NCBI GenBank assembly: GCA_905372865.1
Contig: CAJPQT010000016.1
Span: 1,777-65,776, forward strand
Direction: 5' to 3'
DNA length: 64,000 nucleotides
Source of the DNA: an uncultured Centipeda sp.
GTDB taxonomy: Bacteria > Bacillota > Negativicutes > Selenomonadales > Selenomonadaceae
Below, in pieces: positions 1 through 64,000 of this stretch; within the stretch, counting starts at the first letter, position 1, and each line of letters opens with the position of its first letter. The position numbers and the translations under genes were made by a program. The notes beneath the pieces are model-generated. The model did no database searches. It was not told the origin of the DNA and saw only the letters and a list, made by a program, of their open reading frames with translations.

Positions 1-93
1 CGTCAACGAAATAATAATTATAAATATTATATTAAATATCGTTATGGAGAGGTGAGGGCTTTTGTCAAGCGAAAAATTTCAATGATTTGTCTT

Positions 94-133
94 TTGCAAA
101 GAATCATTAGCCATCTTCCACCATCCTGTGTTA
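94..133 (+). repeat. Copy A of the comM upstream/promoter segment, truncated before the -10 box
   Basis: The 26-nt string ttgcaaagaatcattagccatcttcc (94-119) is identical to 8222-8247. tgtgtta is shared up to 133, after which the sequence diverges. Confidence 0.7.
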
Positions 134-189
134 GGGGCGAGCGATGCGCCCGAGGAAGCGGAATCGCTCCACTTGGTTCTCAATCGTAA

Positions 190-247
190 TCTGACCTGCC
201 CCCAAAAAGTTAGACTTAGGAAAACCAACTTTTGGAGGTCAGGTCAG
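190..247. repeat. Imperfect palindrome with IS3-family-like TG...CA termini (possible solo-IR or MITE-like remnant)
   Basis: TGACCTGCCCCCAAAAAGTTAGAC ... AACTTTTGGAGGTCAGGTCA form inverted arms about 20 nt long. There is no ORF between them. Confidence 0.3.
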
Positions 248-341
248 ATAAGGAATGCTCCTCTTACATATTAAATTTTAGGAACTCAGACTTCGCAGAT
301 AAATAATGTGTTATACCCCTTGAAACAGCTGCCTTGCGGTC

Positions 342-375
342 AAAAAATGATCCTTTCGCGTTTGGGCGAGAGGAT
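342..375 (-). terminator. Intrinsic terminator of the ABC exporter operon
   Basis: 9-bp stem (351-359 with 366-374, one G-U pair) followed on the minus strand by a T-run (342-347), 17 nt after the stop codon. Confidence 0.5.
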
Positions 376-391
376 GCCTTTATGTCCGCGA

Positions 392-2158
392 TCATCCGAT
401 TTTGGACTGAGCTGTCGAAGATGACAGCCTCCACCCGACGGCTGTTCTGCGCGATGCGATGAAGTCGGCGTAGATGCCGTCCTTGGCGATCAGTTCTTCG
501 TGTGTTCCGCGCTGAACGATCCTGCCGTCTGCGACGACGAGGATCTGCGCGGCGTTCCGAACGGTGTTCAGCCGATGGGCGATCATGATGACGGTCTTGT
601 CCTGCGTCAGTGCTTCGATTGCCTGCTGCAGCCGATCCTCGTTCTCCGGATCGACGTTCGCTGTCGCCTCGTCAAAGATGATGATGGGCGCGTCCTTGAG
701 AATGGCACGGGCGATGGAGATGCGCTGCTTTTCGCCGCCCGAAAGGTTTGCGCCACCCTCGCCGACCATTGTTTCATACCCGTTCGGCAGTCTCATGATG
801 AAATCATGACACGCTGCCTTTTTTGCTGCCGCAATGACCTCTGCGCGGCTCGCCTGTGGTCGTCCGAAACGGATGTTGTTTTCGATAGTGTCATGGAAGA
901 GGTAGACGCGCTGAAAGACAATGCTGATCTGTGCCATCAGGGATGCAAGCGTATATTCATTGACATTGTGTTCGCCGATGGTAATTGTGCCGGCATCGAC
1001 ATCCCAGAACCGTGCAATGAGATGGCACAGCGTCGTCTTGCCGGAGCCGCTCGGTCCGACAATCGCCGTCAGACTGCGTTCGGGGATCTCTGCGGAAATG
1101 TCGCGGAGGAGCGGTCTTTCTCCGTAGGAAAAGGATATGCGGTCCAATGTGATATCATGATGCGTGGGGACAATATCTCTGCCGCTTTCATCGAGCTGTG
1201 GAATGGCATCTGTTTCGTTTGTCTCGTCGATGGAGGCGCATACGACGCGGAGCAAAGAGAGCGCACTGCCCGCAGATTCGAGCTGCTGATAGGCGATGAA
1301 GGAGAAGACAATGCACATAATCACATCGAGCAGGGACATTGTTCCTGTGCAATGTGCATAGAGTGCGGCGGCGATGATCAGGATGCTGAAAAAGCGCAGG
1401 GTGAGTTCCTGTGCAGCCACGTATGGGGTAAAGAGACGCTCCATCGAAAGGTTGGCTCGCTCGCTTTCGGCAAGCGCATCGCGCACCTGTCTATCGCCCT
1501 TGCCCGTGAGGTTGAATGCCTTGATGACGTGCATTCCGTGCAGCTGCTCAAGTACAGCCTCGACAAGCGATGCCTGTGCCGCCTGCCGTTTCGGTGCGAG
1601 CATGCGGGATTTTTCCTCCATGGTCGCTGTGACCCACAGATAGAGGGCGATGCCGACAATGAAGACGGCGCCGATGCGCCCATCGAAGACAAAGACCATC
1701 GGGATGAGGATGAGGGTATTCAGGAAGCCGGTCAGCGTGTTGACGAGAACCATGGAGGCAGTTTCCTCCACATCGCCCAGAACAGTTGTAGCGATGCCCG
1801 TGATCCGTCCGAGGCTGCTCTCGTTAAAATAGCCCATCGGGACGCGCTTGAGACGCTCTCCGATGGCGATGCGCTTGTTCGCCGCCATGAAGTAGCCCGC
1901 ATGGACACGCTGCAGTTGTGAGATATACTCGACTACGGATCTACCAAGGATGCTGACGGCGAGGATTACGAGTGCCTGCATCGCCGTATCCATGCCGTCC
2001 GCGTGCTCCATGAGTCCCTTCAGGACGACATAGAGTGCTGCAATTTGCAGGGCGTGGAATATGGCGTAGAGCGCACCGAGCAGCACTGAGCGGTTGAGAT
2101 TTTTTCGCTCGCTGCCCGCGAACGCCCAGATTTTTTTGAGTGCGTCAATCATTTGCAT
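392..2158 (-). CDS. ABC transporter, fused permease/ATP-binding subunit (type I exporter half-transporter)
   Basis: Six-TM N-terminal region. Walker A GPSGSGKTT, signature LSGGEKQRISIARA, Walker B IIIFDEATANVD, H-loop IAHRL. The start is placed at the internal MQMIDALKK, overlapping the upstream partner stop. The 630-aa track ORF has an implausible N-terminal extension. Confidence 0.85.
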   Translation of the reverse strand: MQMIDALKKIWAFAGSERKNLNRSVLLGALYAIFHALQIAALYVVLKGLMEHADGMDTAMQALVILAVSILGRSVVEYISQLQRVHAGYFMAANKRIAIGERLKRVPMGYFNESSLGRITGIATTVLGDVEETASMVLVNTLTGFLNTLILIPMVFVFDGRIGAVFIVGIALYLWVTATMEEKSRMLAPKRQAAQASLVEAVLEQLHGMHVIKAFNLTGKGDRQVRDALAESERANLSMERLFTPYVAAQELTLRFFSILIIAAALYAHCTGTMSLLDVIMCIVFSFIAYQQLESAGSALSLLRVVCASIDETNETDAIPQLDESGRDIVPTHHDITLDRISFSYGERPLLRDISAEIPERSLTAIVGPSGSGKTTLCHLIARFWDVDAGTITIGEHNVNEYTLASLMAQISIVFQRVYLFHDTIENNIRFGRPQASRAEVIAAAKKAACHDFIMRLPNGYETMVGEGGANLSGGEKQRISIARAILKDAPIIIFDEATANVDPENEDRLQQAIEALTQDKTVIMIAHRLNTVRNAAQILVVADGRIVQRGTHEELIAKDGIYADFIASRRTAVGWRLSSSTAQSKIG

Positions 2159-3890
2159 CACCGTCCTTTGCACTGATGTGTGCCTGCCACATGCTGCGGT
2201 ATTCCGTGCAGTCCGAAAGGAGCTGTGTGTGCGTTCCCGATGCTGCGACTGTGCCGCCCGCGATGAGAAAGATCGTATCCGCATCGGTGATGGTAGAGAG
2301 ACGATGCGCGATGATGATGACCGTCTTCCCGGCGATCAGCTGTGCGACAGCGCGCTGGATGACGGCCTCGTTCTCCGGGTCAATGTACGCCGTTGCCTCA
2401 TCGAGGATGACAATGGGGGCGTCCTTCAACATCGCGCGTGCGATCGCGATACGCTGGCGCTCGCCGCCCGAGAGATGGCTGCCGCCGCTGCCGACAAGGG
2501 TATCGTAGCCTTGCTCTAGCTTCTGAATAAACTTCGCACAGCCCGAAAGCTCTGCCGCGTGCTCGACCTGTGCATCGGTCGCCGATGTTTTGCCGAGACG
2601 GATGTTCTCTCGGATCGTGTCGTCAAAGAGATAGGTATCTTGTGCGACAAAGGAAACCAGATCATAGAGCTGTGTGAGCGGGATATCTTTCAGATCGTGT
2701 CCGCCGATGCGGATTGTGCCGTCTTGTACGTCCCAGTATCCAGCGATGAGACGGGCGAGTGTCGATTTCCCGCTGCCGCTTGCACCGACAAATGCGTTCA
2801 GCGTGCCGCTCGGGATCGTGAGACAGATATCGTCTAGGACGTTGTTCGTTCCGTCGTAAGCAAAGGAGACATGCTCCACCGAGATGTTCGTCGTCTCAAC
2901 GGGAATCGGCGTCGTCGCATGGTGCTGCTCCTCAGCAGAGAGAATGGAATCGACAGCACTGACGGTTGTGCCGACCTTTGCGAGTGCATCGATAAAGGAC
3001 ATTGAGGCGAGCAGCGGACCCGCGATCCCGAGGGAGAGGATGATCGTCTGGATAAAGACATCCATCGGAAGAGTACCGTCTTGATACCAGAGCCAGCCCA
3101 CAGGCAGGATCGTAATGAGCGTGGTCGGGGATACCACCTTGTCGACGGACATTGGCAGTTGGCAGTGCAGCATCCAGTGATAGTAGTACGAGGCATTTGC
3201 GCGAACCTTTTCCGAGAACTTTTCATAGGACGCTGCACCTTGGTTGAATGCCTTGATGACCTCGATGCCGCCGATGTACTCGACAACGGCGGCGTTCATC
3301 TCGTCCGTTGTCCGCACCGCCCCTTCGTATTTTTCCTCGTAGTCGCGCATGACGATCGCCATAAAGACCATGCCGACGGGAATCGAGACGAGAGAGAGCA
3401 GCGCCATGCGCCAGTCGAGGATGAGCAAATAGATGAAGATGCACAAGGGGCCAAATGTATTTGCTGTCATCTCCGGCCATAGGTGCGCAATCGTGCGCTC
3501 CATGCTCTCGACCTGATCGACAATCGTGTGCTTCATCGCACCGCTTGCGTGATCGATCACGACACCGAGCGGGAGTTTTGGCAGCTTCTCGAGGACGCGC
3601 GTGCGGATGTTGCGTAGTACAGCGAATGCCGCGCGATGCGACAGCGCAAGAGCCTGTGCATATAGGATGCTGCGTAGGGCATAGCCGACGAAGGCAGTAA
3701 GGCATAGGATGAGATAGAAGCGCGGCTCCACTGCGCCAAAGAGGAGTGCTGTAATCATCTCTGCCGCCGCCCAGTAGGGAACAATCCCCGCGAGTACGCC
3801 GAGTGCCGCAAGTGCAATCGCCATGCGCAGCCGCCCATGCTCCGCAGCGGCGAGTTGCCAGAGTCGCCGCATAGGGCTTGTGTTTTCCAT
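2145..3890 (-). CDS. ABC transporter, fused permease/ATP-binding subunit (partner of 392-2158)
   Basis: Walker A GASGSGKST, signature LSGGERQRIAIARA, Walker B IVILDEATAYID. Start at MENTSPMRR, preceded by GGAGG 7 nt upstream. Confidence 0.85.
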   Translation of the reverse strand: MENTSPMRRLWQLAAAEHGRLRMAIALAALGVLAGIVPYWAAAEMITALLFGAVEPRFYLILCLTAFVGYALRSILYAQALALSHRAAFAVLRNIRTRVLEKLPKLPLGVVIDHASGAMKHTIVDQVESMERTIAHLWPEMTANTFGPLCIFIYLLILDWRMALLSLVSIPVGMVFMAIVMRDYEEKYEGAVRTTDEMNAAVVEYIGGIEVIKAFNQGAASYEKFSEKVRANASYYYHWMLHCQLPMSVDKVVSPTTLITILPVGWLWYQDGTLPMDVFIQTIILSLGIAGPLLASMSFIDALAKVGTTVSAVDSILSAEEQHHATTPIPVETTNISVEHVSFAYDGTNNVLDDICLTIPSGTLNAFVGASGSGKSTLARLIAGYWDVQDGTIRIGGHDLKDIPLTQLYDLVSFVAQDTYLFDDTIRENIRLGKTSATDAQVEHAAELSGCAKFIQKLEQGYDTLVGSGGSHLSGGERQRIAIARAMLKDAPIVILDEATAYIDPENEAVIQRAVAQLIAGKTVIIIAHRLSTITDADTIFLIAGGTVAASGTHTQLLSDCTEYRSMWQAHISAKDGDAND

Positions 3891-3966
3891 AAGAAAACCT
3901 CCATAATCAACGCGATTGGATTTTGTTATCAATTATAAGGTGATATGAAATTTGTGGCAAGCGGAA

Positions 3967-4311
3967 AAGTTCTGAAAGCCGCGAAAACTCCGTCTCGTTA
4001 TTCGTCGTAATCGTCTCAAAAAGCTCTTCGAATGAGGCACCAAACTCTTCTTGGATGGAGTGCAGTGCCTCCACGACCGAACTGCTCTTTTTGTCCTTCA
4101 CCGTGCGCAAACCGAGAAACCGGCTCTTGCGCTCAGCAATGGCAAGAAGAGCTTCCTTCCCCCTACATCCACCAAGCATGAGGTCGGTTTCCCAATGTCG
4201 GAAGGTTGTACGTGTCATAACACACGGATCACGATCATCAATGCTATGCCCATCGATGCTTGCTTGTATTGCAACGCGGCGGTGTCTTTGCTTTCGTCTG
4301 GTACGCTCCGG
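3967..4311 (-). pseudogene. IS30-family transposase fragment (central part only)
   Basis: The translation ...SIDDRDPCVMTRTTFRHWETDLMLGG..ALLAIAERKSRF...ITTNNETEF matches the IS30 HWEGDLI / LVERKTR / DNGxEF pattern. The N-terminal HTH and the C-terminal catalytic residues are missing. Confidence 0.6.
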
Positions 4312-4443
4312 CACTCCGTGAGGGCTTTTTTGATGGAGGTGAAGCGGTGCCGCCCAGAAAGCCAAAGCGTCCCTGGCGCATGACGGGGCTGTCCGAATCT
4401 TACCGACAGAAAAAGCTGTTACTGCGAGGCGCACGAGAAAACA

Positions 4444-4704
4444 ATGCAGCAACACTACGAGAACTTTACGCGCGGCTACGATCAGCATGAGAGATACGTC
4501 AATGCATGGCGCAGGATTCGTGACCGTCACTTGGTAGGGAGCCCTCTCTGTGAGATGTGCAAAGAGCGTGAGAGATACGTTCGCTCAACACTTGTGCATC
4601 ACATCCGATCTCTCGCCGATGGCGGCACATATGATGAGAGCAATTTGATGTCGCTCAGCATCTCCTGTCATGAACAGATTCACCAAAGAAAAAAGCCGTC
4701 CTAA
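4444..4704 (+). CDS. Small phage-type HNH endonuclease (possibly 5'-truncated or frameshifted)
   Basis: WRRIRDRHLVGSPLCEMCKERERYV..LVHHIRSLADGG...NLMSLSISCHEQIH fits the HNH motif. An upstream out-of-frame stretch PRKPKRPW resembles the usual N-terminus of this family. Confidence 0.65.
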   Translation: MQQHYENFTRGYDQHERYVNAWRRIRDRHLVGSPLCEMCKERERYVRSTLVHHIRSLADGGTYDESNLMSLSISCHEQIHQRKKPS

Positions 4705-4713
4705 ATGGACAGC

Positions 4714-4995
4714 TCATTCATCGAATATATCTGCATGAGTTCCAGTTTCGACAAGAGTCAAGGTTAGGATGTCATTTTCAACAAGGTAAACCAATAGCCA
4801 ATCCGATTGAATATGGCACTCGCGAAATCCCTCCCAATTGCCATGAAGTGCATGGTCACGGTATTTGGGATCTAGCTTGTGCCCCTGTCCCAATGCTTCG
4901 ACAACATCATCCAGTAGCTTGAGATTCAAGCCACGTTTCTTGGCACACTTGTAACTTTTCTTATAAGCGTTGGTGAACTTGATGTGATAGGTCAT
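4714..4995 (-). CDS. yafQ: Type II toxin, YafQ/RelE family mRNA interferase
   Basis: KYRDHALHGNWEGFRECHIQSDWLLVY...ETGTHADIF is collinear with E. coli YafQ. It overlaps the antitoxin stop by 4 nt. Confidence 0.85.
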   Translation of the reverse strand: MTYHIKFTNAYKKSYKCAKKRGLNLKLLDDVVEALGQGHKLDPKYRDHALHGNWEGFRECHIQSDWLLVYLVENDILTLTLVETGTHADIFDE

Positions 4996-5264
4996 TCTTC
5001 CAATGCCCTCTTCAAGTCGTCCATGTTGTCATAGCTGGGGACGTTTGGGTCGCGGGAGATTTTTCTTGCTTCTTCCATAGCTGCCAAGGCGCTTTGCTTA
5101 TAATGGGGCATTTCGATAGAAAATGGGATACCTCCACGAAGAACGCACTGATGCAGAAACATATTAACTGCACCGGACATATCCAAGCCAAGCCCAGAGA
5201 ACAACGCGCCGGCCTGTTCTTTTATGTTCCGGTCAATTCTTATTTGGGTAGGAACCGTTGACAT
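4992..5264 (-). CDS. dinJ: Type II antitoxin, DinJ/RelB family
   Basis: The ribbon-helix-helix N-terminus TQIRIDRNIKEQAGALFSGLGLDMSGAVNMFL matches DinJ. ATG at 5264 lies 10 nt after GGAG. Confidence 0.8.
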   Translation of the reverse strand: MSTVPTQIRIDRNIKEQAGALFSGLGLDMSGAVNMFLHQCVLRGGIPFSIEMPHYKQSALAAMEEARKISRDPNVPSYDNMDDLKRALEE

Positions 5265-5292
5265 AATAACCACACTCCTTTCTTTTAGAAAC

Positions 5293-5321
5293 AGTATAGC
5301 TTGTTTGGTTTACGATGTAAA
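5293..5321 (-). promoter_or_regulatory. Sigma-70-type promoter of dinJ-yafQ
   Basis: On the minus strand, TTTACA (5321-5316), a 17-nt spacer, then TATACT (5298-5293). Confidence 0.45.
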
Positions 5322-5458
5322 GCAAAAAAGCACTTGTGACTAGAGAGGGGGGGGCAAATCTCTAAAACTGCGTCATTACTGGACCGGGGAGGGGGCGCAC
5401 GCACAAAAACGTCGGTTCAAAGGGGGGATTAAAGGAATGGGGGGCAAGAAGATGGCGC

Positions 5459-6226
5459 GTGACGCTACAAGGCGAGATTCCGCAGTACTATGTGGAGGAG
5501 CACCACGAGCCGATTATCTCGCCGGACTTATTCGATTTTGTGCAATCGGAGATAAAGCATAGAGAGCAGAACGGCAAGCACAGCGGCGTGAGCATCTTCG
5601 CGAACAAAATCAAATGCGGCTGCTGCGACGGTTGGTGCGGGGCGAAGGTGTGGCATTCGACGGACAAGTACCGCAGGGTGATCTATTGCTGCAACAAGAA
5701 ATATGCCCACAAAGGGAAGCCGTGCAGCACACGGCATTTGACGGGAGAGGAGATCAAACAGACTTTCGTCAAGGCACTGAATTCCTTGGTGGAAGTCAAA
5801 GAGAACGTGATTGCAGAACTCCGAACTCTGATAGACAGCATTTGTCAGACGGAGGAGCTGCCGGAGGAGCGGGATAAAGTAGAGCAGGAACTCGGTGTTT
5901 TGGCAGAACGTCTTGAAACACTGATTTATGAGAATGCACGGGTGGCACAGGATCAGACGGCATATCTGAAACAGGAAAATGAGATTCGCGCACTCTATGT
6001 GGAAAAGCAGGAGGATATGGAGAAGTTGGACGAGCAAATTGCCGAGAGGGAGCGCAAGAGAAACACCTTGGAGGGCATGATTCATGCGCTCTGTGGTATT
6101 AACGGGGCGCAGGTTGTGTTCGATGAGGCGTTATGGTGCGGGCTGCTCGATCACATTATAGTCAAGGAGTATGGTGCGATAGTTGTTGTTTTCAAGGGTG
6201 GGATTGAGATTGGTGTTGATGGATGA
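5459..6226 (+). pseudogene. Large serine recombinase, C-terminal fragment (zinc ribbon plus coiled coil); catalytic resolvase domain absent
   Basis: YYVEEHHEPIISPDLFDFVQ, the Cys-rich KCGCCDGWCG...YCCNKKY...CSTRH, a long coiled coil, and the tail VVVFKGGIEIGVDG. There is no N-terminal Ser-recombinase domain and no convincing start or RBS. Confidence 0.75.
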
Positions 6227-6275
6227 AGTATGTCTGCATGTTACGTAGACTGCATAGAATGGTTCTGTTCATCAG

Positions 6276-7187
6276 TTACCATATGATACGATCCTTTCTT
6301 GTTTTTTTCAGCCAATCCAAGAGGAATTGACGGAATGTACGCGCCGCTTCGGTGAGGATGACGGTCTTGTCCTGTATGAGGCATACCTCCTGCCCCGCAT
6401 CTTTTCCGTCGCCAAGTTCTCGCATGACAATGTCCGGCTGTCTGTTCATGACGGCTGCGTAGTCGTAGCCGAGATTGATCGCAGGATTATGACGCAGCAG
6501 ATCAACAATGAGGGATTCATCGGCAGTTTCGGCTAGAATCTCGATTTTGAGACCTGGCAGGAGGATGTGTTTGTCGATATTATGACGGAAACAGTGATAG
6601 GCGCGTCCTTTACTGATGATCATTTGCCCGTCGAGATCTGTGTAGGTGATACGGCTCTTTTCTGCCAAGGGATGATGCGCAGAGAGACGAGCACAGTAGC
6701 GGGAGAAAAAGAGTGTGTCCCCTTGAAAGCGTGTCTGATCAAAAGGGGCGGTGACAATGGAAAAATGACATCGCTTTGTCAGAAGTCCCTCCATTGCATC
6801 GTCGTCCGTTGTATCGACAATGCTCAAAATAATGCTCGGATGGGCGGCATGAAAATCCTGTAGAAATTGCGATCCAAGATAAGAAAAGACGTGATCCAGT
6901 GCAAAAATGGTAACGACACTTTTTGAATGGGTGGCGAGGGATTTCATGCTTTCGATGGATTGATATTCATCCAGCATACGTTGAACGTGGGGCAGTAGCG
7001 CTGCTGCATAATCGGTCGGAATGATTCCTCGTGGGGTACGGGTGAAAAGCGGCTGCCCAAGCTCCGCCTCCAATGATCTCATCGCTCTGCTGAGACCTTG
7101 TCTTGCAACATAAAGATGATCTGCTGCCGTCTGGATATTGCCGCAGCGATAGACCTCAATGAAATACTCCATCTGTTTTCGATTCAT
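6276..7187 (-). CDS. LysR-family transcriptional regulator
   Basis: N-terminal HTH MNRKQMEYFIEVYRCGNIQTAADHLYVARQGLSRAMRSLE plus a substrate-binding domain. Start at the third ATG, 7 nt after GGGAGG. Confidence 0.85.
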   Translation of the reverse strand: MNRKQMEYFIEVYRCGNIQTAADHLYVARQGLSRAMRSLEAELGQPLFTRTPRGIIPTDYAAALLPHVQRMLDEYQSIESMKSLATHSKSVVTIFALDHVFSYLGSQFLQDFHAAHPSIILSIVDTTDDDAMEGLLTKRCHFSIVTAPFDQTRFQGDTLFFSRYCARLSAHHPLAEKSRITYTDLDGQMIISKGRAYHCFRHNIDKHILLPGLKIEILAETADESLIVDLLRHNPAINLGYDYAAVMNRQPDIVMRELGDGKDAGQEVCLIQDKTVILTEAARTFRQFLLDWLKKTRKDRIIW

Positions 7188-7333
7188 CTTCATACCTCCC
7201 AGCTTTTTCATCGTTATCTATTTTACCGCAACAATATTGTTTCGGCAAGCCCCGTTGTTTTTCTTGTTATCATTTGGGAAGTTCGATATACTGCTGAAAC
7301 AGATCAACCAAATGATGAACAGGAGGAACACTT

Positions 7334-8146
7334 ATGAAACTCACACAGATTCGCAATGCAACGAACCGTTTGGATTATGCGGGGAAAGTCTTTCTGATTG
7401 ATCCGTGGCTTGCACCGAAACACCAGATGTCATTTGTCGATATTCCGGACATGCCGTTCCACATCCCCGATCCGATGAAGGAGCATCTTCCGATGCCGTT
7501 CTATAATTTGCCGATGGATATGGGGCAGATTTTGAGCGGTGTCGACTACTACATCGTTACGCATCTGCATCCCGATCATATTGATATGGCACCGGACGGG
7601 ACGGTCGGTGCGCCGCTTGATAAGGCGGTTCCAGTCATCTGTCAGTCAGAGGAGGATGCCTCTGTTCTGCGGAGTTCCGGGTTTTCAGAGGTAATCGTCC
7701 TGCCGACAAGCGGTATGGAGTTCGGTGCGGCGAGACTGACCCGCGTCCCTGCCCTGCACGGCACCGTTGTTCCGTGCGGTGACGCGATGGGGATTGTGTT
7801 TGAGGCACCAGAGGAGAACATCTTCTATTTGGCAGGGGATACGGTCTGGTATTCCGGCGTAGCTGAGACACTGCGGAACTATCAGCCTGAGGTGATTGCC
7901 CTGAACTGTTGTGCCGCAGAGACCGTGGAAAATGGACGCCTCATCATGAACGATGAGGATGTTCACTGCGTTGCAATGACTGCGCCTAACGCCCGTCTTT
8001 ATCTGACGCACTTGGACAATGTCGCACATGCTGCGCTTACGAGGCATACACTGCGAGGTTGTTTGGCACGTCGCGGCGTGGTGAATTATGATATGCCGTC
8101 CGATGGTGCGTCGGTTGAATATAAAGCCGCAACAGTCGGAGCTTAA
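7334..8146 (+). CDS. MBL-fold metallo-hydrolase
   Basis: HLHPDH (HxHxDH) motif. It is divergent from the LysR gene. Confidence 0.75.
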   Translation: MKLTQIRNATNRLDYAGKVFLIDPWLAPKHQMSFVDIPDMPFHIPDPMKEHLPMPFYNLPMDMGQILSGVDYYIVTHLHPDHIDMAPDGTVGAPLDKAVPVICQSEEDASVLRSSGFSEVIVLPTSGMEFGAARLTRVPALHGTVVPCGDAMGIVFEAPEENIFYLAGDTVWYSGVAETLRNYQPEVIALNCCAAETVENGRLIMNDEDVHCVAMTAPNARLYLTHLDNVAHAALTRHTLRGCLARRGVVNYDMPSDGASVEYKAATVGA

Positions 8147-8177
8147 TTCCTGTCATACGGTAAATTCCGCACACAAA

Positions 8178-8220
8178 AGAGATTCCATTCGCCCCACTTA
8201 GCGCCTGGAATCTCTTTTTT
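8178..8220 (+). terminator. Intrinsic terminator (copy 1 of a duplicated hairpin)
   Basis: AGAGATTCCA, an 18-nt loop, TGGAATCTCT, then a T-run. The same stem recurs at 10031-10073 with only two loop differences. Confidence 0.6.
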
Positions 8221-8298
8221 GTTGCAAAGAATCATTAGCCATCTTCCCCTCTCTTGTGTTATAATTCTCTTATATTTGAAACGTAGGAGGGAAGGCCG

Positions 8299-8469
8299 TT
8301 GTTTGCAAAGACCTATGGCGCGACGACCCTCGGGATTGACGGACGGATCATCGACGTTGAGGTGGATGTGTCACCGGGGCTGCCGGGCTTTGAGTTGGTC
8401 GGGCTTCCCGATACGTCGGTGAAGGAATTAACGATGTTCGTAAGAGCGTGGTATTATTTCTATAAATAA
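8299..8469 (+). pseudogene. Copy B: comM/yifB 5' fragment (first ~43 codons, then unrelated tail) with its own promoter and RBS
   Basis: Extended -10 TGtTATAAT at 8257-8265, RBS AGGAGGG, TTG start, then MFAKTYGATTLGIDGRIIDVEVDVSPGLPGFELVGLPDTSVKE. About 90% nucleotide similarity by eye to 12516-12645. Homology stops at about 8426. Confidence 0.8.
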
Positions 8470-8507
8470 CGAACATCCTAATGATAGAGACCGAAGGAGC
8501 TGTTTGT

Positions 8508-9887
8508 TTGATTTGGGAGAAACTAAAAGATTTTTTTGACTTGCATGGCGACATTGCCTCGACACAGGAAATTACGAAGCGGATCAACGCCGGCGTGCGA
8601 TTTCGGGGGACGAATCTCAGTGTCCTGATGCTGGCGATCTTTATCGCCTCCATCGGGCTCAATATGAACAGCACGGCGGTCATCATCGGCGCGATGCTGA
8701 TTTCTCCGCTGATGGGGTCGATCCTTGGAATTGGCTATGGGCTTGCCCGTTATGACAGCACATACATTCGTTCCAGCGCAGGAAGTCTGCTCGCTCAAGT
8801 GATCATTTCGGTTGCCACATCGACGCTTTACTTTTCCCTCACACCGATCGATGCCCCTTCGTCGGAACTGCTTGCACGGACATCGCCGACCATCTGGGAC
8901 GTTTTGATTGCTGTCTTTGGCGGCTTGGCAGGAATCATCGGCGTAACACGCAAAGAGGGCGGGAATGTCATCCCTGGTGTTGCGATTGCAACAGCTCTGA
9001 TGCCTCCTCTCTGCACCGCAGGATATGGCATTGCTACCGGCGTTATGGCGTACACCGTGGGTGCACTCTACCTGTTCTTTATCAACAGCTTCTTTATCTG
9101 TCTGACGACATTCATCGTCCTGAAAATCATTGACATTCCCTCCAAGATAGAGCGCAACTCCGTGGAATTTTCAAGACAGAAACGCTACCTGATGGCTTTT
9201 GCAGTGCTTGTCACGCTGCCCAGCTGCTTCTTTGCGTATCAAAGCGTGCAGAAAAATCTGGAGAACGAGCAGGCGAAGATTTATATCGAGGAGAATTTCA
9301 AAGCACCTCCTCGTCTGGCAATCTCCTATACTTTGGATAACGAGAAGAAAATGCTGACAGTGTTTACGATTGCCGGAATATCGGAGGATGATTTGACGGT
9401 ATTGACAGAGAAACTGCATGAAAAGGCACATCTTAGACCGTTCCGGTTGGAGGTGTTTTCTGCGGAAACGGTTGAAGAGAGAGAAAAGATGGAGGCGATG
9501 ATCGATCAAAGACTCAGCGAGGTTGAAAAAAGTGCCATTCCCTCTATGCAGGAGCAGCAGACCGTGACCGCACTCAAGTCTGCCCGCGAGGAAAGTGAGA
9601 AGCAGGGGACTTACATATTGGACTGGAATCGAGAGGCGCGTATTGTATTTCCGCAAATCTCCCGCATCGCTGTCGGGAGTGTACACGCACCCGCCGGGAC
9701 TGGGGATCAATCGGCTGCTCTGAGTGAAACGCAAATTGCGTTCATATATCTGCAATCGGATATGGACGAAGCATCGCGTGCTCGCTTGACCGAATGGATT
9801 TCGGACAAAGCAAAGAACCGTGTAGAGGTGCACTTCCTTCCTGAAGTCTCGGCAGCAAATGAAAACAAAGGAGGAACTGTATCTTAG
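8508..9887 (+). CDS. DUF389/TIGR00341-family integral membrane protein with a C-terminal soluble extension
   Basis: LSVLMLAIFIASIGLNMNSTAVIIGAMLISPLMGSILG..., and VIPGVAIATALMPPLCTAGYG is typical of DUF389. A TTG start at 8508 lies 8 nt after GAAGGAG (the track ORF starts at 8481). Confidence 0.7.
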   Translation: MIWEKLKDFFDLHGDIASTQEITKRINAGVRFRGTNLSVLMLAIFIASIGLNMNSTAVIIGAMLISPLMGSILGIGYGLARYDSTYIRSSAGSLLAQVIISVATSTLYFSLTPIDAPSSELLARTSPTIWDVLIAVFGGLAGIIGVTRKEGGNVIPGVAIATALMPPLCTAGYGIATGVMAYTVGALYLFFINSFFICLTTFIVLKIIDIPSKIERNSVEFSRQKRYLMAFAVLVTLPSCFFAYQSVQKNLENEQAKIYIEENFKAPPRLAISYTLDNEKKMLTVFTIAGISEDDLTVLTEKLHEKAHLRPFRLEVFSAETVEEREKMEAMIDQRLSEVEKSAIPSMQEQQTVTALKSAREESEKQGTYILDWNREARIVFPQISRIAVGSVHAPAGTGDQSAALSETQIAFIYLQSDMDEASRARLTEWISDKAKNRVEVHFLPEVSAANENKGGTVS

Positions 9888-10030
9888 GACGGAGTCCACA
9901 TATCGTGAAAAAACATGAGACTACATAATCATTCAGATCGTGTAATGCTGTGCGTCTTTCATTAGAGGCTCTTCATAGAGAAGGAGTGCATCTTTTTCCA
10001 GATAAGCTCCCAAGCTTATAACACACAACG

Positions 10031-10073
10031 AGAGATTCCATTCGCCCCACCTAGCGACTGGAATCTCTTTTTT
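10031..10073 (+). terminator. Intrinsic terminator (copy 2 of the duplicated hairpin)
   Basis: Same 10-bp stem as at 8178-8215, followed by a T-run. Confidence 0.6.
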
Positions 10074-10077
10074 GTTG

Positions 10078-10291
10078 CAAAGAATCATTAGGCAACACAC
10101 CCTCTCTTGTGTTATAATTTTCTTATATTTGAAACGTGGGAGGGAAGACCGTTGTTTGCAAAGACCTATGGTGCGACGACCCTCGGGATAGATGGACGGA
10201 TTATTGACGTTGAAGTGGATGTGTCGCCGGGGCTGCCGGGCTTTGAGCTGGTCGGGCTTCCCGATACGTCGGTAAAGGAGTCAAAGGAGCG
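10078..10291 (+). repeat. 214-bp perfect direct repeat, left copy (comM promoter, RBS and codons 1-47)
   Basis: Base-for-base identical by eye to 12442-12655 (offset 2364 bp). Confidence 0.85.
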
Positions 10292-10550
10292 TGTGACGAT
10301 GAATCTTGCACTCGCCGATGTGCGAAAGGACAGATCGGGGCTTGATCTGCCGATTGCCGTTGGTTTCCTTGCATCCTACGGTATGGTTTCGGAGGCGGCG
10401 GCGCAGAGTGCGCTTTTCTCAGCGGAGCTTTCTCTCGATGGAAACTGCCATCCGATCAGCGGCATTCTTCCAATGGCGATTACGGCATGTGAGCGGGGAC
10501 TGACGAAGTTCTACGTTGCTCCGTCCATTGCGGTGGAGAATTTCATCTGA
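10152..10550 (+). pseudogene. Copy C: comM/yifB 5' fragment (~codons 1-145, with a 16-codon internal deletion)
   Basis: Translation matches ComM through ...FYVAPS, then diverges to a stop. It lacks RTAIRNSGIQLRQERV relative to the intact gene. Extended -10 at 10110-10118. Confidence 0.85.
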
Positions 10551-10590
10551 CAACATTTCTATTTTTGTATACTTCCTAGACATGACGAAT

Positions 10591-10635
10591 CCCTACTGTT
10601 GTAATTTTTATTTTACAACAGTAGGGATCTTTTTT
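10591..10635 (+). terminator. Intrinsic terminator after the comM fragment
   Basis: Perfect 14-bp stem CCCTACTGTTGTAA / TTACAACAGTAGGG with an 8-nt loop, followed by a T-run. Confidence 0.7.
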
Positions 10636-10651
10636 ACTGTCCGTTCTCTAG

Positions 10652-11179
10652 AGAGCTGTCCACTTGACCGAGGAGGAAATGAAACAGATTTTCGTCAAGG
10701 CACTGAACTCCTTGATGGAAGTCAAAGAGAACGTGATCGCAGAACTCCGTTCCCTGATTGATAGCGTTTGCCAGATGGAGGAGCTGATAGAGGAGCGCAG
10801 TATGGTAGAGCAAGACTTAGGCAATTTGGCAGAAAGGATTGAAAAACTGATTCGCGAGAATGCACTGGTGGCACAGGACCAGACGGCATATCTGAAACAG
10901 GAAAATGAGATTCGCGCACTCTATGTGGAAAAGCAGGGACGTTTGGAGCAGTTGGACGAGCAAATTACCGAGAGGGAGAGTAAGAGAAACGCTTTGGAGA
11001 GCATGATTCAAGTGCTATGTGGTATCAACGAGGAGCAGGTTGCGTTTGACGAGGAGCTATGGGGCGGGGTGCTCGATCACATTATGGTCAAGGAGGATGG
11101 TGTGGCAGTTGTTGTTTTCAAGGGTGGGATTGAGAGCGGCGTTGATGGATGTAGAGGTTTGTTCTATTTAAGGAAATAA
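10652..11179 (+). pseudogene. Second large serine recombinase fragment (coiled-coil and C-terminal part only)
   Basis: Collinear with residues ~HLTGEEIKQ to the end of the 5459-6226 fragment (for example ALVAQDQTAYLKQENEIRALYVEKQ and VVVFKGGIE). The zinc ribbon and catalytic domain are absent. Confidence 0.75.
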
Positions 11180-11304
11180 AGCGGATGAAGATCGGTACTC
11201 TATAGGGGGACATTGGCAGGGAAAAGATGCGCTGAGAGAAGTTGGACTACAGTTATCAGCGTTTCTTACAATACAGTCAACAAATTAATTAAGAAGTGTT
11301 ATCC

Positions 11305-11913
11305 TTAAAGCTTTTCGAGTTGTTTTAAATGATCTTGCACTAATGTGTGTGAATACATTTTAGGTTGATCGGAATCACGAACAATTCGCCATAGGATAGC
11401 AGCTGCCTTTAATTTTGATTTGAACTTGTCATTTATGGGATCAGCGCAGAAATCTTTTAAGAAGCGGTTCCATTCGCATACAGAAGAATCATACTTTGCA
11501 TACGTCGATATCCCCTTATATACATTCAACATGTCCTGTATAGTAAACGATGTGTCGTGATCCGCTTTCACCTTTCGCCATGCGGTCGCCATATCTGCTG
11601 TAAATTTAAAGGGAGAAACCCTCGTCAGATTTGAGAAATATGTTCTAAACTTTGTGTTGAACGAAAAGTTGCAAGCAAGTAATGGTGTGTCCAAGGAAAT
11701 CGCTCCAGATGACATCATCTGCTCTTTTTGGGGAGTGGCTTTGACTATGTTCCCTTTAAAGTATTCTGCAATGTTGTGATTGAGATCTTTTTTTACCCCC
11801 CTGTGTGCAATTCCAAGCTTTTTGCAAATCTCTACGAGTTCTGTTCGATACCAATAATATTTTATAAACTCCTCATATGAGCGAATCTCATCAAATGCAG
11901 GACGCTGTGTCAT
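11305..11913 (-). CDS. SAP-domain-like protein of unknown function
   Basis: The N-terminal YEEFIKYYWYRTELVEICKKLGIAHRGVKKDLNHNIAEYF resembles a SAP DNA-binding motif. The ORF is intact, with GAGGAG RBS and a TGaTATAAT promoter. The segment is visibly AT-richer than its surroundings. Confidence 0.55.
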   Translation of the reverse strand: MTQRPAFDEIRSYEEFIKYYWYRTELVEICKKLGIAHRGVKKDLNHNIAEYFKGNIVKATPQKEQMMSSGAISLDTPLLACNFSFNTKFRTYFSNLTRVSPFKFTADMATAWRKVKADHDTSFTIQDMLNVYKGISTYAKYDSSVCEWNRFLKDFCADPINDKFKSKLKAAAILWRIVRDSDQPKMYSHTLVQDHLKQLEKL

Positions 11914-11951
11914 AATGACATCTCCTCGTAAATAGCAGGTCAGACGAATAG

Positions 11952-12385
11952 ATGTCTATCATTATATCACATTTATGGTATGACACAACGCATGATTTCG
12001 AGATGGGGCAGGCGCGTGTCTTTCGGTGTGGCCGCATCACTGTGGTGGAGGAGTGTACGGATGTGACGGGGATGCCACTTTTATCCTTTGCTCATCCCGC
12101 AGAGGATCTCTATTGCCGTGTCGATGCACTCTCCTTTGTCGTCGAGATTACGGCACAGGGACGGGATTTCTTTTTTATAAAGAACACTATCCATCCATGC
12201 GACTTGTGGAGGAGAATGGGCGGTACTATATCCATGGATTTTACAATGTGGGCGAGGAGGAGTTCATCGCGGATTACTTTATCCACTATGGGGATGCAGT
12301 GCAAACAGTCGAGCCTTTGGCACTCAGAGATGTGATCCGCACAAGACTGCATACGTTGACGGTGCATTATAAGGAGATAGCGTAA
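11952..12385 (+). pseudogene. WYL-domain transcriptional regulator remnant (no HTH, frameshifted)
   Basis: Frame 1 gives HLWYD...ARVFRCGRITVVEE (WYL-domain-like). Frame 2 gives HYPSMRLVEENGRYYIHGF...YFIHYGDAVQTVEPLALRDVI (typical C-terminal WCX-like end). The two pieces are split between two frames. Confidence 0.55.
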
Positions 12386-12441
12386 TTCTTCATTATGTGT
12401 AGAGCCTCCCGCATGGGGGCTGCTACAGGCAGTTTTTTTCA

Positions 12442-12655
12442 CAAAGAATCATTAGGCAACACACCCTCTCTTGTGTTATAATTTTCTTATATTTGAAACG
12501 TGGGAGGGAAGACCGTTGTTTGCAAAGACCTATGGTGCGACGACCCTCGGGATAGATGGACGGATTATTGACGTTGAAGTGGATGTGTCGCCGGGGCTGC
12601 CGGGCTTTGAGCTGGTCGGGCTTCCCGATACGTCGGTAAAGGAGTCAAAGGAGCG
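12442..12655 (+). repeat. 214-bp perfect direct repeat, right copy
   Basis: Identical to 10078-10291. Confidence 0.85.
12453..12482 (+). promoter_or_regulatory. comM promoter (extended -10)
   Basis: TGtTATAAT at 12474-12482 with a weak -35 (TAGGCA). The ORF-track N-terminus MCYNFLIFETWEGRP is actually this promoter and RBS read as protein. Confidence 0.55.
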
Positions 12656-14045
12656 GGTACGCACCGCAATCCGCAACTCCGGCATTCAGCTGCGGCAGGA
12701 GCGTGTGACGGTGAATCTTGCGCCCGCCGATGTGCGAAAGGACAGCTCCGGTCTTGATCTGCCGATTGCCGTCGGTCTCCTTGCATCCTACGGTATGGTT
12801 CCGGAGGCGGCGGTGCAGAATGCACTGTTCTCAGCGGAGCTTTCCCTCGATGGGAACTGCCGTCCGATTAGCGGCATTCTCCCGATGGCGATTACGGCGC
12901 GTGAGAATGGGCTGACGGAGTTTTACGTTGCACCGTCGAACGCAGATGAGGCACTTCTGATTGACGGACTGAAGGTCTATGCGGTCGAGAATCTGGCGCA
13001 GCTTGTGCGTCATTTGACAGGGGCAGAAACACTGACTCCCGCTGAGCCACAAGCAACAGAACAGAAAAAGGACGCTGCGTTTACCGATGACTTTGCGGAC
13101 GTACAGGGGCAGTATCAGGCGAAACGTGCGCTTGAGATTGCGGCAGCAGGAGGGCACAATGTCCTCATGGTTGGCGTTCCCGGCTCGGGCAAGACGATGC
13201 TGGCACGTCGGATGCCTTCGATTCTGCCGGAGCTGACGAAGGAAGAAGCCATCGAGATCACGAAGATTTACAGCATCTCGGGGCTGCTCGGAAAGGATAC
13301 AGGGCTTGTGACCACGCGCCCCTTCCGCAGTCCGCATCATACGTCCTCGACGGTGGCGATGATCGGCGGCGGGAGCATTCCGCGTCCGGGCGAGGTGACG
13401 CTTGCCCATCACGGCGTGCTCTTTCTCGACGAGCTGCCGGAGTTCAGCAAGAAGACGCTTGAGGTGCTGCGTGAGCCAATCGAGGATCGTCAGATTACGG
13501 TGTCGCGTGCGAACGCGACGCTGACCTTTCCCTCTAGTATCATTTTGGTAGCGGCAATGAATCCGTGCCCCTGCGGATTCAGTGGCGATAAAGATCATGT
13601 ATGTGAATGTTCTGCGGGCGAGATCAAACGATATACGCGCAAGCTGTCAGGACCGCTGCTTGACCGTATCGATCTTCATATCCGTGTGTCGCGTGTGACC
13701 TATTCGGATCTTCATGCTACGCGCCGGGCAGAGCCCTCCGAAGCGATTCGTCAACGTGTTGTGGCGGCGCGTATGATTCAGCATGAGCGCCTGCAGCGGC
13801 ATGGGCTCTTTTGCAACGCCCAGATGAATCACAGTATGATCAAAAAATATTGTCGCCTTGAGAAAGAGGCGGAAGGATTGCTCGAAGCGGCTTTTCATCG
13901 TATCAACCTATCGGCGCGTTCCCATGACCGTATCATTAAGGTGGCGCGGACGATCGCAGATCTCTCGCAGTCCCAAAACATTACAGCGGCACATATCGCG
14001 GAGGCGATACAGCTGCGTGCTGATGTCGGACTGAACATTGAGTGA
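12516..14045 (+). CDS. comM: ComM/YifB Mg-chelatase-like AAA+ protein (competence-associated helicase family)
   Basis: TTG start 7 nt after GGGAGGG. N-terminal Lon-like domain, Walker A GVPGSGKT, Walker B VLFLDELPEF, Cys cluster NPCPCG, and a C-terminal Mg-chelatase subunit ChlI domain. Confidence 0.9.
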   Translation: MFAKTYGATTLGIDGRIIDVEVDVSPGLPGFELVGLPDTSVKESKERVRTAIRNSGIQLRQERVTVNLAPADVRKDSSGLDLPIAVGLLASYGMVPEAAVQNALFSAELSLDGNCRPISGILPMAITARENGLTEFYVAPSNADEALLIDGLKVYAVENLAQLVRHLTGAETLTPAEPQATEQKKDAAFTDDFADVQGQYQAKRALEIAAAGGHNVLMVGVPGSGKTMLARRMPSILPELTKEEAIEITKIYSISGLLGKDTGLVTTRPFRSPHHTSSTVAMIGGGSIPRPGEVTLAHHGVLFLDELPEFSKKTLEVLREPIEDRQITVSRANATLTFPSSIILVAAMNPCPCGFSGDKDHVCECSAGEIKRYTRKLSGPLLDRIDLHIRVSRVTYSDLHATRRAEPSEAIRQRVVAARMIQHERLQRHGLFCNAQMNHSMIKKYCRLEKEAEGLLEAAFHRINLSARSHDRIIKVARTIADLSQSQNITAAHIAEAIQLRADVGLNIE

Positions 14046-14068
14046 CATGACAAATAGGGAGCATAGAT

Positions 14069-14398
14069 ATGACGACGGAACATATAGAGGATGTAAAACT
14101 TGAAATCTTTATTCCGGAGACGCACCTCGCTCAGCTGCGGCATGCACTGCAGTCTGTGGATGCGGGACATCTTGGAAACTATGACAGCTGTCTTGCGTAC
14201 TCGCATGTAACAGGATCATGGCGACCACTTGCAGGAGCTTCGCCGTACGAGGGAACCATCGGGGAGCTGTCCGAGGCACCGGAACTCAAAGTCGAACTGC
14301 GTGTGAAAGCGGCTCGTTTGGAGGAGACACTATCCGCGATCCGCGCCGTTCATCCCTATGAGATGCCTGAGATCTTCGTTATTCCACTGTTGTGCTGA
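14069..14398 (+). CDS. Small PII-like/NIF3-insert-like protein (COG3323-type), function unknown
   Basis: 109 aa with KLEIFIPETHLAQLRHAL...GHLGNY..C...G.W.P. Recognised from memory of the family. GGGAG RBS. Confidence 0.55.
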   Translation: MTTEHIEDVKLEIFIPETHLAQLRHALQSVDAGHLGNYDSCLAYSHVTGSWRPLAGASPYEGTIGELSEAPELKVELRVKAARLEETLSAIRAVHPYEMPEIFVIPLLC

Positions 14399-14491
14399 AA
14401 AGGGAGATACAAGCTCTTTACACGCTATGATATAATAGAAGAAATCTGTCTCCCTCTGTGGGATTAACTGTCATCAAATGGAGGAGCGCAC

Positions 14492-15439
14492 TTGGCTGAA
14501 AAAATTCGACCCCAACTGCTCTCATTTCTAAAGCCAAATGCTGCGCCGTTGCGTGTCCTAGTTGTCGAGAGCTTGACATATCTGCATGAACTGCGCAGAA
14601 TGTTTCCGCAGGCGGAACTCTATGCCGTTACGGCAGAGGAAGATGAGATGGAGCGGGATGCTCCTGCTGGAGTTCACTGGCAGATTCTCGACTATCTTTC
14701 GATTCCGCTTCCGTACACGCGTGGATTTTTTGACTATATTATTTCAGATCTTGCCTTGGAACAGGCGGATAATCCGCAGGATATTGCTGCGGGTTTTTCC
14801 ATGTTCCTGAAAGAAACAGGAGCGTTCCTTACCAGCTTTCGCAACATTAGACATTGGTCAGTACTGCAAAATCTAATGGAAGGGCATTATTATAATATTG
14901 TTTCGCGTCTCTATGCGAGAGCTGAGTTTGAAAATCTGCTCTATGCCTCGTTTTATAAGAGTGTGCGCGTGCACCGGCAGAAGCGCGAGGCTCCGGATGG
15001 TCTCATCACGCGTCTTATAGCGGCTGGTTTTGAAAATGAGTGCGATGACCTTGAGACGGAGTTCTACCTTGTTCGTGCAGATCGCTCCATGCCGGAGCTG
15101 GCGCTTCTCAAATCCATGTATACGACGGCAGAGCGTGAGCAGATGGTACGTCTGATTCATCGGATAGAATACGATGTGGAAACCTTGGCAGCCGTCCGTG
15201 GATTGTGGGAGATGTTGGACCGACTTGCGGTATTTCCTGACTATCTGGCATCATTGGCTCGTGAGACTGTTGTTCATACAGAGGCATTCTATCAGAGCTT
15301 ATTAACCCATTCGGATGGACGAAAGGATTTCATTCATGCAGTACTGAGCGTGAGTGTCATGGAGAGCGTTGATCCATTGGAACAAGAAGGCTATCGCAGG
15401 TTACAAAGCTATATGCAAGGAAAAGAGATCGAAGGATGA
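14492..15439 (+). CDS. Methyltransferase-fold-like protein with a degenerate SAM motif, plus a helical C-terminal domain
   Basis: VLVVESLT lies where motif I (VLDxGxGxG) is expected. TTG start after GGAGGAG. It is translationally coupled to the next gene. Confidence 0.45.
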   Translation: MAEKIRPQLLSFLKPNAAPLRVLVVESLTYLHELRRMFPQAELYAVTAEEDEMERDAPAGVHWQILDYLSIPLPYTRGFFDYIISDLALEQADNPQDIAAGFSMFLKETGAFLTSFRNIRHWSVLQNLMEGHYYNIVSRLYARAEFENLLYASFYKSVRVHRQKREAPDGLITRLIAAGFENECDDLETEFYLVRADRSMPELALLKSMYTTAEREQMVRLIHRIEYDVETLAAVRGLWEMLDRLAVFPDYLASLARETVVHTEAFYQSLLTHSDGRKDFIHAVLSVSVMESVDPLEQEGYRRLQSYMQGKEIEG

Positions 15440-16125
15440 TGGAGCTGGATCGCAATAAAGTTGCCTTTATCACCTGTGTCAATGATGATGATATGTACAG
15501 TGAATGCCTGCTGTATCTAAAATCGCTGCATATTCCTGATGGAATTACAGTGGAATATATCCCAATATACAATGCGCACTCTATGTGTGCGGGATATAAC
15601 GAAGGCGCACAACAGACGAGTGCATATTATAAAATCTATCTGCATCAGGATGTGCTGATTGTCAACAAGAATATCATTGCGGATCTGCTTGCGATCTTTG
15701 AGGATAAGACGGTCGGACTTGTCGGCATGATTGGCTGCCGCAGTCTGCCGCGTTCCGGTGTCTGGTGGGATGGTCTGCGCACCTATGGGCGCGTCCTGCA
15801 TCACTGTGAGCCGGAGAGCGTGGTGGACTCCCACTGCATGGAACCGGATGAGGCATATATTGACGTGGAGGCGGTGGATGGGCTTCTGCTTGCGACGCAG
15901 TACGATCTTCCGTGGCGTGATGATCTGTTCACAGGCTGGCATCTATACGACACCTCGATGTGCATGGAGATGCAGCGGCATGATTTTCGTGTCGTCGTCC
16001 CCAACCAGGAGGAGGACTTTTGGTGTATTCATTGCCCGCGTGAGAAGCCGCTTGCGCCGGAATACAAACGATTTCAGAAGATATTTCTGCACGAATATGG
16101 AGCGGAACTGCATCCAGAGGTTTGA
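15436..16125 (+). CDS. Glycosyltransferase-like family 2 protein (Glyco_tranf_2_5 type)
   Basis: VAFITCVNDDDMYSECLLYLKSLHIPDG..EYIPIYNAHSMCAGYNEG...YKIYLHQDVLIVNKN..., which I recognise as characteristic of that family. Confidence 0.7.
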   Translation: MMELDRNKVAFITCVNDDDMYSECLLYLKSLHIPDGITVEYIPIYNAHSMCAGYNEGAQQTSAYYKIYLHQDVLIVNKNIIADLLAIFEDKTVGLVGMIGCRSLPRSGVWWDGLRTYGRVLHHCEPESVVDSHCMEPDEAYIDVEAVDGLLLATQYDLPWRDDLFTGWHLYDTSMCMEMQRHDFRVVVPNQEEDFWCIHCPREKPLAPEYKRFQKIFLHEYGAELHPEV

Positions 16126-16155
16126 GCAAAATAAGTGGAAAGGAGGTTTTCGTCT

Positions 16156-17919
16156 ATGCAGGATCAGCCGCCGAAGGCAGAACATGCGGCAGAGGAAAAG
16201 ATCAACTGGCTGAGACTTGCCACAAAATTTTCTGATGATGGGGATTTGAAGGGCATGCGTGCCTGTGCCAAAGAAGTTGATCGATTGATGGCCGGAGACA
16301 TTGACGCGACCGCTGTGAATGCTGAGGTGGCACTCTACAGCGGCCGTATCGACGAGGCCGAGGAGCTGGCCGGTAAGGTGCTGCGCATTCAGCCGCGCCA
16401 TCCCCGTGCACGCATGGTCTTAGCCGGGCTCGCCGCACTGGAGTTTCGCCTAGATGATGAGATCCCACTGCTTGCTGATCTGATCGAGGAATTGACTTAT
16501 AAGGCCAAGGTGCTTGGTGAAGAGGATCCCTCTTATGCCATTTATCATCAGATGCTCAAACGTGCGCGCGGTTGGCTTGCCGACGCACTCTACCTCGCGG
16601 GAGAGGCAAAGGGCGCTGCGCATGAACTTCTGATGTCCAGTCGTCTTGCGGATGAGACGGATGAGGCAGCGGATCTCTACAGCAAATATCTCTTTATGCG
16701 CAACTATCGGTATCTCGGGGCAAAAGACGGGCGACTGAAGGCCGAACACTATGAGAGCCTGCTTGATGTGCACCCTTATAAACATGACAATGCAGCACGA
16801 ACGGCCAGAAGAAAGCTTCGCATTGGCTATATATCGCCGGATTTTCGGGAACATTCGGTATCATATTTTCTGCCTCCTCTGCTTCGGCATTTTGACGGCG
16901 AGCAGTTCATGGTCTTTTGCTATGCGACGGGGAGAAGTGACGCGGTAACGGAACGACTTCGTACGCGCCGTGTAACATGGCGTGATCTGCGGGGGCGTCC
17001 TCCACGGACGGCGGCACGCCTGATCGCAGAGGATAAGATTGATATACTTGTGGATCTCTCCGGACATTCACAGGATAATGCATTGCCGATTATGGCACAT
17101 CGTCCTGCACCTGTTCAAGTTTCCGGCATTGGATATACAAATACGACGGGGCTGCGTGCCATCGACTACTTTCTGTCCGATGAGATCTGTATTCCCAAGG
17201 GGGATACAGCGGCAGAGGCTGGGTTTGTCGAACGAATTTTGCGCCTTTCGCACTCCCATCTCTGTTACGCACCGGAGTTGATTCGCGTGATGCCGGAGGC
17301 AGGCTATGAGCCGCCAATGCGTAAAAATGGTTATGTGACGTTTGGCAGTTTCAATAACTTTGCCAAAGTGACGGATGAGACGTTGCTTTTGTGGCGTGGA
17401 ATATTGGAGTCCGTGCGCGACTCAAAACTCGTCATCAAGGGGAAGATCGCCAGCATTGACGCAGGGATCAACTTTGCAAAGAAGCGTTTTTCCATGCTCA
17501 GCTACGACCTTGCGCGGGTGGAGTTTCGCCCGTATAGTCCGGATTATCTTGAGCAGTATCGGGATATCGACATTGCGCTTGATACGGCGCCTTACAACGG
17601 CGGACTGACTACGTGTGAGGCGCTCTATATGGGGGTTCCCGTCATTTCGCTGCGTGGACGTACGCACGGCTCACGCTTTGGCGCGTCTATTCTGACGAAT
17701 GCAGGCGTGCGTGAGCTTGTCGCTGAAAATGACATCAACTACGTGCGCCGTGCGGTTCAGCTCGCGGAGACACCGAAGCTCCTGGAGGCATATCATATGG
17801 GGCTGCGTGCTAATATGAAGCGCTCTCCTCTGATGAATATTGAGGGCTATATGGAAGAGCTGGAGACGGCCTATCAGGAGATCTGGGAAAATTTTTGTAA
17901 ATCCAACTCCATGATGTGA
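16156..17919 (+). CDS. TPR-repeat protein fused to a GT41 (O-GlcNAc-transferase/SPINDLY-like) glycosyltransferase domain
   Basis: The N-terminal half is helical repeats. The C-terminal RIGYISPDFREHSVSYF...VDLSGHSQDNALPIMAHRPAPVQVSGIGYTNTTGL is GT41-like. ATG lies 9 nt after AAAGGAGG. Confidence 0.75.
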   Translation: MQDQPPKAEHAAEEKINWLRLATKFSDDGDLKGMRACAKEVDRLMAGDIDATAVNAEVALYSGRIDEAEELAGKVLRIQPRHPRARMVLAGLAALEFRLDDEIPLLADLIEELTYKAKVLGEEDPSYAIYHQMLKRARGWLADALYLAGEAKGAAHELLMSSRLADETDEAADLYSKYLFMRNYRYLGAKDGRLKAEHYESLLDVHPYKHDNAARTARRKLRIGYISPDFREHSVSYFLPPLLRHFDGEQFMVFCYATGRSDAVTERLRTRRVTWRDLRGRPPRTAARLIAEDKIDILVDLSGHSQDNALPIMAHRPAPVQVSGIGYTNTTGLRAIDYFLSDEICIPKGDTAAEAGFVERILRLSHSHLCYAPELIRVMPEAGYEPPMRKNGYVTFGSFNNFAKVTDETLLLWRGILESVRDSKLVIKGKIASIDAGINFAKKRFSMLSYDLARVEFRPYSPDYLEQYRDIDIALDTAPYNGGLTTCEALYMGVPVISLRGRTHGSRFGASILTNAGVRELVAENDINYVRRAVQLAETPKLLEAYHMGLRANMKRSPLMNIEGYMEELETAYQEIWENFCKSNSMM

Positions 17920-17954
17920 TACAGCTTGATTGATGACGAGAAGGGAGGAAAAGA

Positions 17955-20900
17955 ATGTCCTTTGCCCATCTACATGTGCATACCGAGTACAGTCTGCTCG
18001 ACGGAGCCAGCCGAATCAAAGAGCTCATCCGACGTACGAAAGAACTCGGGATGGATTCGGTTGCCATTACTGATCACGGTGTGATGTACGGCACTGTCCG
18101 ATTTTATAAGGAAGCAAAGGCACAGGGCATTCATCCCGTCATTGGATGCGAGGTCTATCTTGCACCGGGGCATCGGCAGGAACGTGCGGAGGTGGATGGT
18201 ACACGCTACTATCATCTGATTCTCCTTGCCGAAAACGAAGTCGGTTATCGAAATCTGGTTCAACTCATATCCCTCGCCAATATCGAGGGATATTATTATA
18301 AGCCGCGTATTGACAAAGAACTGCTGCGTCAATACCATGATGGTATCATAGCACTCTCTGCCTGTGTGGCAGGGGAGATTCCGCAAGCGATTCTGCGCGG
18401 GGACAGTGATCGGGCGAATGCTTTGATTCGCGAATATGTGGAGATCTTTGGGCAGGATAATTTTTTCCTTGAGATTCAGGATCACGGGTTGCCCGAGGAA
18501 AAGACCGTCAACCGAGCGCTGCGTGATCTTGCCCAAAAGCACGACATCGGTCTTGTTGCAACGAATGATGTTCACTATGTCCATGCAGACGACAGTGAGT
18601 TTCATGACATTCTACTTTGCGTGCAGACCGGACGAACGATCAACGATCCCGACCGCATGCGCTTCTCCGGTCCCGATTACTATCTGAAATCAGAGGAGGA
18701 GATGACGGCTCTTTTTGTAGACTGCCCTGAGGCGATTGAGAATACGGCAAAGATTGCCGCACGCTGTCAGGTGGATTTTACATTCGGTGAGCTGCAGCTT
18801 CCGTTCTACCCGCTGCCGGACCACTATGAGAGCGACGATGCCTATTTGCGTGTTCTCTGTGAGGAGCGTATTCTTGCACGCTATCCAAATGCAGCGGACG
18901 AGGTTCGTGCACGTCTGGACTATGAGCTCGGCGTCATTCATGGCATGGGGTATGCAAGCTATTTTCTCATCGTGTGGGATTTTATCAACTACGCGCGTGA
19001 GCACGGTGTTGAAGTCGGTCCCGGGCGCGGGTCGGCAGCGGGCAGCATTGTAGCCTATCTCCTTGGCATCACGAACATTGACCCACTCCAGTATGCACTC
19101 CTCTTTGAGCGATTTCTCAATCCCGAACGCGTCTCCATGCCGGATATTGATATCGACTTTGACGATATCAATCGCGGACGGGTGATTTCGTATGTCAAGG
19201 AGCGCTACGGCGAAGATCATGTCGCGCAGATTGCAACGTTCGGTACGATGGGGGCAAAGGGAGCGATCCGCGATGTCGGGCGCGTACTTGAAATGTCGTT
19301 CAGCGAAGTATCTGCCATCACCAAGCTCGTCCCGGCGGAACTGAATATCACGTTGGAGCGTGCACTTCATGAGTCCTCGGATTTCAGGCGCGTTTACGAG
19401 GGGGACGAGAGCGTTCGCAGGGTGATCGACCTCGCACGGAGGATCGAGGGACTGCCGCGCAACATCTCCATCCATGCGGCAGGCGTGGTGATTGCGAAGA
19501 ATCCGCTTGCAAGCCAGGTGCCCGTGTGGGTTTCGGATGGTACACTGGTCACGGAGTTTGACAAGGATGATGTGGAGGGGTTGGGCCTCCTCAAAATGGA
19601 TTTTCTGGGACTTCGTACACTCACCATCATTGCGGATACTGTTCGTCATGTGTATGCATCGCACGGCATCGAGCTGGATGTCGATGCAATACCGCTTGTG
19701 GACGAAAAAACCTCACAAATGCTGTGCAATGGTGATACGGGCGCTGTCTTTCAGATGGAATCAGCGGGCATGACAAATCTCGTCAAGGATCTCCAGCCAA
19801 AGGGGTTCGTCGATCTCATCCCGACCGTTGCTCTCTATCGGCCGGGCCCCTTAGGCAGCGGCATGGTGACGGACTTCATCGACGGGCTGCATGGCAAGAA
19901 AGATGTTGTCTATATGCATCCCTTGCTCGAACCGATTCTGAAGGAGACGTTCGGTGTCGTGCTCTATCAGGAGCAGGTTATGCAGATTGTTCAGGTGCTC
20001 GCGGGGTTCAGTCTCGGGCAGGCGGATCTCCTGCGCCGTGCGATGGGAAAGAAGAAGCACGACCTCCTAATGGCGCAGAAGGAGATTTTTCTGCAGGGCT
20101 GTGCAAAGAATGGGCTTGAGGCATCGCTCGCGAATCACATCTTCGACCTGCTGACGCATTTTGCGGACTACGGCTTCAATAAATCCCACAGTGCCGCCTA
20201 TGGTCTGCTCGCATGGCAGACGGCATATCTCAAAGCGCACTATCCCGTGGAGTTTATGGCGGGCGTATTGACGAGCATCATGGACAAGACGGACAAGATC
20301 CCCGTCTATATCCAGCTCTGCCGTCGGATGGGAATTCGGATTCTTCCGCCGGACATCAATTCGAGTGCGGCGACGTTCGGCATCGAAAGCGGTGCGATCC
20401 GCTTCGGTCTTGCTGCGGTCCGCAACGTCGGCGAGAATGCGATCGTGAGCATGGAGCGCGTACGATCAGAGGGCGGAAAGTTCCGCTCGCTTGTGGACTT
20501 CTGTGCGCGTGTCGACCTGCGGACGGTCAACAAGCGGGCGATTGAGAGCCTCATCAAATGCGGTGCATTTGACAGCATCGGCATGGAGCGCAATCAACTG
20601 CTTGCCGCGCTCGATGCGGCGATACAGGATGCGGCACGGCGGCAACGGGACATCCTGAGCGGGCAGGGGGGCCTCTTTGGTGAGGAGACAATGGAGGAGG
20701 TTCAGCAGATACGCGCTTTGGCGAACATTCCGCCGAGCACGGCGCGTGAGCGTCTGGCATGGGAGAAAGAGGCGACGGGGTTCTACATCACAGGGCACCC
20801 GCTGGATGATTACAGCGATACACTCTCCTCCCTGCTCTCGATCGGAGAGATTCCAAATGTTGTCCGTAAGGATCGTCAGCTTGTCCGTATCGGTGGAATT

Positions 20901-21347
20901 CTGACGAACACCAAACGCTTCACGACCAAGAAGGGCGACACCATGCTCTTTGCGGAGCTTGAGGATTTCAGCGGAAAGATCGAGGTTACGGTGTTCCCGC
21001 GCGTGTTCTATGCACATGTATCTGATCTGGAGACGGACAGCATCATCGTTGTGCAGGGCCGCGTTGATATGACAGGCGAAGAGCCGAAGCTGCTGGCAGA
21101 TGAGATCTGGCGGATGAGCGAATATCGCGCATCCTTCTATTTAATTCCCTCTGCAGATGCAGATCGACGCACACTGTGGACGGCGATGCAGGAGATTTTT
21201 GCTGCGCACAGAGGAGAACACCCCGTCTTCGTACAGAGTGAGGGGCGATGGCGCAAGCTTGAGGAGCACTGTTGGATCGACGGCTCACCTGCGGTACAAC
21301 AGGAACTCAGGGCGCTCATGGGAGAACGTGCCGTCAAGGTACGATAG
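17955..21347 (+). CDS. dnaE: DNA polymerase III alpha subunit
   Basis: 1130 aa with PHP domain MSFAHLHVHTEYSLLDG, a polymerase core and an OB fold. Confidence 0.95.
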   Translation: MSFAHLHVHTEYSLLDGASRIKELIRRTKELGMDSVAITDHGVMYGTVRFYKEAKAQGIHPVIGCEVYLAPGHRQERAEVDGTRYYHLILLAENEVGYRNLVQLISLANIEGYYYKPRIDKELLRQYHDGIIALSACVAGEIPQAILRGDSDRANALIREYVEIFGQDNFFLEIQDHGLPEEKTVNRALRDLAQKHDIGLVATNDVHYVHADDSEFHDILLCVQTGRTINDPDRMRFSGPDYYLKSEEEMTALFVDCPEAIENTAKIAARCQVDFTFGELQLPFYPLPDHYESDDAYLRVLCEERILARYPNAADEVRARLDYELGVIHGMGYASYFLIVWDFINYAREHGVEVGPGRGSAAGSIVAYLLGITNIDPLQYALLFERFLNPERVSMPDIDIDFDDINRGRVISYVKERYGEDHVAQIATFGTMGAKGAIRDVGRVLEMSFSEVSAITKLVPAELNITLERALHESSDFRRVYEGDESVRRVIDLARRIEGLPRNISIHAAGVVIAKNPLASQVPVWVSDGTLVTEFDKDDVEGLGLLKMDFLGLRTLTIIADTVRHVYASHGIELDVDAIPLVDEKTSQMLCNGDTGAVFQMESAGMTNLVKDLQPKGFVDLIPTVALYRPGPLGSGMVTDFIDGLHGKKDVVYMHPLLEPILKETFGVVLYQEQVMQIVQVLAGFSLGQADLLRRAMGKKKHDLLMAQKEIFLQGCAKNGLEASLANHIFDLLTHFADYGFNKSHSAAYGLLAWQTAYLKAHYPVEFMAGVLTSIMDKTDKIPVYIQLCRRMGIRILPPDINSSAATFGIESGAIRFGLAAVRNVGENAIVSMERVRSEGGKFRSLVDFCARVDLRTVNKRAIESLIKCGAFDSIGMERNQLLAALDAAIQDAARRQRDILSGQGGLFGEETMEEVQQIRALANIPPSTARERLAWEKEATGFYITGHPLDDYSDTLSSLLSIGEIPNVVRKDRQLVRIGGILTNTKRFTTKKGDTMLFAELEDFSGKIEVTVFPRVFYAHVSDLETDSIIVVQGRVDMTGEEPKLLADEIWRMSEYRASFYLIPSADADRRTLWTAMQEIFAAHRGEHPVFVQSEGRWRKLEEHCWIDGSPAVQQELRALMGERAVKVR

Positions 21348-21355
21348 GGGACGAA

Positions 21356-22246
21356 ATGGAAGAACGATTGCAGAAGATCCTCAGCCATGCGGGGATAGCG
21401 TCACGTCGTGCGGCAGAAGAAATGATTCGCGCGGGACGGGTTACGGTGGACGGCGCCGTCATCACGGAATTGGGATGTAAATTTGACGCGGGGTGTCACA
21501 TGATTGCTGTAGATGGTGTCCGTATAGAGCCTAATGAGCAGAAATTCTACATCCTGATCAACAAGCCGCGCGGTTATCTCTCGACGGCACGCGATGATCG
21601 AGGACGTGAAACGGTACTCGATCTCCTGCCAGATTTCCCTGCGCGGCTCTATCCCGTTGGGCGGCTCGATGTCGATACGGAGGGCCTTCTGCTCATTACA
21701 AACGACGGGGCTCTGACGCAGGAGCTGCTCCATCCGCGCTACGAGATCGACAAGGTCTATCACGCAGAGGTCATCGGAACGGTCGATGCAGCGGGGCTGG
21801 CTCAGCTGCGCTCCGGGATCCTCCTTGAGGACGGGATGACAGCGCCGGCAAGAGTTCGTGTTCTGCGGCGTACAGAGGGCCGTACCGTAGTTGAGACCAT
21901 CATACATGAGGGGCGCAACCGCCAGGTGCGGCGTATGTTTGCCGCGATCGGCTGTCATGTCTGCATACTGCGGCGTGTCCGTTTCGCGGGGTTGACACTA
22001 CGGGGGCTTGCCTCAGGCGCATTTCGCCATTTGACTGCGGAGGAGATTGATGAACTGCGAAGATGTGCAGGGGTGATGGATGGTGAATCAAATCGTCATT
22101 GTGGGCGCGGGCCCCGCGGGGATGATGGCGGCAGCAGCGGCGGCAGAGTGCGGCGGAAGCGTTCTGCTCCTCGAGAAGATGCCGCGCGTCGGCCGCAAGA
22201 TGATGATCACGGGAAAGGGGCGCTGCAACGTCACAAGCGCCGATGA
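21356..22246 (+). CDS. rluB: Pseudouridine synthase, RluB/RsuA family, with an Arg/Gly/Asp-rich C-terminal extension
   Basis: S4 domain MEERLQKILSHAGIASRRAAEEMI and catalytic motif GRLDVDTEGLLLITNDG. The 3' end overlaps the next gene by 167 nt. Confidence 0.85.
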   Translation: MEERLQKILSHAGIASRRAAEEMIRAGRVTVDGAVITELGCKFDAGCHMIAVDGVRIEPNEQKFYILINKPRGYLSTARDDRGRETVLDLLPDFPARLYPVGRLDVDTEGLLLITNDGALTQELLHPRYEIDKVYHAEVIGTVDAAGLAQLRSGILLEDGMTAPARVRVLRRTEGRTVVETIIHEGRNRQVRRMFAAIGCHVCILRRVRFAGLTLRGLASGAFRHLTAEEIDELRRCAGVMDGESNRHCGRGPRGDDGGSSGGRVRRKRSAPREDAARRPQDDDHGKGALQRHKRR

Positions 22247-23336
22247 TGTTCCGGACATCATCAGGAATATCATCGGCAACGGCAGATTCCTGAACAGCAG
22301 TCTGCGTGCCTTTGACAATGCGGATGTGATGGCGTTCTTTGAGGGATTGGGTGTCCCCCTTAAGACAGAGCGCGGCAACCGTGTCTTTCCGCAGAGTGAC
22401 CGTGCTGCCGATGTTGTGGATGCTATGATGAAACACCTGCGTGACCAAGAGGTTGAGATTCGCACGAATACCTCAGTGAGCGGCCTCCTCACCGAGGCGA
22501 ATAAAATATGTGGCGTGCGTCTCGTGGACGGCTCGGAGGTCGAGGCAGCCGCTGTGATTCTCGCGATGGGCGGTGCCTCCTATCCCGCGACGGGCTCGAC
22601 GGGGGACGGCTATGTTCTCGCGCGTGCGGTGGGACATACAGTCGCGCCGATCTTTCCTGCGCTTGTCCCTCTCGTGACACGGGAAACGTGGGTCAGGGAG
22701 GTGCAGGGGCTCTCTCTGCGAAATGTGCGTGCGACGCTCTATCATGCGGGGAAGAAGGAGCAGGACTTTTTCGGAGAAATGCTCTTTACGCATTTCGGAG
22801 TAACGGGTCCGATCATCCTCCAGCTGAGCCGCCGCGCATCGGAGCTTCTAAGGGATGGGAAAAAGGACATCGAACTGCGTCTGAACCTCAAACCGGCGTT
22901 GACGCATGAAAAATTGCGGGAGCGTGTGGATCGGGATTTTGCAGCATACGAGCAGAAACACCTCCACAACGGAATGATCGATCTCCTACCCAAGTGTCTG
23001 ATCGACATTGTGCTGAATGCAGCGGGACTTGCCCCCGAGCGCGTCGTCGGACAGATTTCATCAAAGGAGCGGGAACGCCTTGTGCGTGTCTTACAGGCAC
23101 TCCCGCTGACAATCATGGGGACACGCCCCATCGCCGAGGCGATTGTGACGGCGGGCGGTGTCGCGACGCATGAGATCAATCCACGCACGATGGAGTCCAA
23201 GATCGTAAAGCATCTCTATTTTGTCGGAGAACTGGTCGATGTGGACGCCTATACGGGCGGCTACAATCTGCAGGCGGCGTTTTCGATGGGGCACGCTGCA
23301 GGCTGCCATAGCGTTTGGAACTTGGAAGGGACGTAA
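22080..23336 (+). CDS. NAD(P)/FAD-dependent oxidoreductase, HI0933/YhiN (BaiN-like) family
   Basis: N-terminal IVIVGAGPAGMMAA dinucleotide-binding motif and ITGKGRCNVT. Confidence 0.85.
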   Translation: MVNQIVIVGAGPAGMMAAAAAAECGGSVLLLEKMPRVGRKMMITGKGRCNVTSADDVPDIIRNIIGNGRFLNSSLRAFDNADVMAFFEGLGVPLKTERGNRVFPQSDRAADVVDAMMKHLRDQEVEIRTNTSVSGLLTEANKICGVRLVDGSEVEAAAVILAMGGASYPATGSTGDGYVLARAVGHTVAPIFPALVPLVTRETWVREVQGLSLRNVRATLYHAGKKEQDFFGEMLFTHFGVTGPIILQLSRRASELLRDGKKDIELRLNLKPALTHEKLRERVDRDFAAYEQKHLHNGMIDLLPKCLIDIVLNAAGLAPERVVGQISSKERERLVRVLQALPLTIMGTRPIAEAIVTAGGVATHEINPRTMESKIVKHLYFVGELVDVDAYTGGYNLQAAFSMGHAAGCHSVWNLEGT

Positions 23337-23340
23337 ATGA

Positions 23341-24645
23341 ATGACTGAGATGAAGACGATTGAACCTGCGCGCCATGGTTGGCAGGGCACGATCGATGTA
23401 CCGGGGGATAAATCCATCTCGCACCGTAGCGTCATGTTTGCGGGGCTGGGCAACACGCCCGTGCATATCAGAAATTTCCTCCATGCGGCGGACTGTCTGT
23501 CGACGGTCGGCGTGATGCGTGCGCTTGGCACGGCAATCGAATTTTTGAACGAGAACGAACTGATTGTTACGGGAAAAGGCCTATACGGGCTGTCCGAGCC
23601 GTTGACCGTACTCGATGCTGGAAACTCGGGGACGACACTGCGCCTCATGATGGGACTGCTCGCGCCGCAGCCGTTCCTCTCCGTGTTCAGCGGCGATGCC
23701 TCGCTGACGCGCCGTCCGATGGGGCGCGTGCTCCTACCGCTCTCCGAAATGGGGGCACGTATCTACGGGCGCAATGTGAACAACAATCTCCCACTCACGA
23801 TCGTACCGACGGGGGAGAAGCTGCGGGGGATTCACTACAACAGCCCCGTTGCAAGCGCACAGGTCAAGTCCGCGATCCTGCTCGCGGGGCTCTATGCGGA
23901 TGCGCCGACAACGGTGACAGAGCCGTATGTCTCGCGCGACCATACGGAGCAGATGCTCGCGGGCTTCGGCGTTCATCTCAAGCGCACGGGGACGAGCGTC
24001 ACCGTTTTCCCCGTGGAGGAGGGGAGCTATCGTGCGCCCGATGAGATCACGGTGCCGGGTGACATCAGCTCGGCGGCATACTTTCTCGTCGCGGGGAGCA
24101 TTATCAAGGATAGCCGCCTCCTGCTGCGGAATGTTGGCATCAATCCGACACGTACGGGCATTCTGGACGTGCTCGCGGAGATGGGCGCACACATTGCGGT
24201 GCAGAATGAGCGCATGAGCGGCGGTGAGTGCGTTGCCGACCTCGCGGTCGAGACAGCAGAGCTGCGCGGCACTTCCTTCGGTGCGGAGATCATGCCGCGC
24301 CTCATCGACGAGATTCCGATTCTCGCCGTCGCCGCGCTCTTTGCCAAGGGCGACACCGTCATCACGGGTGCAGGTGAACTGCGCGTAAAGGAGACCGATC
24401 GTCTGCATGCAATCGCGACGGAGTTCCAAAAGCTTGCCCCCGGCAGCATTGAGGAACGCGAGGATGGGCTCATCATTCATGGGAAACCAGAGATGCAAAG
24501 GGGGCAGGCGAGCAGTTATGGTGATCATCGTATGGCAATGTCGCTTGCCGTACTCGGCGCGGCGGCGGACGGTGTAATTATTGAGGAACCGGACAGCGTG
24601 AACATTTCTTATCCGATTTTTTTTGCTGAAATCGAACGGATGTAA
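23341..24645 (+). CDS. aroA: 3-phosphoshikimate 1-carboxyvinyltransferase (EPSP synthase)
   Basis: VPGDKSISHRSVMFAGL, LDAGNSGTTLRLMMG, and 434 aa in length. Confidence 0.95.
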   Translation: MTEMKTIEPARHGWQGTIDVPGDKSISHRSVMFAGLGNTPVHIRNFLHAADCLSTVGVMRALGTAIEFLNENELIVTGKGLYGLSEPLTVLDAGNSGTTLRLMMGLLAPQPFLSVFSGDASLTRRPMGRVLLPLSEMGARIYGRNVNNNLPLTIVPTGEKLRGIHYNSPVASAQVKSAILLAGLYADAPTTVTEPYVSRDHTEQMLAGFGVHLKRTGTSVTVFPVEEGSYRAPDEITVPGDISSAAYFLVAGSIIKDSRLLLRNVGINPTRTGILDVLAEMGAHIAVQNERMSGGECVADLAVETAELRGTSFGAEIMPRLIDEIPILAVAALFAKGDTVITGAGELRVKETDRLHAIATEFQKLAPGSIEEREDGLIIHGKPEMQRGQASSYGDHRMAMSLAVLGAAADGVIIEEPDSVNISYPIFFAEIERM

Positions 24646-24662
24646 AGGAGAAGGATTTTACG

Positions 24663-25316
24663 ATGAAACGCGTGATAGCGATCGACGGCCCTGCGGGTGC
24701 GGGAAAGAGCACCGTTGCAAAGATTGTGGCGGAAAAACTCGGCTATACTTACATCGATACGGGGGCGATGTACCGCGGCGTGGCATGGAAAACGCTCAAG
24801 CAGTCGCAGGAGGCGACGGACGAGGATATCCTCCGCGCCGTTCATGATATCGACGTGCACCTTGCCTGTACGGAGAGCGGCACGCGCGTCACCGTCGACG
24901 GCGCGGATGTGACGGGAGAGATTCGCACGCCCGCGGTCACACACATCGTCTCCCGCGTTGCGGCACTCGGTCCTGTGCGTGAGAAGATGGTGGAGCTGCA
25001 GCGTGCAATGGCGGCGGACGGTGCGGTTGTCATGGATGGACGTGACATTGGGACAAATGTGCTCCCCGATGCCGACGTGAAGATTTTCCTGACGGCATCG
25101 GTCGAGGAGCGTGCGCGTCGCCGCTATGACGAAATGAAGGAAAAGGGCTATGCGGTCGATTTCGACGAACTGAAACAGGAGATTGCCGCACGCGACAAGC
25201 AGGACAGCGAGCGTGCGATCTCCCCCCTGCGTCAGGCGGAGGATGCTGTTTTGCTTGACTCGACGACACTCTCCATTGATGACGTTGTTGCGCGCATCAT
25301 GGAACTCTCGGAATAG
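24663..25316 (+). CDS. cmk: Cytidylate kinase
   Basis: IAIDGPAGAGKSTVAK...YIDTGAMYR. Confidence 0.95.
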   Translation: MKRVIAIDGPAGAGKSTVAKIVAEKLGYTYIDTGAMYRGVAWKTLKQSQEATDEDILRAVHDIDVHLACTESGTRVTVDGADVTGEIRTPAVTHIVSRVAALGPVREKMVELQRAMAADGAVVMDGRDIGTNVLPDADVKIFLTASVEERARRRYDEMKEKGYAVDFDELKQEIAARDKQDSERAISPLRQAEDAVLLDSTTLSIDDVVARIMELSE

Positions 25317-25328
25317 GCAGGGACAGTC

Positions 25329-25931
25329 ATGTTGTACAGATTTTTACAGATCGTATTTCGACTGCTTTTTTACACTGTGTTTCGCACGCGCGTCTACGGA
25401 CGCGAGAACATACCGAAGGAGGGGGCCGTGATCCTCGCAGCGAATCATGCGAGCAACATTGACCCGCCGCTGATGGCGAGCCTCATTGAGCGTCCTGTCA
25501 GCTATATGGCGAAGATCGAGCTGTTCGAGAATCCGATCTTTGGCGCAGCGATTCGCCGCTGTCACGCATTCCCCGTGAAGCGCGGTGCATCCGACCGCGG
25601 TGCGATCAAGGCTGCCGTTACGGTGCTCAAGGAGGGTCACATGCTCGGACTTTTCCCCGAGGGTACGCGCAGCAAGACGGGTGAGCTGCAAAAGGCGGAG
25701 GCGGGTATCGCCCTGATCGCCTCCATGACAGGGGCACCAATTGTGCCTGTTGCCATACTGAACTCGCACCGCATCTTTGCCAATGGCGGATTGCTTCCGC
25801 AGCTGCGCATCATGTACGGTGCACCGATCTCCTTTCAGGGCGACCGCAAAAGTAAGGAAGCGCTCGACGCCTTTTCTGCCGAAATCATGGCGCATATCGA
25901 ACGGATGAGGGATGCGCTCAGTAAAATGTGA
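25329..25931 (+). CDS. plsC: 1-acyl-sn-glycerol-3-phosphate acyltransferase
   Basis: NHASNIDP (HxxxxD) and FPEGTRS motifs. Confidence 0.9.
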   Translation: MLYRFLQIVFRLLFYTVFRTRVYGRENIPKEGAVILAANHASNIDPPLMASLIERPVSYMAKIELFENPIFGAAIRRCHAFPVKRGASDRGAIKAAVTVLKEGHMLGLFPEGTRSKTGELQKAEAGIALIASMTGAPIVPVAILNSHRIFANGGLLPQLRIMYGAPISFQGDRKSKEALDAFSAEIMAHIERMRDALSKM

Positions 25932-26086
25932 GATCAGCCGTTTTTGTCCTGTTCCGCAGTCGATACAGATGTAGGAACGCGATAAAAACGGCTTATTCTA
26001 TTGGAAGTCCTATAACATATTCCATAGAAATTATGCAGACAATTTACAGACAAGTGGAATAATATGAGGAACAGAGAGGGGGATAT

Positions 26087-26845
26087 TTGTTGCAGGTATC
26101 CATACTGGCGAGCGGGAGCAAGGGGAATTCGGTCTACGTGGAGCTGGACGGCGTGCGGCTCTTGGTGGATGCGGGCATCAGTGCGGCACGGATCACGAAA
26201 GGGCTGCGTGCACGCGGCATAGAGCCGCAGAGTATCGATGCCGTGCTCGTCACGCATGAGCACATCGACCATGTGCGTGGGCTGAAGACACTCGCCAAGC
26301 AGTATCATCTGCCAATTCTTGCAACGCGCGGAACCCTTGCGGGCATTGACGGCGGTGCGGCATTCGAGGACGATATGCGAAGCATTTCGGATGCATTCAT
26401 GATCGGCAATGTGACTGTACAGCCCTTTGCGACCTCACATGATGCGGCAGAGCCATGCGGATTTCGCATCGAGGGATCACATTGCTGCACAGTGGCGACC
26501 GATCTCGGCGTGGTGACCGATACGGTGCAGGACGCGATGGAGGGGGCAGATGTCCTCGTTCTCGAGGCGAACCACGATGCCGATCTCCTGCGGCAGGGCA
26601 GCTATCCGTGGCCGCTCAAACGGCGCATCCTCTCGAATCGCGGTCATCTGGCGAATGGAGATGCTGCATGGGCCCTCACACGCATGAAAAAACACCCGCG
26701 CAAGGTCTATCTTGCACATCTTTCGGAGGAAAACAACCGACCTGCACTCGCACGTGATACAGTGCATGACATCCTTGCCTCGTGCGGTATGACGCTCGAT
26801 ATCGAGAGCTGCCTGCCAGAGGGCGGTGCAGAAATCATCATGTAA
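26087..26845 (+). CDS. MBL-fold metallo-hydrolase (YycJ/WalJ-like)
   Basis: ILASGSKGNS and HEHIDH motifs. Confidence 0.8.
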   Translation: MLQVSILASGSKGNSVYVELDGVRLLVDAGISAARITKGLRARGIEPQSIDAVLVTHEHIDHVRGLKTLAKQYHLPILATRGTLAGIDGGAAFEDDMRSISDAFMIGNVTVQPFATSHDAAEPCGFRIEGSHCCTVATDLGVVTDTVQDAMEGADVLVLEANHDADLLRQGSYPWPLKRRILSNRGHLANGDAAWALTRMKKHPRKVYLAHLSEENNRPALARDTVHDILASCGMTLDIESCLPEGGAEIIM

Positions 26846-26858
26846 AGGAGATGTCTTT

Positions 26859-27962
26859 ATGAACATCCGAAGCAAAAAACGCAAGGGAATGGCTCTCGCT
26901 GCGGGAGCAGTTCTGGCCTCCTTTGTTATCTTTGGCGGCTGCTCGATGGGAACGGCCGCCGATAACACAGTCAGCGGCACAAAGCCCGCGCAGACAGTTG
27001 ATGTCTCCGGGCTCTCGGAGGCACGCAACACGCCTGTTGTCCGTGCGGCAAAGGCGGTTGGGCCTGCTGTCGTGGGCATCACGAACAAGGCGGTCGCACG
27101 CGACTGGTTCAATAATCCGGTGGAAACGCAGGGCGTTGGTTCCGGCGTGATTTTCCGCAGCGACGGCTACATTGTGACGAATAACCATGTGGTCGACGGA
27201 GCGAAGGAGATCATTGTCTCGCTCTCTGATGGACGCAGCATCAAGGGCAAACTCATCGGAAAGGATGAGTTCACCGATCTCGCCGTTGTGAAGGTGGATG
27301 AAAGCAACCTGCCGACAGCGGTTTTTGGCAACTCCGATTCCGTTGTTGTTGGAGAGCCCGCGATTGCGATTGGCAATCCGCTCGGGCTTGAGTTCCAGGG
27401 CAGCGTTACCGTCGGTGTTATCAGTGCACTGAACCGTACGCTTGATGTCAGCGATAAGCGCGTGAAGCTGCTGCAGACCGATGCAGCAATCAGCCCCGGC
27501 AACTCGGGTGGGGCACTTGTAAACGCCGACGGTGAAGTTATCGGCATCAACAGTGCAAAGGTGGCGGCAGCTGCGGTCGAGGGCATGGGGTTCTCCATCC
27601 CAATCAATACGGTGCAGACCATCGTGAATGAGCTGATCGAAAAGGGCTATGTGGCACGTCCGTACCTCGGTGTCTCCGTGTTCGATCCGACGACAGCTGC
27701 ACGCTACGGCTATCAGCTCAATATCGACAAGGGGGTCTACATCTTCCGTCTGACCCTCGACGGGCCCTGCGGCAAGGCGGGCTTCCAGCGCGGTGACATC
27801 ATCCTCGCGATCGACGGCGAGGAGGTCAACAGCGTTGCAGATCTGCGCAATAAGATCGCCTCGTACAAGGTCGGCGACAAGGTGACGGTAACATACGACC
27901 GCAACGATACGAAGCACAAAGCAGAGGTAACGCTCGAAGAAATGCCGCAGGAAGATCGGTGA
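26859..27962 (+). CDS. HtrA/DegP-type trypsin-like serine protease with a PDZ domain
   Basis: Signal/TM N-terminus, TNNHVV, GNSGGAL and a C-terminal PDZ domain. ATG follows AAAGGAG. Confidence 0.9.
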   Translation: MNIRSKKRKGMALAAGAVLASFVIFGGCSMGTAADNTVSGTKPAQTVDVSGLSEARNTPVVRAAKAVGPAVVGITNKAVARDWFNNPVETQGVGSGVIFRSDGYIVTNNHVVDGAKEIIVSLSDGRSIKGKLIGKDEFTDLAVVKVDESNLPTAVFGNSDSVVVGEPAIAIGNPLGLEFQGSVTVGVISALNRTLDVSDKRVKLLQTDAAISPGNSGGALVNADGEVIGINSAKVAAAAVEGMGFSIPINTVQTIVNELIEKGYVARPYLGVSVFDPTTAARYGYQLNIDKGVYIFRLTLDGPCGKAGFQRGDIILAIDGEEVNSVADLRNKIASYKVGDKVTVTYDRNDTKHKAEVTLEEMPQEDR

Positions 27963-28438
27963 AGATCAGCATTGTCTGTGCGGGAAAACTGAAGGAAACG
28001 TATTTGCGTGATGGGATCGCAGAGTATGAGAAACGACTGCGGCCCTATGCCGATGTACAAATACGTGAGATTGCCGAAGAGCGCATGAAGGAGCATCCGT
28101 CCGCAGCGGAAAAAGCAGGGGTCCTGCGTCGTGAGGGAGAGCGCCTTCTCGCGCAGGTACCAAAGGATGCCTACCTCATCGTACTGGATGTCGGCGGTAC
28201 AGCCTATTCCTCGGAGGAGCTTGCGGCAAAGCTGGACGGGATTGCGCTCGCGGGGCAGAGCCACGCTGCCTTTCTCATCGGCGGCCCCTTCGGGCTGTCG
28301 GATGAGGTGCGCCGCACGGCCGGACTTCGACTTTCATTCTCGCACTTCACACTCCCGCATCAGCTGATCCGACTTTTTCTGATGGAGCAAATCTATCGAG
28401 CTTTTAAGATCAGCAGGGGAGAGCCATATCATCTGTAG
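27959..28438 (+). CDS. rlmH: 23S rRNA (pseudouridine1915-N3)-methyltransferase
   Basis: 159 aa SPOUT protein with MKISIVCAGKLKE...FLIGGPFGL. Confidence 0.9.
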   Translation: MKISIVCAGKLKETYLRDGIAEYEKRLRPYADVQIREIAEERMKEHPSAAEKAGVLRREGERLLAQVPKDAYLIVLDVGGTAYSSEELAAKLDGIALAGQSHAAFLIGGPFGLSDEVRRTAGLRLSFSHFTLPHQLIRLFLMEQIYRAFKISRGEPYHL

Positions 28439-28592
28439 AACGAGAGGTTTCTGCAAAAATGCAGAGGCCTCTTTTTTGTATTTCAAGTGCATATTGTATT
28501 CATGCCCGCAATCTCTATACAAAGTTCCGCCGCGTGTGCTATACTCTGTCACGTTCGATAGGTCATCGGGCGAGCAAGAGGGAGGAGTTACA

Positions 28593-29942
28593 ATGTCTGA
28601 TATGAAACAGTATGTCGATGATATTCTCGATCTGGTATCGAAGCGCGATCCCGATCAAACGCATTTCAAGAACACAGTTGCCGAGGTTCTGACATCCGTC
28701 GTTCCGCTTTTGGAGAAGCATCCGGAGTACAAGCAGCACAAGATCCTCGAGCGCATGATCGAGCCGGATCGCATCATCACATTCCGCGTGCCATGGGTGG
28801 ACGACAAGGGCGAGATCCAGGTCAACCGTGGGTTTCGTGTACAGATGTCCAGCACGCTCGGACCATACAAGGGCGGTCTGCGCTTCCATCCAAGCGTGAC
28901 GCTCGATATTCTGAAATTCCTCGCATTTGAGCAGGTCTACAAGAATGCGCTGACGGGACTGCCGATTGGCGGCGGCAAGGGCGGCTCGGACTTTGATCCG
29001 CACGGGCGCTCCGACAACGAAGTCATGAATTTCTGCCAGAGCTTCATGACGGAGCTCTATCGCCACATCGGGCCGAACGTGGATGTTCCGGCAGGCGATA
29101 TCGGCGTCGGCGGACGCGAGATCGGCTATCTCTTCGGTCAGTACAAGCGCATCCGCGACTCCTATGATGCAGGCGTTCTGACGGGCAAGCGCACGGACTA
29201 CTGGGGCAGCCTTGCGCGTACGGAGGCAACGGGCTACGGTCTGCTCTATTTCGTACAGGATATGCTTGCGGCGAAGGGCATCGACCTCGCGGGCAAGACG
29301 GTCGTCGTCTCCGGCGCGGGCAACGTTGCAATCTATGCCATCGAGAAGGCACAGGAGTTTGGCGCGAAGGTCGTGACCTGTTCCGACTCGAACGGCTACA
29401 TCTACGATCCGGACGGCATCGATCTCGCGGCGGTCAAGGACATCAAGGAAGTCCGCCGCGCACGCATCAAGGAGTATGCAGCGACCCATCCAAATGCAGA
29501 GTACCATGAGGGCTGCAGCGGTGTCTGGTCGGTGAAGTGCGATATTGCACTGCCGTGCGCGACGCAGAGCGAGATTGATCTGGAGTCGGCAAAGCAGCTC
29601 GTTGCAAATGGCGTGCAAGCGGTCGGCGAGGGGGCGAATATGCCGTCGACCCTCGATGCGATCACGTATTTCCAGAGCCACAAGGTACTCTTTGCACCGG
29701 CGAAGGCGGCGAATGCGGGTGGTGTCGCGACCTCCGCACTCGAGATGTCGCAGAACTCCGAGCGTCGTCAGTGGACGTTCGAGAAGGTGGACAAGCGTCT
29801 CCGCAAGATCATGTCGCACATCTACCGCGACGCAAAGAAGAATGCGGAACTGTATGCCGACCCCGACGATCTCGTCGCGGGTGCAAATATCACGGCGTTC
29901 GCAAAGGTTGCAGATGTTATGCTTGCACATGGGCTTGTGTAA
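28593..29942 (+). CDS. gdhA: NADP-specific glutamate dehydrogenase
   Basis: GPYKGGLRFHPSV, LPIGGGKGGSDFDP, GAGNVA. ATG follows GGGAGGAG. Confidence 0.95.
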   Translation: MSDMKQYVDDILDLVSKRDPDQTHFKNTVAEVLTSVVPLLEKHPEYKQHKILERMIEPDRIITFRVPWVDDKGEIQVNRGFRVQMSSTLGPYKGGLRFHPSVTLDILKFLAFEQVYKNALTGLPIGGGKGGSDFDPHGRSDNEVMNFCQSFMTELYRHIGPNVDVPAGDIGVGGREIGYLFGQYKRIRDSYDAGVLTGKRTDYWGSLARTEATGYGLLYFVQDMLAAKGIDLAGKTVVVSGAGNVAIYAIEKAQEFGAKVVTCSDSNGYIYDPDGIDLAAVKDIKEVRRARIKEYAATHPNAEYHEGCSGVWSVKCDIALPCATQSEIDLESAKQLVANGVQAVGEGANMPSTLDAITYFQSHKVLFAPAKAANAGGVATSALEMSQNSERRQWTFEKVDKRLRKIMSHIYRDAKKNAELYADPDDLVAGANITAFAKVADVMLAHGLV

Positions 29943-29958
29943 CTATAGAATCGTATAG

Positions 29959-29986
29959 AGAAGGGCTGCTTCGGCAGCTCTTTTTC
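29959..29986 (+). terminator. gdhA intrinsic terminator
   Basis: AAGGGCTGC ttcg GCAGCTCTT followed by a T-run. Confidence 0.6.
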
Positions 29987-30405
29987 TTTGGGGTCTACGT
30001 CAAATTTTACGGACAGGCATGCTCTACGCAAACACTTAGTTGCGCAAATGTTCGTGTGCTTGGGCGCTCAAATACCGCTGGACTTCTTAAACGCGCTACG
30101 CTTGAACGAAAGAAGTCCAACGGGGCGTACCGCACAAGCGGTCAACGGCATCCAATCACACTTCGTTAACACTTGTGTTCTTGGGTCGTTTTCCCATGCG
30201 ACCTGTTCCCCAATCAGCTTCGTCCTGCGGACTTACTTCTTGGACAGATCAGTATTTTCCCGCTTGCTCCACTCGGGTTTGCTTAGGAGCATCGCTGACC
30301 TCATTTTCTCGTAACATTTATCATAGAAATCGTGCAGAAATGCGGGAACTATGCTATAATAGGCGGGATTTTAGAGGTCCTTGTTAGAGGAGGAGTACAT
30401 TTACC

Positions 30406-31251
30406 GTGGATATTTCATTGATGGAGATGCTGAAGGTTGTCGTTCTGGGCATTGTGGAAGGATTGACGGAGTGGCTGCCCGTATCGAGCACAGGACACAT
30501 GATCCTCGTTGACGAATTCATCCGTCTCGATGTGTCGACGGCATTCATGGATATGTTCCTCGTTGTGATCCAGCTCGGTGCGATTCTCGCTGTTGTCGTG
30601 CTGAATGCCGAAAAGCTCAACCCGTTCTTAAAGAGCAAGTCGGAGGCGGAGCGCCGCGCAACGTTCGATCTCTGGGGCAAGGTTATCGTCGCCTGTCTGC
30701 CGGCCGCTGTGATCGGGCTTGCGTTCAATAAGTATATGGAAGAACATTTCATGAATGCCCCCGTCGTCGCCGCAATGTTAATCCTCTACGGGGTGCTCTT
30801 CATTGTGGTGGAACGCTGGAACAAGCATCGTACACCACGCGTAGACGATCTTTCTGCACTGGACTATCGTACAGCATTTATCATCGGTATGTTTCAGGTG
30901 CTCTCGCTCGTCCCGGGGACGAGCCGCTCGGGTGCAACAATTCTCGGCGGCATCATCTTCGGTGCGAGCCGCTATGTGGCAACGGAGTTCACGTTTTTCC
31001 TTGCGATTCCCGTTATGTTTGGCGCATCGTTCTTGAAGCTGGTAAAATTCGGATGGAATTACTCGGGAACCGAGCTTATGATCCTTGGCGTGGGCATGAT
31101 GACAGCATTCGTCGTGTCGATCCTCTCGATTCGATTCCTCCTGCGCTACATCAAGCGCAACGATTTTACGGCGTTCGGCTGGTATCGCATCGTGCTCGGC
31201 ATCGTTGTACTCGCCTATCTCTTCCTGGTCGGCGACCCGACGAAGGAGTAA
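30406..31251 (+). CDS. uppP: Undecaprenyl-diphosphate phosphatase
   Basis: [20 protein letters not shown] and [10 protein letters not shown] motifs. TGcTATAAT promoter at 30351-30359. Confidence 0.9.
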
Positions 31252-31254
31252 GAC

Positions 31255-31887
31255 ATGAAGATCATTGCAGGGCTTGGCAACCCCGGTGCAGAGTATGCAC
31301 AAACGAAGCACAACGTCGGATTTATGCTCGTGGATGCACTCGCGGAGCGGTTGAATGCGCCCGCATGGAAGGAAGATTTTTTCTCCGCGCTCACAGAGGT
31401 ACGAATGGGCGGGGAAAAGGTCTTTCTTGTCAAGCCGCTCACCTATATGAACAGCAGCGGTGAGGCGCTCGGTCCGATGCTTTCATACTATAAATTGGGC
31501 GCAGAGAATCTGACCGTTGTTCACGATGATATGGATATCCCCGCAGGGACGGTGCGCATCCGCAGAAAGGGAGGCTCGGGCGGTCATAACGGCATCAAGT
31601 CGATCCTCGCTCATGTGGGCAGCGAGGACTTTGCACGTGTGCGCATCGGCATCGGACGTCCGCCCGCAGGATGGACGGTCATCAACCATGTACTTGCGCC
31701 GTTCGCGGCAGAGGATGTGCTGAAGATCCGTGCGGCAATTGACTATCTCCTGCCCGCCGTGGAGTGTATCGTGACGGATGGCGTAGATTTTGCGATGAAC
31801 CGTTACAACCCGCATAAAAAGAAAGCAAAGAAGCAAGAGGAACGTCATGAAGCCCAAGAAGAAGGCGGCGCATCCGCGCGCACATAA
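31255..31887 (+). CDS. pth: Peptidyl-tRNA hydrolase (with a Lys-rich C-terminal tail)
   Basis: MKIIAGLGNPG..Y..TKHNVGF and GGHNGIKS. Confidence 0.9.
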   Translation: MKIIAGLGNPGAEYAQTKHNVGFMLVDALAERLNAPAWKEDFFSALTEVRMGGEKVFLVKPLTYMNSSGEALGPMLSYYKLGAENLTVVHDDMDIPAGTVRIRRKGGSGGHNGIKSILAHVGSEDFARVRIGIGRPPAGWTVINHVLAPFAAEDVLKIRAAIDYLLPAVECIVTDGVDFAMNRYNPHKKKAKKQEERHEAQEEGGASART

Positions 31888-33124
31888 GGACGAAATTACG
31901 GCGGTCTACGCCGACCGCCACGGCAATATCTGCGAGGCGGACGGCATACGCGGGCTTGGACGCATTGGCGCATCCAATGTTTCGCTTCGTCCTGCCGACC
32001 TCATACCGCTTCCCGAGAGCGCCGATCTGATGTTTATGCCCGAGCACTCTGCCGTCGGACAGAATCGCGACGGCGACGAAGAGTATATTGCGGGGACGGC
32101 GGTCGCCGCAATCCTGCCGCAGGGTTATACGCGCACGCATCTGCCCGCCTTTCATCGTGCAGATATGGCTGCGCCGCTGCCGCTCTATGGGTATACGGCG
32201 GTTGTCGCCCATCATGGGCAGCTGTGTGTCGCTGCTGTCTACACGGACGAGAATGAAAAGTGGGATCCCGCCAATTACAACGGCAAGGAATTGAAGAAGC
32301 TCGTGCGCCGCACGATGAAGGAGCTGCCGAACAACCGCATTGTGGAGCAGGTAGGCGGCTGCTCGCTCAACTATCACTGCCTCACAGCACAGAATCTGTT
32401 TTATCGGCGTTGGGAGTGTGGTGTGCCGACATCACCTGTCTGCAATGCGAACTGTCTCGGCTGTATCTCGCTCCAGAGTTCAGAGTGCTGCCCATCACCG
32501 CAGGAGCGCATTACATTTTCCCCGACGGCGGAGGAGATCGCAGAGGTCGGCATCTACCATCTCTCACTTGCCCCCGACGGCATCATCAGTTTTGGGCAGG
32601 GCTGTGAGGGGGAACCGTCGCTCGCAGCTGACCGTATCGCCGAAGGAATCCGAAAGATTCGTGCCGTGACCGCGTGTGGTCAGATCAATATGAACTCGAA
32701 TGCAGGCTTTCCCGAGGGGATGAAAAAGATCGTGGATGCGGGACTGGACTCTCTGCGCATCTCCATCATCAGTGCACGCAATGAAAGCTATGACGCATAT
32801 TACCGCGCAAGCTATTTGCTTGACAATGTAAAGGAGTCACTGCGTTATGCGCTCGGTCACGGTGTCTATGTCTCGCTGAATTTACTCCACTTCCCGGGCT
32901 TTACCGACCGTCCTGAGGAATTGGCTGCATGGCAGGACTTTTTTCGTGCGCTGCCCGTCCAGATGATCCAGATGCGCAATCTGAACATCGACCCAACGCT
33001 CTTCCTGCAAGCGATGCCAAAGGCTCTGGGTGAACCTGTCGGAACAAAGATATTTATGGATGAACTGCACAGAGAGTTCCCGCAGCTTGTCATTGGAAGT
33101 TTCAGTCACTATGTAAATAATTGA
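31847..33124 (+). CDS. Radical SAM protein with a ~190-aa N-terminal domain of unknown function
   Basis: CNANCLGC (CX3CX2C) cluster motif at about residue 200. The start overlaps the pth tail. Confidence 0.75.
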   Translation: MKPKKKAAHPRAHKDEITAVYADRHGNICEADGIRGLGRIGASNVSLRPADLIPLPESADLMFMPEHSAVGQNRDGDEEYIAGTAVAAILPQGYTRTHLPAFHRADMAAPLPLYGYTAVVAHHGQLCVAAVYTDENEKWDPANYNGKELKKLVRRTMKELPNNRIVEQVGGCSLNYHCLTAQNLFYRRWECGVPTSPVCNANCLGCISLQSSECCPSPQERITFSPTAEEIAEVGIYHLSLAPDGIISFGQGCEGEPSLAADRIAEGIRKIRAVTACGQINMNSNAGFPEGMKKIVDAGLDSLRISIISARNESYDAYYRASYLLDNVKESLRYALGHGVYVSLNLLHFPGFTDRPEELAAWQDFFRALPVQMIQMRNLNIDPTLFLQAMPKALGEPVGTKIFMDELHREFPQLVIGSFSHYVNN

Positions 33125-33149
33125 CTTTTCGTGCAGTATCGGATAGAAT
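33121..33149 (+). promoter_or_regulatory. glmS promoter
   Basis: TTGACT, a 17-nt spacer, then TAGAAT. Confidence 0.6.
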
Positions 33150-33206
33150 GTCCCTGTGTATCGTGTGGTACACAGGGATTTCATATTATGGAAAAGAGTT
33201 TTTCTT

Positions 33207-33350
33207 AGCGCTGGCTCTGGGTTATCCTTGCCCAGAGGACGAGGAGAAGGTTGTCGAGCCGTCAGCGGATGCCTTCCGGCACGCTCTGTCGAGAGTCTGT
33301 GGTCAAAGCGCAGGGGCGACCCTGCGGACAAAGCTGCAGATGGAGCGAAA
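33207..33350 (+). ncRNA. glmS ribozyme (GlcN6P-activated self-cleaving leader)
   Basis: A|GCGC cleavage-site context, GACGAGGAGAAGGUUGUCGA, and GCGGAUGCCUUCCGGC core blocks, collinear with Bacillus glmS ribozymes. It lies immediately 5' of glmS. The 3' boundary is approximate. Confidence 0.85.
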
Positions 33351-33391
33351 TCCCTGAGCGATGGATTGATTATCGGTCAGGAGGTATTTTT

Positions 33392-35221
33392 ATGTGTGGA
33401 ATTGTCGGTTATGTCGGAGATCGCCAGGCAGCGGAGTTCCTGCTGGATGGTCTCTCGAAACTCGAGTATCGCGGCTATGATTCGGCGGGCATTGCTGTCT
33501 ACGACGGGGAGCATATTCGCGTCGAGAAGAGCGTCGGCCGCCTCGCTGCGCTGCGCGAAAAAATCAAGGGAGATATGCCTGTCGGCTGTCTCGGCATTGG
33601 CCATACGCGCTGGGCAACGCACGGCCGTCCGTCAGATGTCAACTCGCATCCGCATACGGACTGTCACGGCGACTTTGCCGTTGTGCACAACGGTATCATT
33701 GAGAACTATCTCTCCCTAAAGGAGGAGCTCATTGCAAAGGGGCACGTCTTCAAATCCGAGACGGATACGGAGGTTGTCGTGCACCTCTTGGAGGAGGTCT
33801 ACAGCGGGGACTTCATCGCTGCAGTGCGCGCGGTTCTGGAGCGGATTGAGGGCTCTTATGCACTTGCCTTTATGAGCCGCAAGCATCCGGATCTACTCAT
33901 CTGCACGAAGCAGGACAATCCGCTTATCATTGGACTTGGTGAGGGGGAGAACTTTATCGCCTCCGATATTCCTGCCATCATTTCCAAGACACGTCGTACA
34001 TATATCCTCGGTGACGGAGAAGTGGCAGTGGTCCGCAAGGATGCGGTCGAGGTGACGAATCATCTCGGGGCGCCTGTTCCGAAGAAGGTGTTTGAGGTCA
34101 CATGGAATGCCGAGGCAGCGGAAAAGGGCGGCTATGAGCACTTCATGCTCAAAGAGATCCACGAACAGCCGAAGGCGGTGCGCGACACGATGAGTCAGCG
34201 CATTGCGCCAGATAAAACATCCGTATCTTTTGAAGAGCTTGCATGGGATACGGCGTATCTAAACGCATTCAACAAGATCTACATCGTCGCGTGCGGTACG
34301 GCATACCATGCGGGGCTGGTCGGCAAATACTACATCGAGAAGCTGGCACGCGTCCTTGTCGAGGTTGACGTTGCATCCGAGTTCCGCTATCGCGACCCGA
34401 TTGTCGATGAGCACACACTCCTAATTGTGGTTTCGCAGTCGGGGGAGACGAGCGATACGCTCGCCGCGCTCAAGGAGTCGAAGCGGCGCGGGGCAAAGAC
34501 GCTTGCCATCACAAACGTGGTCGGCTCCTCCATTGCGCGTGAGGCAGACCAAGTCGTCTATACATGGGCAGGTCCAGAGATCGCCGTTGCATCGACGAAA
34601 GCGTATACGACGCAGCTTGTCCTCTTCTTTATGCTCGCGCTCTACATGGCGGAGATCAAGGGGACCATTGCAGCGGAGCGTACGGCGCAGTTGGTCACGC
34701 AGCTGCATGAGATTCCGGCACAGATCTCGGAGATCCTGTCCGATGTCGACCCAATCAAGACCTTTGCAAAACAGTACGGCTTCAACGAGGATGTGTTCTA
34801 CATCGGGCGTGGCCTAGATTACGCCGTATCCCTTGAGGGCGCACTGAAGCTGAAGGAGATCTCCTACATCCATGCGGAGGCGTATGCGGCGGGTGAACTG
34901 AAGCACGGTACACTCGCACTGATCGTGGAGGGCGTGCCCGTGATCGCACTTGCGACACAGCGCAACGTCTACGAAAAGACGCTTTCAAACATCAAGGAGG
35001 TCAAGGCGCGTGACGCGGTCGTTATCGGGATCGCGGCAGAGGGCGACACGGAGCTTGAGAAGTACGTCGATCACGTCATGCACGTACCCGCGTCGGATGA
35101 GTTCATCATGCCGATTCTCTCCGTCATTCCGCTGCAGCTGCTCGCCTACTACGCCGCAATCACACGCGGCTGCGATGTGGATAAGCCGCGCAACCTGGCG
35201 AAGTCGGTCACCGTCGAATAA
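33392..35221 (+). CDS. glmS: Glutamine--fructose-6-phosphate aminotransferase
   Basis: MCGIVGY N-terminal nucleophile, two SIS domains, and the C-terminal KSVTVE. Confidence 0.95.
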   Translation: MCGIVGYVGDRQAAEFLLDGLSKLEYRGYDSAGIAVYDGEHIRVEKSVGRLAALREKIKGDMPVGCLGIGHTRWATHGRPSDVNSHPHTDCHGDFAVVHNGIIENYLSLKEELIAKGHVFKSETDTEVVVHLLEEVYSGDFIAAVRAVLERIEGSYALAFMSRKHPDLLICTKQDNPLIIGLGEGENFIASDIPAIISKTRRTYILGDGEVAVVRKDAVEVTNHLGAPVPKKVFEVTWNAEAAEKGGYEHFMLKEIHEQPKAVRDTMSQRIAPDKTSVSFEELAWDTAYLNAFNKIYIVACGTAYHAGLVGKYYIEKLARVLVEVDVASEFRYRDPIVDEHTLLIVVSQSGETSDTLAALKESKRRGAKTLAITNVVGSSIAREADQVVYTWAGPEIAVASTKAYTTQLVLFFMLALYMAEIKGTIAAERTAQLVTQLHEIPAQISEILSDVDPIKTFAKQYGFNEDVFYIGRGLDYAVSLEGALKLKEISYIHAEAYAAGELKHGTLALIVEGVPVIALATQRNVYEKTLSNIKEVKARDAVVIGIAAEGDTELEKYVDHVMHVPASDEFIMPILSVIPLQLLAYYAAITRGCDVDKPRNLAKSVTVE

Positions 35222-35235
35222 ATCAGATTATATTG

Positions 35236-35271
35236 AGAGCAGAGCTTCCATACGAGGCTCTGCTCTTTTTC
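35236..35271 (+). terminator. glmS intrinsic terminator
   Basis: AGAGCAGAGC, an 11-nt loop, GCTCTGCTCT, then a T-run. Confidence 0.75.
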
Positions 35272-35282
35272 TGTGAAAAGAC

Positions 35283-36578
35283 GTGACAAAGACTGCATAC
35301 TCTGTTATAACTATGTTCATTATGGTAAACGAAACAGCACGAATCAACATCAACAACATTCTCGAACGCGCGATTGACATTGGGCAGCGCATGCTCGTGA
35401 CGGGCGCAGAGGTCAGCCGCGTGGAGCGGACGATCAATTTCATCTGCCGCGCCTACGGCGTACGCCATGTGGATGTGATGGTCATCACGACCAGCATTAT
35501 TGTGACACTGCGTGGTGCTGATATCGGCGTGCTCACACAGATGCGGCGTGTACCGGGGCAGAACTTCGACTTTCAGCGGCTCAAGGCCCTCAACCAGCTC
35601 TCCCGTGAGATTTGCGCCCATCCCATGACTTCCGATGAGATCAAGGAGCGCATACGAGAGATCGACACGATGGAGACGATCTCGCTCAAGGCATCTCTTT
35701 TTTACTGGGCTCTGATCGCCGCGAGTTTCTCCGCGTTCTTCGGCGGCCGGTTTGAGGACGCAGTATGTGCAGGCATTGTGGGCGTGTTCCTGCGGCTGCT
35801 GCAGTATCTTCTCGGGAAAACAAAGCTGAATCCGTATTTTGCACTTGTCCTGCTCAGCTTCGTCGGAGGGATTCTTGCAAATTCATTCATGTGGTTCGGT
35901 ATGGACATCCATCCCGCCGCCATCAATATGGGCAATATCATGCCTGTCATTCCGGGTCTCGCGCTCATGAATTCCATCCGCGATATGTTCAATCAGGAGA
36001 CGATTTCGGGGTTGCTCAAAAGCGCTGAGGCGTTTATCCTGAGCCTCCTCATCGCGACGGGGTTTGCATTCAGTGCCACAGGGACGCTCATCGCCTTTGA
36101 GACGGCGGCATGGGTCTATCTGCTGACCTCATTTGTGGGCGGGTTCTGCTTCCATCTGCTCTGGCATGGACACAGGAAGGACGCTGTTATGGGAGCGGTG
36201 GTCTGCATGGTGGCTTGGGGCTTTACGATGCTCTTTGTGGCGATGGATTGGAATGAGTTCGCGGGCTATTTTGCGGGAGCTGTCTTCGCGACGATTGCGG
36301 CGGAGGTTTTGGCACGTCTTTATAAGTGTCCCGCGACCATTTTTCTCATCATTGGTGTGATCGCAATGGTTCCGGGCGGCTCGCTCTACCGCACGATGTT
36401 CTACGCCGTCACTGCGGACTGGGGAAAGTTCGGCACGCAGGGGATCAAGACGTTCCTCTATGCCGTATCCATCGCAGCGGGGATCGTCATCGCAACGGCA
36501 ATCTGGGAGACGGTGCAGACGTGGCTGATGCGCCGCAAGAAAAAGGGGGACCGTCCTCAGCAGAACCTTGCTGTATGA
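35283..36578 (+). CDS. Threonine/serine exporter (ThrE) family protein, fused two-domain form
   Basis: The N-terminal half GQRMLVTGAEVSRVERTI is ThrE/DUF1212-like. The C-terminal half is a multi-TM ThrE_2-like region. The start is uncertain (several in-frame Met). Confidence 0.7.
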   Translation: MTKTAYSVITMFIMVNETARININNILERAIDIGQRMLVTGAEVSRVERTINFICRAYGVRHVDVMVITTSIIVTLRGADIGVLTQMRRVPGQNFDFQRLKALNQLSREICAHPMTSDEIKERIREIDTMETISLKASLFYWALIAASFSAFFGGRFEDAVCAGIVGVFLRLLQYLLGKTKLNPYFALVLLSFVGGILANSFMWFGMDIHPAAINMGNIMPVIPGLALMNSIRDMFNQETISGLLKSAEAFILSLLIATGFAFSATGTLIAFETAAWVYLLTSFVGGFCFHLLWHGHRKDAVMGAVVCMVAWGFTMLFVAMDWNEFAGYFAGAVFATIAAEVLARLYKCPATIFLIIGVIAMVPGGSLYRTMFYAVTADWGKFGTQGIKTFLYAVSIAAGIVIATAIWETVQTWLMRRKKKGDRPQQNLAV

Positions 36579-36597
36579 TGCATGAGGGAGTTGCGAA

Positions 36598-37797
36598 ATG
36601 ATGACGGAAAAGAAACCGAGCACGAGTCTTCGTCTGATTATATTCCTTGGTATGCTGACGGCAATTGCACCGCTCTCGACGGATATGTATTTGCCGGCGC
36701 TGCCCGAGGTGCAGATGGACTTCGGTGTGTCGACCTCACTTGTACAGCTGACGCTCACGATGACGACACTCGGCATGGCACTCGGCATGGCGCTCGTTGG
36801 GCCGCTCAGCGATCTCCTTGGACGACGTCGTCCGCTCTTGGTCGGGATGTTGGCCTTTGTCGGGGCAACAATTGGATGCGTCTTTGCAGAGAATATCTAC
36901 CTCTTTCTCCTGTGCCGTTTCTTGGCAGGGTTTGCCGGGGCGAGCGGCGTTGTCATCGCCCGCGCGGTGGCGCGTGATGTGTGTGAGGGGCCGGAGCTGA
37001 CACGCTTCGTTGCTGTGCTGATGATGGTGAACGGCCTTGCGCCGATCATTGCACCGATCATTGGCGGTCAGATTCTCTTCTTTGCCGAATGGCGTGTGAC
37101 CTTCGTCCTGTTGACGCTCATCGGCATTGCTCTCGCGGGGGCGACGTTCGTCTATCGGGAGACGCTGCCGCGGGAGGCGCGCAGCAGAAATATGATGGAT
37201 ACTTTGCGGAAGTTTCCGACCCTGCTGCGCGATCGTTATTTCCTAGGGCACTGTCTGCTGCAGTGTTTTACCTTTGGTGCATTTTTTTCTTATCTCTCCG
37301 GTTCTTCGTTTGTCTTTCAAAACATCTATGGTGTTTCGGCGCAGGGCTACAGCATCATCTTCGCTGTCATCGGGGCAGGACTGCTGTTTGCAGGCGTTCT
37401 GCCCGCACGCCTCGCGGGGCGCGTTCCGGATATTATGATGCTGAAATACGCTGTACTGGTTCCGCTCTTCGGGAGTATTCTGCTCCTGGCGGGCTTTGTC
37501 TTTGCCGTGCCGCTTGCGGTGATTGTCATTCTGCTGTTTCTCACGATTGTCCCGCTCTCGGTGATGGGGACGGCGAGTTTTTCGCTTGCGCTTTCGCGGC
37601 AGGGAAAAAACGCCGGCAGTGCGTCCGCGCTGATCGGCTGTTTTTCCATGCTGCTCGGCGCGTGCATGATGCCTGTGGTCGGGATTGCGGGCGATCATAC
37701 GGCAATCCCGATGGGTATCGTTATGCTTTGCGGTTACGGGCTCGGTGCACTTGTCTTCTATGGAATGATTGCATCGGATCATCCTGTGATGCGCTGA
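36598..37797 (+). CDS. MFS multidrug efflux transporter, Bcr/CflA family
   Basis: 12 predicted TM segments and LTAIAPLSTDMYLPALPEV, typical of the Bcr/CflA subfamily. Confidence 0.8.
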   Translation: MMTEKKPSTSLRLIIFLGMLTAIAPLSTDMYLPALPEVQMDFGVSTSLVQLTLTMTTLGMALGMALVGPLSDLLGRRRPLLVGMLAFVGATIGCVFAENIYLFLLCRFLAGFAGASGVVIARAVARDVCEGPELTRFVAVLMMVNGLAPIIAPIIGGQILFFAEWRVTFVLLTLIGIALAGATFVYRETLPREARSRNMMDTLRKFPTLLRDRYFLGHCLLQCFTFGAFFSYLSGSSFVFQNIYGVSAQGYSIIFAVIGAGLLFAGVLPARLAGRVPDIMMLKYAVLVPLFGSILLLAGFVFAVPLAVIVILLFLTIVPLSVMGTASFSLALSRQGKNAGSASALIGCFSMLLGACMMPVVGIAGDHTAIPMGIVMLCGYGLGALVFYGMIASDHPVMR

Positions 37798-37870
37798 TTT
37801 TCAGCTATCTTTCACCTCGTTTTTGTATACTTTGCTGAGAAAAATCGGATACCATCGGCAGGAGATGATT

Positions 37871-38551
37871 ATGATGCGCGTCCTTTTGGCGGAGGATGAT
37901 CTGCGGCTCGGAAAGCTCATCCAATATATGCTCGAACAGAATGACATTACGGTCGAGTGGGTGACGGACGGCAGTGACATCTATGCGTATGCCACATATA
38001 CAGAATACGACATTCTGATTCTGGACTGGATGATGCCGGGGGAGACGGGGGTCGAGGCGTGCGCACGTCTGCGCCGCAATGGCTATGATCGTGCGATCCT
38101 CATGCTAACCGCGCGGGACTCAGTGGAGGATCGTGTCACGGGGCTGGATGCAGGTGCGGATGACTATCTCGTTAAGCCCTTTGAGTTCTCCGAGCTCCTT
38201 GCGCGTCTGCGTGCGCTCGGTCGGCGTGCAACGCAGCGCATCCAGCACGAGGTGGATGAGATCGGCGGGTTCAAGCTGAACCGCACGGCGAATATTCTCG
38301 AGAAGAACGGCAAGATGATTCAGCTCTCGCCGCGTGAGTTCCAACTCTTTGATCTGCTTGCACAGAATATCGGCATTGTGGTGCCGCGTGACATCATCCT
38401 CGACCGTATATGGGGGCTCGAGTCAGATGTCAGCTCCAACAATATCGACTCCTATATGAAGATGCTGCGCAAGAAGCTCGATGCGGCAGGGGAGGGTGAT
38501 GCCATCAAGACGATCCGCGGTGTCGGCTACAAGTTGGAGACACCGTGTTGA
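37871..38551 (+). CDS. OmpR-family response regulator
   Basis: Receiver domain (LLAEDD, ILDWMMPG, KPF) plus a winged-helix domain (RGVGYKL). Confidence 0.9.
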   Translation: MMRVLLAEDDLRLGKLIQYMLEQNDITVEWVTDGSDIYAYATYTEYDILILDWMMPGETGVEACARLRRNGYDRAILMLTARDSVEDRVTGLDAGADDYLVKPFEFSELLARLRALGRRATQRIQHEVDEIGGFKLNRTANILEKNGKMIQLSPREFQLFDLLAQNIGIVVPRDIILDRIWGLESDVSSNNIDSYMKMLRKKLDAAGEGDAIKTIRGVGYKLETPC

Positions 38552-39852
38552 ATGAGCAGAATGTATTCGGGCGCAGCCGTCTGCGGCTTATGCTCCGCTA
38601 TGCACTTGTCATGGGAGGACTGGTTATCGTCCTCCTCTTTGCTATGCATAAGACGATGGAGTGGGCGATTACGTCCGAGCAGGCTCGTGAGCTTTTGGAA
38701 ACGGCGGACAGCGTTGCGGAGGCACAGGCGTATACTGTGCTTCATGCGGGGGCAGATACGGATGAAGCACGTCTCTATCGCAGTACAAACGATCGGCTCT
38801 TCTACTATGTATTCGATGGAGAGGGGCGTCTTGTCAGTTTCTCACGCGCATCTTTTCGTATCGAATCCTTTGTACTGGATATTATAACCGTGTGGGACGC
38901 GCCGGAGAGCGAGGTGCGCGTCTTTACCAAAACGAATGAACGCGGGGTGCCGACAAAGGTGATGATGACCTCTCAGACCGTGTTCAGCCCGCCGCTCCCG
39001 ACCCAGACTGTCTACGTCGGCAAGGATGTCACCGCCATGTATAACGGGATGGAAAAAGCAACCTCGGCGCTTGCGGTACTGGGCACCATGGCACTCGTCT
39101 GCGCTGCCGGGGTCGGCTATGTGCTCTCGGGCGGTGCGATGAAGCCTGTGCGGGAGGCGTATGAAAAACAGCGGCAATTTGCGGCTGATGCCTCACACGA
39201 GCTGCGCACACCGCTTGCCGTTGTGCTTGCATCAGCCGATCTCCTGCGCAGTGATCCCTCCATCACCTCACCATTTTTGAAGCAGGTTGTTGAGGATGTG
39301 CGCGATGAGGTGAAGAAGATGACGAAGCTCGTCGGCGATCTGCTCACCGTCGCGCGCACCGATGGAAAGGCGAATCAACTGCGGCTTGTGCGTATGGATC
39401 TTGTCTCTGCTGCGCAACAGACCGTGCGCATCATGCGGCCTTTTGCAGAGAAGAAGGATATCGTAATCGATGAGGAGATGCCCAAGCATGCGGAGATCTA
39501 TGCGGATGAGCAGAAGATCAGGCAGCTGATCCTGATCCTTGTCGACAACGCTGTCAAGTACACGCCTGAGCATGGGCGCATCTCTCTGCGTGTGGAGGAG
39601 GAAAAAGGGAGTATTCAGCTCTCTGTTTCGGATACCGGGATCGGCATTGCACCGGAACATCAAGAGCGCATCTTCGACCGTTTCTATCGGGTGGATAAGG
39701 CACGTTCGCGCCGTATGGGGGGGAACGGTCTTGGCCTCGCCATTGCACGCGAGATCGTCGAGGCACATGGGGGGCATATCGACCTTGTGAGTGAGCTTGG
39801 CAAGGGAACGATCTTCCATGTACGGCTGAAGGCGAGGACCAAGAATTCATGA
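38545..39852 (+). CDS. Sensor histidine kinase
   Basis: Two TM segments, H-box SHELRTPL, N box, and G boxes DTGIGI / GGNGLGLAI. Confidence 0.9.
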   Translation: MLNEQNVFGRSRLRLMLRYALVMGGLVIVLLFAMHKTMEWAITSEQARELLETADSVAEAQAYTVLHAGADTDEARLYRSTNDRLFYYVFDGEGRLVSFSRASFRIESFVLDIITVWDAPESEVRVFTKTNERGVPTKVMMTSQTVFSPPLPTQTVYVGKDVTAMYNGMEKATSALAVLGTMALVCAAGVGYVLSGGAMKPVREAYEKQRQFAADASHELRTPLAVVLASADLLRSDPSITSPFLKQVVEDVRDEVKKMTKLVGDLLTVARTDGKANQLRLVRMDLVSAAQQTVRIMRPFAEKKDIVIDEEMPKHAEIYADEQKIRQLILILVDNAVKYTPEHGRISLRVEEEKGSIQLSVSDTGIGIAPEHQERIFDRFYRVDKARSRRMGGNGLGLAIAREIVEAHGGHIDLVSELGKGTIFHVRLKARTKNS

Positions 39853-39856
39853 GAGG

Positions 39857-40699
39857 ATGGAAATGACAGAGAAGTTTTTTGAGCTCGATCACGTCACCCA
39901 TGTCTACCAGAGCGGAGAGAGCGAAGGACATGAGGCCCTGCGCGGCGTTACTCTATCCATCGCGGAAGGAGAGTTTGTAGCCGTGCTCGGAGCGAATGGC
40001 TCGGGGAAATCGACGCTCGCGCGTCATTTGAACGCACTGCTGCTGCCGACGGCGGGGACTTGCCGTGTACGTGGCTGGGATACGAAGGATGAGGAGAGGC
40101 GCTGGGATATCCGACAGGAGGTCAGCATGGTGTTCCAGAATCCGGACAACCAGCTCATCGCGGCGGTTGTGGCGGATGATGTCGCCTTTGGCCCGGAGAA
40201 CCTTGGTGTCCCGCCCGCAGAGATCCGCACACGTGTCGCAAATGCGCTAGCTCTTGTCGGTATGTCGGACTATGCGCAGGCAGCACCGCATCTGCTCTCG
40301 GGCGGTCAAAAACAGCGCATTGCGATCGCGGGCGCGATTGCCATGCAGACGCATTGTCTTGTCCTCGATGAGCCGACGGCGATGCTTGACCCGCGCGGCA
40401 GGGCGGAAGTTCTGCGTGCCGTCGAAAAACTTCACGAAGAGCAGGGCATGACGATTGTCTACATCACACACTTCATGGAGGAGGCGATCGCGGCAGACCG
40501 TATTGTATTGATGGATGCGGGGCGCATTGTCATGGATGGGACACCGCATGAAATCTTTGCACAGCCGGAGCGGGTACGGGCACTGGGACTGGACATCCCG
40601 CTTGCCGCCGACCTTGCACAGCGGCTGCGGCAGGGCGGATGGGATCTGCCGCAGGATATTGTAACGGATGAGGAGCTGCTGCATTGTCTATCGAGATAG
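39857..40699 (+). CDS. ecfA1: Energy-coupling factor (ECF) transporter ATPase
   Basis: GANGSGKST, LSGGQKQRIAIAGA, LVLDEPTAMLDP. The ECF-type C-terminus is present. Confidence 0.85.
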   Translation: MEMTEKFFELDHVTHVYQSGESEGHEALRGVTLSIAEGEFVAVLGANGSGKSTLARHLNALLLPTAGTCRVRGWDTKDEERRWDIRQEVSMVFQNPDNQLIAAVVADDVAFGPENLGVPPAEIRTRVANALALVGMSDYAQAAPHLLSGGQKQRIAIAGAIAMQTHCLVLDEPTAMLDPRGRAEVLRAVEKLHEEQGMTIVYITHFMEEAIAADRIVLMDAGRIVMDGTPHEIFAQPERVRALGLDIPLAADLAQRLRQGGWDLPQDIVTDEELLHCLSR

Positions 40700-41556
40700 A
40701 ATCGCTGTCTTACACCTATATGGAAAAAACGCCGCTTTCCCACACGGCGCTGCATGATGTCACACTGACGATTGCAGAGGGATCATTTACGGCGATTGCG
40801 GGAGAAACGGGCGCGGGAAAATCCACACTGATGCAGCTGATCGGCGGGCTTCTCGTTCCGACGGCGGGACGGGTCCTTGTGGACGGCATCCGTCTCCACG
40901 GAAAAACGAAGAAAGAGAAAGAAGCAGCTCGAACAGCGCGCTTTCGCGTCGGCATGGTCTTTCAATATCCCGAGCACCAGCTGTTCGAGGAAACGGTCTA
41001 TGAGGATATTGCCTTTGGCCCGCGCAATCAAGGGCTTTCGGATGCGGAGGTCGAGGCACGTGTCAGCGAAGCGATGGAGCTCGTCTGCCTGCCCGACGGA
41101 TATCGAGATCGCTCTCCCTTTGCGCTCTCGGGCGGGGAGCGCAGGCGCGTTGCGATCGCAGGCGTGCTTGCCCTTGCACCGCGCTACCTTGTCCTCGATG
41201 AGCCGGCAGCAGGGCTCGACCCGCGTGGGCGCGAGGCGCTGCTCGCCATGCTTACCATGCTGCATCGGGAACGCGGCGTCAGCGTTGTCCTTGTATCGCA
41301 CAGTATGGAGGACATCCTGCGCGTCGCAGATCACATGGTGATTCTTGCGGGCGGACAGGTCATCGGTGAGGGACCGCCATGTGTACTCTTTCAGCGGGAC
41401 GACCTTCTCTCGCGTGCTGCTCTTGCCGCACCGCATCTCCTCCGACTGGGGCAGAAACTGGAGGCCGCGGGGTATCCTATGGGAAGCTGCACGACAACGG
41501 AGGAAATGGCAGAAAAGATCTTGGCGATCAGAGAAATGCAAAAAACCGGATCATAG
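40684..41556 (+). CDS. ecfA2: Energy-coupling factor (ECF) transporter ATPase
   Basis: GETGAGKST, LSGGERRRVAIAGV, LVLDEPAAGLDP. TTG start overlapping ecfA1. Confidence 0.85.
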   Translation: MSIEIESLSYTYMEKTPLSHTALHDVTLTIAEGSFTAIAGETGAGKSTLMQLIGGLLVPTAGRVLVDGIRLHGKTKKEKEAARTARFRVGMVFQYPEHQLFEETVYEDIAFGPRNQGLSDAEVEARVSEAMELVCLPDGYRDRSPFALSGGERRRVAIAGVLALAPRYLVLDEPAAGLDPRGREALLAMLTMLHRERGVSVVLVSHSMEDILRVADHMVILAGGQVIGEGPPCVLFQRDDLLSRAALAAPHLLRLGQKLEAAGYPMGSCTTTEEMAEKILAIREMQKTGS

Positions 41557-41568
41557 ATCCGGTTTTTT
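41540..41568. terminator. Bidirectional intrinsic terminator between convergent genes
   Basis: AAAAAA-CCGGATC-ata-GATCCGG-TTTTTT. The ecfA2 stop codon lies in the loop. Confidence 0.75.
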
Positions 41569-41579
41569 GCATTGTAACG

Positions 41580-42791
41580 TTATTTCATGCGCATGCGCGG
41601 TGGAGTGGACCTCCTCGATGCCGCTTTCTCTGCTGCTCGATCCTTCTCACGCTCTTCCTCGAGGTAGTAAGTCGGATCGACGCCGAGCTCATGGATGAAA
41701 TGGTACAGATCATTGCCCGTCGGAACGACCTGTATGGAGGCAGCACCGTCCTTTTCCTCCGAGAGGTCGATGACACGCCGTTCATTCAGCAGTTTGCCGT
41801 TGACGTCCGCAAAGAGGATGATGATGGGGGTCGTCGTGCGGCCGAATTTACTCTCCTTTACCACGGCAAATCCGAAGGTAGTTTTCAGTACAGAGCCCTC
41901 CGGATAGAGGGCGACGTTGTTGAAGAACAGATCGAGCAGCTTCGAGTCGAACTGCCCCCTATTGATATTGTGCATGATGTTGTAGGCGATGTTCGGCATA
42001 TACGCCTTCTTGTAGGGCCGTTCACTCGTGAGTGCATCGTAGACATCAGCAATCGCTGCGATTTTCGCGAAGCGGTGTATCTCATCGCCCTTGAGTCCAC
42101 GCGGATAGCCTGTCCCGTCGATGTGTTCGTGATGCTGCCCCGCAATCGCCGCAAGAATGCTTGACTTCGGGAGACCTTTCATCTTTAAGATGCGTCGTGC
42201 GCCATCGGCAGGATGCTTCTTCATGATGTCGAACTCACTGTTGCTCAGGCTGCGGTTCTTGGTGAGGATGTCTGTGTGTACCTCGATCTTCCCGAGGTCG
42301 TGCAGCAGTCCGCCGAGCGTAATGAGAGACAGATCCTCTTTTGGCAGGTGACAGAGCATCCCCATCATCGCCGAGAGGACGGCGACGTTGACACTGTGTG
42401 CAAATGTGTAGGCGTCGTGTGTGCGGATGTCCGTAAGCTGCACAAGGTTTTCATGATTATCAAAGAGACTAAAGACAATCGAATCCGTCACCTTTTGCAG
42501 TGCAGGGATATCGAGGGTTCCGTTTTCTTCAATGGATTGGAATGTGTTGTAGACAGCGCTGATCGCATTGACACGCGTCTTCTCCTCGATCACATCCGGC
42601 GGCGGTGGAAGCTTGTGGCTTGGATCCATTGAGGTCACGGTGATCGACTGAATGCCAAGCTGTTGTAAGCGGCGAATATAGTCAATCGTGACCGGCTGTC
42701 CCTTGACGAGGTAGCTCCCCCCTGCGGTATTGAACAGACTCTGTCCAAGAACCATGCCGTCCTTTAACTTCGAGACAGGAAGTCGTAGCAT
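41580..42791 (-). CDS. HD-GYP domain protein (putative c-di-GMP phosphodiesterase)
   Basis: HDLGK and HHEHIDGTGYPRGL motifs. ATG lies after AGGGGG. Confidence 0.85.
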   Translation of the reverse strand: MLRLPVSKLKDGMVLGQSLFNTAGGSYLVKGQPVTIDYIRRLQQLGIQSITVTSMDPSHKLPPPPDVIEEKTRVNAISAVYNTFQSIEENGTLDIPALQKVTDSIVFSLFDNHENLVQLTDIRTHDAYTFAHSVNVAVLSAMMGMLCHLPKEDLSLITLGGLLHDLGKIEVHTDILTKNRSLSNSEFDIMKKHPADGARRILKMKGLPKSSILAAIAGQHHEHIDGTGYPRGLKGDEIHRFAKIAAIADVYDALTSERPYKKAYMPNIAYNIMHNINRGQFDSKLLDLFFNNVALYPEGSVLKTTFGFAVVKESKFGRTTTPIIILFADVNGKLLNERRVIDLSEEKDGAASIQVVPTGNDLYHFIHELGVDPTYYLEEEREKDRAAEKAASRRSTPPRMRMK

Positions 42792-42958
42792 CGTTTCCCC
42801 CTTTCTCCCTATAGGTATGTATCGCCGCATTCTGCATGCAAGAGCAGCTTCCCCAACCACGGTCAGATACAGTATCTACCTATGTAAATATGTATTTTTA
42901 GTTTACATGAAATACAATATTTTGTAAAGAGTAATCACTTCTTTCGGCCGCGGCCTGT

Positions 42959-44515
42959 GTGATGTATTTGCATGGAACTTTTGTTTTTGTTATACTGGGA
43001 AGAAATGTTGGGAAGAGGGCGTTACACGGAGTGTCATATAAAAGCAAAAGTAATTCATCAAATAAGAACGATCGCACGTTTATTAAATATGCAGCAGCCG
43101 TCTTTGCGGTTTCCTTTCTGTTTGTCTGCGCCATTTACTACTTTGGCGGCTACGTCATGTCCGGATCGCTGCGGGATATGAACGCATTTGCCGATCTGCC
43201 GGAAAACGATATGGGCTATGTGCTCCTCATGGGTGTCGACCGCAGAGAGGGCGATGTCGGACGCAGTGACACGCTCATGCTCGCTGCAGTCGATGAGAAA
43301 GACGGGCGGGCCGTGCTGCTGTCGATCCCTCGTGATACGCGCATCGAGGTTGGCAGCTACGGCTATGACAAGATCAACCATGCGTATGCATTCGGTGGGC
43401 ATGAGATGACACTTGCCTCGGTTGGCAAACTCGTGGGAGTTCCCGTCACGCACTACATCATGGTCGATACGTCGGCATTCGAGCGGATTGTAGATGCGGT
43501 GGGCGGCGTCGACATCAACGTGGAAAAGCGAATGTACTACGAGGATCCGTGGGACGATGACGGCGGACTCGTCATCGATCTTGCACCCGGTGAGCAGCAT
43601 ATGAATGGAGCACAGGCCATACAGTATGTGCGCTATCGTGACGGAGAAGGGGACATCGGACGCATTGCACGTCAGCAACATTTCATGCGGGCACTCTTTG
43701 CGCAGCTTCTGTCACCGCAGGTGCTTCCGCATCTTGCGGCAGTTGTCGATGAGGTTAAGAGCGCGGTCGAAACGGATCTGAGTACGCGTCAGCTGTTTAC
43801 ACTTGCGGCAAGACTTAAGGATATCGGGGGCGGCGGCGTGTCCATGCAGATGGTCGTAGGGGCTCCCGCATACCTTGGGGATGTGAGTTATTGGATTCCG
43901 GATATCATGGAAACGCGCAAAAATCTTTTTGCGGGCGTAGGGAAAGCGTTTTCGGAACGTATGCGGGAGGCAGCGGAGCGTGATGCCGATGTTTATCGTG
44001 CGGGGATCCCGGAACGTCTGCGCGTAATGGAAGGGCGGGATGAACGGGAGCTGCTCCCCTCGTCTGAGGAGCTCTTGGCAGAGGGCGACCGTGCCATCGA
44101 GGCACAGCGTGCAGAGCGCAGTGCGGCGGAGAAGAAGCAAAACGAGGGGAAAAAACCGGAGCAGAAATCATCTGAGGAGAAGGGCAATCATCGAACACTT
44201 GCGCAGAGCGGTGCAGAGGATCGTGCGGACGACATCACCGTTATGATTATCAATGCGAGCGGCATCGACGGCGCAGGGGCGGAGATCGCCGATACTCTTC
44301 GCGCAAAGGGATTCCGCATCTCGAGCGTGGAGACAGGCAGCGTCTCGGATCGACCGAAAACCGCAGTGATGACAACGGAGGCGCACGTAAATCTATTCTA
44401 CGGAATGCCGTTTCCCTGTGTCATCATGCCGGTTGACGGCGCGGGTGAGAAGCAGGCGATTGTGATCGTTGGGCGTGACTATCGCCCCGATGCCGTGCAT
44501 GGAGGTGAAGAATAG
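42959..44515 (+). CDS. LytR-CpsA-Psr (LCP) family protein with a C-terminal LytR_C domain
   Basis: TM anchor, LLMGVDRREGDVGRSDTLML, SIPRDT, and a C-terminal VMIINASG..GAGAEIAD. The exact start is uncertain. Confidence 0.8.
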   Translation: MMYLHGTFVFVILGRNVGKRALHGVSYKSKSNSSNKNDRTFIKYAAAVFAVSFLFVCAIYYFGGYVMSGSLRDMNAFADLPENDMGYVLLMGVDRREGDVGRSDTLMLAAVDEKDGRAVLLSIPRDTRIEVGSYGYDKINHAYAFGGHEMTLASVGKLVGVPVTHYIMVDTSAFERIVDAVGGVDINVEKRMYYEDPWDDDGGLVIDLAPGEQHMNGAQAIQYVRYRDGEGDIGRIARQQHFMRALFAQLLSPQVLPHLAAVVDEVKSAVETDLSTRQLFTLAARLKDIGGGGVSMQMVVGAPAYLGDVSYWIPDIMETRKNLFAGVGKAFSERMREAAERDADVYRAGIPERLRVMEGRDERELLPSSEELLAEGDRAIEAQRAERSAAEKKQNEGKKPEQKSSEEKGNHRTLAQSGAEDRADDITVMIINASGIDGAGAEIADTLRAKGFRISSVETGSVSDRPKTAVMTTEAHVNLFYGMPFPCVIMPVDGAGEKQAIVIVGRDYRPDAVHGGEE

Positions 44516-44519
44516 CGAT

Positions 44520-46445
44520 ATGGGCAGTCTGAAGGTCATTGGTCTCGAAAAGGCGTATGGCATACGTACGCTTTTTTCACATGTGAACTTTGAGGTTATG
44601 CGCGGGGACAAGGTAGGGCTCGTCGGTGCAAACGGCACGGGCAAGACGACGCTGATGCGAATTCTCCTCGGCCGTGAGGAGAGCGACGGCGGTCAGGTTG
44701 TGATAGATCATGCCGATACAGTCGGCTATGTCGAGCAGCAGGCATCCTTCACCCATGATACGCTCTATGATGAACTGCGCAGTGCATTCTCGGATCTCAT
44801 CGCGCTGCGTGCGGAGAAGGAGCGTATGGAGTGCGCGATTGCAGCGGGGGATGTCGGTGCGGAGGAGCTTGCCGTGTATGGGAATCTCGTCATGCGGTTC
44901 GAGGCGATGGACGGCTACGACTTTGAGAGCCGCATCCGCCGTGTGGCGTTCGGGCTTGGCTTCTCCGAGGAGGAACTCCAAAAGGATGTCCGTCATTTCT
45001 CGGGCGGGCAGACGACACGGATCTGCCTCGCAAAGGCCCTGCTGCGCGAGCCGGACTTCCTCTTTTTGGATGAACCGACGAACCACCTTGATATCGGCAT
45101 GATCGAATGGCTCGAAAAGTTCCTGCAGTCCTATCGCGGCGGCGTGCTCCTGATCTCGCATGACCGCTATTTCCTTGACCGTGTGGCAACGCGCATTCTG
45201 GAGCTCGACCATGCGGAGGTCACGGCATACACGGGAAATTACACGCATTATATGCGTGTGAAGAATGATCGGCGTGCGGCACTGCAGAATGCGTATGAGA
45301 AGCAGCAGGCACAGATCAAGAAGACCGAGGAGTACATCAGCCGCTACAAGGCCGGCATCAAGGCAAAGCAGGCACGCGGACGGCAGAGTCAGCTGAACCG
45401 CCTTGAGCGGATTGTGCTGCCGCCCGAGGCGGCACGCTTCAAATACTTTGCATTTGCGAAACCGACGGAGTGTGCACTGCGTGTGGCGGAACTCGAGGAC
45501 ATCAGCTTTGCCTATCCGAGCGGGCCGCGTGTGCTCGACCACATCTCGCTCCTCATCCGCAAGGGAGACGGTGTGGCACTTATTGGTGAGAACGGGGCCG
45601 GCAAGACGACGCTCCTGCAGATTCTGGTCGGAGAGATCGAGGCGGCAGGGCGTGTGAAGATCGGAAGCCGTGTCAAGATCGGCTACTTTTCCCAGCAGCA
45701 TGAGGGGCTGGATCCCTCAAAGACCATATTGGATGAGATCTGCTGCACCTACGGTCTGGATGAGGAGACGGCACGCAACTACCTTGGGGCGTTCCTCTTT
45801 CACGGGGATGATGTGCTGCGTCTCATCGGTGCGCTCTCGGGCGGCGAACAAGCGCGCGTGGCGTTTCTGAAACTCATGCTGACGGGGGCGAACTTCCTCG
45901 TATTGGACGAGCCGACCAATCATCTGGACATCCCCGCACGCGAGGCGGTGGAGGAAGCGCTGATGGCATTCCCGGGCACATTCATCGCCGTATCGCATGA
46001 CCGCTACTTCCTCGACAAGACGGCAAACTGCACGCTTGAACTCAAGGACGGCAGGATCACGGAGTATCTTGGGAACTACGGCTACTATCTCATGAAGAAG
46101 GAAGCCGAGGCGGAGGAGACGGCACAGGAAGAGCGTACGTCAGAGAAGAGCGTACGCCGCACACCGTCCGTACAGACAGAGCAGGGGCGTACGGAGAAGC
46201 CTGCTGTGCCGAAAACGGCAGTGCACAGTGCCATACCTGCTGCGCGGCGGCAGGAGATGATCGAGCGTACGGAGGCGGAGATCGCGATGGCAGAGGCAGA
46301 ACTAAAGGGGCTCGAATATGAGATGAACCGCCCGGAGACGCAGGCAGATCCCGTGCGCAGCCATGCCGTCGCCGAGGCATATGCGGCAAAGGAAATCGAG
46401 ATCATGCAGCGGTATGAGAAATGGGAACAGCTGACGGAGGCGTGA
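44520..46445 (+). CDS. ABC-F family ATPase (two NBDs, no TM domain, coiled-coil C-terminus)
   Basis: Duplicated Walker A motifs (GANGTGKTT and GENGAGKTT), signatures FSGGQTTR and LSGGEQAR. Confidence 0.9.
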   Translation: MGSLKVIGLEKAYGIRTLFSHVNFEVMRGDKVGLVGANGTGKTTLMRILLGREESDGGQVVIDHADTVGYVEQQASFTHDTLYDELRSAFSDLIALRAEKERMECAIAAGDVGAEELAVYGNLVMRFEAMDGYDFESRIRRVAFGLGFSEEELQKDVRHFSGGQTTRICLAKALLREPDFLFLDEPTNHLDIGMIEWLEKFLQSYRGGVLLISHDRYFLDRVATRILELDHAEVTAYTGNYTHYMRVKNDRRAALQNAYEKQQAQIKKTEEYISRYKAGIKAKQARGRQSQLNRLERIVLPPEAARFKYFAFAKPTECALRVAELEDISFAYPSGPRVLDHISLLIRKGDGVALIGENGAGKTTLLQILVGEIEAAGRVKIGSRVKIGYFSQQHEGLDPSKTILDEICCTYGLDEETARNYLGAFLFHGDDVLRLIGALSGGEQARVAFLKLMLTGANFLVLDEPTNHLDIPAREAVEEALMAFPGTFIAVSHDRYFLDKTANCTLELKDGRITEYLGNYGYYLMKKEAEAEETAQEERTSEKSVRRTPSVQTEQGRTEKPAVPKTAVHSAIPAARRQEMIERTEAEIAMAEAELKGLEYEMNRPETQADPVRSHAVAEAYAAKEIEIMQRYEKWEQLTEA

Positions 46446-46446
46446 C

Positions 46447-48615
46447 ATGGAACTCCAACAAAACCTTGGGTTTCACACGGCGGAAGAAGAGCTGACTGGC
46501 GTTGTCGATCATGTCATCTTCTCTGCAGGCGATGGTGCCTTCGCTGTCTTTCGTCTGCGCATGGAACATGCGGGGAAATGCACGGCAACAACGAAGGGAG
46601 CAGCTCCGTTGGTCGGGCAGGAGGTTCGTCTGACGGGGAACTGGGTCACGCACCCGCGTTTCGGTCGGCAGTTTCAGGCAGTGCGTATGCGCATCAGTGC
46701 CCCTACGAGCGCAGGCGGTATTGAGCGTTTTCTCGCATCGGGCACCATCGACGGCATCGGCCCTGCAATGGCGCGGCGCATTGTGGAGAAGTTCGGTGCA
46801 GAGGCGCTTCTCATCATCGAGCGTGCACCGAGCCGCCTCAAGGAAATTGCGGGCATCGGCCCGAAGACGGTGGAGAAGATCACCGCCTCCTATATGCGTC
46901 AGTCCGAGCTGCGCGACATCATGCTCTGGCTCGAGGAACATGGCGTAGCGGGAACCTATGCCGCACGCATCTTCAAGGCGTACGGCTCGCTCGCGGTCGA
47001 GGTGATGGAGAAATCTCCCTACCGTCTTGCGCAGGAGATTGACGGCATCGGATTTATCACGGCAGATACGATCGCCATTGCTGCAGGATGGGAGAAGAAC
47101 TCCTCTGCGCGTATTGCCGCAGGCCTCTCCTATGAACTCACGCAGATCTCCTCGGGCGGACATTGCTGCATTCCCGAGGGGATGCTCGCAGATCGGACAG
47201 CGCAGCGGCTCGGTGTCGCGCGGAGTGAGGTCATGGAGGTGCTCAGCCGCGAAGTGAAGATGAACCGCCTCTATGCAGCGGACGAGATGGGGGAGCGCCT
47301 GATCTATGCACCGCAGCTTTACAGGGCGGAGGAAGAGACAGCACGCCTCCTTCTCATGCTGCAGCGAAAGGCGGAGCACATCCATGTGCATGACACCGCA
47401 GCGCTTGTCACGGAGTGGGAGGAAAAGCGTCATGTCAGCCTCGCCGCAGCACAGCGTGAGGCAGTCATCGCCTCGCTGGAACACGGAGTTCTTGTTCTGA
47501 CGGGCGGCCCCGGGACAGGAAAGACCACCGTCGTACGCAGCATCATTGATATTCTCGGCGCACAGGGGCTTGAGATCCTGCTTGCCGCGCCGACAGGGCG
47601 TGCGGCAAAGCGCCTCGCGGAGGCAACGGACTGTCCTGCGGCGACCGTGCACCGCATGCTGGAAGCGCAGGGCAGAGAGGACGGTGAGATGCGCTTCGGG
47701 CGTGATGCGGAGACACAGCTTGAGGCAGATGTCATCATTGTGGATGAGGTATCCATGATGGATATTGTGCTCATGCAGCACCTCCTCACTGCCGTCCTCC
47801 CTGGGACGCATCTCATCCTTGTCGGCGATGTGGATCAGCTTCCGGCGGTCGGACCGGGCTCGGTGCTGAAGGACATTTTGCGTTCAAAAGTCATTCCGAG
47901 TGTTCGCCTGACCGAGATCTTCCGTCAGAACAATGCGGGGACGATCGTTCTGAATGCGCATGCAATCAATGCGGGACGCGTTCCGAGCTTTACCGAGGCG
48001 GATTTCTCCTTTACCGCCGCCGTATCAAGTGAGGATGCTGCCGCACAGATTGTCTCAATATGCACGCGGCTTCTCCGTGCGGGGACGGATCTCATGGATC
48101 TGCAGGTGCTCTCGCCCATGCGGCGCGAGGCGTGCGGTGTCGATCTGCTGAACCGCAGCCTGCAGATGGCTCTGAATCCGCCCGCAGCGGACAAGGCAGA
48201 AGGGGGCGGCTTCCGCATCGGCGACAAGGTTATGCAGACGCGCAATGACTACACAAAGAATGTGTTCAACGGCGATATTGGCCGCATCCGTTGGATCGAT
48301 ACGGAGCATCTTGTTGTTGCCTTTGCAGAGGATATGGAGGTCTCTTATACGCGGGATGAGTTCGGTGCGCTGGCCCTCGCCTATGCGATGAGTGTGCACA
48401 AGAGCCAGGGCAGCGAGTACGATATCATCATTCTGCCGCTCGTGCGTGCACATCACATCATGCTGCAGCGTAACCTCCTCTATACGGCGGTGACACGCGC
48501 AAAGAAGGGGGTTATCATCGTTGGTGACCGTACCGCGCTGTTCACTGCCGTGAGCAATGACCGTACACGCCGCCGCTATACGTTGCTCGCGGAGCGGTTG
48601 GCAGAGAAAATCTAA
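46447..48615 (+). CDS. recD2: RecD2-type SF1B ATP-dependent DNA helicase
   Basis: HhH region GIGPKTVEKI, Walker A GGPGTGKTT, VDEVSMMD, and C-terminal SVHKSQGSE. Confidence 0.9.
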   Translation: MELQQNLGFHTAEEELTGVVDHVIFSAGDGAFAVFRLRMEHAGKCTATTKGAAPLVGQEVRLTGNWVTHPRFGRQFQAVRMRISAPTSAGGIERFLASGTIDGIGPAMARRIVEKFGAEALLIIERAPSRLKEIAGIGPKTVEKITASYMRQSELRDIMLWLEEHGVAGTYAARIFKAYGSLAVEVMEKSPYRLAQEIDGIGFITADTIAIAAGWEKNSSARIAAGLSYELTQISSGGHCCIPEGMLADRTAQRLGVARSEVMEVLSREVKMNRLYAADEMGERLIYAPQLYRAEEETARLLLMLQRKAEHIHVHDTAALVTEWEEKRHVSLAAAQREAVIASLEHGVLVLTGGPGTGKTTVVRSIIDILGAQGLEILLAAPTGRAAKRLAEATDCPAATVHRMLEAQGREDGEMRFGRDAETQLEADVIIVDEVSMMDIVLMQHLLTAVLPGTHLILVGDVDQLPAVGPGSVLKDILRSKVIPSVRLTEIFRQNNAGTIVLNAHAINAGRVPSFTEADFSFTAAVSSEDAAAQIVSICTRLLRAGTDLMDLQVLSPMRREACGVDLLNRSLQMALNPPAADKAEGGGFRIGDKVMQTRNDYTKNVFNGDIGRIRWIDTEHLVVAFAEDMEVSYTRDEFGALALAYAMSVHKSQGSEYDIIILPLVRAHHIMLQRNLLYTAVTRAKKGVIIVGDRTALFTAVSNDRTRRRYTLLAERLAEKI

Positions 48616-48637
48616 TCTTCTGTTGCTGTACAATCAG

Positions 48638-48666
48638 TTGATTTTTGTGGCTGAAAACAGTATAAT
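48638..48666 (+). promoter_or_regulatory. pyr operon promoter
   Basis: TTGATT, a 17-nt spacer, then TATAAT. Confidence 0.6.
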
Positions 48667-48710
48667 GAGGAGAAATAAAAGAAGCATGGTATCTATGCTT
48701 CCTACATATC

Positions 48711-48836
48711 ACCTTTTAAGAGGTCCTGTGAGGCCTTAAGGGAGTTTTCAATGAAATACGCTGTACCATCCGTCTATCCAATTTTAGAATGCAAAGCTTT
48801 CTTATGCCTTTCTTTTGGCATTGGAAAGCTTTTTTG
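48711..48836 (+). promoter_or_regulatory. PyrR-type transcription attenuator (binding loop plus terminator)
   Basis: AGGUCCUGUGAGGCCU inside a UUUAAG/CUUAAGG stem resembles the PyrR box (UCCAGAGAGG). The downstream hairpin 48793-48832 is followed by a T-run just before pyrB. Confidence 0.55.
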
Positions 48837-48860
48837 TTAGTGCGAGGAAAGGGGATGCAC

Positions 48861-49799
48861 ATGAGCCAGGAGTTATCACTCAAGGGACGCGATGTTCTTG
48901 CGCTTGAGGATTTTTCAGCGGAGGAGATTCGTCTCGTTCTGAATACGGCGCGTGAGATGAAGAACATTATCGGCCGTGACATCAAGAAGGTGCCCGCCCT
49001 CAGGGGAAAGGCGATCGTAACGCTGTTCTACGAGCCGAGCACGCGCACGCGCACGTCGTTTGAGCTCGCGGGGAAGTATCTCGGTGCAGATGTTGTGAAC
49101 ATCACGGCAAGTGCATCCAGTGTTGTAAAGGGGGAGAGCCTGCGCGATACCCTCTATACAATCGAGGCGATGGGGACGGACGCGATCGTCATGCGCCACA
49201 AGGCAGAGGGGGCTGCCGCGTACGCTGCCGATGCCGTTGCCCCCGTTATCATCAATGCAGGTGACGGCGCACATGCACATCCCTCGCAGGGGCTGCTCAA
49301 CCTCTATACAATCGAGGAGAACAAGGGGAAGCTCGCGGGTCTGAAGGTCGCCATCCTCGGGGATGTATTGCACAGCCGCGTTGCGCGCTCGGATATCCAG
49401 GGGATGCGAAAGATGGGGATGGATGTGCACATTGCAGGCCCACGCCCCCTCCTGCCGCGTTTTCTCCACGAGGAGGAGGGCATCACCATCCATGACCGCA
49501 TTGAGGATGCGGTCGAGGGCGCAGATGTCATCGAGGTGTTGCGCATCCAGCTTGAGCGGATGAAGGGAGGGCTGTTCCCGTCAACGCGCGAATATGCCCG
49601 TATCTACGGGCTGAATGAGGAGCGTCTGGCACTGGCAAATGATGCGCTCGTCCTTCATCCGGGCCCCATGAACAAGGGGTGGGAAATCTCGGAGTCCGTC
49701 GCGTACGGCGTGCAGTCGCGGATTCAGGAGGAAGTAAAAAACGGGGTTGCCATCCGCATGGCACTCTTCACCTTGGTACTGATGGGAGGGAAAGCCTGA
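48861..49799 (+). CDS. pyrB: Aspartate carbamoyltransferase catalytic subunit
   Basis: FYEPSTRTRTSFE and HPSQGLLN motifs. Confidence 0.95.
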   Translation: MSQELSLKGRDVLALEDFSAEEIRLVLNTAREMKNIIGRDIKKVPALRGKAIVTLFYEPSTRTRTSFELAGKYLGADVVNITASASSVVKGESLRDTLYTIEAMGTDAIVMRHKAEGAAAYAADAVAPVIINAGDGAHAHPSQGLLNLYTIEENKGKLAGLKVAILGDVLHSRVARSDIQGMRKMGMDVHIAGPRPLLPRFLHEEEGITIHDRIEDAVEGADVIEVLRIQLERMKGGLFPSTREYARIYGLNEERLALANDALVLHPGPMNKGWEISESVAYGVQSRIQEEVKNGVAIRMALFTLVLMGGKA

Positions 49800-51091
49800 T
49801 GAGTGCATTGCTCCTCAAGGGCGGTCGGGTGATCGACCCCGCCGCACAGCGAGATGAAATCTGTGATATCCTCATCGAGGACGGCGTGATCCGCCAAGTC
49901 GGAAAAGATCTTCGTGCGGACGGTACCGAGATCTATGACGCGAAAGATAAGATCGTCACCCCCGGTTTCATCGATATGCACACGCATTTCCGTGAGCCGG
50001 GACAGGAGGCGAAGGAGGACTTTGCCTCTGGTTCACGTGCAGGTGCGGCGGGCGGCTATACCACGGTCGCAACGATGCCGAACACGCGTCCCGTGGTGGA
50101 TGATGCGGCGCTTGTCACGAGCCTCATCAAGCGTGCGGAGGATGTCGCCGTCATCCACATCCGCATCATCGGTGCTGTGACGAAGAATCAGGAGGGGAAG
50201 GAGCTCGCCGAGCTCGGCGACATGGTCGAGGCGGGGGCAGTTGCGTTCTCGGACGACGGTCACTTCGACCCCTCGGCAAAGGTTCTGCTCAGTGCCTATG
50301 ATTACCTCGTTCCCTTTGACAAGGCGATCATCAATCACGAGGAGGATACCTCCCTCGTCGAGGACGGCGCTATGAACGAGGGACATCGCAGTGCGATGCT
50401 CGGCATCAAGGGGCGCCCGATTGTGGCGGAGGACATTGCCGTCGCGCGTGATGTCATGCTTGCGGAGTATGCGGGTGCGCATGTGCACGTCGCACACATC
50501 AGCTCAGGGCGTGCCGTACAGCTCGTTCGCGAGGCAAAGGCGCGTGGTGTACGCGCGACAACGGAGGTCACACCGCATCATCTGACACTGACGGACGAAT
50601 GTGTCGACCCGCGCGACAGCTCGACAAAGGTGAACCCGCCGCTACGCACGGCAAGGGATGTCGACGCGATGGTTGCGGGTCTGCTCGACGGAACGATTGA
50701 CATGATCGTCACCGACCACTCGCCGCATGCGCCCGAGGAGAAGGATCGGGAGTACATCTATGCGCCGAGCGGCTTCCCGGGGCTTGAGACGGCACTCGGC
50801 GTGTTGCTGACCGACCTCGTTCATACAGGTAAAGTCCCCCTTGCGACACTGATTGAGCGCATGACTTACGGACCCGCGCGCGTGTTCAAGCTGAACGCAG
50901 GTACGCTTGGGGAGGGCGCACCCGCCGATGTTACGGTGATCGATCCCGAACTGCAATGGACGGTCGATGTGAACAAGTTCTATACGCGAGGCAGACACTC
51001 CCCGTTCAACGGACGACAACTCAAGGGGAAAGCGGTACTCACGGTTGTTGATGGAAAAATTGTTATGAAGGATGGGGTCATAATCGTATGA
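49799..51091 (+). CDS. pyrC: Dihydroorotase
   Basis: DMHTHFREPG and VTDHSPH motifs. The start overlaps the pyrB stop (TGATG). Confidence 0.9.
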   Translation: MSALLLKGGRVIDPAAQRDEICDILIEDGVIRQVGKDLRADGTEIYDAKDKIVTPGFIDMHTHFREPGQEAKEDFASGSRAGAAGGYTTVATMPNTRPVVDDAALVTSLIKRAEDVAVIHIRIIGAVTKNQEGKELAELGDMVEAGAVAFSDDGHFDPSAKVLLSAYDYLVPFDKAIINHEEDTSLVEDGAMNEGHRSAMLGIKGRPIVAEDIAVARDVMLAEYAGAHVHVAHISSGRAVQLVREAKARGVRATTEVTPHHLTLTDECVDPRDSSTKVNPPLRTARDVDAMVAGLLDGTIDMIVTDHSPHAPEEKDREYIYAPSGFPGLETALGVLLTDLVHTGKVPLATLIERMTYGPARVFKLNAGTLGEGAPADVTVIDPELQWTVDVNKFYTRGRHSPFNGRQLKGKAVLTVVDGKIVMKDGVIIV

Positions 51092-52161
51092 AAGGGAAAC
51101 TGATATTGGAGGACGGTTCGGTCTACACGGGCGAGCTGCTTCACGGTGCCACAAGAGCTGTGGGTGAGGTCGTATTTACCACGACGATGACGGGATATCA
51201 GGAATGCCTGACCGATCCTTCGTTCTGCGGGCAGATTCTGACGATGACGTATCCGCTAATCGGAAACTATGGTGCGGCGGCACAGTTCATGCAGTCACGC
51301 AAGTCCTTCGTGCGTGGATTTGTGATCGGTGAGCTCTGCGATGCACCGAACAACTGGCAGTCCGAAGAGAGCTTGACGGACTTTTTGACAGAAAATAATA
51401 TCCCATGCCTTTATGATGTAGATACAAGAGCTGTTACTCGTCATATCCGCTCTGCGGGTGCGATGAAGGGCGTGATCGTTCCCGCAGATCTGGGGGAGAG
51501 CGAGATCACAGCGTTGCAGGAGGAGGAACTTCCGCACAACGTCGTGGAGATTGTCACGACACCCGAGGTCTATACGCTTGAGACGGAGATGCCCGATGCA
51601 CCGCATATTGTGGCAATGGATTTCGGTGTGAAGCGCAGTATTCTGCACAACATCAATCGAATTGGGGCAAAAGTTACCGTTGTGCCCGCACAGACCAGTG
51701 CGGAAGAGGTGCTTGCTCTGAACCCCGACGGCGTGTTCCTCTCGAACGGTCCCGGTGACCCGACAGATGTGCCGGAAATCGTGGAGGAAGTCCGTAAGCT
51801 CGCGGGAAAGAAGCCGATCTTCGGCATCTGTCTCGGGCATCAGCTGCTCGCGCTTGCGTTTGGTGCTAAGACGTACAAGATGAAGTTTGGACATCGCGGC
51901 GGCAATCAGCCCGTCAAGAATCTGAGGATGGGCAAGGTGCACATCTCGGCACAGAACCACGGCTATGCCGTCGATCCCGCCTCTCTTTCGGGCACCCCTC
52001 TTGTTGTCACACATACAAATGTCAATGACGATACGATTGAGGGACTGCGTCATACATCTCTGCCCATTTTCTCCGTGCAGTATCATCCGGAGGCCGCGCC
52101 GGGACCGGACGACAATATGTATCTTTTTGATGAGTTCTGGGATCTGATGAAGGGAGCGTGA
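51088..52161 (+). CDS. carA: Carbamoyl-phosphate synthase small (glutaminase) subunit
   Basis: GICLGHQ catalytic Cys and the HPEA region. Confidence 0.95.
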   Translation: MKGKLILEDGSVYTGELLHGATRAVGEVVFTTTMTGYQECLTDPSFCGQILTMTYPLIGNYGAAAQFMQSRKSFVRGFVIGELCDAPNNWQSEESLTDFLTENNIPCLYDVDTRAVTRHIRSAGAMKGVIVPADLGESEITALQEEELPHNVVEIVTTPEVYTLETEMPDAPHIVAMDFGVKRSILHNINRIGAKVTVVPAQTSAEEVLALNPDGVFLSNGPGDPTDVPEIVEEVRKLAGKKPIFGICLGHQLLALAFGAKTYKMKFGHRGGNQPVKNLRMGKVHISAQNHGYAVDPASLSGTPLVVTHTNVNDDTIEGLRHTSLPIFSVQYHPEAAPGPDDNMYLFDEFWDLMKGA

Positions 52162-52164
52162 CGT

Positions 52165-55100
52165 ATGCCGCGTAAGGAAAATGTGAAAAAAGTCATGGTC
52201 ATCGGCTCCGGGCCCATCATCATCGGACAGGCGGCGGAGTTCGACTATGCAGGCTCGCAGGCGTGTCGTGCCCTGAAAGAGGAGGGGCTCGAGGTTGTGC
52301 TCGTCAACAGCAACCCTGCGACCATCATGACAGATGCGAATATCGCTGACCGCGTATACATCGAGCCGCTGACGGTGGATTTTCTCGAGGAGATCATTTC
52401 CAAGGAAAAACCGGATGGTCTCTTGGCAACGCTTGGCGGACAGGCGGGACTGAACCTTGCGGTGCAGCTTGCCGAGAAGGGGGTTCTGGCAGCACACAGT
52501 GTAGAGTTGCTCGGCACCTCGCTTGAGGCGATTGAAAAGGCAGAGGATCGTGAGCGCTTCAAAGAGACGATGGAGAAGCTTGGCGAGCCAATACCGGAGA
52601 GCACGATTGTCGAGGATGTTCATGCGGCTGTCGCATTTGCGAACTCAATTGGATATCCTGTCATTGTACGTCCTGCGTATACAATGGGCGGCACGGGCGG
52701 CGGTATTGCCGAGAACGAAGAAGAGCTCATTGCGACCGTTATCAAGGGGCTCAACTACTCGATGATCGGGCAGGTGCTCATCGAGCGCAGCGTTGCCGGA
52801 TGGAAGGAAATCGAGTTTGAAGTCATCCGTGACGGCAATGACAACTGCATCACCGTTTGCAGTATGGAGAATTTTGACCCTGTTGGTGTTCATACAGGAG
52901 ATAGTATCGTTGTTGCTCCTGCACAAACATTGACGGATTATGAGTATCAGATGCTGCGCAGTGCGAGCCTTCGCATCATTCGCGAACTCGGCATTGAGGG
53001 GGGCTGCAACGCCCAGTATGCGCTCGATACGAAGAGCAATAAGTACTATGTCATCGAGGTCAATCCGCGCGTCAGTCGTTCCTCGGCACTCGCGTCCAAG
53101 GCGACAGGATACCCGATCGCAAAGGTGTCCTCGAAGATTGCAATTGGCTACACACTCGATGAGATTGTAAACTCCGTCACAAAGAAGACGAAGGCATGCT
53201 TTGAGCCGACGATCGACTACTGCGTGGTGAAGTTCCCGCGTTGGCCGTTTGATAAGTTTATCTACGCTGATCATACACTCGGCACACAGATGAAGGCAAC
53301 GGGCGAGGTGATGTCCATTGATCGCAGCTTTGAGGGAGCAATCCTCAAGGCCGTACGTTCCCTTGAGATCGGTGTGAATCGCCTCTATCTTGACCGCTTT
53401 GCCGCTTGGGATGATGCGCGTGTGGAGAAGCAGCTTGCTCTCGTCAACGATGAGCGCATTTTTGTCATTGCCGAAGCACTGCGACGCGGAAAACTTTCGG
53501 TTGATGCGATTTCGGATATTACAAAGGTGGACAAGTGGTTCATCCATAAGCTCAAACATATTACGGATGTGGAGAATCAGCTTGCTGCGGCTCCGCTCAC
53601 TCCGAAGCTGCTTGCGGCGGCGAAGTGGGTCGGGCTTGCCGATGTCTCGATCGCCGAACTGACGAAGAAGACACGCGATGAGATCCGTACGATGCGCCGC
53701 ACGCATAACATCCTGCCGTGCTACAAGATGGTCGATACCTGTGCCGCCGAGTTCGAGGCAATGACCCCGTACTATTACTCCACGTTCCGTGGGTGTGAGG
53801 ATGAGGTCGCCGTCTCACATCGGAAGAAGGTGATCGTACTCGGCTCCGGTCCCATTCGCATCGGACAGGGCGTTGAGTTCGACTACTGCTCGGTCCACTC
53901 AGTCTGGGCGCTGCGCGAGATGGGCATTGAGGCCATCATCATCAACAATAACCCCGAGACGGTCAGCACGGACTTCGACATCTCCGACCGCCTCTATTTC
54001 GAGCCGCTGACGGTCGAGGATGTGCTGAACATCGCAGACAAGGAAAAGCCGGACGGTGTCATTGTTCAATTCGGCGGTCAGACTGCGATCAACCTTGCGG
54101 CAGAGCTCGAGCGCGCGGGGCTGCGTGTCTATGGTACCTCTGTCAACGATATCGACCGTTCCGAGGACCGTGAGCGCTTCGACGAGGTGCTGACACAGAC
54201 GGAGATCTCACGTCCCGAGGGGATCAGCGTGACCAACCTCGCGGATGCCGTGGCGGGGGCAGCACGCATCGGATATCCCGTCATGGTGCGCCCCTCCTAT
54301 GTGCTCGGCGGGCGTGCGATGGAGATCGTCTACAACGAGGAGGAACTGCGGGACTACATGAGCCGTGCGGTCAAGGTGACACCGGATCATCCGGTGCTCG
54401 TCGACCGCTATATGCAGGGAACTGAGGTTGAGGTCGATGCTATCTCCGACGGTGTGGATGTCGTCATTCCCGGCATTATGGAGCACATCGAGCGCGCCGG
54501 TGTTCATTCCGGTGACAGCATCGCGGTCTATCCGCCGCAGACGCTGCCCGCGCGCGTGATCTATACGATCATTGACTATACGAAGCGTCTTTCCGTCGCA
54601 CTCCATGTCAAGGGGCTGCTCAATATTCAGTTTGTTGTTGCGCGTGATGAGGTCTTTATCATCGAGGTCAATCCGCGCTCGAGCCGCACGGTGCCGTTCC
54701 TGTCCAAGATCACGAACATCAATATGGTTGGCATCGCGACACAGGTTGCAATGGGGGCGACGTTACGGGAACTCGGTTTCCATTCGGGGCTGATTCCACC
54801 GCGGCCCTACGTCGCAGTGAAGGCACCCGTATTCTCCTTTGCAAAGATGACGGATGTTGACATCTCCCTCGGCCCGGAGATGAAGTCGACGGGCGAGGTT
54901 ATGGGCGTGGACTATCACTATGCGCGTGCGCTCTATAAAGCAATTGTCGGCTCGGGACTGAACATCCCGACAAAGGGCTGCCTCCTCTTTACCGTTGCGA
55001 ATAAGGACAAGGAGGAGCTCAAGCAGCTTGCCAAGGCATTCTCCGAGTTCAACTTTGATATTGTGGCGACGGAGGGCACGGCGAAGGCGATCGCTTCCCT

Positions 55101-55392
55101 CGGAATTGACGTGGAGGTTGTGGGCAAGGTGCATGAGCGCAGCTCGGACATCATCGAGATGATTAAGAGTGGACGTATCAACATGGTCATCAACACGCTC
55201 ACGCAGGGGAAACACTCCGCACGCGACGGCTTTAAGATCCGCCGCGCGACTGTGGAGCACGGCATCGCCTGTCTCACTTCTCTGGATACGGCATGGGAGG
55301 TTCTGCGCGTGCTTGAGTTCATGCGAAACCGTCGCCTTGTCTATACACTCGCATTACAGGATTATGTCGGTGGAGGGGATGACCTTGCCTAA
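52165..55392 (+). CDS. carB: Carbamoyl-phosphate synthase large subunit
   Basis: 1075 aa with duplicated ATP-grasp halves and an MGS-like C-terminus. Confidence 0.95.
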
Positions 55393-56146
55393 GGTAATCG
55401 AGGAGGCACGGATTCTTTCGCACGAAGCACCAATCGTAGGCGTTGATATACTGACGCTTTCCTCTCCGCAGATTGCACGCGCCGCTTTGCCGGGGCAGTT
55501 TGTACAGATCTCCGTGCCGGCCGATGCGGGCTTTCTGCGCCGTCCGCTCGGCATTGCGGAGGTCTCACATACAGACGGGTGGATTCGCCTCATCTATCGA
55601 CAGGTGGGGCGCGGTACCGAGGGTCTTGCCTCGGCAGGAACAGGGACGGCCGTCTCCGTTCTCGGCCCACTCGGACGTGGTTTTAACATTGCATTGAAAC
55701 ATCCTCTGCTTGTCGGGGGCGGCATGGGGCTCACGCCGCTCCTCTTCTTTGCGGCGGCGCACCCAAAGGTCTCAGTCCTAATGGGCGGGCGCACGCAGGA
55801 AGAACTTTTCTGGGAGGAGATCTACCGTCCCCATGTGCACGAGTGCTTTGTCACTACGGACGATGGTTCATACGGCACGCGGGGCTTTGTGACGACGCTT
55901 CTGCCGAGACTTCTTGCGGGGGGCAGTTATGACGGCGTTGCGGTCTGCGGTCCTCCCATCATGATGGAGCGCGTCGCAGCGATTGCAGCGGAATACGGGA
56001 TTCCCTGCGAGGTCTCGCTCGAAAAACGCATGGCATGCGGGCTTGGCGCGTGTCTCTCCTGCGCCGTGGACACGAAAAGTGGACGGCGGAAGGTCTGCAA
56101 GGACGGCCCTGTTTTTCCGGCGGGGGAGGTGTACTATGCCTCCTAA
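55379..56146 (+). CDS. pyrK: Dihydroorotate dehydrogenase electron-transfer subunit
   Basis: FAD/NAD-binding fold and a C-terminal CGLGACLSC...C [2Fe-2S] motif. The start may be ATG 55379 or TTG 55385. Confidence 0.85.
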
Positions 56147-57074
56147 TACGGTAAAATATCCGTATGATGATCTCCTGCGCACGAAGATCGCAGGCATTGA
56201 GATGCGGACGCCCGTCCTCGCGGCATCGGGGACGTTCGGCTTCGGCGAAGAGTTTGCGGACTTTGTCGATCTTGGACGTCTCGGAGGTATCATGGTCAAG
56301 GGGACGACACTCGCTCCGCGGCGCGGCAATGACGGCATACGAATTGCAGAGACACCGCAGGGGATGCTGAACTGCATTGGTCTCGAAAATCCGGGCGTGG
56401 AGCACTTCCTGACAGAGATTCTGCCACGCATCCGACCATACGGTATGAATATTATCGTCAATGTATCGGGAAGCTCCGTCGATGACTATGCGGAAATTGC
56501 ACGGCGGCTCAATGTCGACGGCGTTGCCGCGCTTGAGATCAACATCTCCTGTCCGAATGTCAAGGAGGGCGGTATTGTTTTTGGTACAGACCCGCGTGCG
56601 GCAGCCGATGTCGTGCGTGCGGTGGTGTCGGCATCTGAAAAGCCCGTTATCGCAAAGCTCTCTCCGAATGTCACCAGCATCACGGAGATGGCACTTGCCG
56701 TTGAAGAGGCAGGGGCAGATGTGATCTCGCTCATCAATACGCTCATTGGCATGCAGATTGATATTGAACGAAAGTGTCCTGTCCTCGGCAATCGTACGGG
56801 AGGGCTCTCGGGTCCTGCCGTCAAACCTGTTGCCGTCCGCATGGTCTGGGATGTGGCTCATGTCGTTCACGTTCCCGTCATTGGCATGGGTGGGATTGCC
56901 TCATGGCAGGATGCTGTGGAGTTCTTTCTTGCAGGTGCGTCTGCGGTTGCGATCGGCACAGCGAACTTCACAGATCCCGCGGTTACGATGAAGATCTGTG
57001 ACGGACTTGGACGCTATCTGCATGAAAATCGGATTTCCAATATCGAGCAAATGATTGCAGGAGCATGGGAATAG
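56136..57074 (+). CDS. pyrD: Dihydroorotate dehydrogenase 1B catalytic subunit
   Basis: PVLAASGTFGFG and NISCPN motifs. Confidence 0.95.
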   Translation: MPPNTVKYPYDDLLRTKIAGIEMRTPVLAASGTFGFGEEFADFVDLGRLGGIMVKGTTLAPRRGNDGIRIAETPQGMLNCIGLENPGVEHFLTEILPRIRPYGMNIIVNVSGSSVDDYAEIARRLNVDGVAALEINISCPNVKEGGIVFGTDPRAAADVVRAVVSASEKPVIAKLSPNVTSITEMALAVEEAGADVISLINTLIGMQIDIERKCPVLGNRTGGLSGPAVKPVAVRMVWDVAHVVHVPVIGMGGIASWQDAVEFFLAGASAVAIGTANFTDPAVTMKICDGLGRYLHENRISNIEQMIAGAWE

Positions 57075-57165
57075 GCTTAAATTTTATGAAAAAATTTCTT
57101 ATAAAAAGGGATTTCTGTTCGTAAGGATACCTTTTATCCTACACCGCACAAGGGCTAGGGTAACT

Positions 57166-57196
57166 TTTGACACCTGTACCCCATATGTGGTATAAT
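57166..57196 (+). promoter_or_regulatory. rnpB promoter
   Basis: TTGACA, an 18-nt spacer, then TGgTATAAT. Confidence 0.65.
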
Positions 57197-57203
57197 CTTC
57201 GCG

Positions 57204-57559
57204 TTGGTATGAGAAATCGAGACAATCGCGTCCATTCAACGGGCGAGGAAAGTCCGAGCTCCACAGGGCAGTGTGCTGGATAACGTCCAGCGAGGGTGAC
57301 CTTAGGGACAGTGCCATAGAAATTTAGACCGCCGATCTAGGATCGGTAAGGGTGGAAAGGTGCGGTAAGAGCGCACCAGCAGTCGGGTGACCGGCTGGCT
57401 TCGGTAAACCCCACATGGAGCAAGACCAAATAGGGAAGGGCTAAGGCGGCCCGCCAACCTTCCGGGTAGTGTCGCTAGAGGCGTCCGGCAACGGGCGTCC
57501 CAGATAAATGATTGTCGCCGCCCATCGGGCGGAACAGAACTCGGCTTATTGGTTTCTCA
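57204..57559 (+). ncRNA. rnpB: RNase P RNA (bacterial, type-A-like)
   Basis: GAGGAAAGUCCGAGCUCCACAGGGCA and ACAGAACUCGGCUUA universal blocks. P1 pairs GAGAAAUC with GGUUUCUC. Ends are accurate to about 10 nt. Confidence 0.9.
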
Positions 57560-57627
57560 CATCAATACTATGAACGCATTTATTGTGCGCGGGACTTCCC
57601 CGTGCATTCGTGGAAGGAAGTGTTTGC

Positions 57628-58290
57628 TTGCGAAAGAAAATCAAGATTCTTGCATTATCCGCAATGCTTCTCTGCTCCGCATCCATAGCGAGCGCAGAGT
57701 CGTTCCAGCTTGGCGATCAGGGAACGGACGTAGCTGAAATCCAAGGGCAGCTTTCGAGCTTTGGCTATGATGTCGTCGCCGACGGCGACTTCGGACCGGC
57801 GACCGCGGAAGCTGTGAAGGAATTCCAGGCGGCGCAGGGTCTCGCAGTTGATGGGATGGTAGGTCCCTCGACATATCAGGCACTTCTTGGAAAATCCATG
57901 CCGCAGGTCAGCCGTGGTTCCAACTATATTGTTCGCCGCGTGATCTCGGACTCCATGCAGTACATCGGCGTTCCGTACTCCTTCGGCGGTACGACACCTG
58001 CCGGATTTGACTGCTCGGGCTTTGTGCGCTATGTCTTTGCCAATGCGGGCATCTATCTCCCGCGTACGGCAGATGCACAGTACGATGTGGGCTATCCGAT
58101 CTCGTCATCGGAGATGGTGCCCGGCGATCTTGTATTCTTCTCGACGTATGAGTACGGACCGTCACATGTCGGCATCTATCTCGGAAACGGCAATTTCATC
58201 AACGCCTCATCGAGCCGTGGTGTCGCGATTGACAATTTGTATGGCGGTTACTGGGGGGCGTGCTATATCGGAGCGCGCCGCATTATGTGA
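57628..58290 (+). CDS. Secreted NlpC/P60 peptidoglycan hydrolase with a PG_binding_1 domain
   Basis: Signal peptide KKIKILALSAMLLCSASIASA, a GPAT..AVK.FQ PG-binding repeat, and the DCSGFV catalytic Cys. TTG start after GGAAGGAAG. Confidence 0.85.
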   Translation: MRKKIKILALSAMLLCSASIASAESFQLGDQGTDVAEIQGQLSSFGYDVVADGDFGPATAEAVKEFQAAQGLAVDGMVGPSTYQALLGKSMPQVSRGSNYIVRRVISDSMQYIGVPYSFGGTTPAGFDCSGFVRYVFANAGIYLPRTADAQYDVGYPISSSEMVPGDLVFFSTYEYGPSHVGIYLGNGNFINASSSRGVAIDNLYGGYWGACYIGARRIM

Positions 58291-58303
58291 TGATACAGAA
58301 TCT

Positions 58304-58329
58304 GGGGAGGGGCATAGCCCCTCTTTTTT
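58304..58329 (+). terminator. Intrinsic terminator
   Basis: GAGGGGC ata GCCCCTC followed by a T-run. Confidence 0.7.
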
Positions 58330-58343
58330 CATAGGAGAAACCA

Positions 58344-58421
58344 ATGTCCGATCTCTTTCTTTGCCTTCTCATTTTCCTCATGCTATACTATGTCTTTGGT
58401 GATGAACTCTTTCCGCGCTGA
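58344..58421 (+). CDS. Candidate 25-aa hydrophobic small protein (MSDLFLCLLIFLMLYYVFGDELFPR)
   Basis: ATG lies 7 nt after AGGAG. The ORF is below the track size cutoff, and there is no homology evidence. Confidence 0.3.
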   Translation: MSDLFLCLLIFLMLYYVFGDELFPR

Positions 58422-58500
58422 TGTTTCTACATTAAATACAAAATTATTCCTTTCGGTTGCAATCTGCTATAAATTTATGTAATATGAGGAGCGTATCATC

Positions 58501-59592
58501 ATGGAAGATCCATATTATCTGGCGGCACTCCTGCAATGTCGGCAGATCGGAAGCGTGCGTATGCGCCGCCTGTGCAATGCGGTCTCTTCCGTGCGTGATA
58601 TTTGGTCGATGGACGGTGCGCAGCTGAGAGCGCTCGGGCTGCTCTCGGAGACACTCGCCGAGGATCTGGCCGCTCATATCCGTATGCACGCCGCTTTGCC
58701 GGAGCAGATTGCGGAAGACTGCCTGCGGCAGGAGATCGAACTGGTTACCATAGACGATCCGTTCTATCCGGACATCCTGCGCGAGATCTTCGACCCGCCG
58801 CTTGTCCTTTACCATCGCGGTACGCTTGTCCCAAATGCGCGTCGGATTGGTATCGTCGGTGCGCGTAAATTCACTGCATACGGCGAGGCTGCGGCGATGG
58901 AGTTCGCCGAGCGGATTGCAGCGGCGGGGGTAACCGTAGTGAGCGGTGCAGCACGCGGTATTGATACGCGCGCACATCGAGGCGCTCTGCGCAGCGGAAG
59001 GACGGTCGCAGTGCTCGGCTGCGGGGTGGACATTGCCTACCCGTCTGAGAATCGCCGTCTGCTCGCACAGATTGTCGAGACGGGAGGCGCTGTGATCTCC
59101 GAGTATGCGCCGGGCACACAGCCGCTTCCTGCCTTTTTCCCCGCGCGCAACCGCATCATCAGCGGCCTTTCGGAGGGAACGCTTGTCATCGAGGCGGCAA
59201 AGCGCAGCGGCTCCCTCATTACGGCGGAGATGGCGCTCAGCGAGGGGCGGGACGTGTACGCCATCCCCGGGAGCATCTACTCGCCGCAGAGCAGCGGATG
59301 TCACAATCTCATCCGTGCGGGTGCGCGGCTCGTGGAGTCTCCACAGGAGATTCTCGAGGAGATGCGCCTCGTCGAACCGCCCAAGCGTTCGGCACGCGAA
59401 CAGCTGACACCGGAGGAAGCGCATATCTACCGTGTTCTGTCGTTTGATCATGCGCTCAGCATGGATGAGATCATAGACAGCATGCCGGAGCATACAGCGG
59501 AAAATATCCCGCTGCTCCTGCTTCAAATGCAGCTTAAGGGAATTATTACAGAGAATGAAAGGCACGCCTATCGGCGCGTTGAAAGGAACTGA
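58501..59592 (+). CDS. dprA: DNA-processing protein A
   Basis: IVGARKFTAYG...VVSGAARGIDTRAH Rossmann core and a C-terminal winged helix. Confidence 0.9.
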   Translation: MEDPYYLAALLQCRQIGSVRMRRLCNAVSSVRDIWSMDGAQLRALGLLSETLAEDLAAHIRMHAALPEQIAEDCLRQEIELVTIDDPFYPDILREIFDPPLVLYHRGTLVPNARRIGIVGARKFTAYGEAAAMEFAERIAAAGVTVVSGAARGIDTRAHRGALRSGRTVAVLGCGVDIAYPSENRRLLAQIVETGGAVISEYAPGTQPLPAFFPARNRIISGLSEGTLVIEAAKRSGSLITAEMALSEGRDVYAIPGSIYSPQSSGCHNLIRAGARLVESPQEILEEMRLVEPPKRSAREQLTPEEAHIYRVLSFDHALSMDEIIDSMPEHTAENIPLLLLQMQLKGIITENERHAYRRVERN

Positions 59593-59605
59593 CGGATTGG
59601 CTACG

Positions 59606-61879
59606 ATGACATCTTCACCGAAAACATCCAAAGTGAAAAGGACCAAGAACACAACATCATCTGGAAAGAAATCATCGAAAAAAGTTCTCGTGATTGTGGA
59701 GTCTCCGGCAAAGGCAAAGACGATTGAGCGACATCTTGGAAAAAACTACATTGTGAGAGCCTCCATGGGACATCTGCGCGATCTGCCGAAGAGCCAGTTC
59801 GGCATCGATGTCGAAAATGAATTTTCACCGAAATACATTAACGTGCGCGGCAAGGGCGATCTCATCCGCGCACTCAAAAAAGAGGCCAAGAATGCGGATA
59901 AGATCTATCTCGCAAGCGATCCCGACCGTGAGGGGGAGGCGATTGCATGGCATCTGGCGCACATCCTTGGGATCAACCCGGAGGATGATTGTCGGATTGT
60001 CTTCCATGAGATCACAAAGCCGGCGATTGAGGAAGCCGTGCGGCACCCGCGCCCCATTCACATGGAGCAGGTGGATGCGCAGCAGGCACGACGTATGCTC
60101 GATCGTATCGTCGGCTATAAGTTATCTCCTCTTCTCTGGCGCAAAGTGCGCAAGGGGTTGTCCGCCGGACGTGTTCAGTCTGTGACCGTACGCCTGATCT
60201 GTGATCGGGAGCGTGAGATCGAGGCATTCCAGTCCGAAGAGTACTGGACGGTTGAGGCAAAGCTGAAGCAGGGCAAGAGCGTATTTATGGCGGACGTGAC
60301 ACATGCGCACGGCAAGAAACTTTCGCTGCACAGTGAGACGGAGACGAAACAGTTGACCGACGACCTTGCGCGGCAGGAGTTTACCGTCAAGGAGGTGCGG
60401 CGGAGCGAACGCCGCAAGAAGGCAGCTCCGCCGTTTACAACGAGCTCGCTCCAGCAGGATGCGGCACGCAAGCTCGGCTTTACCTCCGGCCGTACGATGA
60501 TGATCGCCCAGCAGCTCTATGAGGGCGTTGTACTCGGGCGACACGGTGCCACGGGTCTTATCACCTATATGCGAACGGATTCGACGCGTATCTCCAATCT
60601 CGCCGTGGACGAAGCGAGGTCGTTTCTCAGTGAGGAATACGGCAAGGACTATATCCCGGCGCGTCCCAATATCTATGCAATGGGCAAGAAGGCACAGGAT
60701 GCGCACGAGGCAATCCGCCCAACGAGTATTCTGCGAACACCGAGCGAGGTGGAGCAATATCTGAACCGTGACCAGATGCGCCTCTATACGCTGATCTGGC
60801 AGCGCTTTGCGGCGAGCCAGATGTCTGCTGCTGTCTATGATACCATTGCGGCACAGATTACAGCGGGAGACTACCGACTGCGTGCACACGGATCGAAGCT
60901 GAAGTTCAAGGGCTACACTGCCGTCTATGTGGGCGCGGAGACAGCAAAGAAGGAGAAGGACACCCTTTTGCCGGATCTTGTGGCGGGCGACGTACTTGCA
61001 CTCGCCGCGCTGAATCCCGAGCAGCACTTTACGGAGCCGCCGCCGCGCTATAACGATGCCTCCATTGTCAAGACACTCGAGGAGATGGGCATCGGCCGTC
61101 CGAGCACATACGCACCGATCATCGAGACCATTCAGAAGCGCGGCTATGTCGAACGGCGCGAGAAACAATTTCGTCCGACGGAGCTCGGTTTTATCGTGAC
61201 CGATATGCTCGGGGAGTACTTCAAGGATATTGTGGATGTGAAGTTCACGGCGAATCTTGAGGGGGAGCTGGACGAGGTTGCGGACGGCGCACTCGATAAG
61301 AACGATCTTCTCCGAAAGTTTTACGACCCATTCGAGAAGACACTGAAAAATGCGGAGGATGTCATCGGTGAGGTGGAGATTCCCGACGAGGTCACGGACA
61401 TTCCCTGCGATAAATGCGGCCGCATGATGGTGGTCAAACAAGGACGCTATGGCAAGTTCCTCGCGTGCCCCGGCTTTCCGGACTGCCGCAATGCGAAACC
61501 ACTTCTGCGCGATACGGGGGTTGCCTGTCCGAAGTGCGGCGGCAAGATCGTCGAGCGCAAGAGCCGGCGCGGACGTGCCTTCTTCGGCTGTGACCGCTAT
61601 CCGGACTGTGACTATACAACGTGGGATGAGCCGCAGCAGGAGACCTGCAAGATCTGCGGCTCCTTTATGCAGCGGCATCGTTATCGTACGGGACGCAGCA
61701 TCCTCTATTGCAGCAACGAGGCGTGTTCCTCGCGCATTGGCAGCCCCATCGAGAAGGAGCTGGCACGCCAAAAGGAGCGTATACAGGCGGCAAAGAATAC
61801 CGACGCCGTGCCCCCTAAAGAGAAGAAGGCGTCCGTTGCAAAGAAGAACGTCACACGCCGTAAGAGGACGCGTGCATGA
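59606..61879 (+). CDS. topA: DNA topoisomerase I
   Basis: [20 protein letters not shown], catalytic-Tyr region ITYMRTDS, and C-terminal Cys4 zinc ribbons. Confidence 0.95.
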
Positions 61880-63213
61880 AAAAAATCATCGTCATCGGTG
61901 CGGGGCTTGCAGGAACTGAGGCGGCATGGCAGGCGGCAAAATCCGGTGCTGTTGTAGAGCTCTATGAAATGCGCCCTCTGCGCCGCTCTCCTGCGCATAA
62001 GACGGACGGTTTTGCCGAGCTTGTGTGCAGCAATTCCCTGCGCGGCGCGGGGCTTGAGAATGCCGTTGGTGTTCTCAAGGAGGAGATGCGGCGGCTCGGG
62101 TCACTCATCATACAAGCAGCAGATGCGACCGCCGTCCCTGCGGGCGGTGCACTCGCTGTGGATCGCACGAAGTTCAGCGCCTATGTTACAGAGCAAATTG
62201 AACGGCATCCGAACATCGGCGTTCACCATGCGGAGGTTACGGAGATTCCAAATACTGATGACTGTATCGTCATCATCGCCTCGGGTCCGCTGACGGATGG
62301 TGCACTCTCCGCTGAGATCGCCGCGCTCCTCGGCAATGACGCCCTCTATTTCTATGATGCAGCAGCACCGCTTGTCAGTTTTGCAAGCATTGACATGCGT
62401 GCTGCTTATCGTGCCTCCCGCTATGGGAAGGGAGAGGCGGCATACATCAACTGTCCGATGGACGAGGAGCAGTACGAGGCGTTCTACACGGCACTCACCA
62501 CGGCCGAGACGGCGCAGGCACATGACTTTGAGAAGGAGATCTTCTTTGAGGGCTGTATGCCTGTCGAGGTCATGGCATCGCGCGGCAAGGATACCTTGCT
62601 CTACGGCCCCCTCAAGCCAATGGGGCTGGAGCATCCCGAGACGGGGATACGCCCGTACGCTGTTGTTCAGCTGCGGCAGGACAATGCGGAGGGGACGATC
62701 TACAACATCGTCGGCTTCCAGACGCGGCTCAAATGGCCTGAGCAGCAGCGCGTCTTTCGGATGATACCGGGGCTCACGCATGCGGATTTTTTGCGCTATG
62801 GCGTGATGCACCGCAACAGCTTCATCAATGCACCGCGCCACCTGCGCCCGACCTTTCAGACACAGACAAACGATGCCTTATTTTTTGCGGGACAGATGAC
62901 GGGTGTGGAGGGGTATGTCGAGTCGGCGGCATCCGGTCTGACGGCGGGCGTGAACGCCGCGCGGCTTGCGGCGGGGCAGGAGCCTCTTGTGTTCCCGCAG
63001 ACAACCTGTCACGGGGCACTTGCGCACTATATCACCTCATGTGACCCCGCTCATTTTCAGCCAATGAACATCAACTTCGGCCTTCTTCCTCCAATCGAGA
63101 ATTCGCCGCGCCGTATGCGTAAGCCGGAGAAAAAACGGATGCTTGCGGAGCGTGCGTTGACGGTACTCGCAAGATTTCAGACAGAGCACATGAAAGGACT
63201 ATACACAGTATGA
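61876..63213 (+). CDS. trmFO: Methylenetetrahydrofolate--tRNA-(uracil-5-)-methyltransferase
   Basis: [16 protein letters not shown] and LVCSNSLR motifs. Confidence 0.95.
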
Positions 63214-63749
63214 CATTTCATGCAACAACCATTGTTGCGGTCAAGAAGGGAAACAAGGTAGCCATTGCGGGCGATGGACAGGTAACCTTTGGGGAACGCG
63301 CGATTATGAAGGCAAACGCACGCAAGGTGCGCCGTCTTTATCATGGAAAGATCCTTGCGGGATTCGCCGGATCGGTTGCGGATGCATTCACTCTGTTTGA
63401 GAAATTCGAGGTCAAACTCGAATCCTACAGCGGGAATCTGCAGCGTGCCGCCGTCGAGCTCGCAAAGGACTGGCGCACGGACAAGGTGCTGCGCAAGCTT
63501 GAAGCGCTGCTGCTGGTCGCGGACAAGGGCGGCATTCTCATGATCTCCGGCAACGGCGAAGTCATTGAACCGGATGGAGACTGTACCGCGATCGGCTCGG
63601 GCGGATTCTTTGCACTTGCCGCAGCCCGTGCGCTCACCGCGCACAGCACGATGGACGCACCCGAGATTGCAAGGGAATCCCTCTCGATTGCAGCGGATAT
63701 TTGCGTCTATACCAATCATAACATCACGGTGGAGGTACTGGAATCATGA
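63210..63749 (+). CDS. hslV: ATP-dependent protease subunit HslV
   Basis: [11 protein letters not shown] gives an N-terminal Thr nucleophile after Met removal or processing. GSGG is present. Confidence 0.95.
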
Positions 63750-64000
63750 GTCAAATCGGCGTCAATGAACAGACCCCGCGCGCGATTGTTGCCGAGCTGG
63801 ACAAATATATTGTCGGGCAGTACGAGGCAAAGCGGTCCGTCGCCATCGCACTCCGCAACCGCTGGCGCAGCCGTCAGCTCGACGATGAGATGCGCGAGGA
63901 TGTCATTCCGAAGAACATCCTGATGATCGGCTCGACCGGTGTCGGCAAGACCGAGATTGCACGCCGCCTTGCGCGTCTCGTCCGTGCGCCGTTCCTAAAG
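63746..64000 (+). CDS. hslU: ATP-dependent protease ATPase subunit HslU (5' part; runs off the window)
   Basis: [30 protein letters not shown] and Walker [16 protein letters not shown]. The ATG overlaps the hslV stop. Confidence 0.9.

Follow-up and report, generated by a model that had tools for sequence, protein, structure and literature searches.

Genes of the comM/yifB family, encoding Mg-chelatase/ATP-dependent protease proteins, are the targets of 12.4% of predicted site-specific large serine recombinases (LSRs), more than any other target (Durrant et al. 2022, PMC10083194), and the phages in this LSR-target group include the Wolbachia sr1WO elements (PMC9203015). The published elements at these genes are described as disruptive, with the two parts of the gene flanking the element, and the usual reading of such insertions is that they disrupt the gene and let phages interfere with competence. 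Tandem elements at a single site are known from the ssrA islands of Dehalococcoides, which carry serine recombinases. There the repeats correspond to the end of the target, and many elements lack an integration module after decay (PMC3146451). The accretion of ICESt1, as cited in the same paper, is a further tandem parallel.

Here we describe a comM locus in 64,000 nucleotides of DNA from an uncultured Centipeda sp. (the window, meaning the whole stretch that was analyzed). The region most likely represents the fossil stack left by temperate phages that used the comM attachment site in an oral Selenomonas (Negativicutes).

Four copies of the comM 5' end

The string CAAAGAATCATTAG was found by a search of the window at positions 97, 8225, 10078 and 12442, in each case on the + strand. 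By chance 0.4 occurrences are expected on average, and four or more were seen in none of 100 shuffles. An earlier note on this DNA had reported four direct copies of the comM 5' end, and positions, strand and shuffle test all agree with it.

Copy A (97–133, + strand) is a comM-type promoter stub comprising the -35 element and spacer, ending in TGTGTTA two bases inside the TATAAT -10 box. Copy B (8178–8431, + strand) contains a terminator, a promoter (8236–8265, TAGCCA-18-TATAAT with TG), a TTG start at 8299 and about 43 codons. Copy C (10031–10538, + strand) has a terminator, a promoter and a start at 10152, and reaches about codon 143–145 as previously described. However, its length is not the 145 codons then given, because a 48-bp in-frame deletion between GGAGCG repeats removes 16 codons and leaves about 129. 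Copy D (12442–14045, + strand) is a complete comM with its promoter at 12453–12482, a TTG start at 12516 and a stop at 14045. It scores 610 bits over its full length on TIGR00368 (YifB family; cut-off 362) and contains the Pfam domains ChlI, Mg_chelatase and Mg_chelatase_C, which places it among the YifB/ComM Mg-chelatase-like AAA+ ATPases.

The promoter variants pair A with B and C with D, as the earlier note had claimed, and 45 bp of upstream terminator is common to B and C and absent from A and D. Copies C and D are identical over 214 bp (10078–10291 and 12442–12655), but only 87% identical beyond. The four direct copies in the window repeat the target end and bound the remnants between them, which gives the locus the form of a tandem accretion array. 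Arrays at comM are also found in S. felix, S. massiliensis, S. flueggei and Centipeda.

Direct, closely spaced repeats of this kind could also arise if the comM 5' region had been locally duplicated in tandem or a repeat misassembled. However, the copies differ by 8–20%, the intervening segments are unrelated to one another, and for every unit a matching prophage right end exists elsewhere. The same junctions recur in independent metagenome assemblies (L081, L082, L083 and L086), so the array is not an assembly artefact. We find local duplication or misassembly scarcely credible.

A single junction after codon 349

We examined 25 junctions in genomes of oral Selenomonas and Centipeda, in contigs of oral metagenomes and in IMG/VR contigs. 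In every one the break in comM falls at the same nucleotide, following nt 1046 in codon 349 (13561|13562 in the window), and about 45 conserved bases beyond the junction are followed by at least eight unrelated cargo families. The first set, ten loci in eight species, already had comM broken at the identical base with about 45 conserved bases next to it. One exact target junction beside a short conserved element-side site that is independent of cargo is the arrangement of an LSR element. The phage site would be joined to comM after nt 1046 as ...GGTAGCGGCAATGAA|CGAAGTAACGTCGATAACGATACAATG. An intact attB lies at 13537–13586 (+ strand), and its homology with the phage-side site stops at 13561|13562 (...GCAATGAA|TCCGTGCC...).

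By its identity profile, copy D is a chimera whose parts meet exactly at nt 1046. The phage-derived part (12442–13561, + strand) comprises the promoter, the start and codons 1–349, and the native 3' third (13562–14045, + strand) comprises codons 350–509. Between species, comM is 88.7% identical over nt 1–1046 and 74.8% over nt 1047–1530. Compared with S. artemidis, copy D is 96.2% identical up to nt 1046 and 70.9% past it, in a mosaic that includes 100% identity over nt 720–1000 and about 75% from nt 1051 on. The exact junction in relatives bears out the earlier proposal of repeated integration at one comM hotspot, with the incoming element replacing the promoter and 5' end. The replacement is indeed borne by the element, since the elements carry the terminator, promoter and comM codons 1–349 at their right end and copy D is chimeric at that point.

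The left arms of the phage site and attB are identical over about 1.13 kb, so that in sequence attL is the same as attP, and attR the same as attB. In canonical systems the similarity between attP and attB is loose apart from a shared central dinucleotide, and attL and attR differ from both; the departure seen here would make these phages a variant of LSR elements. We know of no canonical LSR that recombines attB with a site carrying a B-type half. The identical left half-sites are thus mechanistically awkward, which counts against the explanation that we prefer. The dyad symmetry of the proposed phage site (11/22) was reached by 375 of 500 shuffles and, being at chance level, is not used as evidence. 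An inverted repeat in the attB region, GAATCCG...CGGATTC (5 of 500 shuffles), has its centre 8–9 bp rightward of the junction, in a part where no bases are common to attP and attB, and so cannot mark the crossover.

As far as the sequences go, an LSR crossover at nt 1046 and a RecA-dependent single crossover anywhere in the shared 1.1-kb stretch would fit the observed structure alike. Integration and loss might therefore proceed mainly by homologous (Campbell-type) recombination through the phage-borne comM, as in specialised transducing phages, with the serine recombinases playing a minor part. This predicts a structure identical to that observed, and homologous exchange is clearly active at the locus. 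Identity in the phage DNA flanking the 214 bp shared by C and D falls from 99.7% to 95%, as if those 214 bp had later been exchanged between the two copies by gene conversion, and the mosaic of copy D against S. artemidis points the same way. However, recombination of this kind does not account for about 45 bp conserved beside the junction when the cargo beyond is unrelated, nor for the full-length LSR2 kept at 90% identity or more in over 30 contigs. In addition, L146, a phage with a 59%-identical LSR, has non-comM DNA joined to comM at the very same base (GAA|TCC), which marks that base as a recombinase crossover point independent of homology. We consider a mainly homologous route unlikely, and favor exchange at nt 1046 that the LSR pair would catalyze.

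Related prophages and their recombinases

The live relatives are tailed prophages of about 40 kb. Their right end consists, in order, of tail genes, a holin, two overlapping LSR genes in tandem (LSR1, about 554 aa, and LSR2, 523 aa), one to three cargo genes, the terminator, the promoter and comM codons 1–349. IMG/VR contigs of about 40 kb contain a tape measure gene, tail genes and a holin, with these LSRs at the end. The Resolvase catalytic, Recombinase and zinc ribbon domains are all present in L010, L059, L061 and L104, and in the first three of these the intact pair lies about 3.8 kb upstream of comM copies. A further relative, L071, has an intact LSR2. No other integrase was found at the left end of the prophages, and neither the window nor the two ends of the related prophages yielded a tyrosine integrase. 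The contigs L091 and L109 were considered as the two junctions of one circularly permuted genome, but both turned out to cover a single stretch and give no evidence for a circle.

Among more distant LSR phage contigs (55–68% identity) only L146 has any comM sequence, on the 3' side, so the gene-restoring design is not general to the recombinase clade. It may have arisen from a disruptive ancestor, for example of the L146 type, that captured flanking host DNA in an aberrant excision. Gut phage records suggest that it is more widespread. The record of the Evtepia phage PV036445, described as a complete genome, has a comM 5' fragment in its interior and, by tblastn, three stretches resembling LSRs.

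Cargo and remnants between the copies

Neither an intact recombinase nor an intact left junction is left in the window, only C-terminal recombinase fragments with no catalytic domain, and its history was therefore reconstructed from relatives. Both recombinase fragments derive from the prophage integrase. The earlier note had listed two truncated serine recombinases (located at 5459–6226 and 10664–11179), a toxin-antitoxin pair and an HNH gene, all of which we found. Its IS30 fragment came down to a weak match to rve, the integrase core (3907–4530, - strand; E=0.002, below the Pfam cut-off).

The segment behind copy A begins with two ABC exporter genes as cargo (392–3932, - strand) that are 97–98% identical to genes upstream of comM arrays in the metagenome-assembled genome L005 and in S. 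massiliensis L065. Further along are the HNH gene (4444–4704; from the annotation of matching contigs), a YafQ toxin and RelB antitoxin pair (4714–5273, - strand) and an LSR2 remnant (5471–6226, + strand) with residues 273–523 and without the catalytic domain. A LysR regulator (- strand) and a metallo-beta-lactamase-fold (MBL) gene (+ strand) at 6276–8146 then stand as cargo directly ahead of the comM promoter. We first read this pair as the native flank of comM from its colinearity in L002 and L004, and rejected that reading. In S. massiliensis, S. infelix and S. felix the pair is 95–98% identical, against about 81% for the core genes across these species, and it directly follows the recombinase remnant; the ancestral flank kept in F0473, Mitsuokella and rumen species is another gene set. 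No intact prophage with LysR-MBL as right-end cargo was found among the relatives. This first segment and copy A are consequently the least secure parts of the reconstruction, and the segment may have arisen as the other layers did.

The stretch after copy B (8428–9887, + strand) has a promoter-like match, TTAACG-18-TATTAT, at the B junction and then a gene for a DUF389 membrane protein. After copy C there is a second LSR2 remnant (10661–11179, + strand; residues 361–523), followed by a SAP-domain gene (- strand) and a 127-aa ORF (+ strand) at 11305–12335. The last two genes are right-end cargo, and lie downstream of an intact LSR2 in IMG/VR prophage contigs. Positions 11156–12394 are 99.7–99.9% identical to three such contigs (L113, L126 and L127), and 10670–13861 is colinear with L127, in which LSR2 is intact. 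The inserts are not whole small elements but rather deletion remnants of prophage right ends.

Strain variants, including L081 and L082, were retrieved by a look-up with the YafQ toxin protein; an exact-protein look-up of ComM returned no record. In L082, which is 98–99% identical to the window, copy C is intact to codon 349 with the full junction. L081, a metagenome contig 99% identical to the window, has a different deletion, which joins comM' straight to LSR2 near residue 197. Upstream in L081, where the earlier note had advised looking for more copies, lie one more promoter copy and a lone terminator. The insert-free alleles that it had called for also exist, since S. massiliensis L002 and S. 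infelix L004 have LysR-MBL, the promoter and a full comM.

These variants bear on the literal form of the earlier proposal, in which three elements entered at three sites, namely at the -10 box and at codons 43 and 145, and the att sites ended where copies A, B and C end. The copies do end at three different points, and the junction of B with DUF389 recurs once, with the same cargo, in S. felix L051. However, codon 349 is the only junction that recurs with different cargo, and the end of copy C differs among the near-identical window, L081 and L082. Copy B joins the interior of the DUF389 promoter; in L125 this cargo comes after the LSR2 stop codon, with the promoter just past the stop. No integrase is associated with any of the three end points. 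Integration at the ends of A, B and C is thus highly improbable.

If temperate phages have instead entered repeatedly at codon 349, each integration would leave the previous promoter and codons 1–349 at the left junction as a dead fragment, and the phage-borne copy would fuse in frame to native codons 350–509, keeping comM intact. Since comM sequence makes up the left half of the phage site, a perfect attB is restored in the rebuilt gene; with the left junction also having the sequence of the phage site, the next phage can insert and tandem stacks can form. At least three layers would have been laid down in the window, with more upstream. Most of each prophage would then have been lost by deletions, presumably favored, that began within the left-junction fragment and ended within the recombinase gene or shortly beyond it. 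The units left would be LSR2 remnant-LysR-MBL ending in copy B, DUF389 ending in copy C, and LSR2 remnant-SAP-127-aa ORF ending in copy D. Copy B would be an old left-junction fragment shortened by deletion, and copy C one cut by a deletion running into the recombinase gene.

More tentatively, and with rather more doubt than confidence, the phages may form a self-renewing attachment system whose integration products are also its substrate sequences, the left junction being attP and the rebuilt gene attB. The sites would be told apart by their right halves only, and the reaction might run both ways without a directionality factor, closer to CcrAB than to Bxb1 or phiC31.

Comparison with known systems

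A whole group of oral phages thus does the opposite of disrupting the gene, bringing 1.1 kb of it and returning an intact copy. This explains the layered foreign cargo upstream of comM in oral Selenomonas (ABC exporters, toxin-antitoxin pairs, regulators and membrane proteins), as well as the far higher between-species similarity of the first two-thirds of comM than of its last third. It also provides a naturally re-usable landing pad, and raises for serine integrases the mechanistic question of how sites can be distinguished when their left halves are identical. Automated callers of element boundaries, where they expect short repeats, may put the ends of such elements in the wrong place.

The published LSR elements at comM/yifB, including sr1WO, share the enzyme class and the target gene family with the Selenomonas phages. 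Unlike those insertions, the Selenomonas phages bring a terminator, a promoter and 349 codons and rebuild the gene. The earlier note knew of no equivalent with 5'-end replacement in a Firmicutes-type genome. LSR targeting of comM-type genes had already been published (PMC10083194), but a literature search that included the Heliusvirales paper found no description of phage-borne comM fragments or of the 1.1-kb gene-restoring form. The parallel that the earlier note drew with the AbaR/Tn6022 islands at comM of Acinetobacter holds for the target gene family and is otherwise an analogy. Those islands are Tn7-like and split comM with a short target duplication, whereas here comM is intact and the ORFs of 1–12500 contain no Tn7-like transposition domains.

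SCCmec and composite SCC elements (CcrA/CcrB at rlmH, orfX) resemble these phages in their adjacent LSR gene pair, in a conserved target gene that stays intact, and in a regenerated site that permits tandem stacking. However, SCC elements are not phages and restore no more than a few bases at the 3' terminus, and the Selenomonas LSRs are not Ccr orthologues, with 130–134 bits on the CcrB model (cut-off 900) and 71–72 bits on CcrA (cut-off 700). The SXT/R391 elements at prfC reportedly supply a new promoter and 5' coding end to their target, a finding attributed to Hochhut and Waldor in 1999. They differ in using a tyrosine integrase and a 17-bp core and in replacing a short 5' end, whereas here serine recombinases are present and 1.1 kb is replaced. 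The Dehalococcoides ssrA islands have a 20-bp repeat of the tmRNA 3' end, in contrast to the repeats described here, which comprise up to 1.13 kb of the 5' end of a protein-coding gene together with its promoter.

Four copies of the comM 5' end

The 14-mer CAAAGAATCATTAG occurs in the window at positions 97, 8225, 10078 and 12442, always on the + strand. The mean expected by chance is 0.4 and none of 100 shuffles reached four copies, so the four-copy repeat in a single orientation described in the earlier note is real. The extent of each copy was established by repeat finding and alignment. Copy A (97-133, + strand) ends two bases inside the -10 box. Copy B (8178-8431, + strand) comprises terminator and promoter followed by about 43 codons that begin with a TTG start at 8299. 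Copy C (10031-10538, + strand) has the same terminator and promoter as B and extends to approximately codon 143, with an in-frame loss of 48 bp that has a GGAGCG repeat on either side. Copy D is the whole comM gene, from the TTG at 12516 to the stop at 14045 on the + strand, and belongs to the YifB/ComM family (TIGR00368, 610 bits vs. a cut-off of 362). The promoter of the copies consists of TAGCCA or TAGGCA, an 18-nt spacer, and TATAAT preceded by TG.

The blocks between the copies contain two ABC exporters, a weak rve fragment, an HNH gene, YafQ/RelB, two fragments from the C-terminus of a serine recombinase, LysR, an MBL-fold gene, DUF389, a SAP-domain gene and a 127-aa ORF. The HNH gene, toxin-antitoxin pair and recombinase fragments agree with the gene list of the earlier note, and its proposal to look for more copies upstream was also borne out. 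The metagenome contig L081 (97-99% identical to the window, and 98.8% over window positions 1-1685) covers the 0-2.8 kb left of position 1 (L081 11250-14243, reverse strand), where HigB/HigA and a terminase C-terminal remnant are encoded. Upstream of the window it has a lone comM-type terminator (12470-12436) alongside a 209-aa ORF, and a further comM promoter copy (13603-13538) that extends just beyond the -10 box and sits behind a small membrane-protein gene. The ancestral flank (302-, 256- and 674-aa ORFs, kept in F0473, Mitsuokella and rumen Selenomonas) was not within reach.

Past comM, the rest of the window consists of ordinary chromosomal DNA. A glmS ribozyme is located at 33196-33351 (88.6 bits) and a class A RNase P RNA at 57210-57563 (303.6 bits); no tRNA genes were found in the 64-kb window. 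In S. infelix (L004 2278-11881), the orientation of the LysR-MBL-comM block is reversed with respect to the genes found after comM in the window, with window 14410-19999 matching L004 7856-2278 in reverse.

A shared junction at codon 349

A ComM scan over species-representative genomes assigns the window to the oral Selenomonas/Centipeda group, the best amino-acid matches being 96% (uncultured Selenomonas) and 95% (S. massiliensis) identical. Many genomes of this group have extra comM pieces that encode residues 1-349 only and are found, in the same orientation, at a distance of 15-57 kb upstream of the complete comM, including those of S. flueggei, S. felix (2-3 pieces), S. massiliensis, S. 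artemidis, Centipeda periodontii (2) and several MAGs. All of these pieces break at comM nt 1046 (window 13561) and continue with CGAAGTAACGTCGATAACGATACAATGTAATGAT. Approximately 45 bases are conserved past the junction, followed by at least eight unrelated sequence families (n=25 junctions, IMG/VR contigs included). Full comM genes read GCAATGAA up to the junction and TCCGTGCCCCTGCGG beyond it, and the phage side reads GGTAGCGGCAATGAA followed by CGAAGTAACGTCGATAACGATAC. As judged from these sequences, the shared break at nt 1046 is the signature of a putative site-specific junction.

Prophages carrying the comM 5' end

The recombinase fragments in the window correspond to the C-terminus of a 523-aa large serine recombinase (LSR2) that is intact at four loci of relatives (L010, L059, L061 and L071), where its gene ends approximately 3.8 kb upstream of a comM start. 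Directly upstream of LSR2 in L010, L059 and L061 is a second recombinase gene (LSR1, ~554 aa, 39% identical), and in L010 and L061 the two ORFs overlap. Resolvase, Recombinase and zinc-ribbon domains are present in LSR1 as well as LSR2. More than 30 IMG/VR contigs carry LSR2 at 90% identity or above, and many of these are predicted prophages of ~40 kb that end just past LSR2. The prophage contig L104 encodes a tape measure protein, tail genes, a holin, LSR1 and LSR2. In one complete prophage, an ORF6N/Rha-type gene and a Schlafen-HTH gene occupy the left end together with genes for early replication, and no other integrase is found there. From the gene order in relatives, a prophage thus runs from its left-end site through the phage genes and the holin to LSR1, LSR2, the cargo, terminator and promoter, and then comM 1-349.

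In S. flueggei (L048 11100-20100) a 15-kb element without phage genes is found at the codon-349 junction. It contains an MNT/HepT toxin-antitoxin pair, several hydrolases, a flavodoxin, an aldo-keto reductase and an N-terminally truncated LSR2, and is a decayed or satellite form on the same site.

Chimeric comM and renewal of the attachment site

Mean comM identity between species is 88.7% for nt 1-1046 and 74.8% for nt 1047-1530, and species rankings are decoupled between the two parts. The window and S. artemidis genes are 96.2% and 70.9% identical over these parts, with 100% identity at nt 720-1000, a pair of mismatches around 1002-1005, and an identity of about 75% for nt 1051 and beyond. 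Constraint alone does not explain this step, since F0473, a species without these elements, shows just 78% vs. 71.5%. Because identity steps down at nt 1046, copy D is a chimera in which 12516-13561 is phage-derived and 13562-14045 is native. The earlier suggestion of repeated integration with 5'-end replacement is thus correct in principle, given the chimeric copy D and the phage-borne 5' end, but the integration point is codon 349 (between 13561 and 13562) rather than the ends of the copies.

In the phage form, the order would be LSR2, cargo, promoter, comM 1-1046, CGAAGTAACG, and then the left-end genes of the same phage. The incoming phage would bring comM codons 1-349, which would be fused to the native 3' part to give a rebuilt comM. 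The phage and host share approximately 1.13 kb leftward from the junction, so their left half-sites have the same sequence. As a result, the rebuilt gene again holds the host site attB (13537-13586), and the left junction matches the phage site in sequence, which together explain the tandem stacking. Both points can be read straight from the sequences.

The same structure would also arise if phage and host underwent one homologous crossover within the 1.1 kb that they share, and homologous exchange is clearly also at work in the array. Copies C and D are 100% identical across 214 bp and only 87% beyond that. This tract extends from the point where homology begins to the 48-bp indel, and within it copy D drops from 99.7% to 95% identity with the prophage contigs L126 and L127; on these alignments the tract is read as gene conversion. 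Against the crossover, the 45 bp on the phage side are conserved whatever the cargo, full-length recombinase genes are widely kept, no other integrase is present, and a prophage contig without the comM 5' segment, L146, meets comM at the very same base. These four points favour site-specific exchange as the probable route. In L146 (13250-13494, IMG/VR), which encodes a recombinase 59% identical, non-comM phage DNA ending in CCAAGGAA is joined to TCCCTGCCCCTGCGGG of comM (GAA/TCC, Asn349/Pro350), an arrangement that resembles a disruptive counterpart to the gene-restoring design. Dyad symmetry of the phage site shows no excess over chance, and was therefore set aside as evidence.

Prophage remnants in the window

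The window has immobile remnants only, with neither an intact recombinase nor a left junction. Segment 3, the cargo block ending at copy D, is colinear together with copy D (10670-13861) with L127, where LSR2 is intact (92%), and the identity to L113, L126 and L127 is 99.7-99.9% over window 11156-12394. This makes segment 3 the right end of a prophage, and a deletion has removed everything between approximately codon 143 of copy C, the left-junction fragment, and residue ~360 of LSR2. A second metagenome contig, L082 (98-99% identical to window 3348-9978), has copy C whole to codon 349, together with the junction and an AbiH/transposase-bearing element. An intact left junction would give rise to a truncated ComM of 365 aa. 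L081 has another deletion, with comM' fused straight to LSR2 at about residue 197.

Segment 2, ending at copy C, is the right end of another phage variant, as DUF389 comes after the LSR2 stop in the related locus L125, where a comM-like terminator and promoter lie ahead of DUF389. Here the deletion starts at codon 43 in copy B and reaches the DUF389 promoter, and the same B-DUF389 junction occurs in S. felix L051. We infer that segment 1, ending at copy B, is a third prophage right end, with an LSR2 remnant (residues 273-523) immediately before LysR-MBL-terminator-promoter-B. No intact counterpart of this right end was found among the relatives' loci and contigs. LysR-MBL adjoins the full comM directly in S. 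massiliensis and S. infelix, so window 8431-12515 (4.1 kb) is absent there.

The comM terminator/promoter look-alike ahead of DUF389 (L125 4333-4480, CAAAGAAGCATTAGGCAACAC...TGGTATAAT) suggests that comM-type promoter copies may serve cargo genes. At the B-DUF389 deletion junction (window 8428-8457) there is a promoter-like match, TTAACG-18-TATTAT with TG. Since no terminator lies between the copy B promoter and DUF389, that gene may be read from both. A ~165-bp repeat with terminal inverted repeats GGAATCGCTGATAAA...TTTATCAGTGCTTCC and TTAA flanks is inserted at this junction in S. felix (L051 8146-8310). It is also found at several other places (L002 1320-1488 and 4048-4214, L010 11950-12117, L098 11518-11688), and is therefore probably a MITE family. 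Beside copy A, CTGACCTGCCCCCAAAAAGTT is present at window 188-247 in two short inverted copies with 18 bp between them; because a transposase ORF in the L125 tail has this motif ahead of it as well, the two copies resemble the paired ends of an insertion sequence that has been gutted.

Comparison with known systems

These elements are of interest chiefly for an attachment design that restores the gene and renews itself, and for the mechanistic question that it poses. End replacement occurs in SXT, a tyrosine-integrase element at prfC, and stacking is known for SCC elements with CcrAB. In profile comparison, the Selenomonas recombinases are not orthologues of Ccr. Among the targets of site-specific large serine recombinases, Mg-chelatase/ATP-dependent-protease homologues are reported to show the highest enrichment (12.4%), and the target genes are described as disrupted (Durrant et al. 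2022, PMC10083194). The sr1WO phages of Wolbachia sit in the Mg-chelatase gene with its parts on either side of the prophage (PMC9203015), and the ssrA islands of Dehalococcoides undergo tandem accretion with serine recombinases (PMC3146451). In the literature we found no account of phages with serine recombinases that bring along a kilobase of their target's 5' end. The record of Evtepia phage NatCom_42594 (PV036445.1, "complete genome") contains, at an internal position, a ComM 5' fragment of ~300 codons that ends near the Walker B motif and, by tblastn, three LSR-like stretches (L184/L185, 58174-59169 and 949-6488), all annotated as hypothetical. The gene-carrying phage design is visible, uncommented, in public records.
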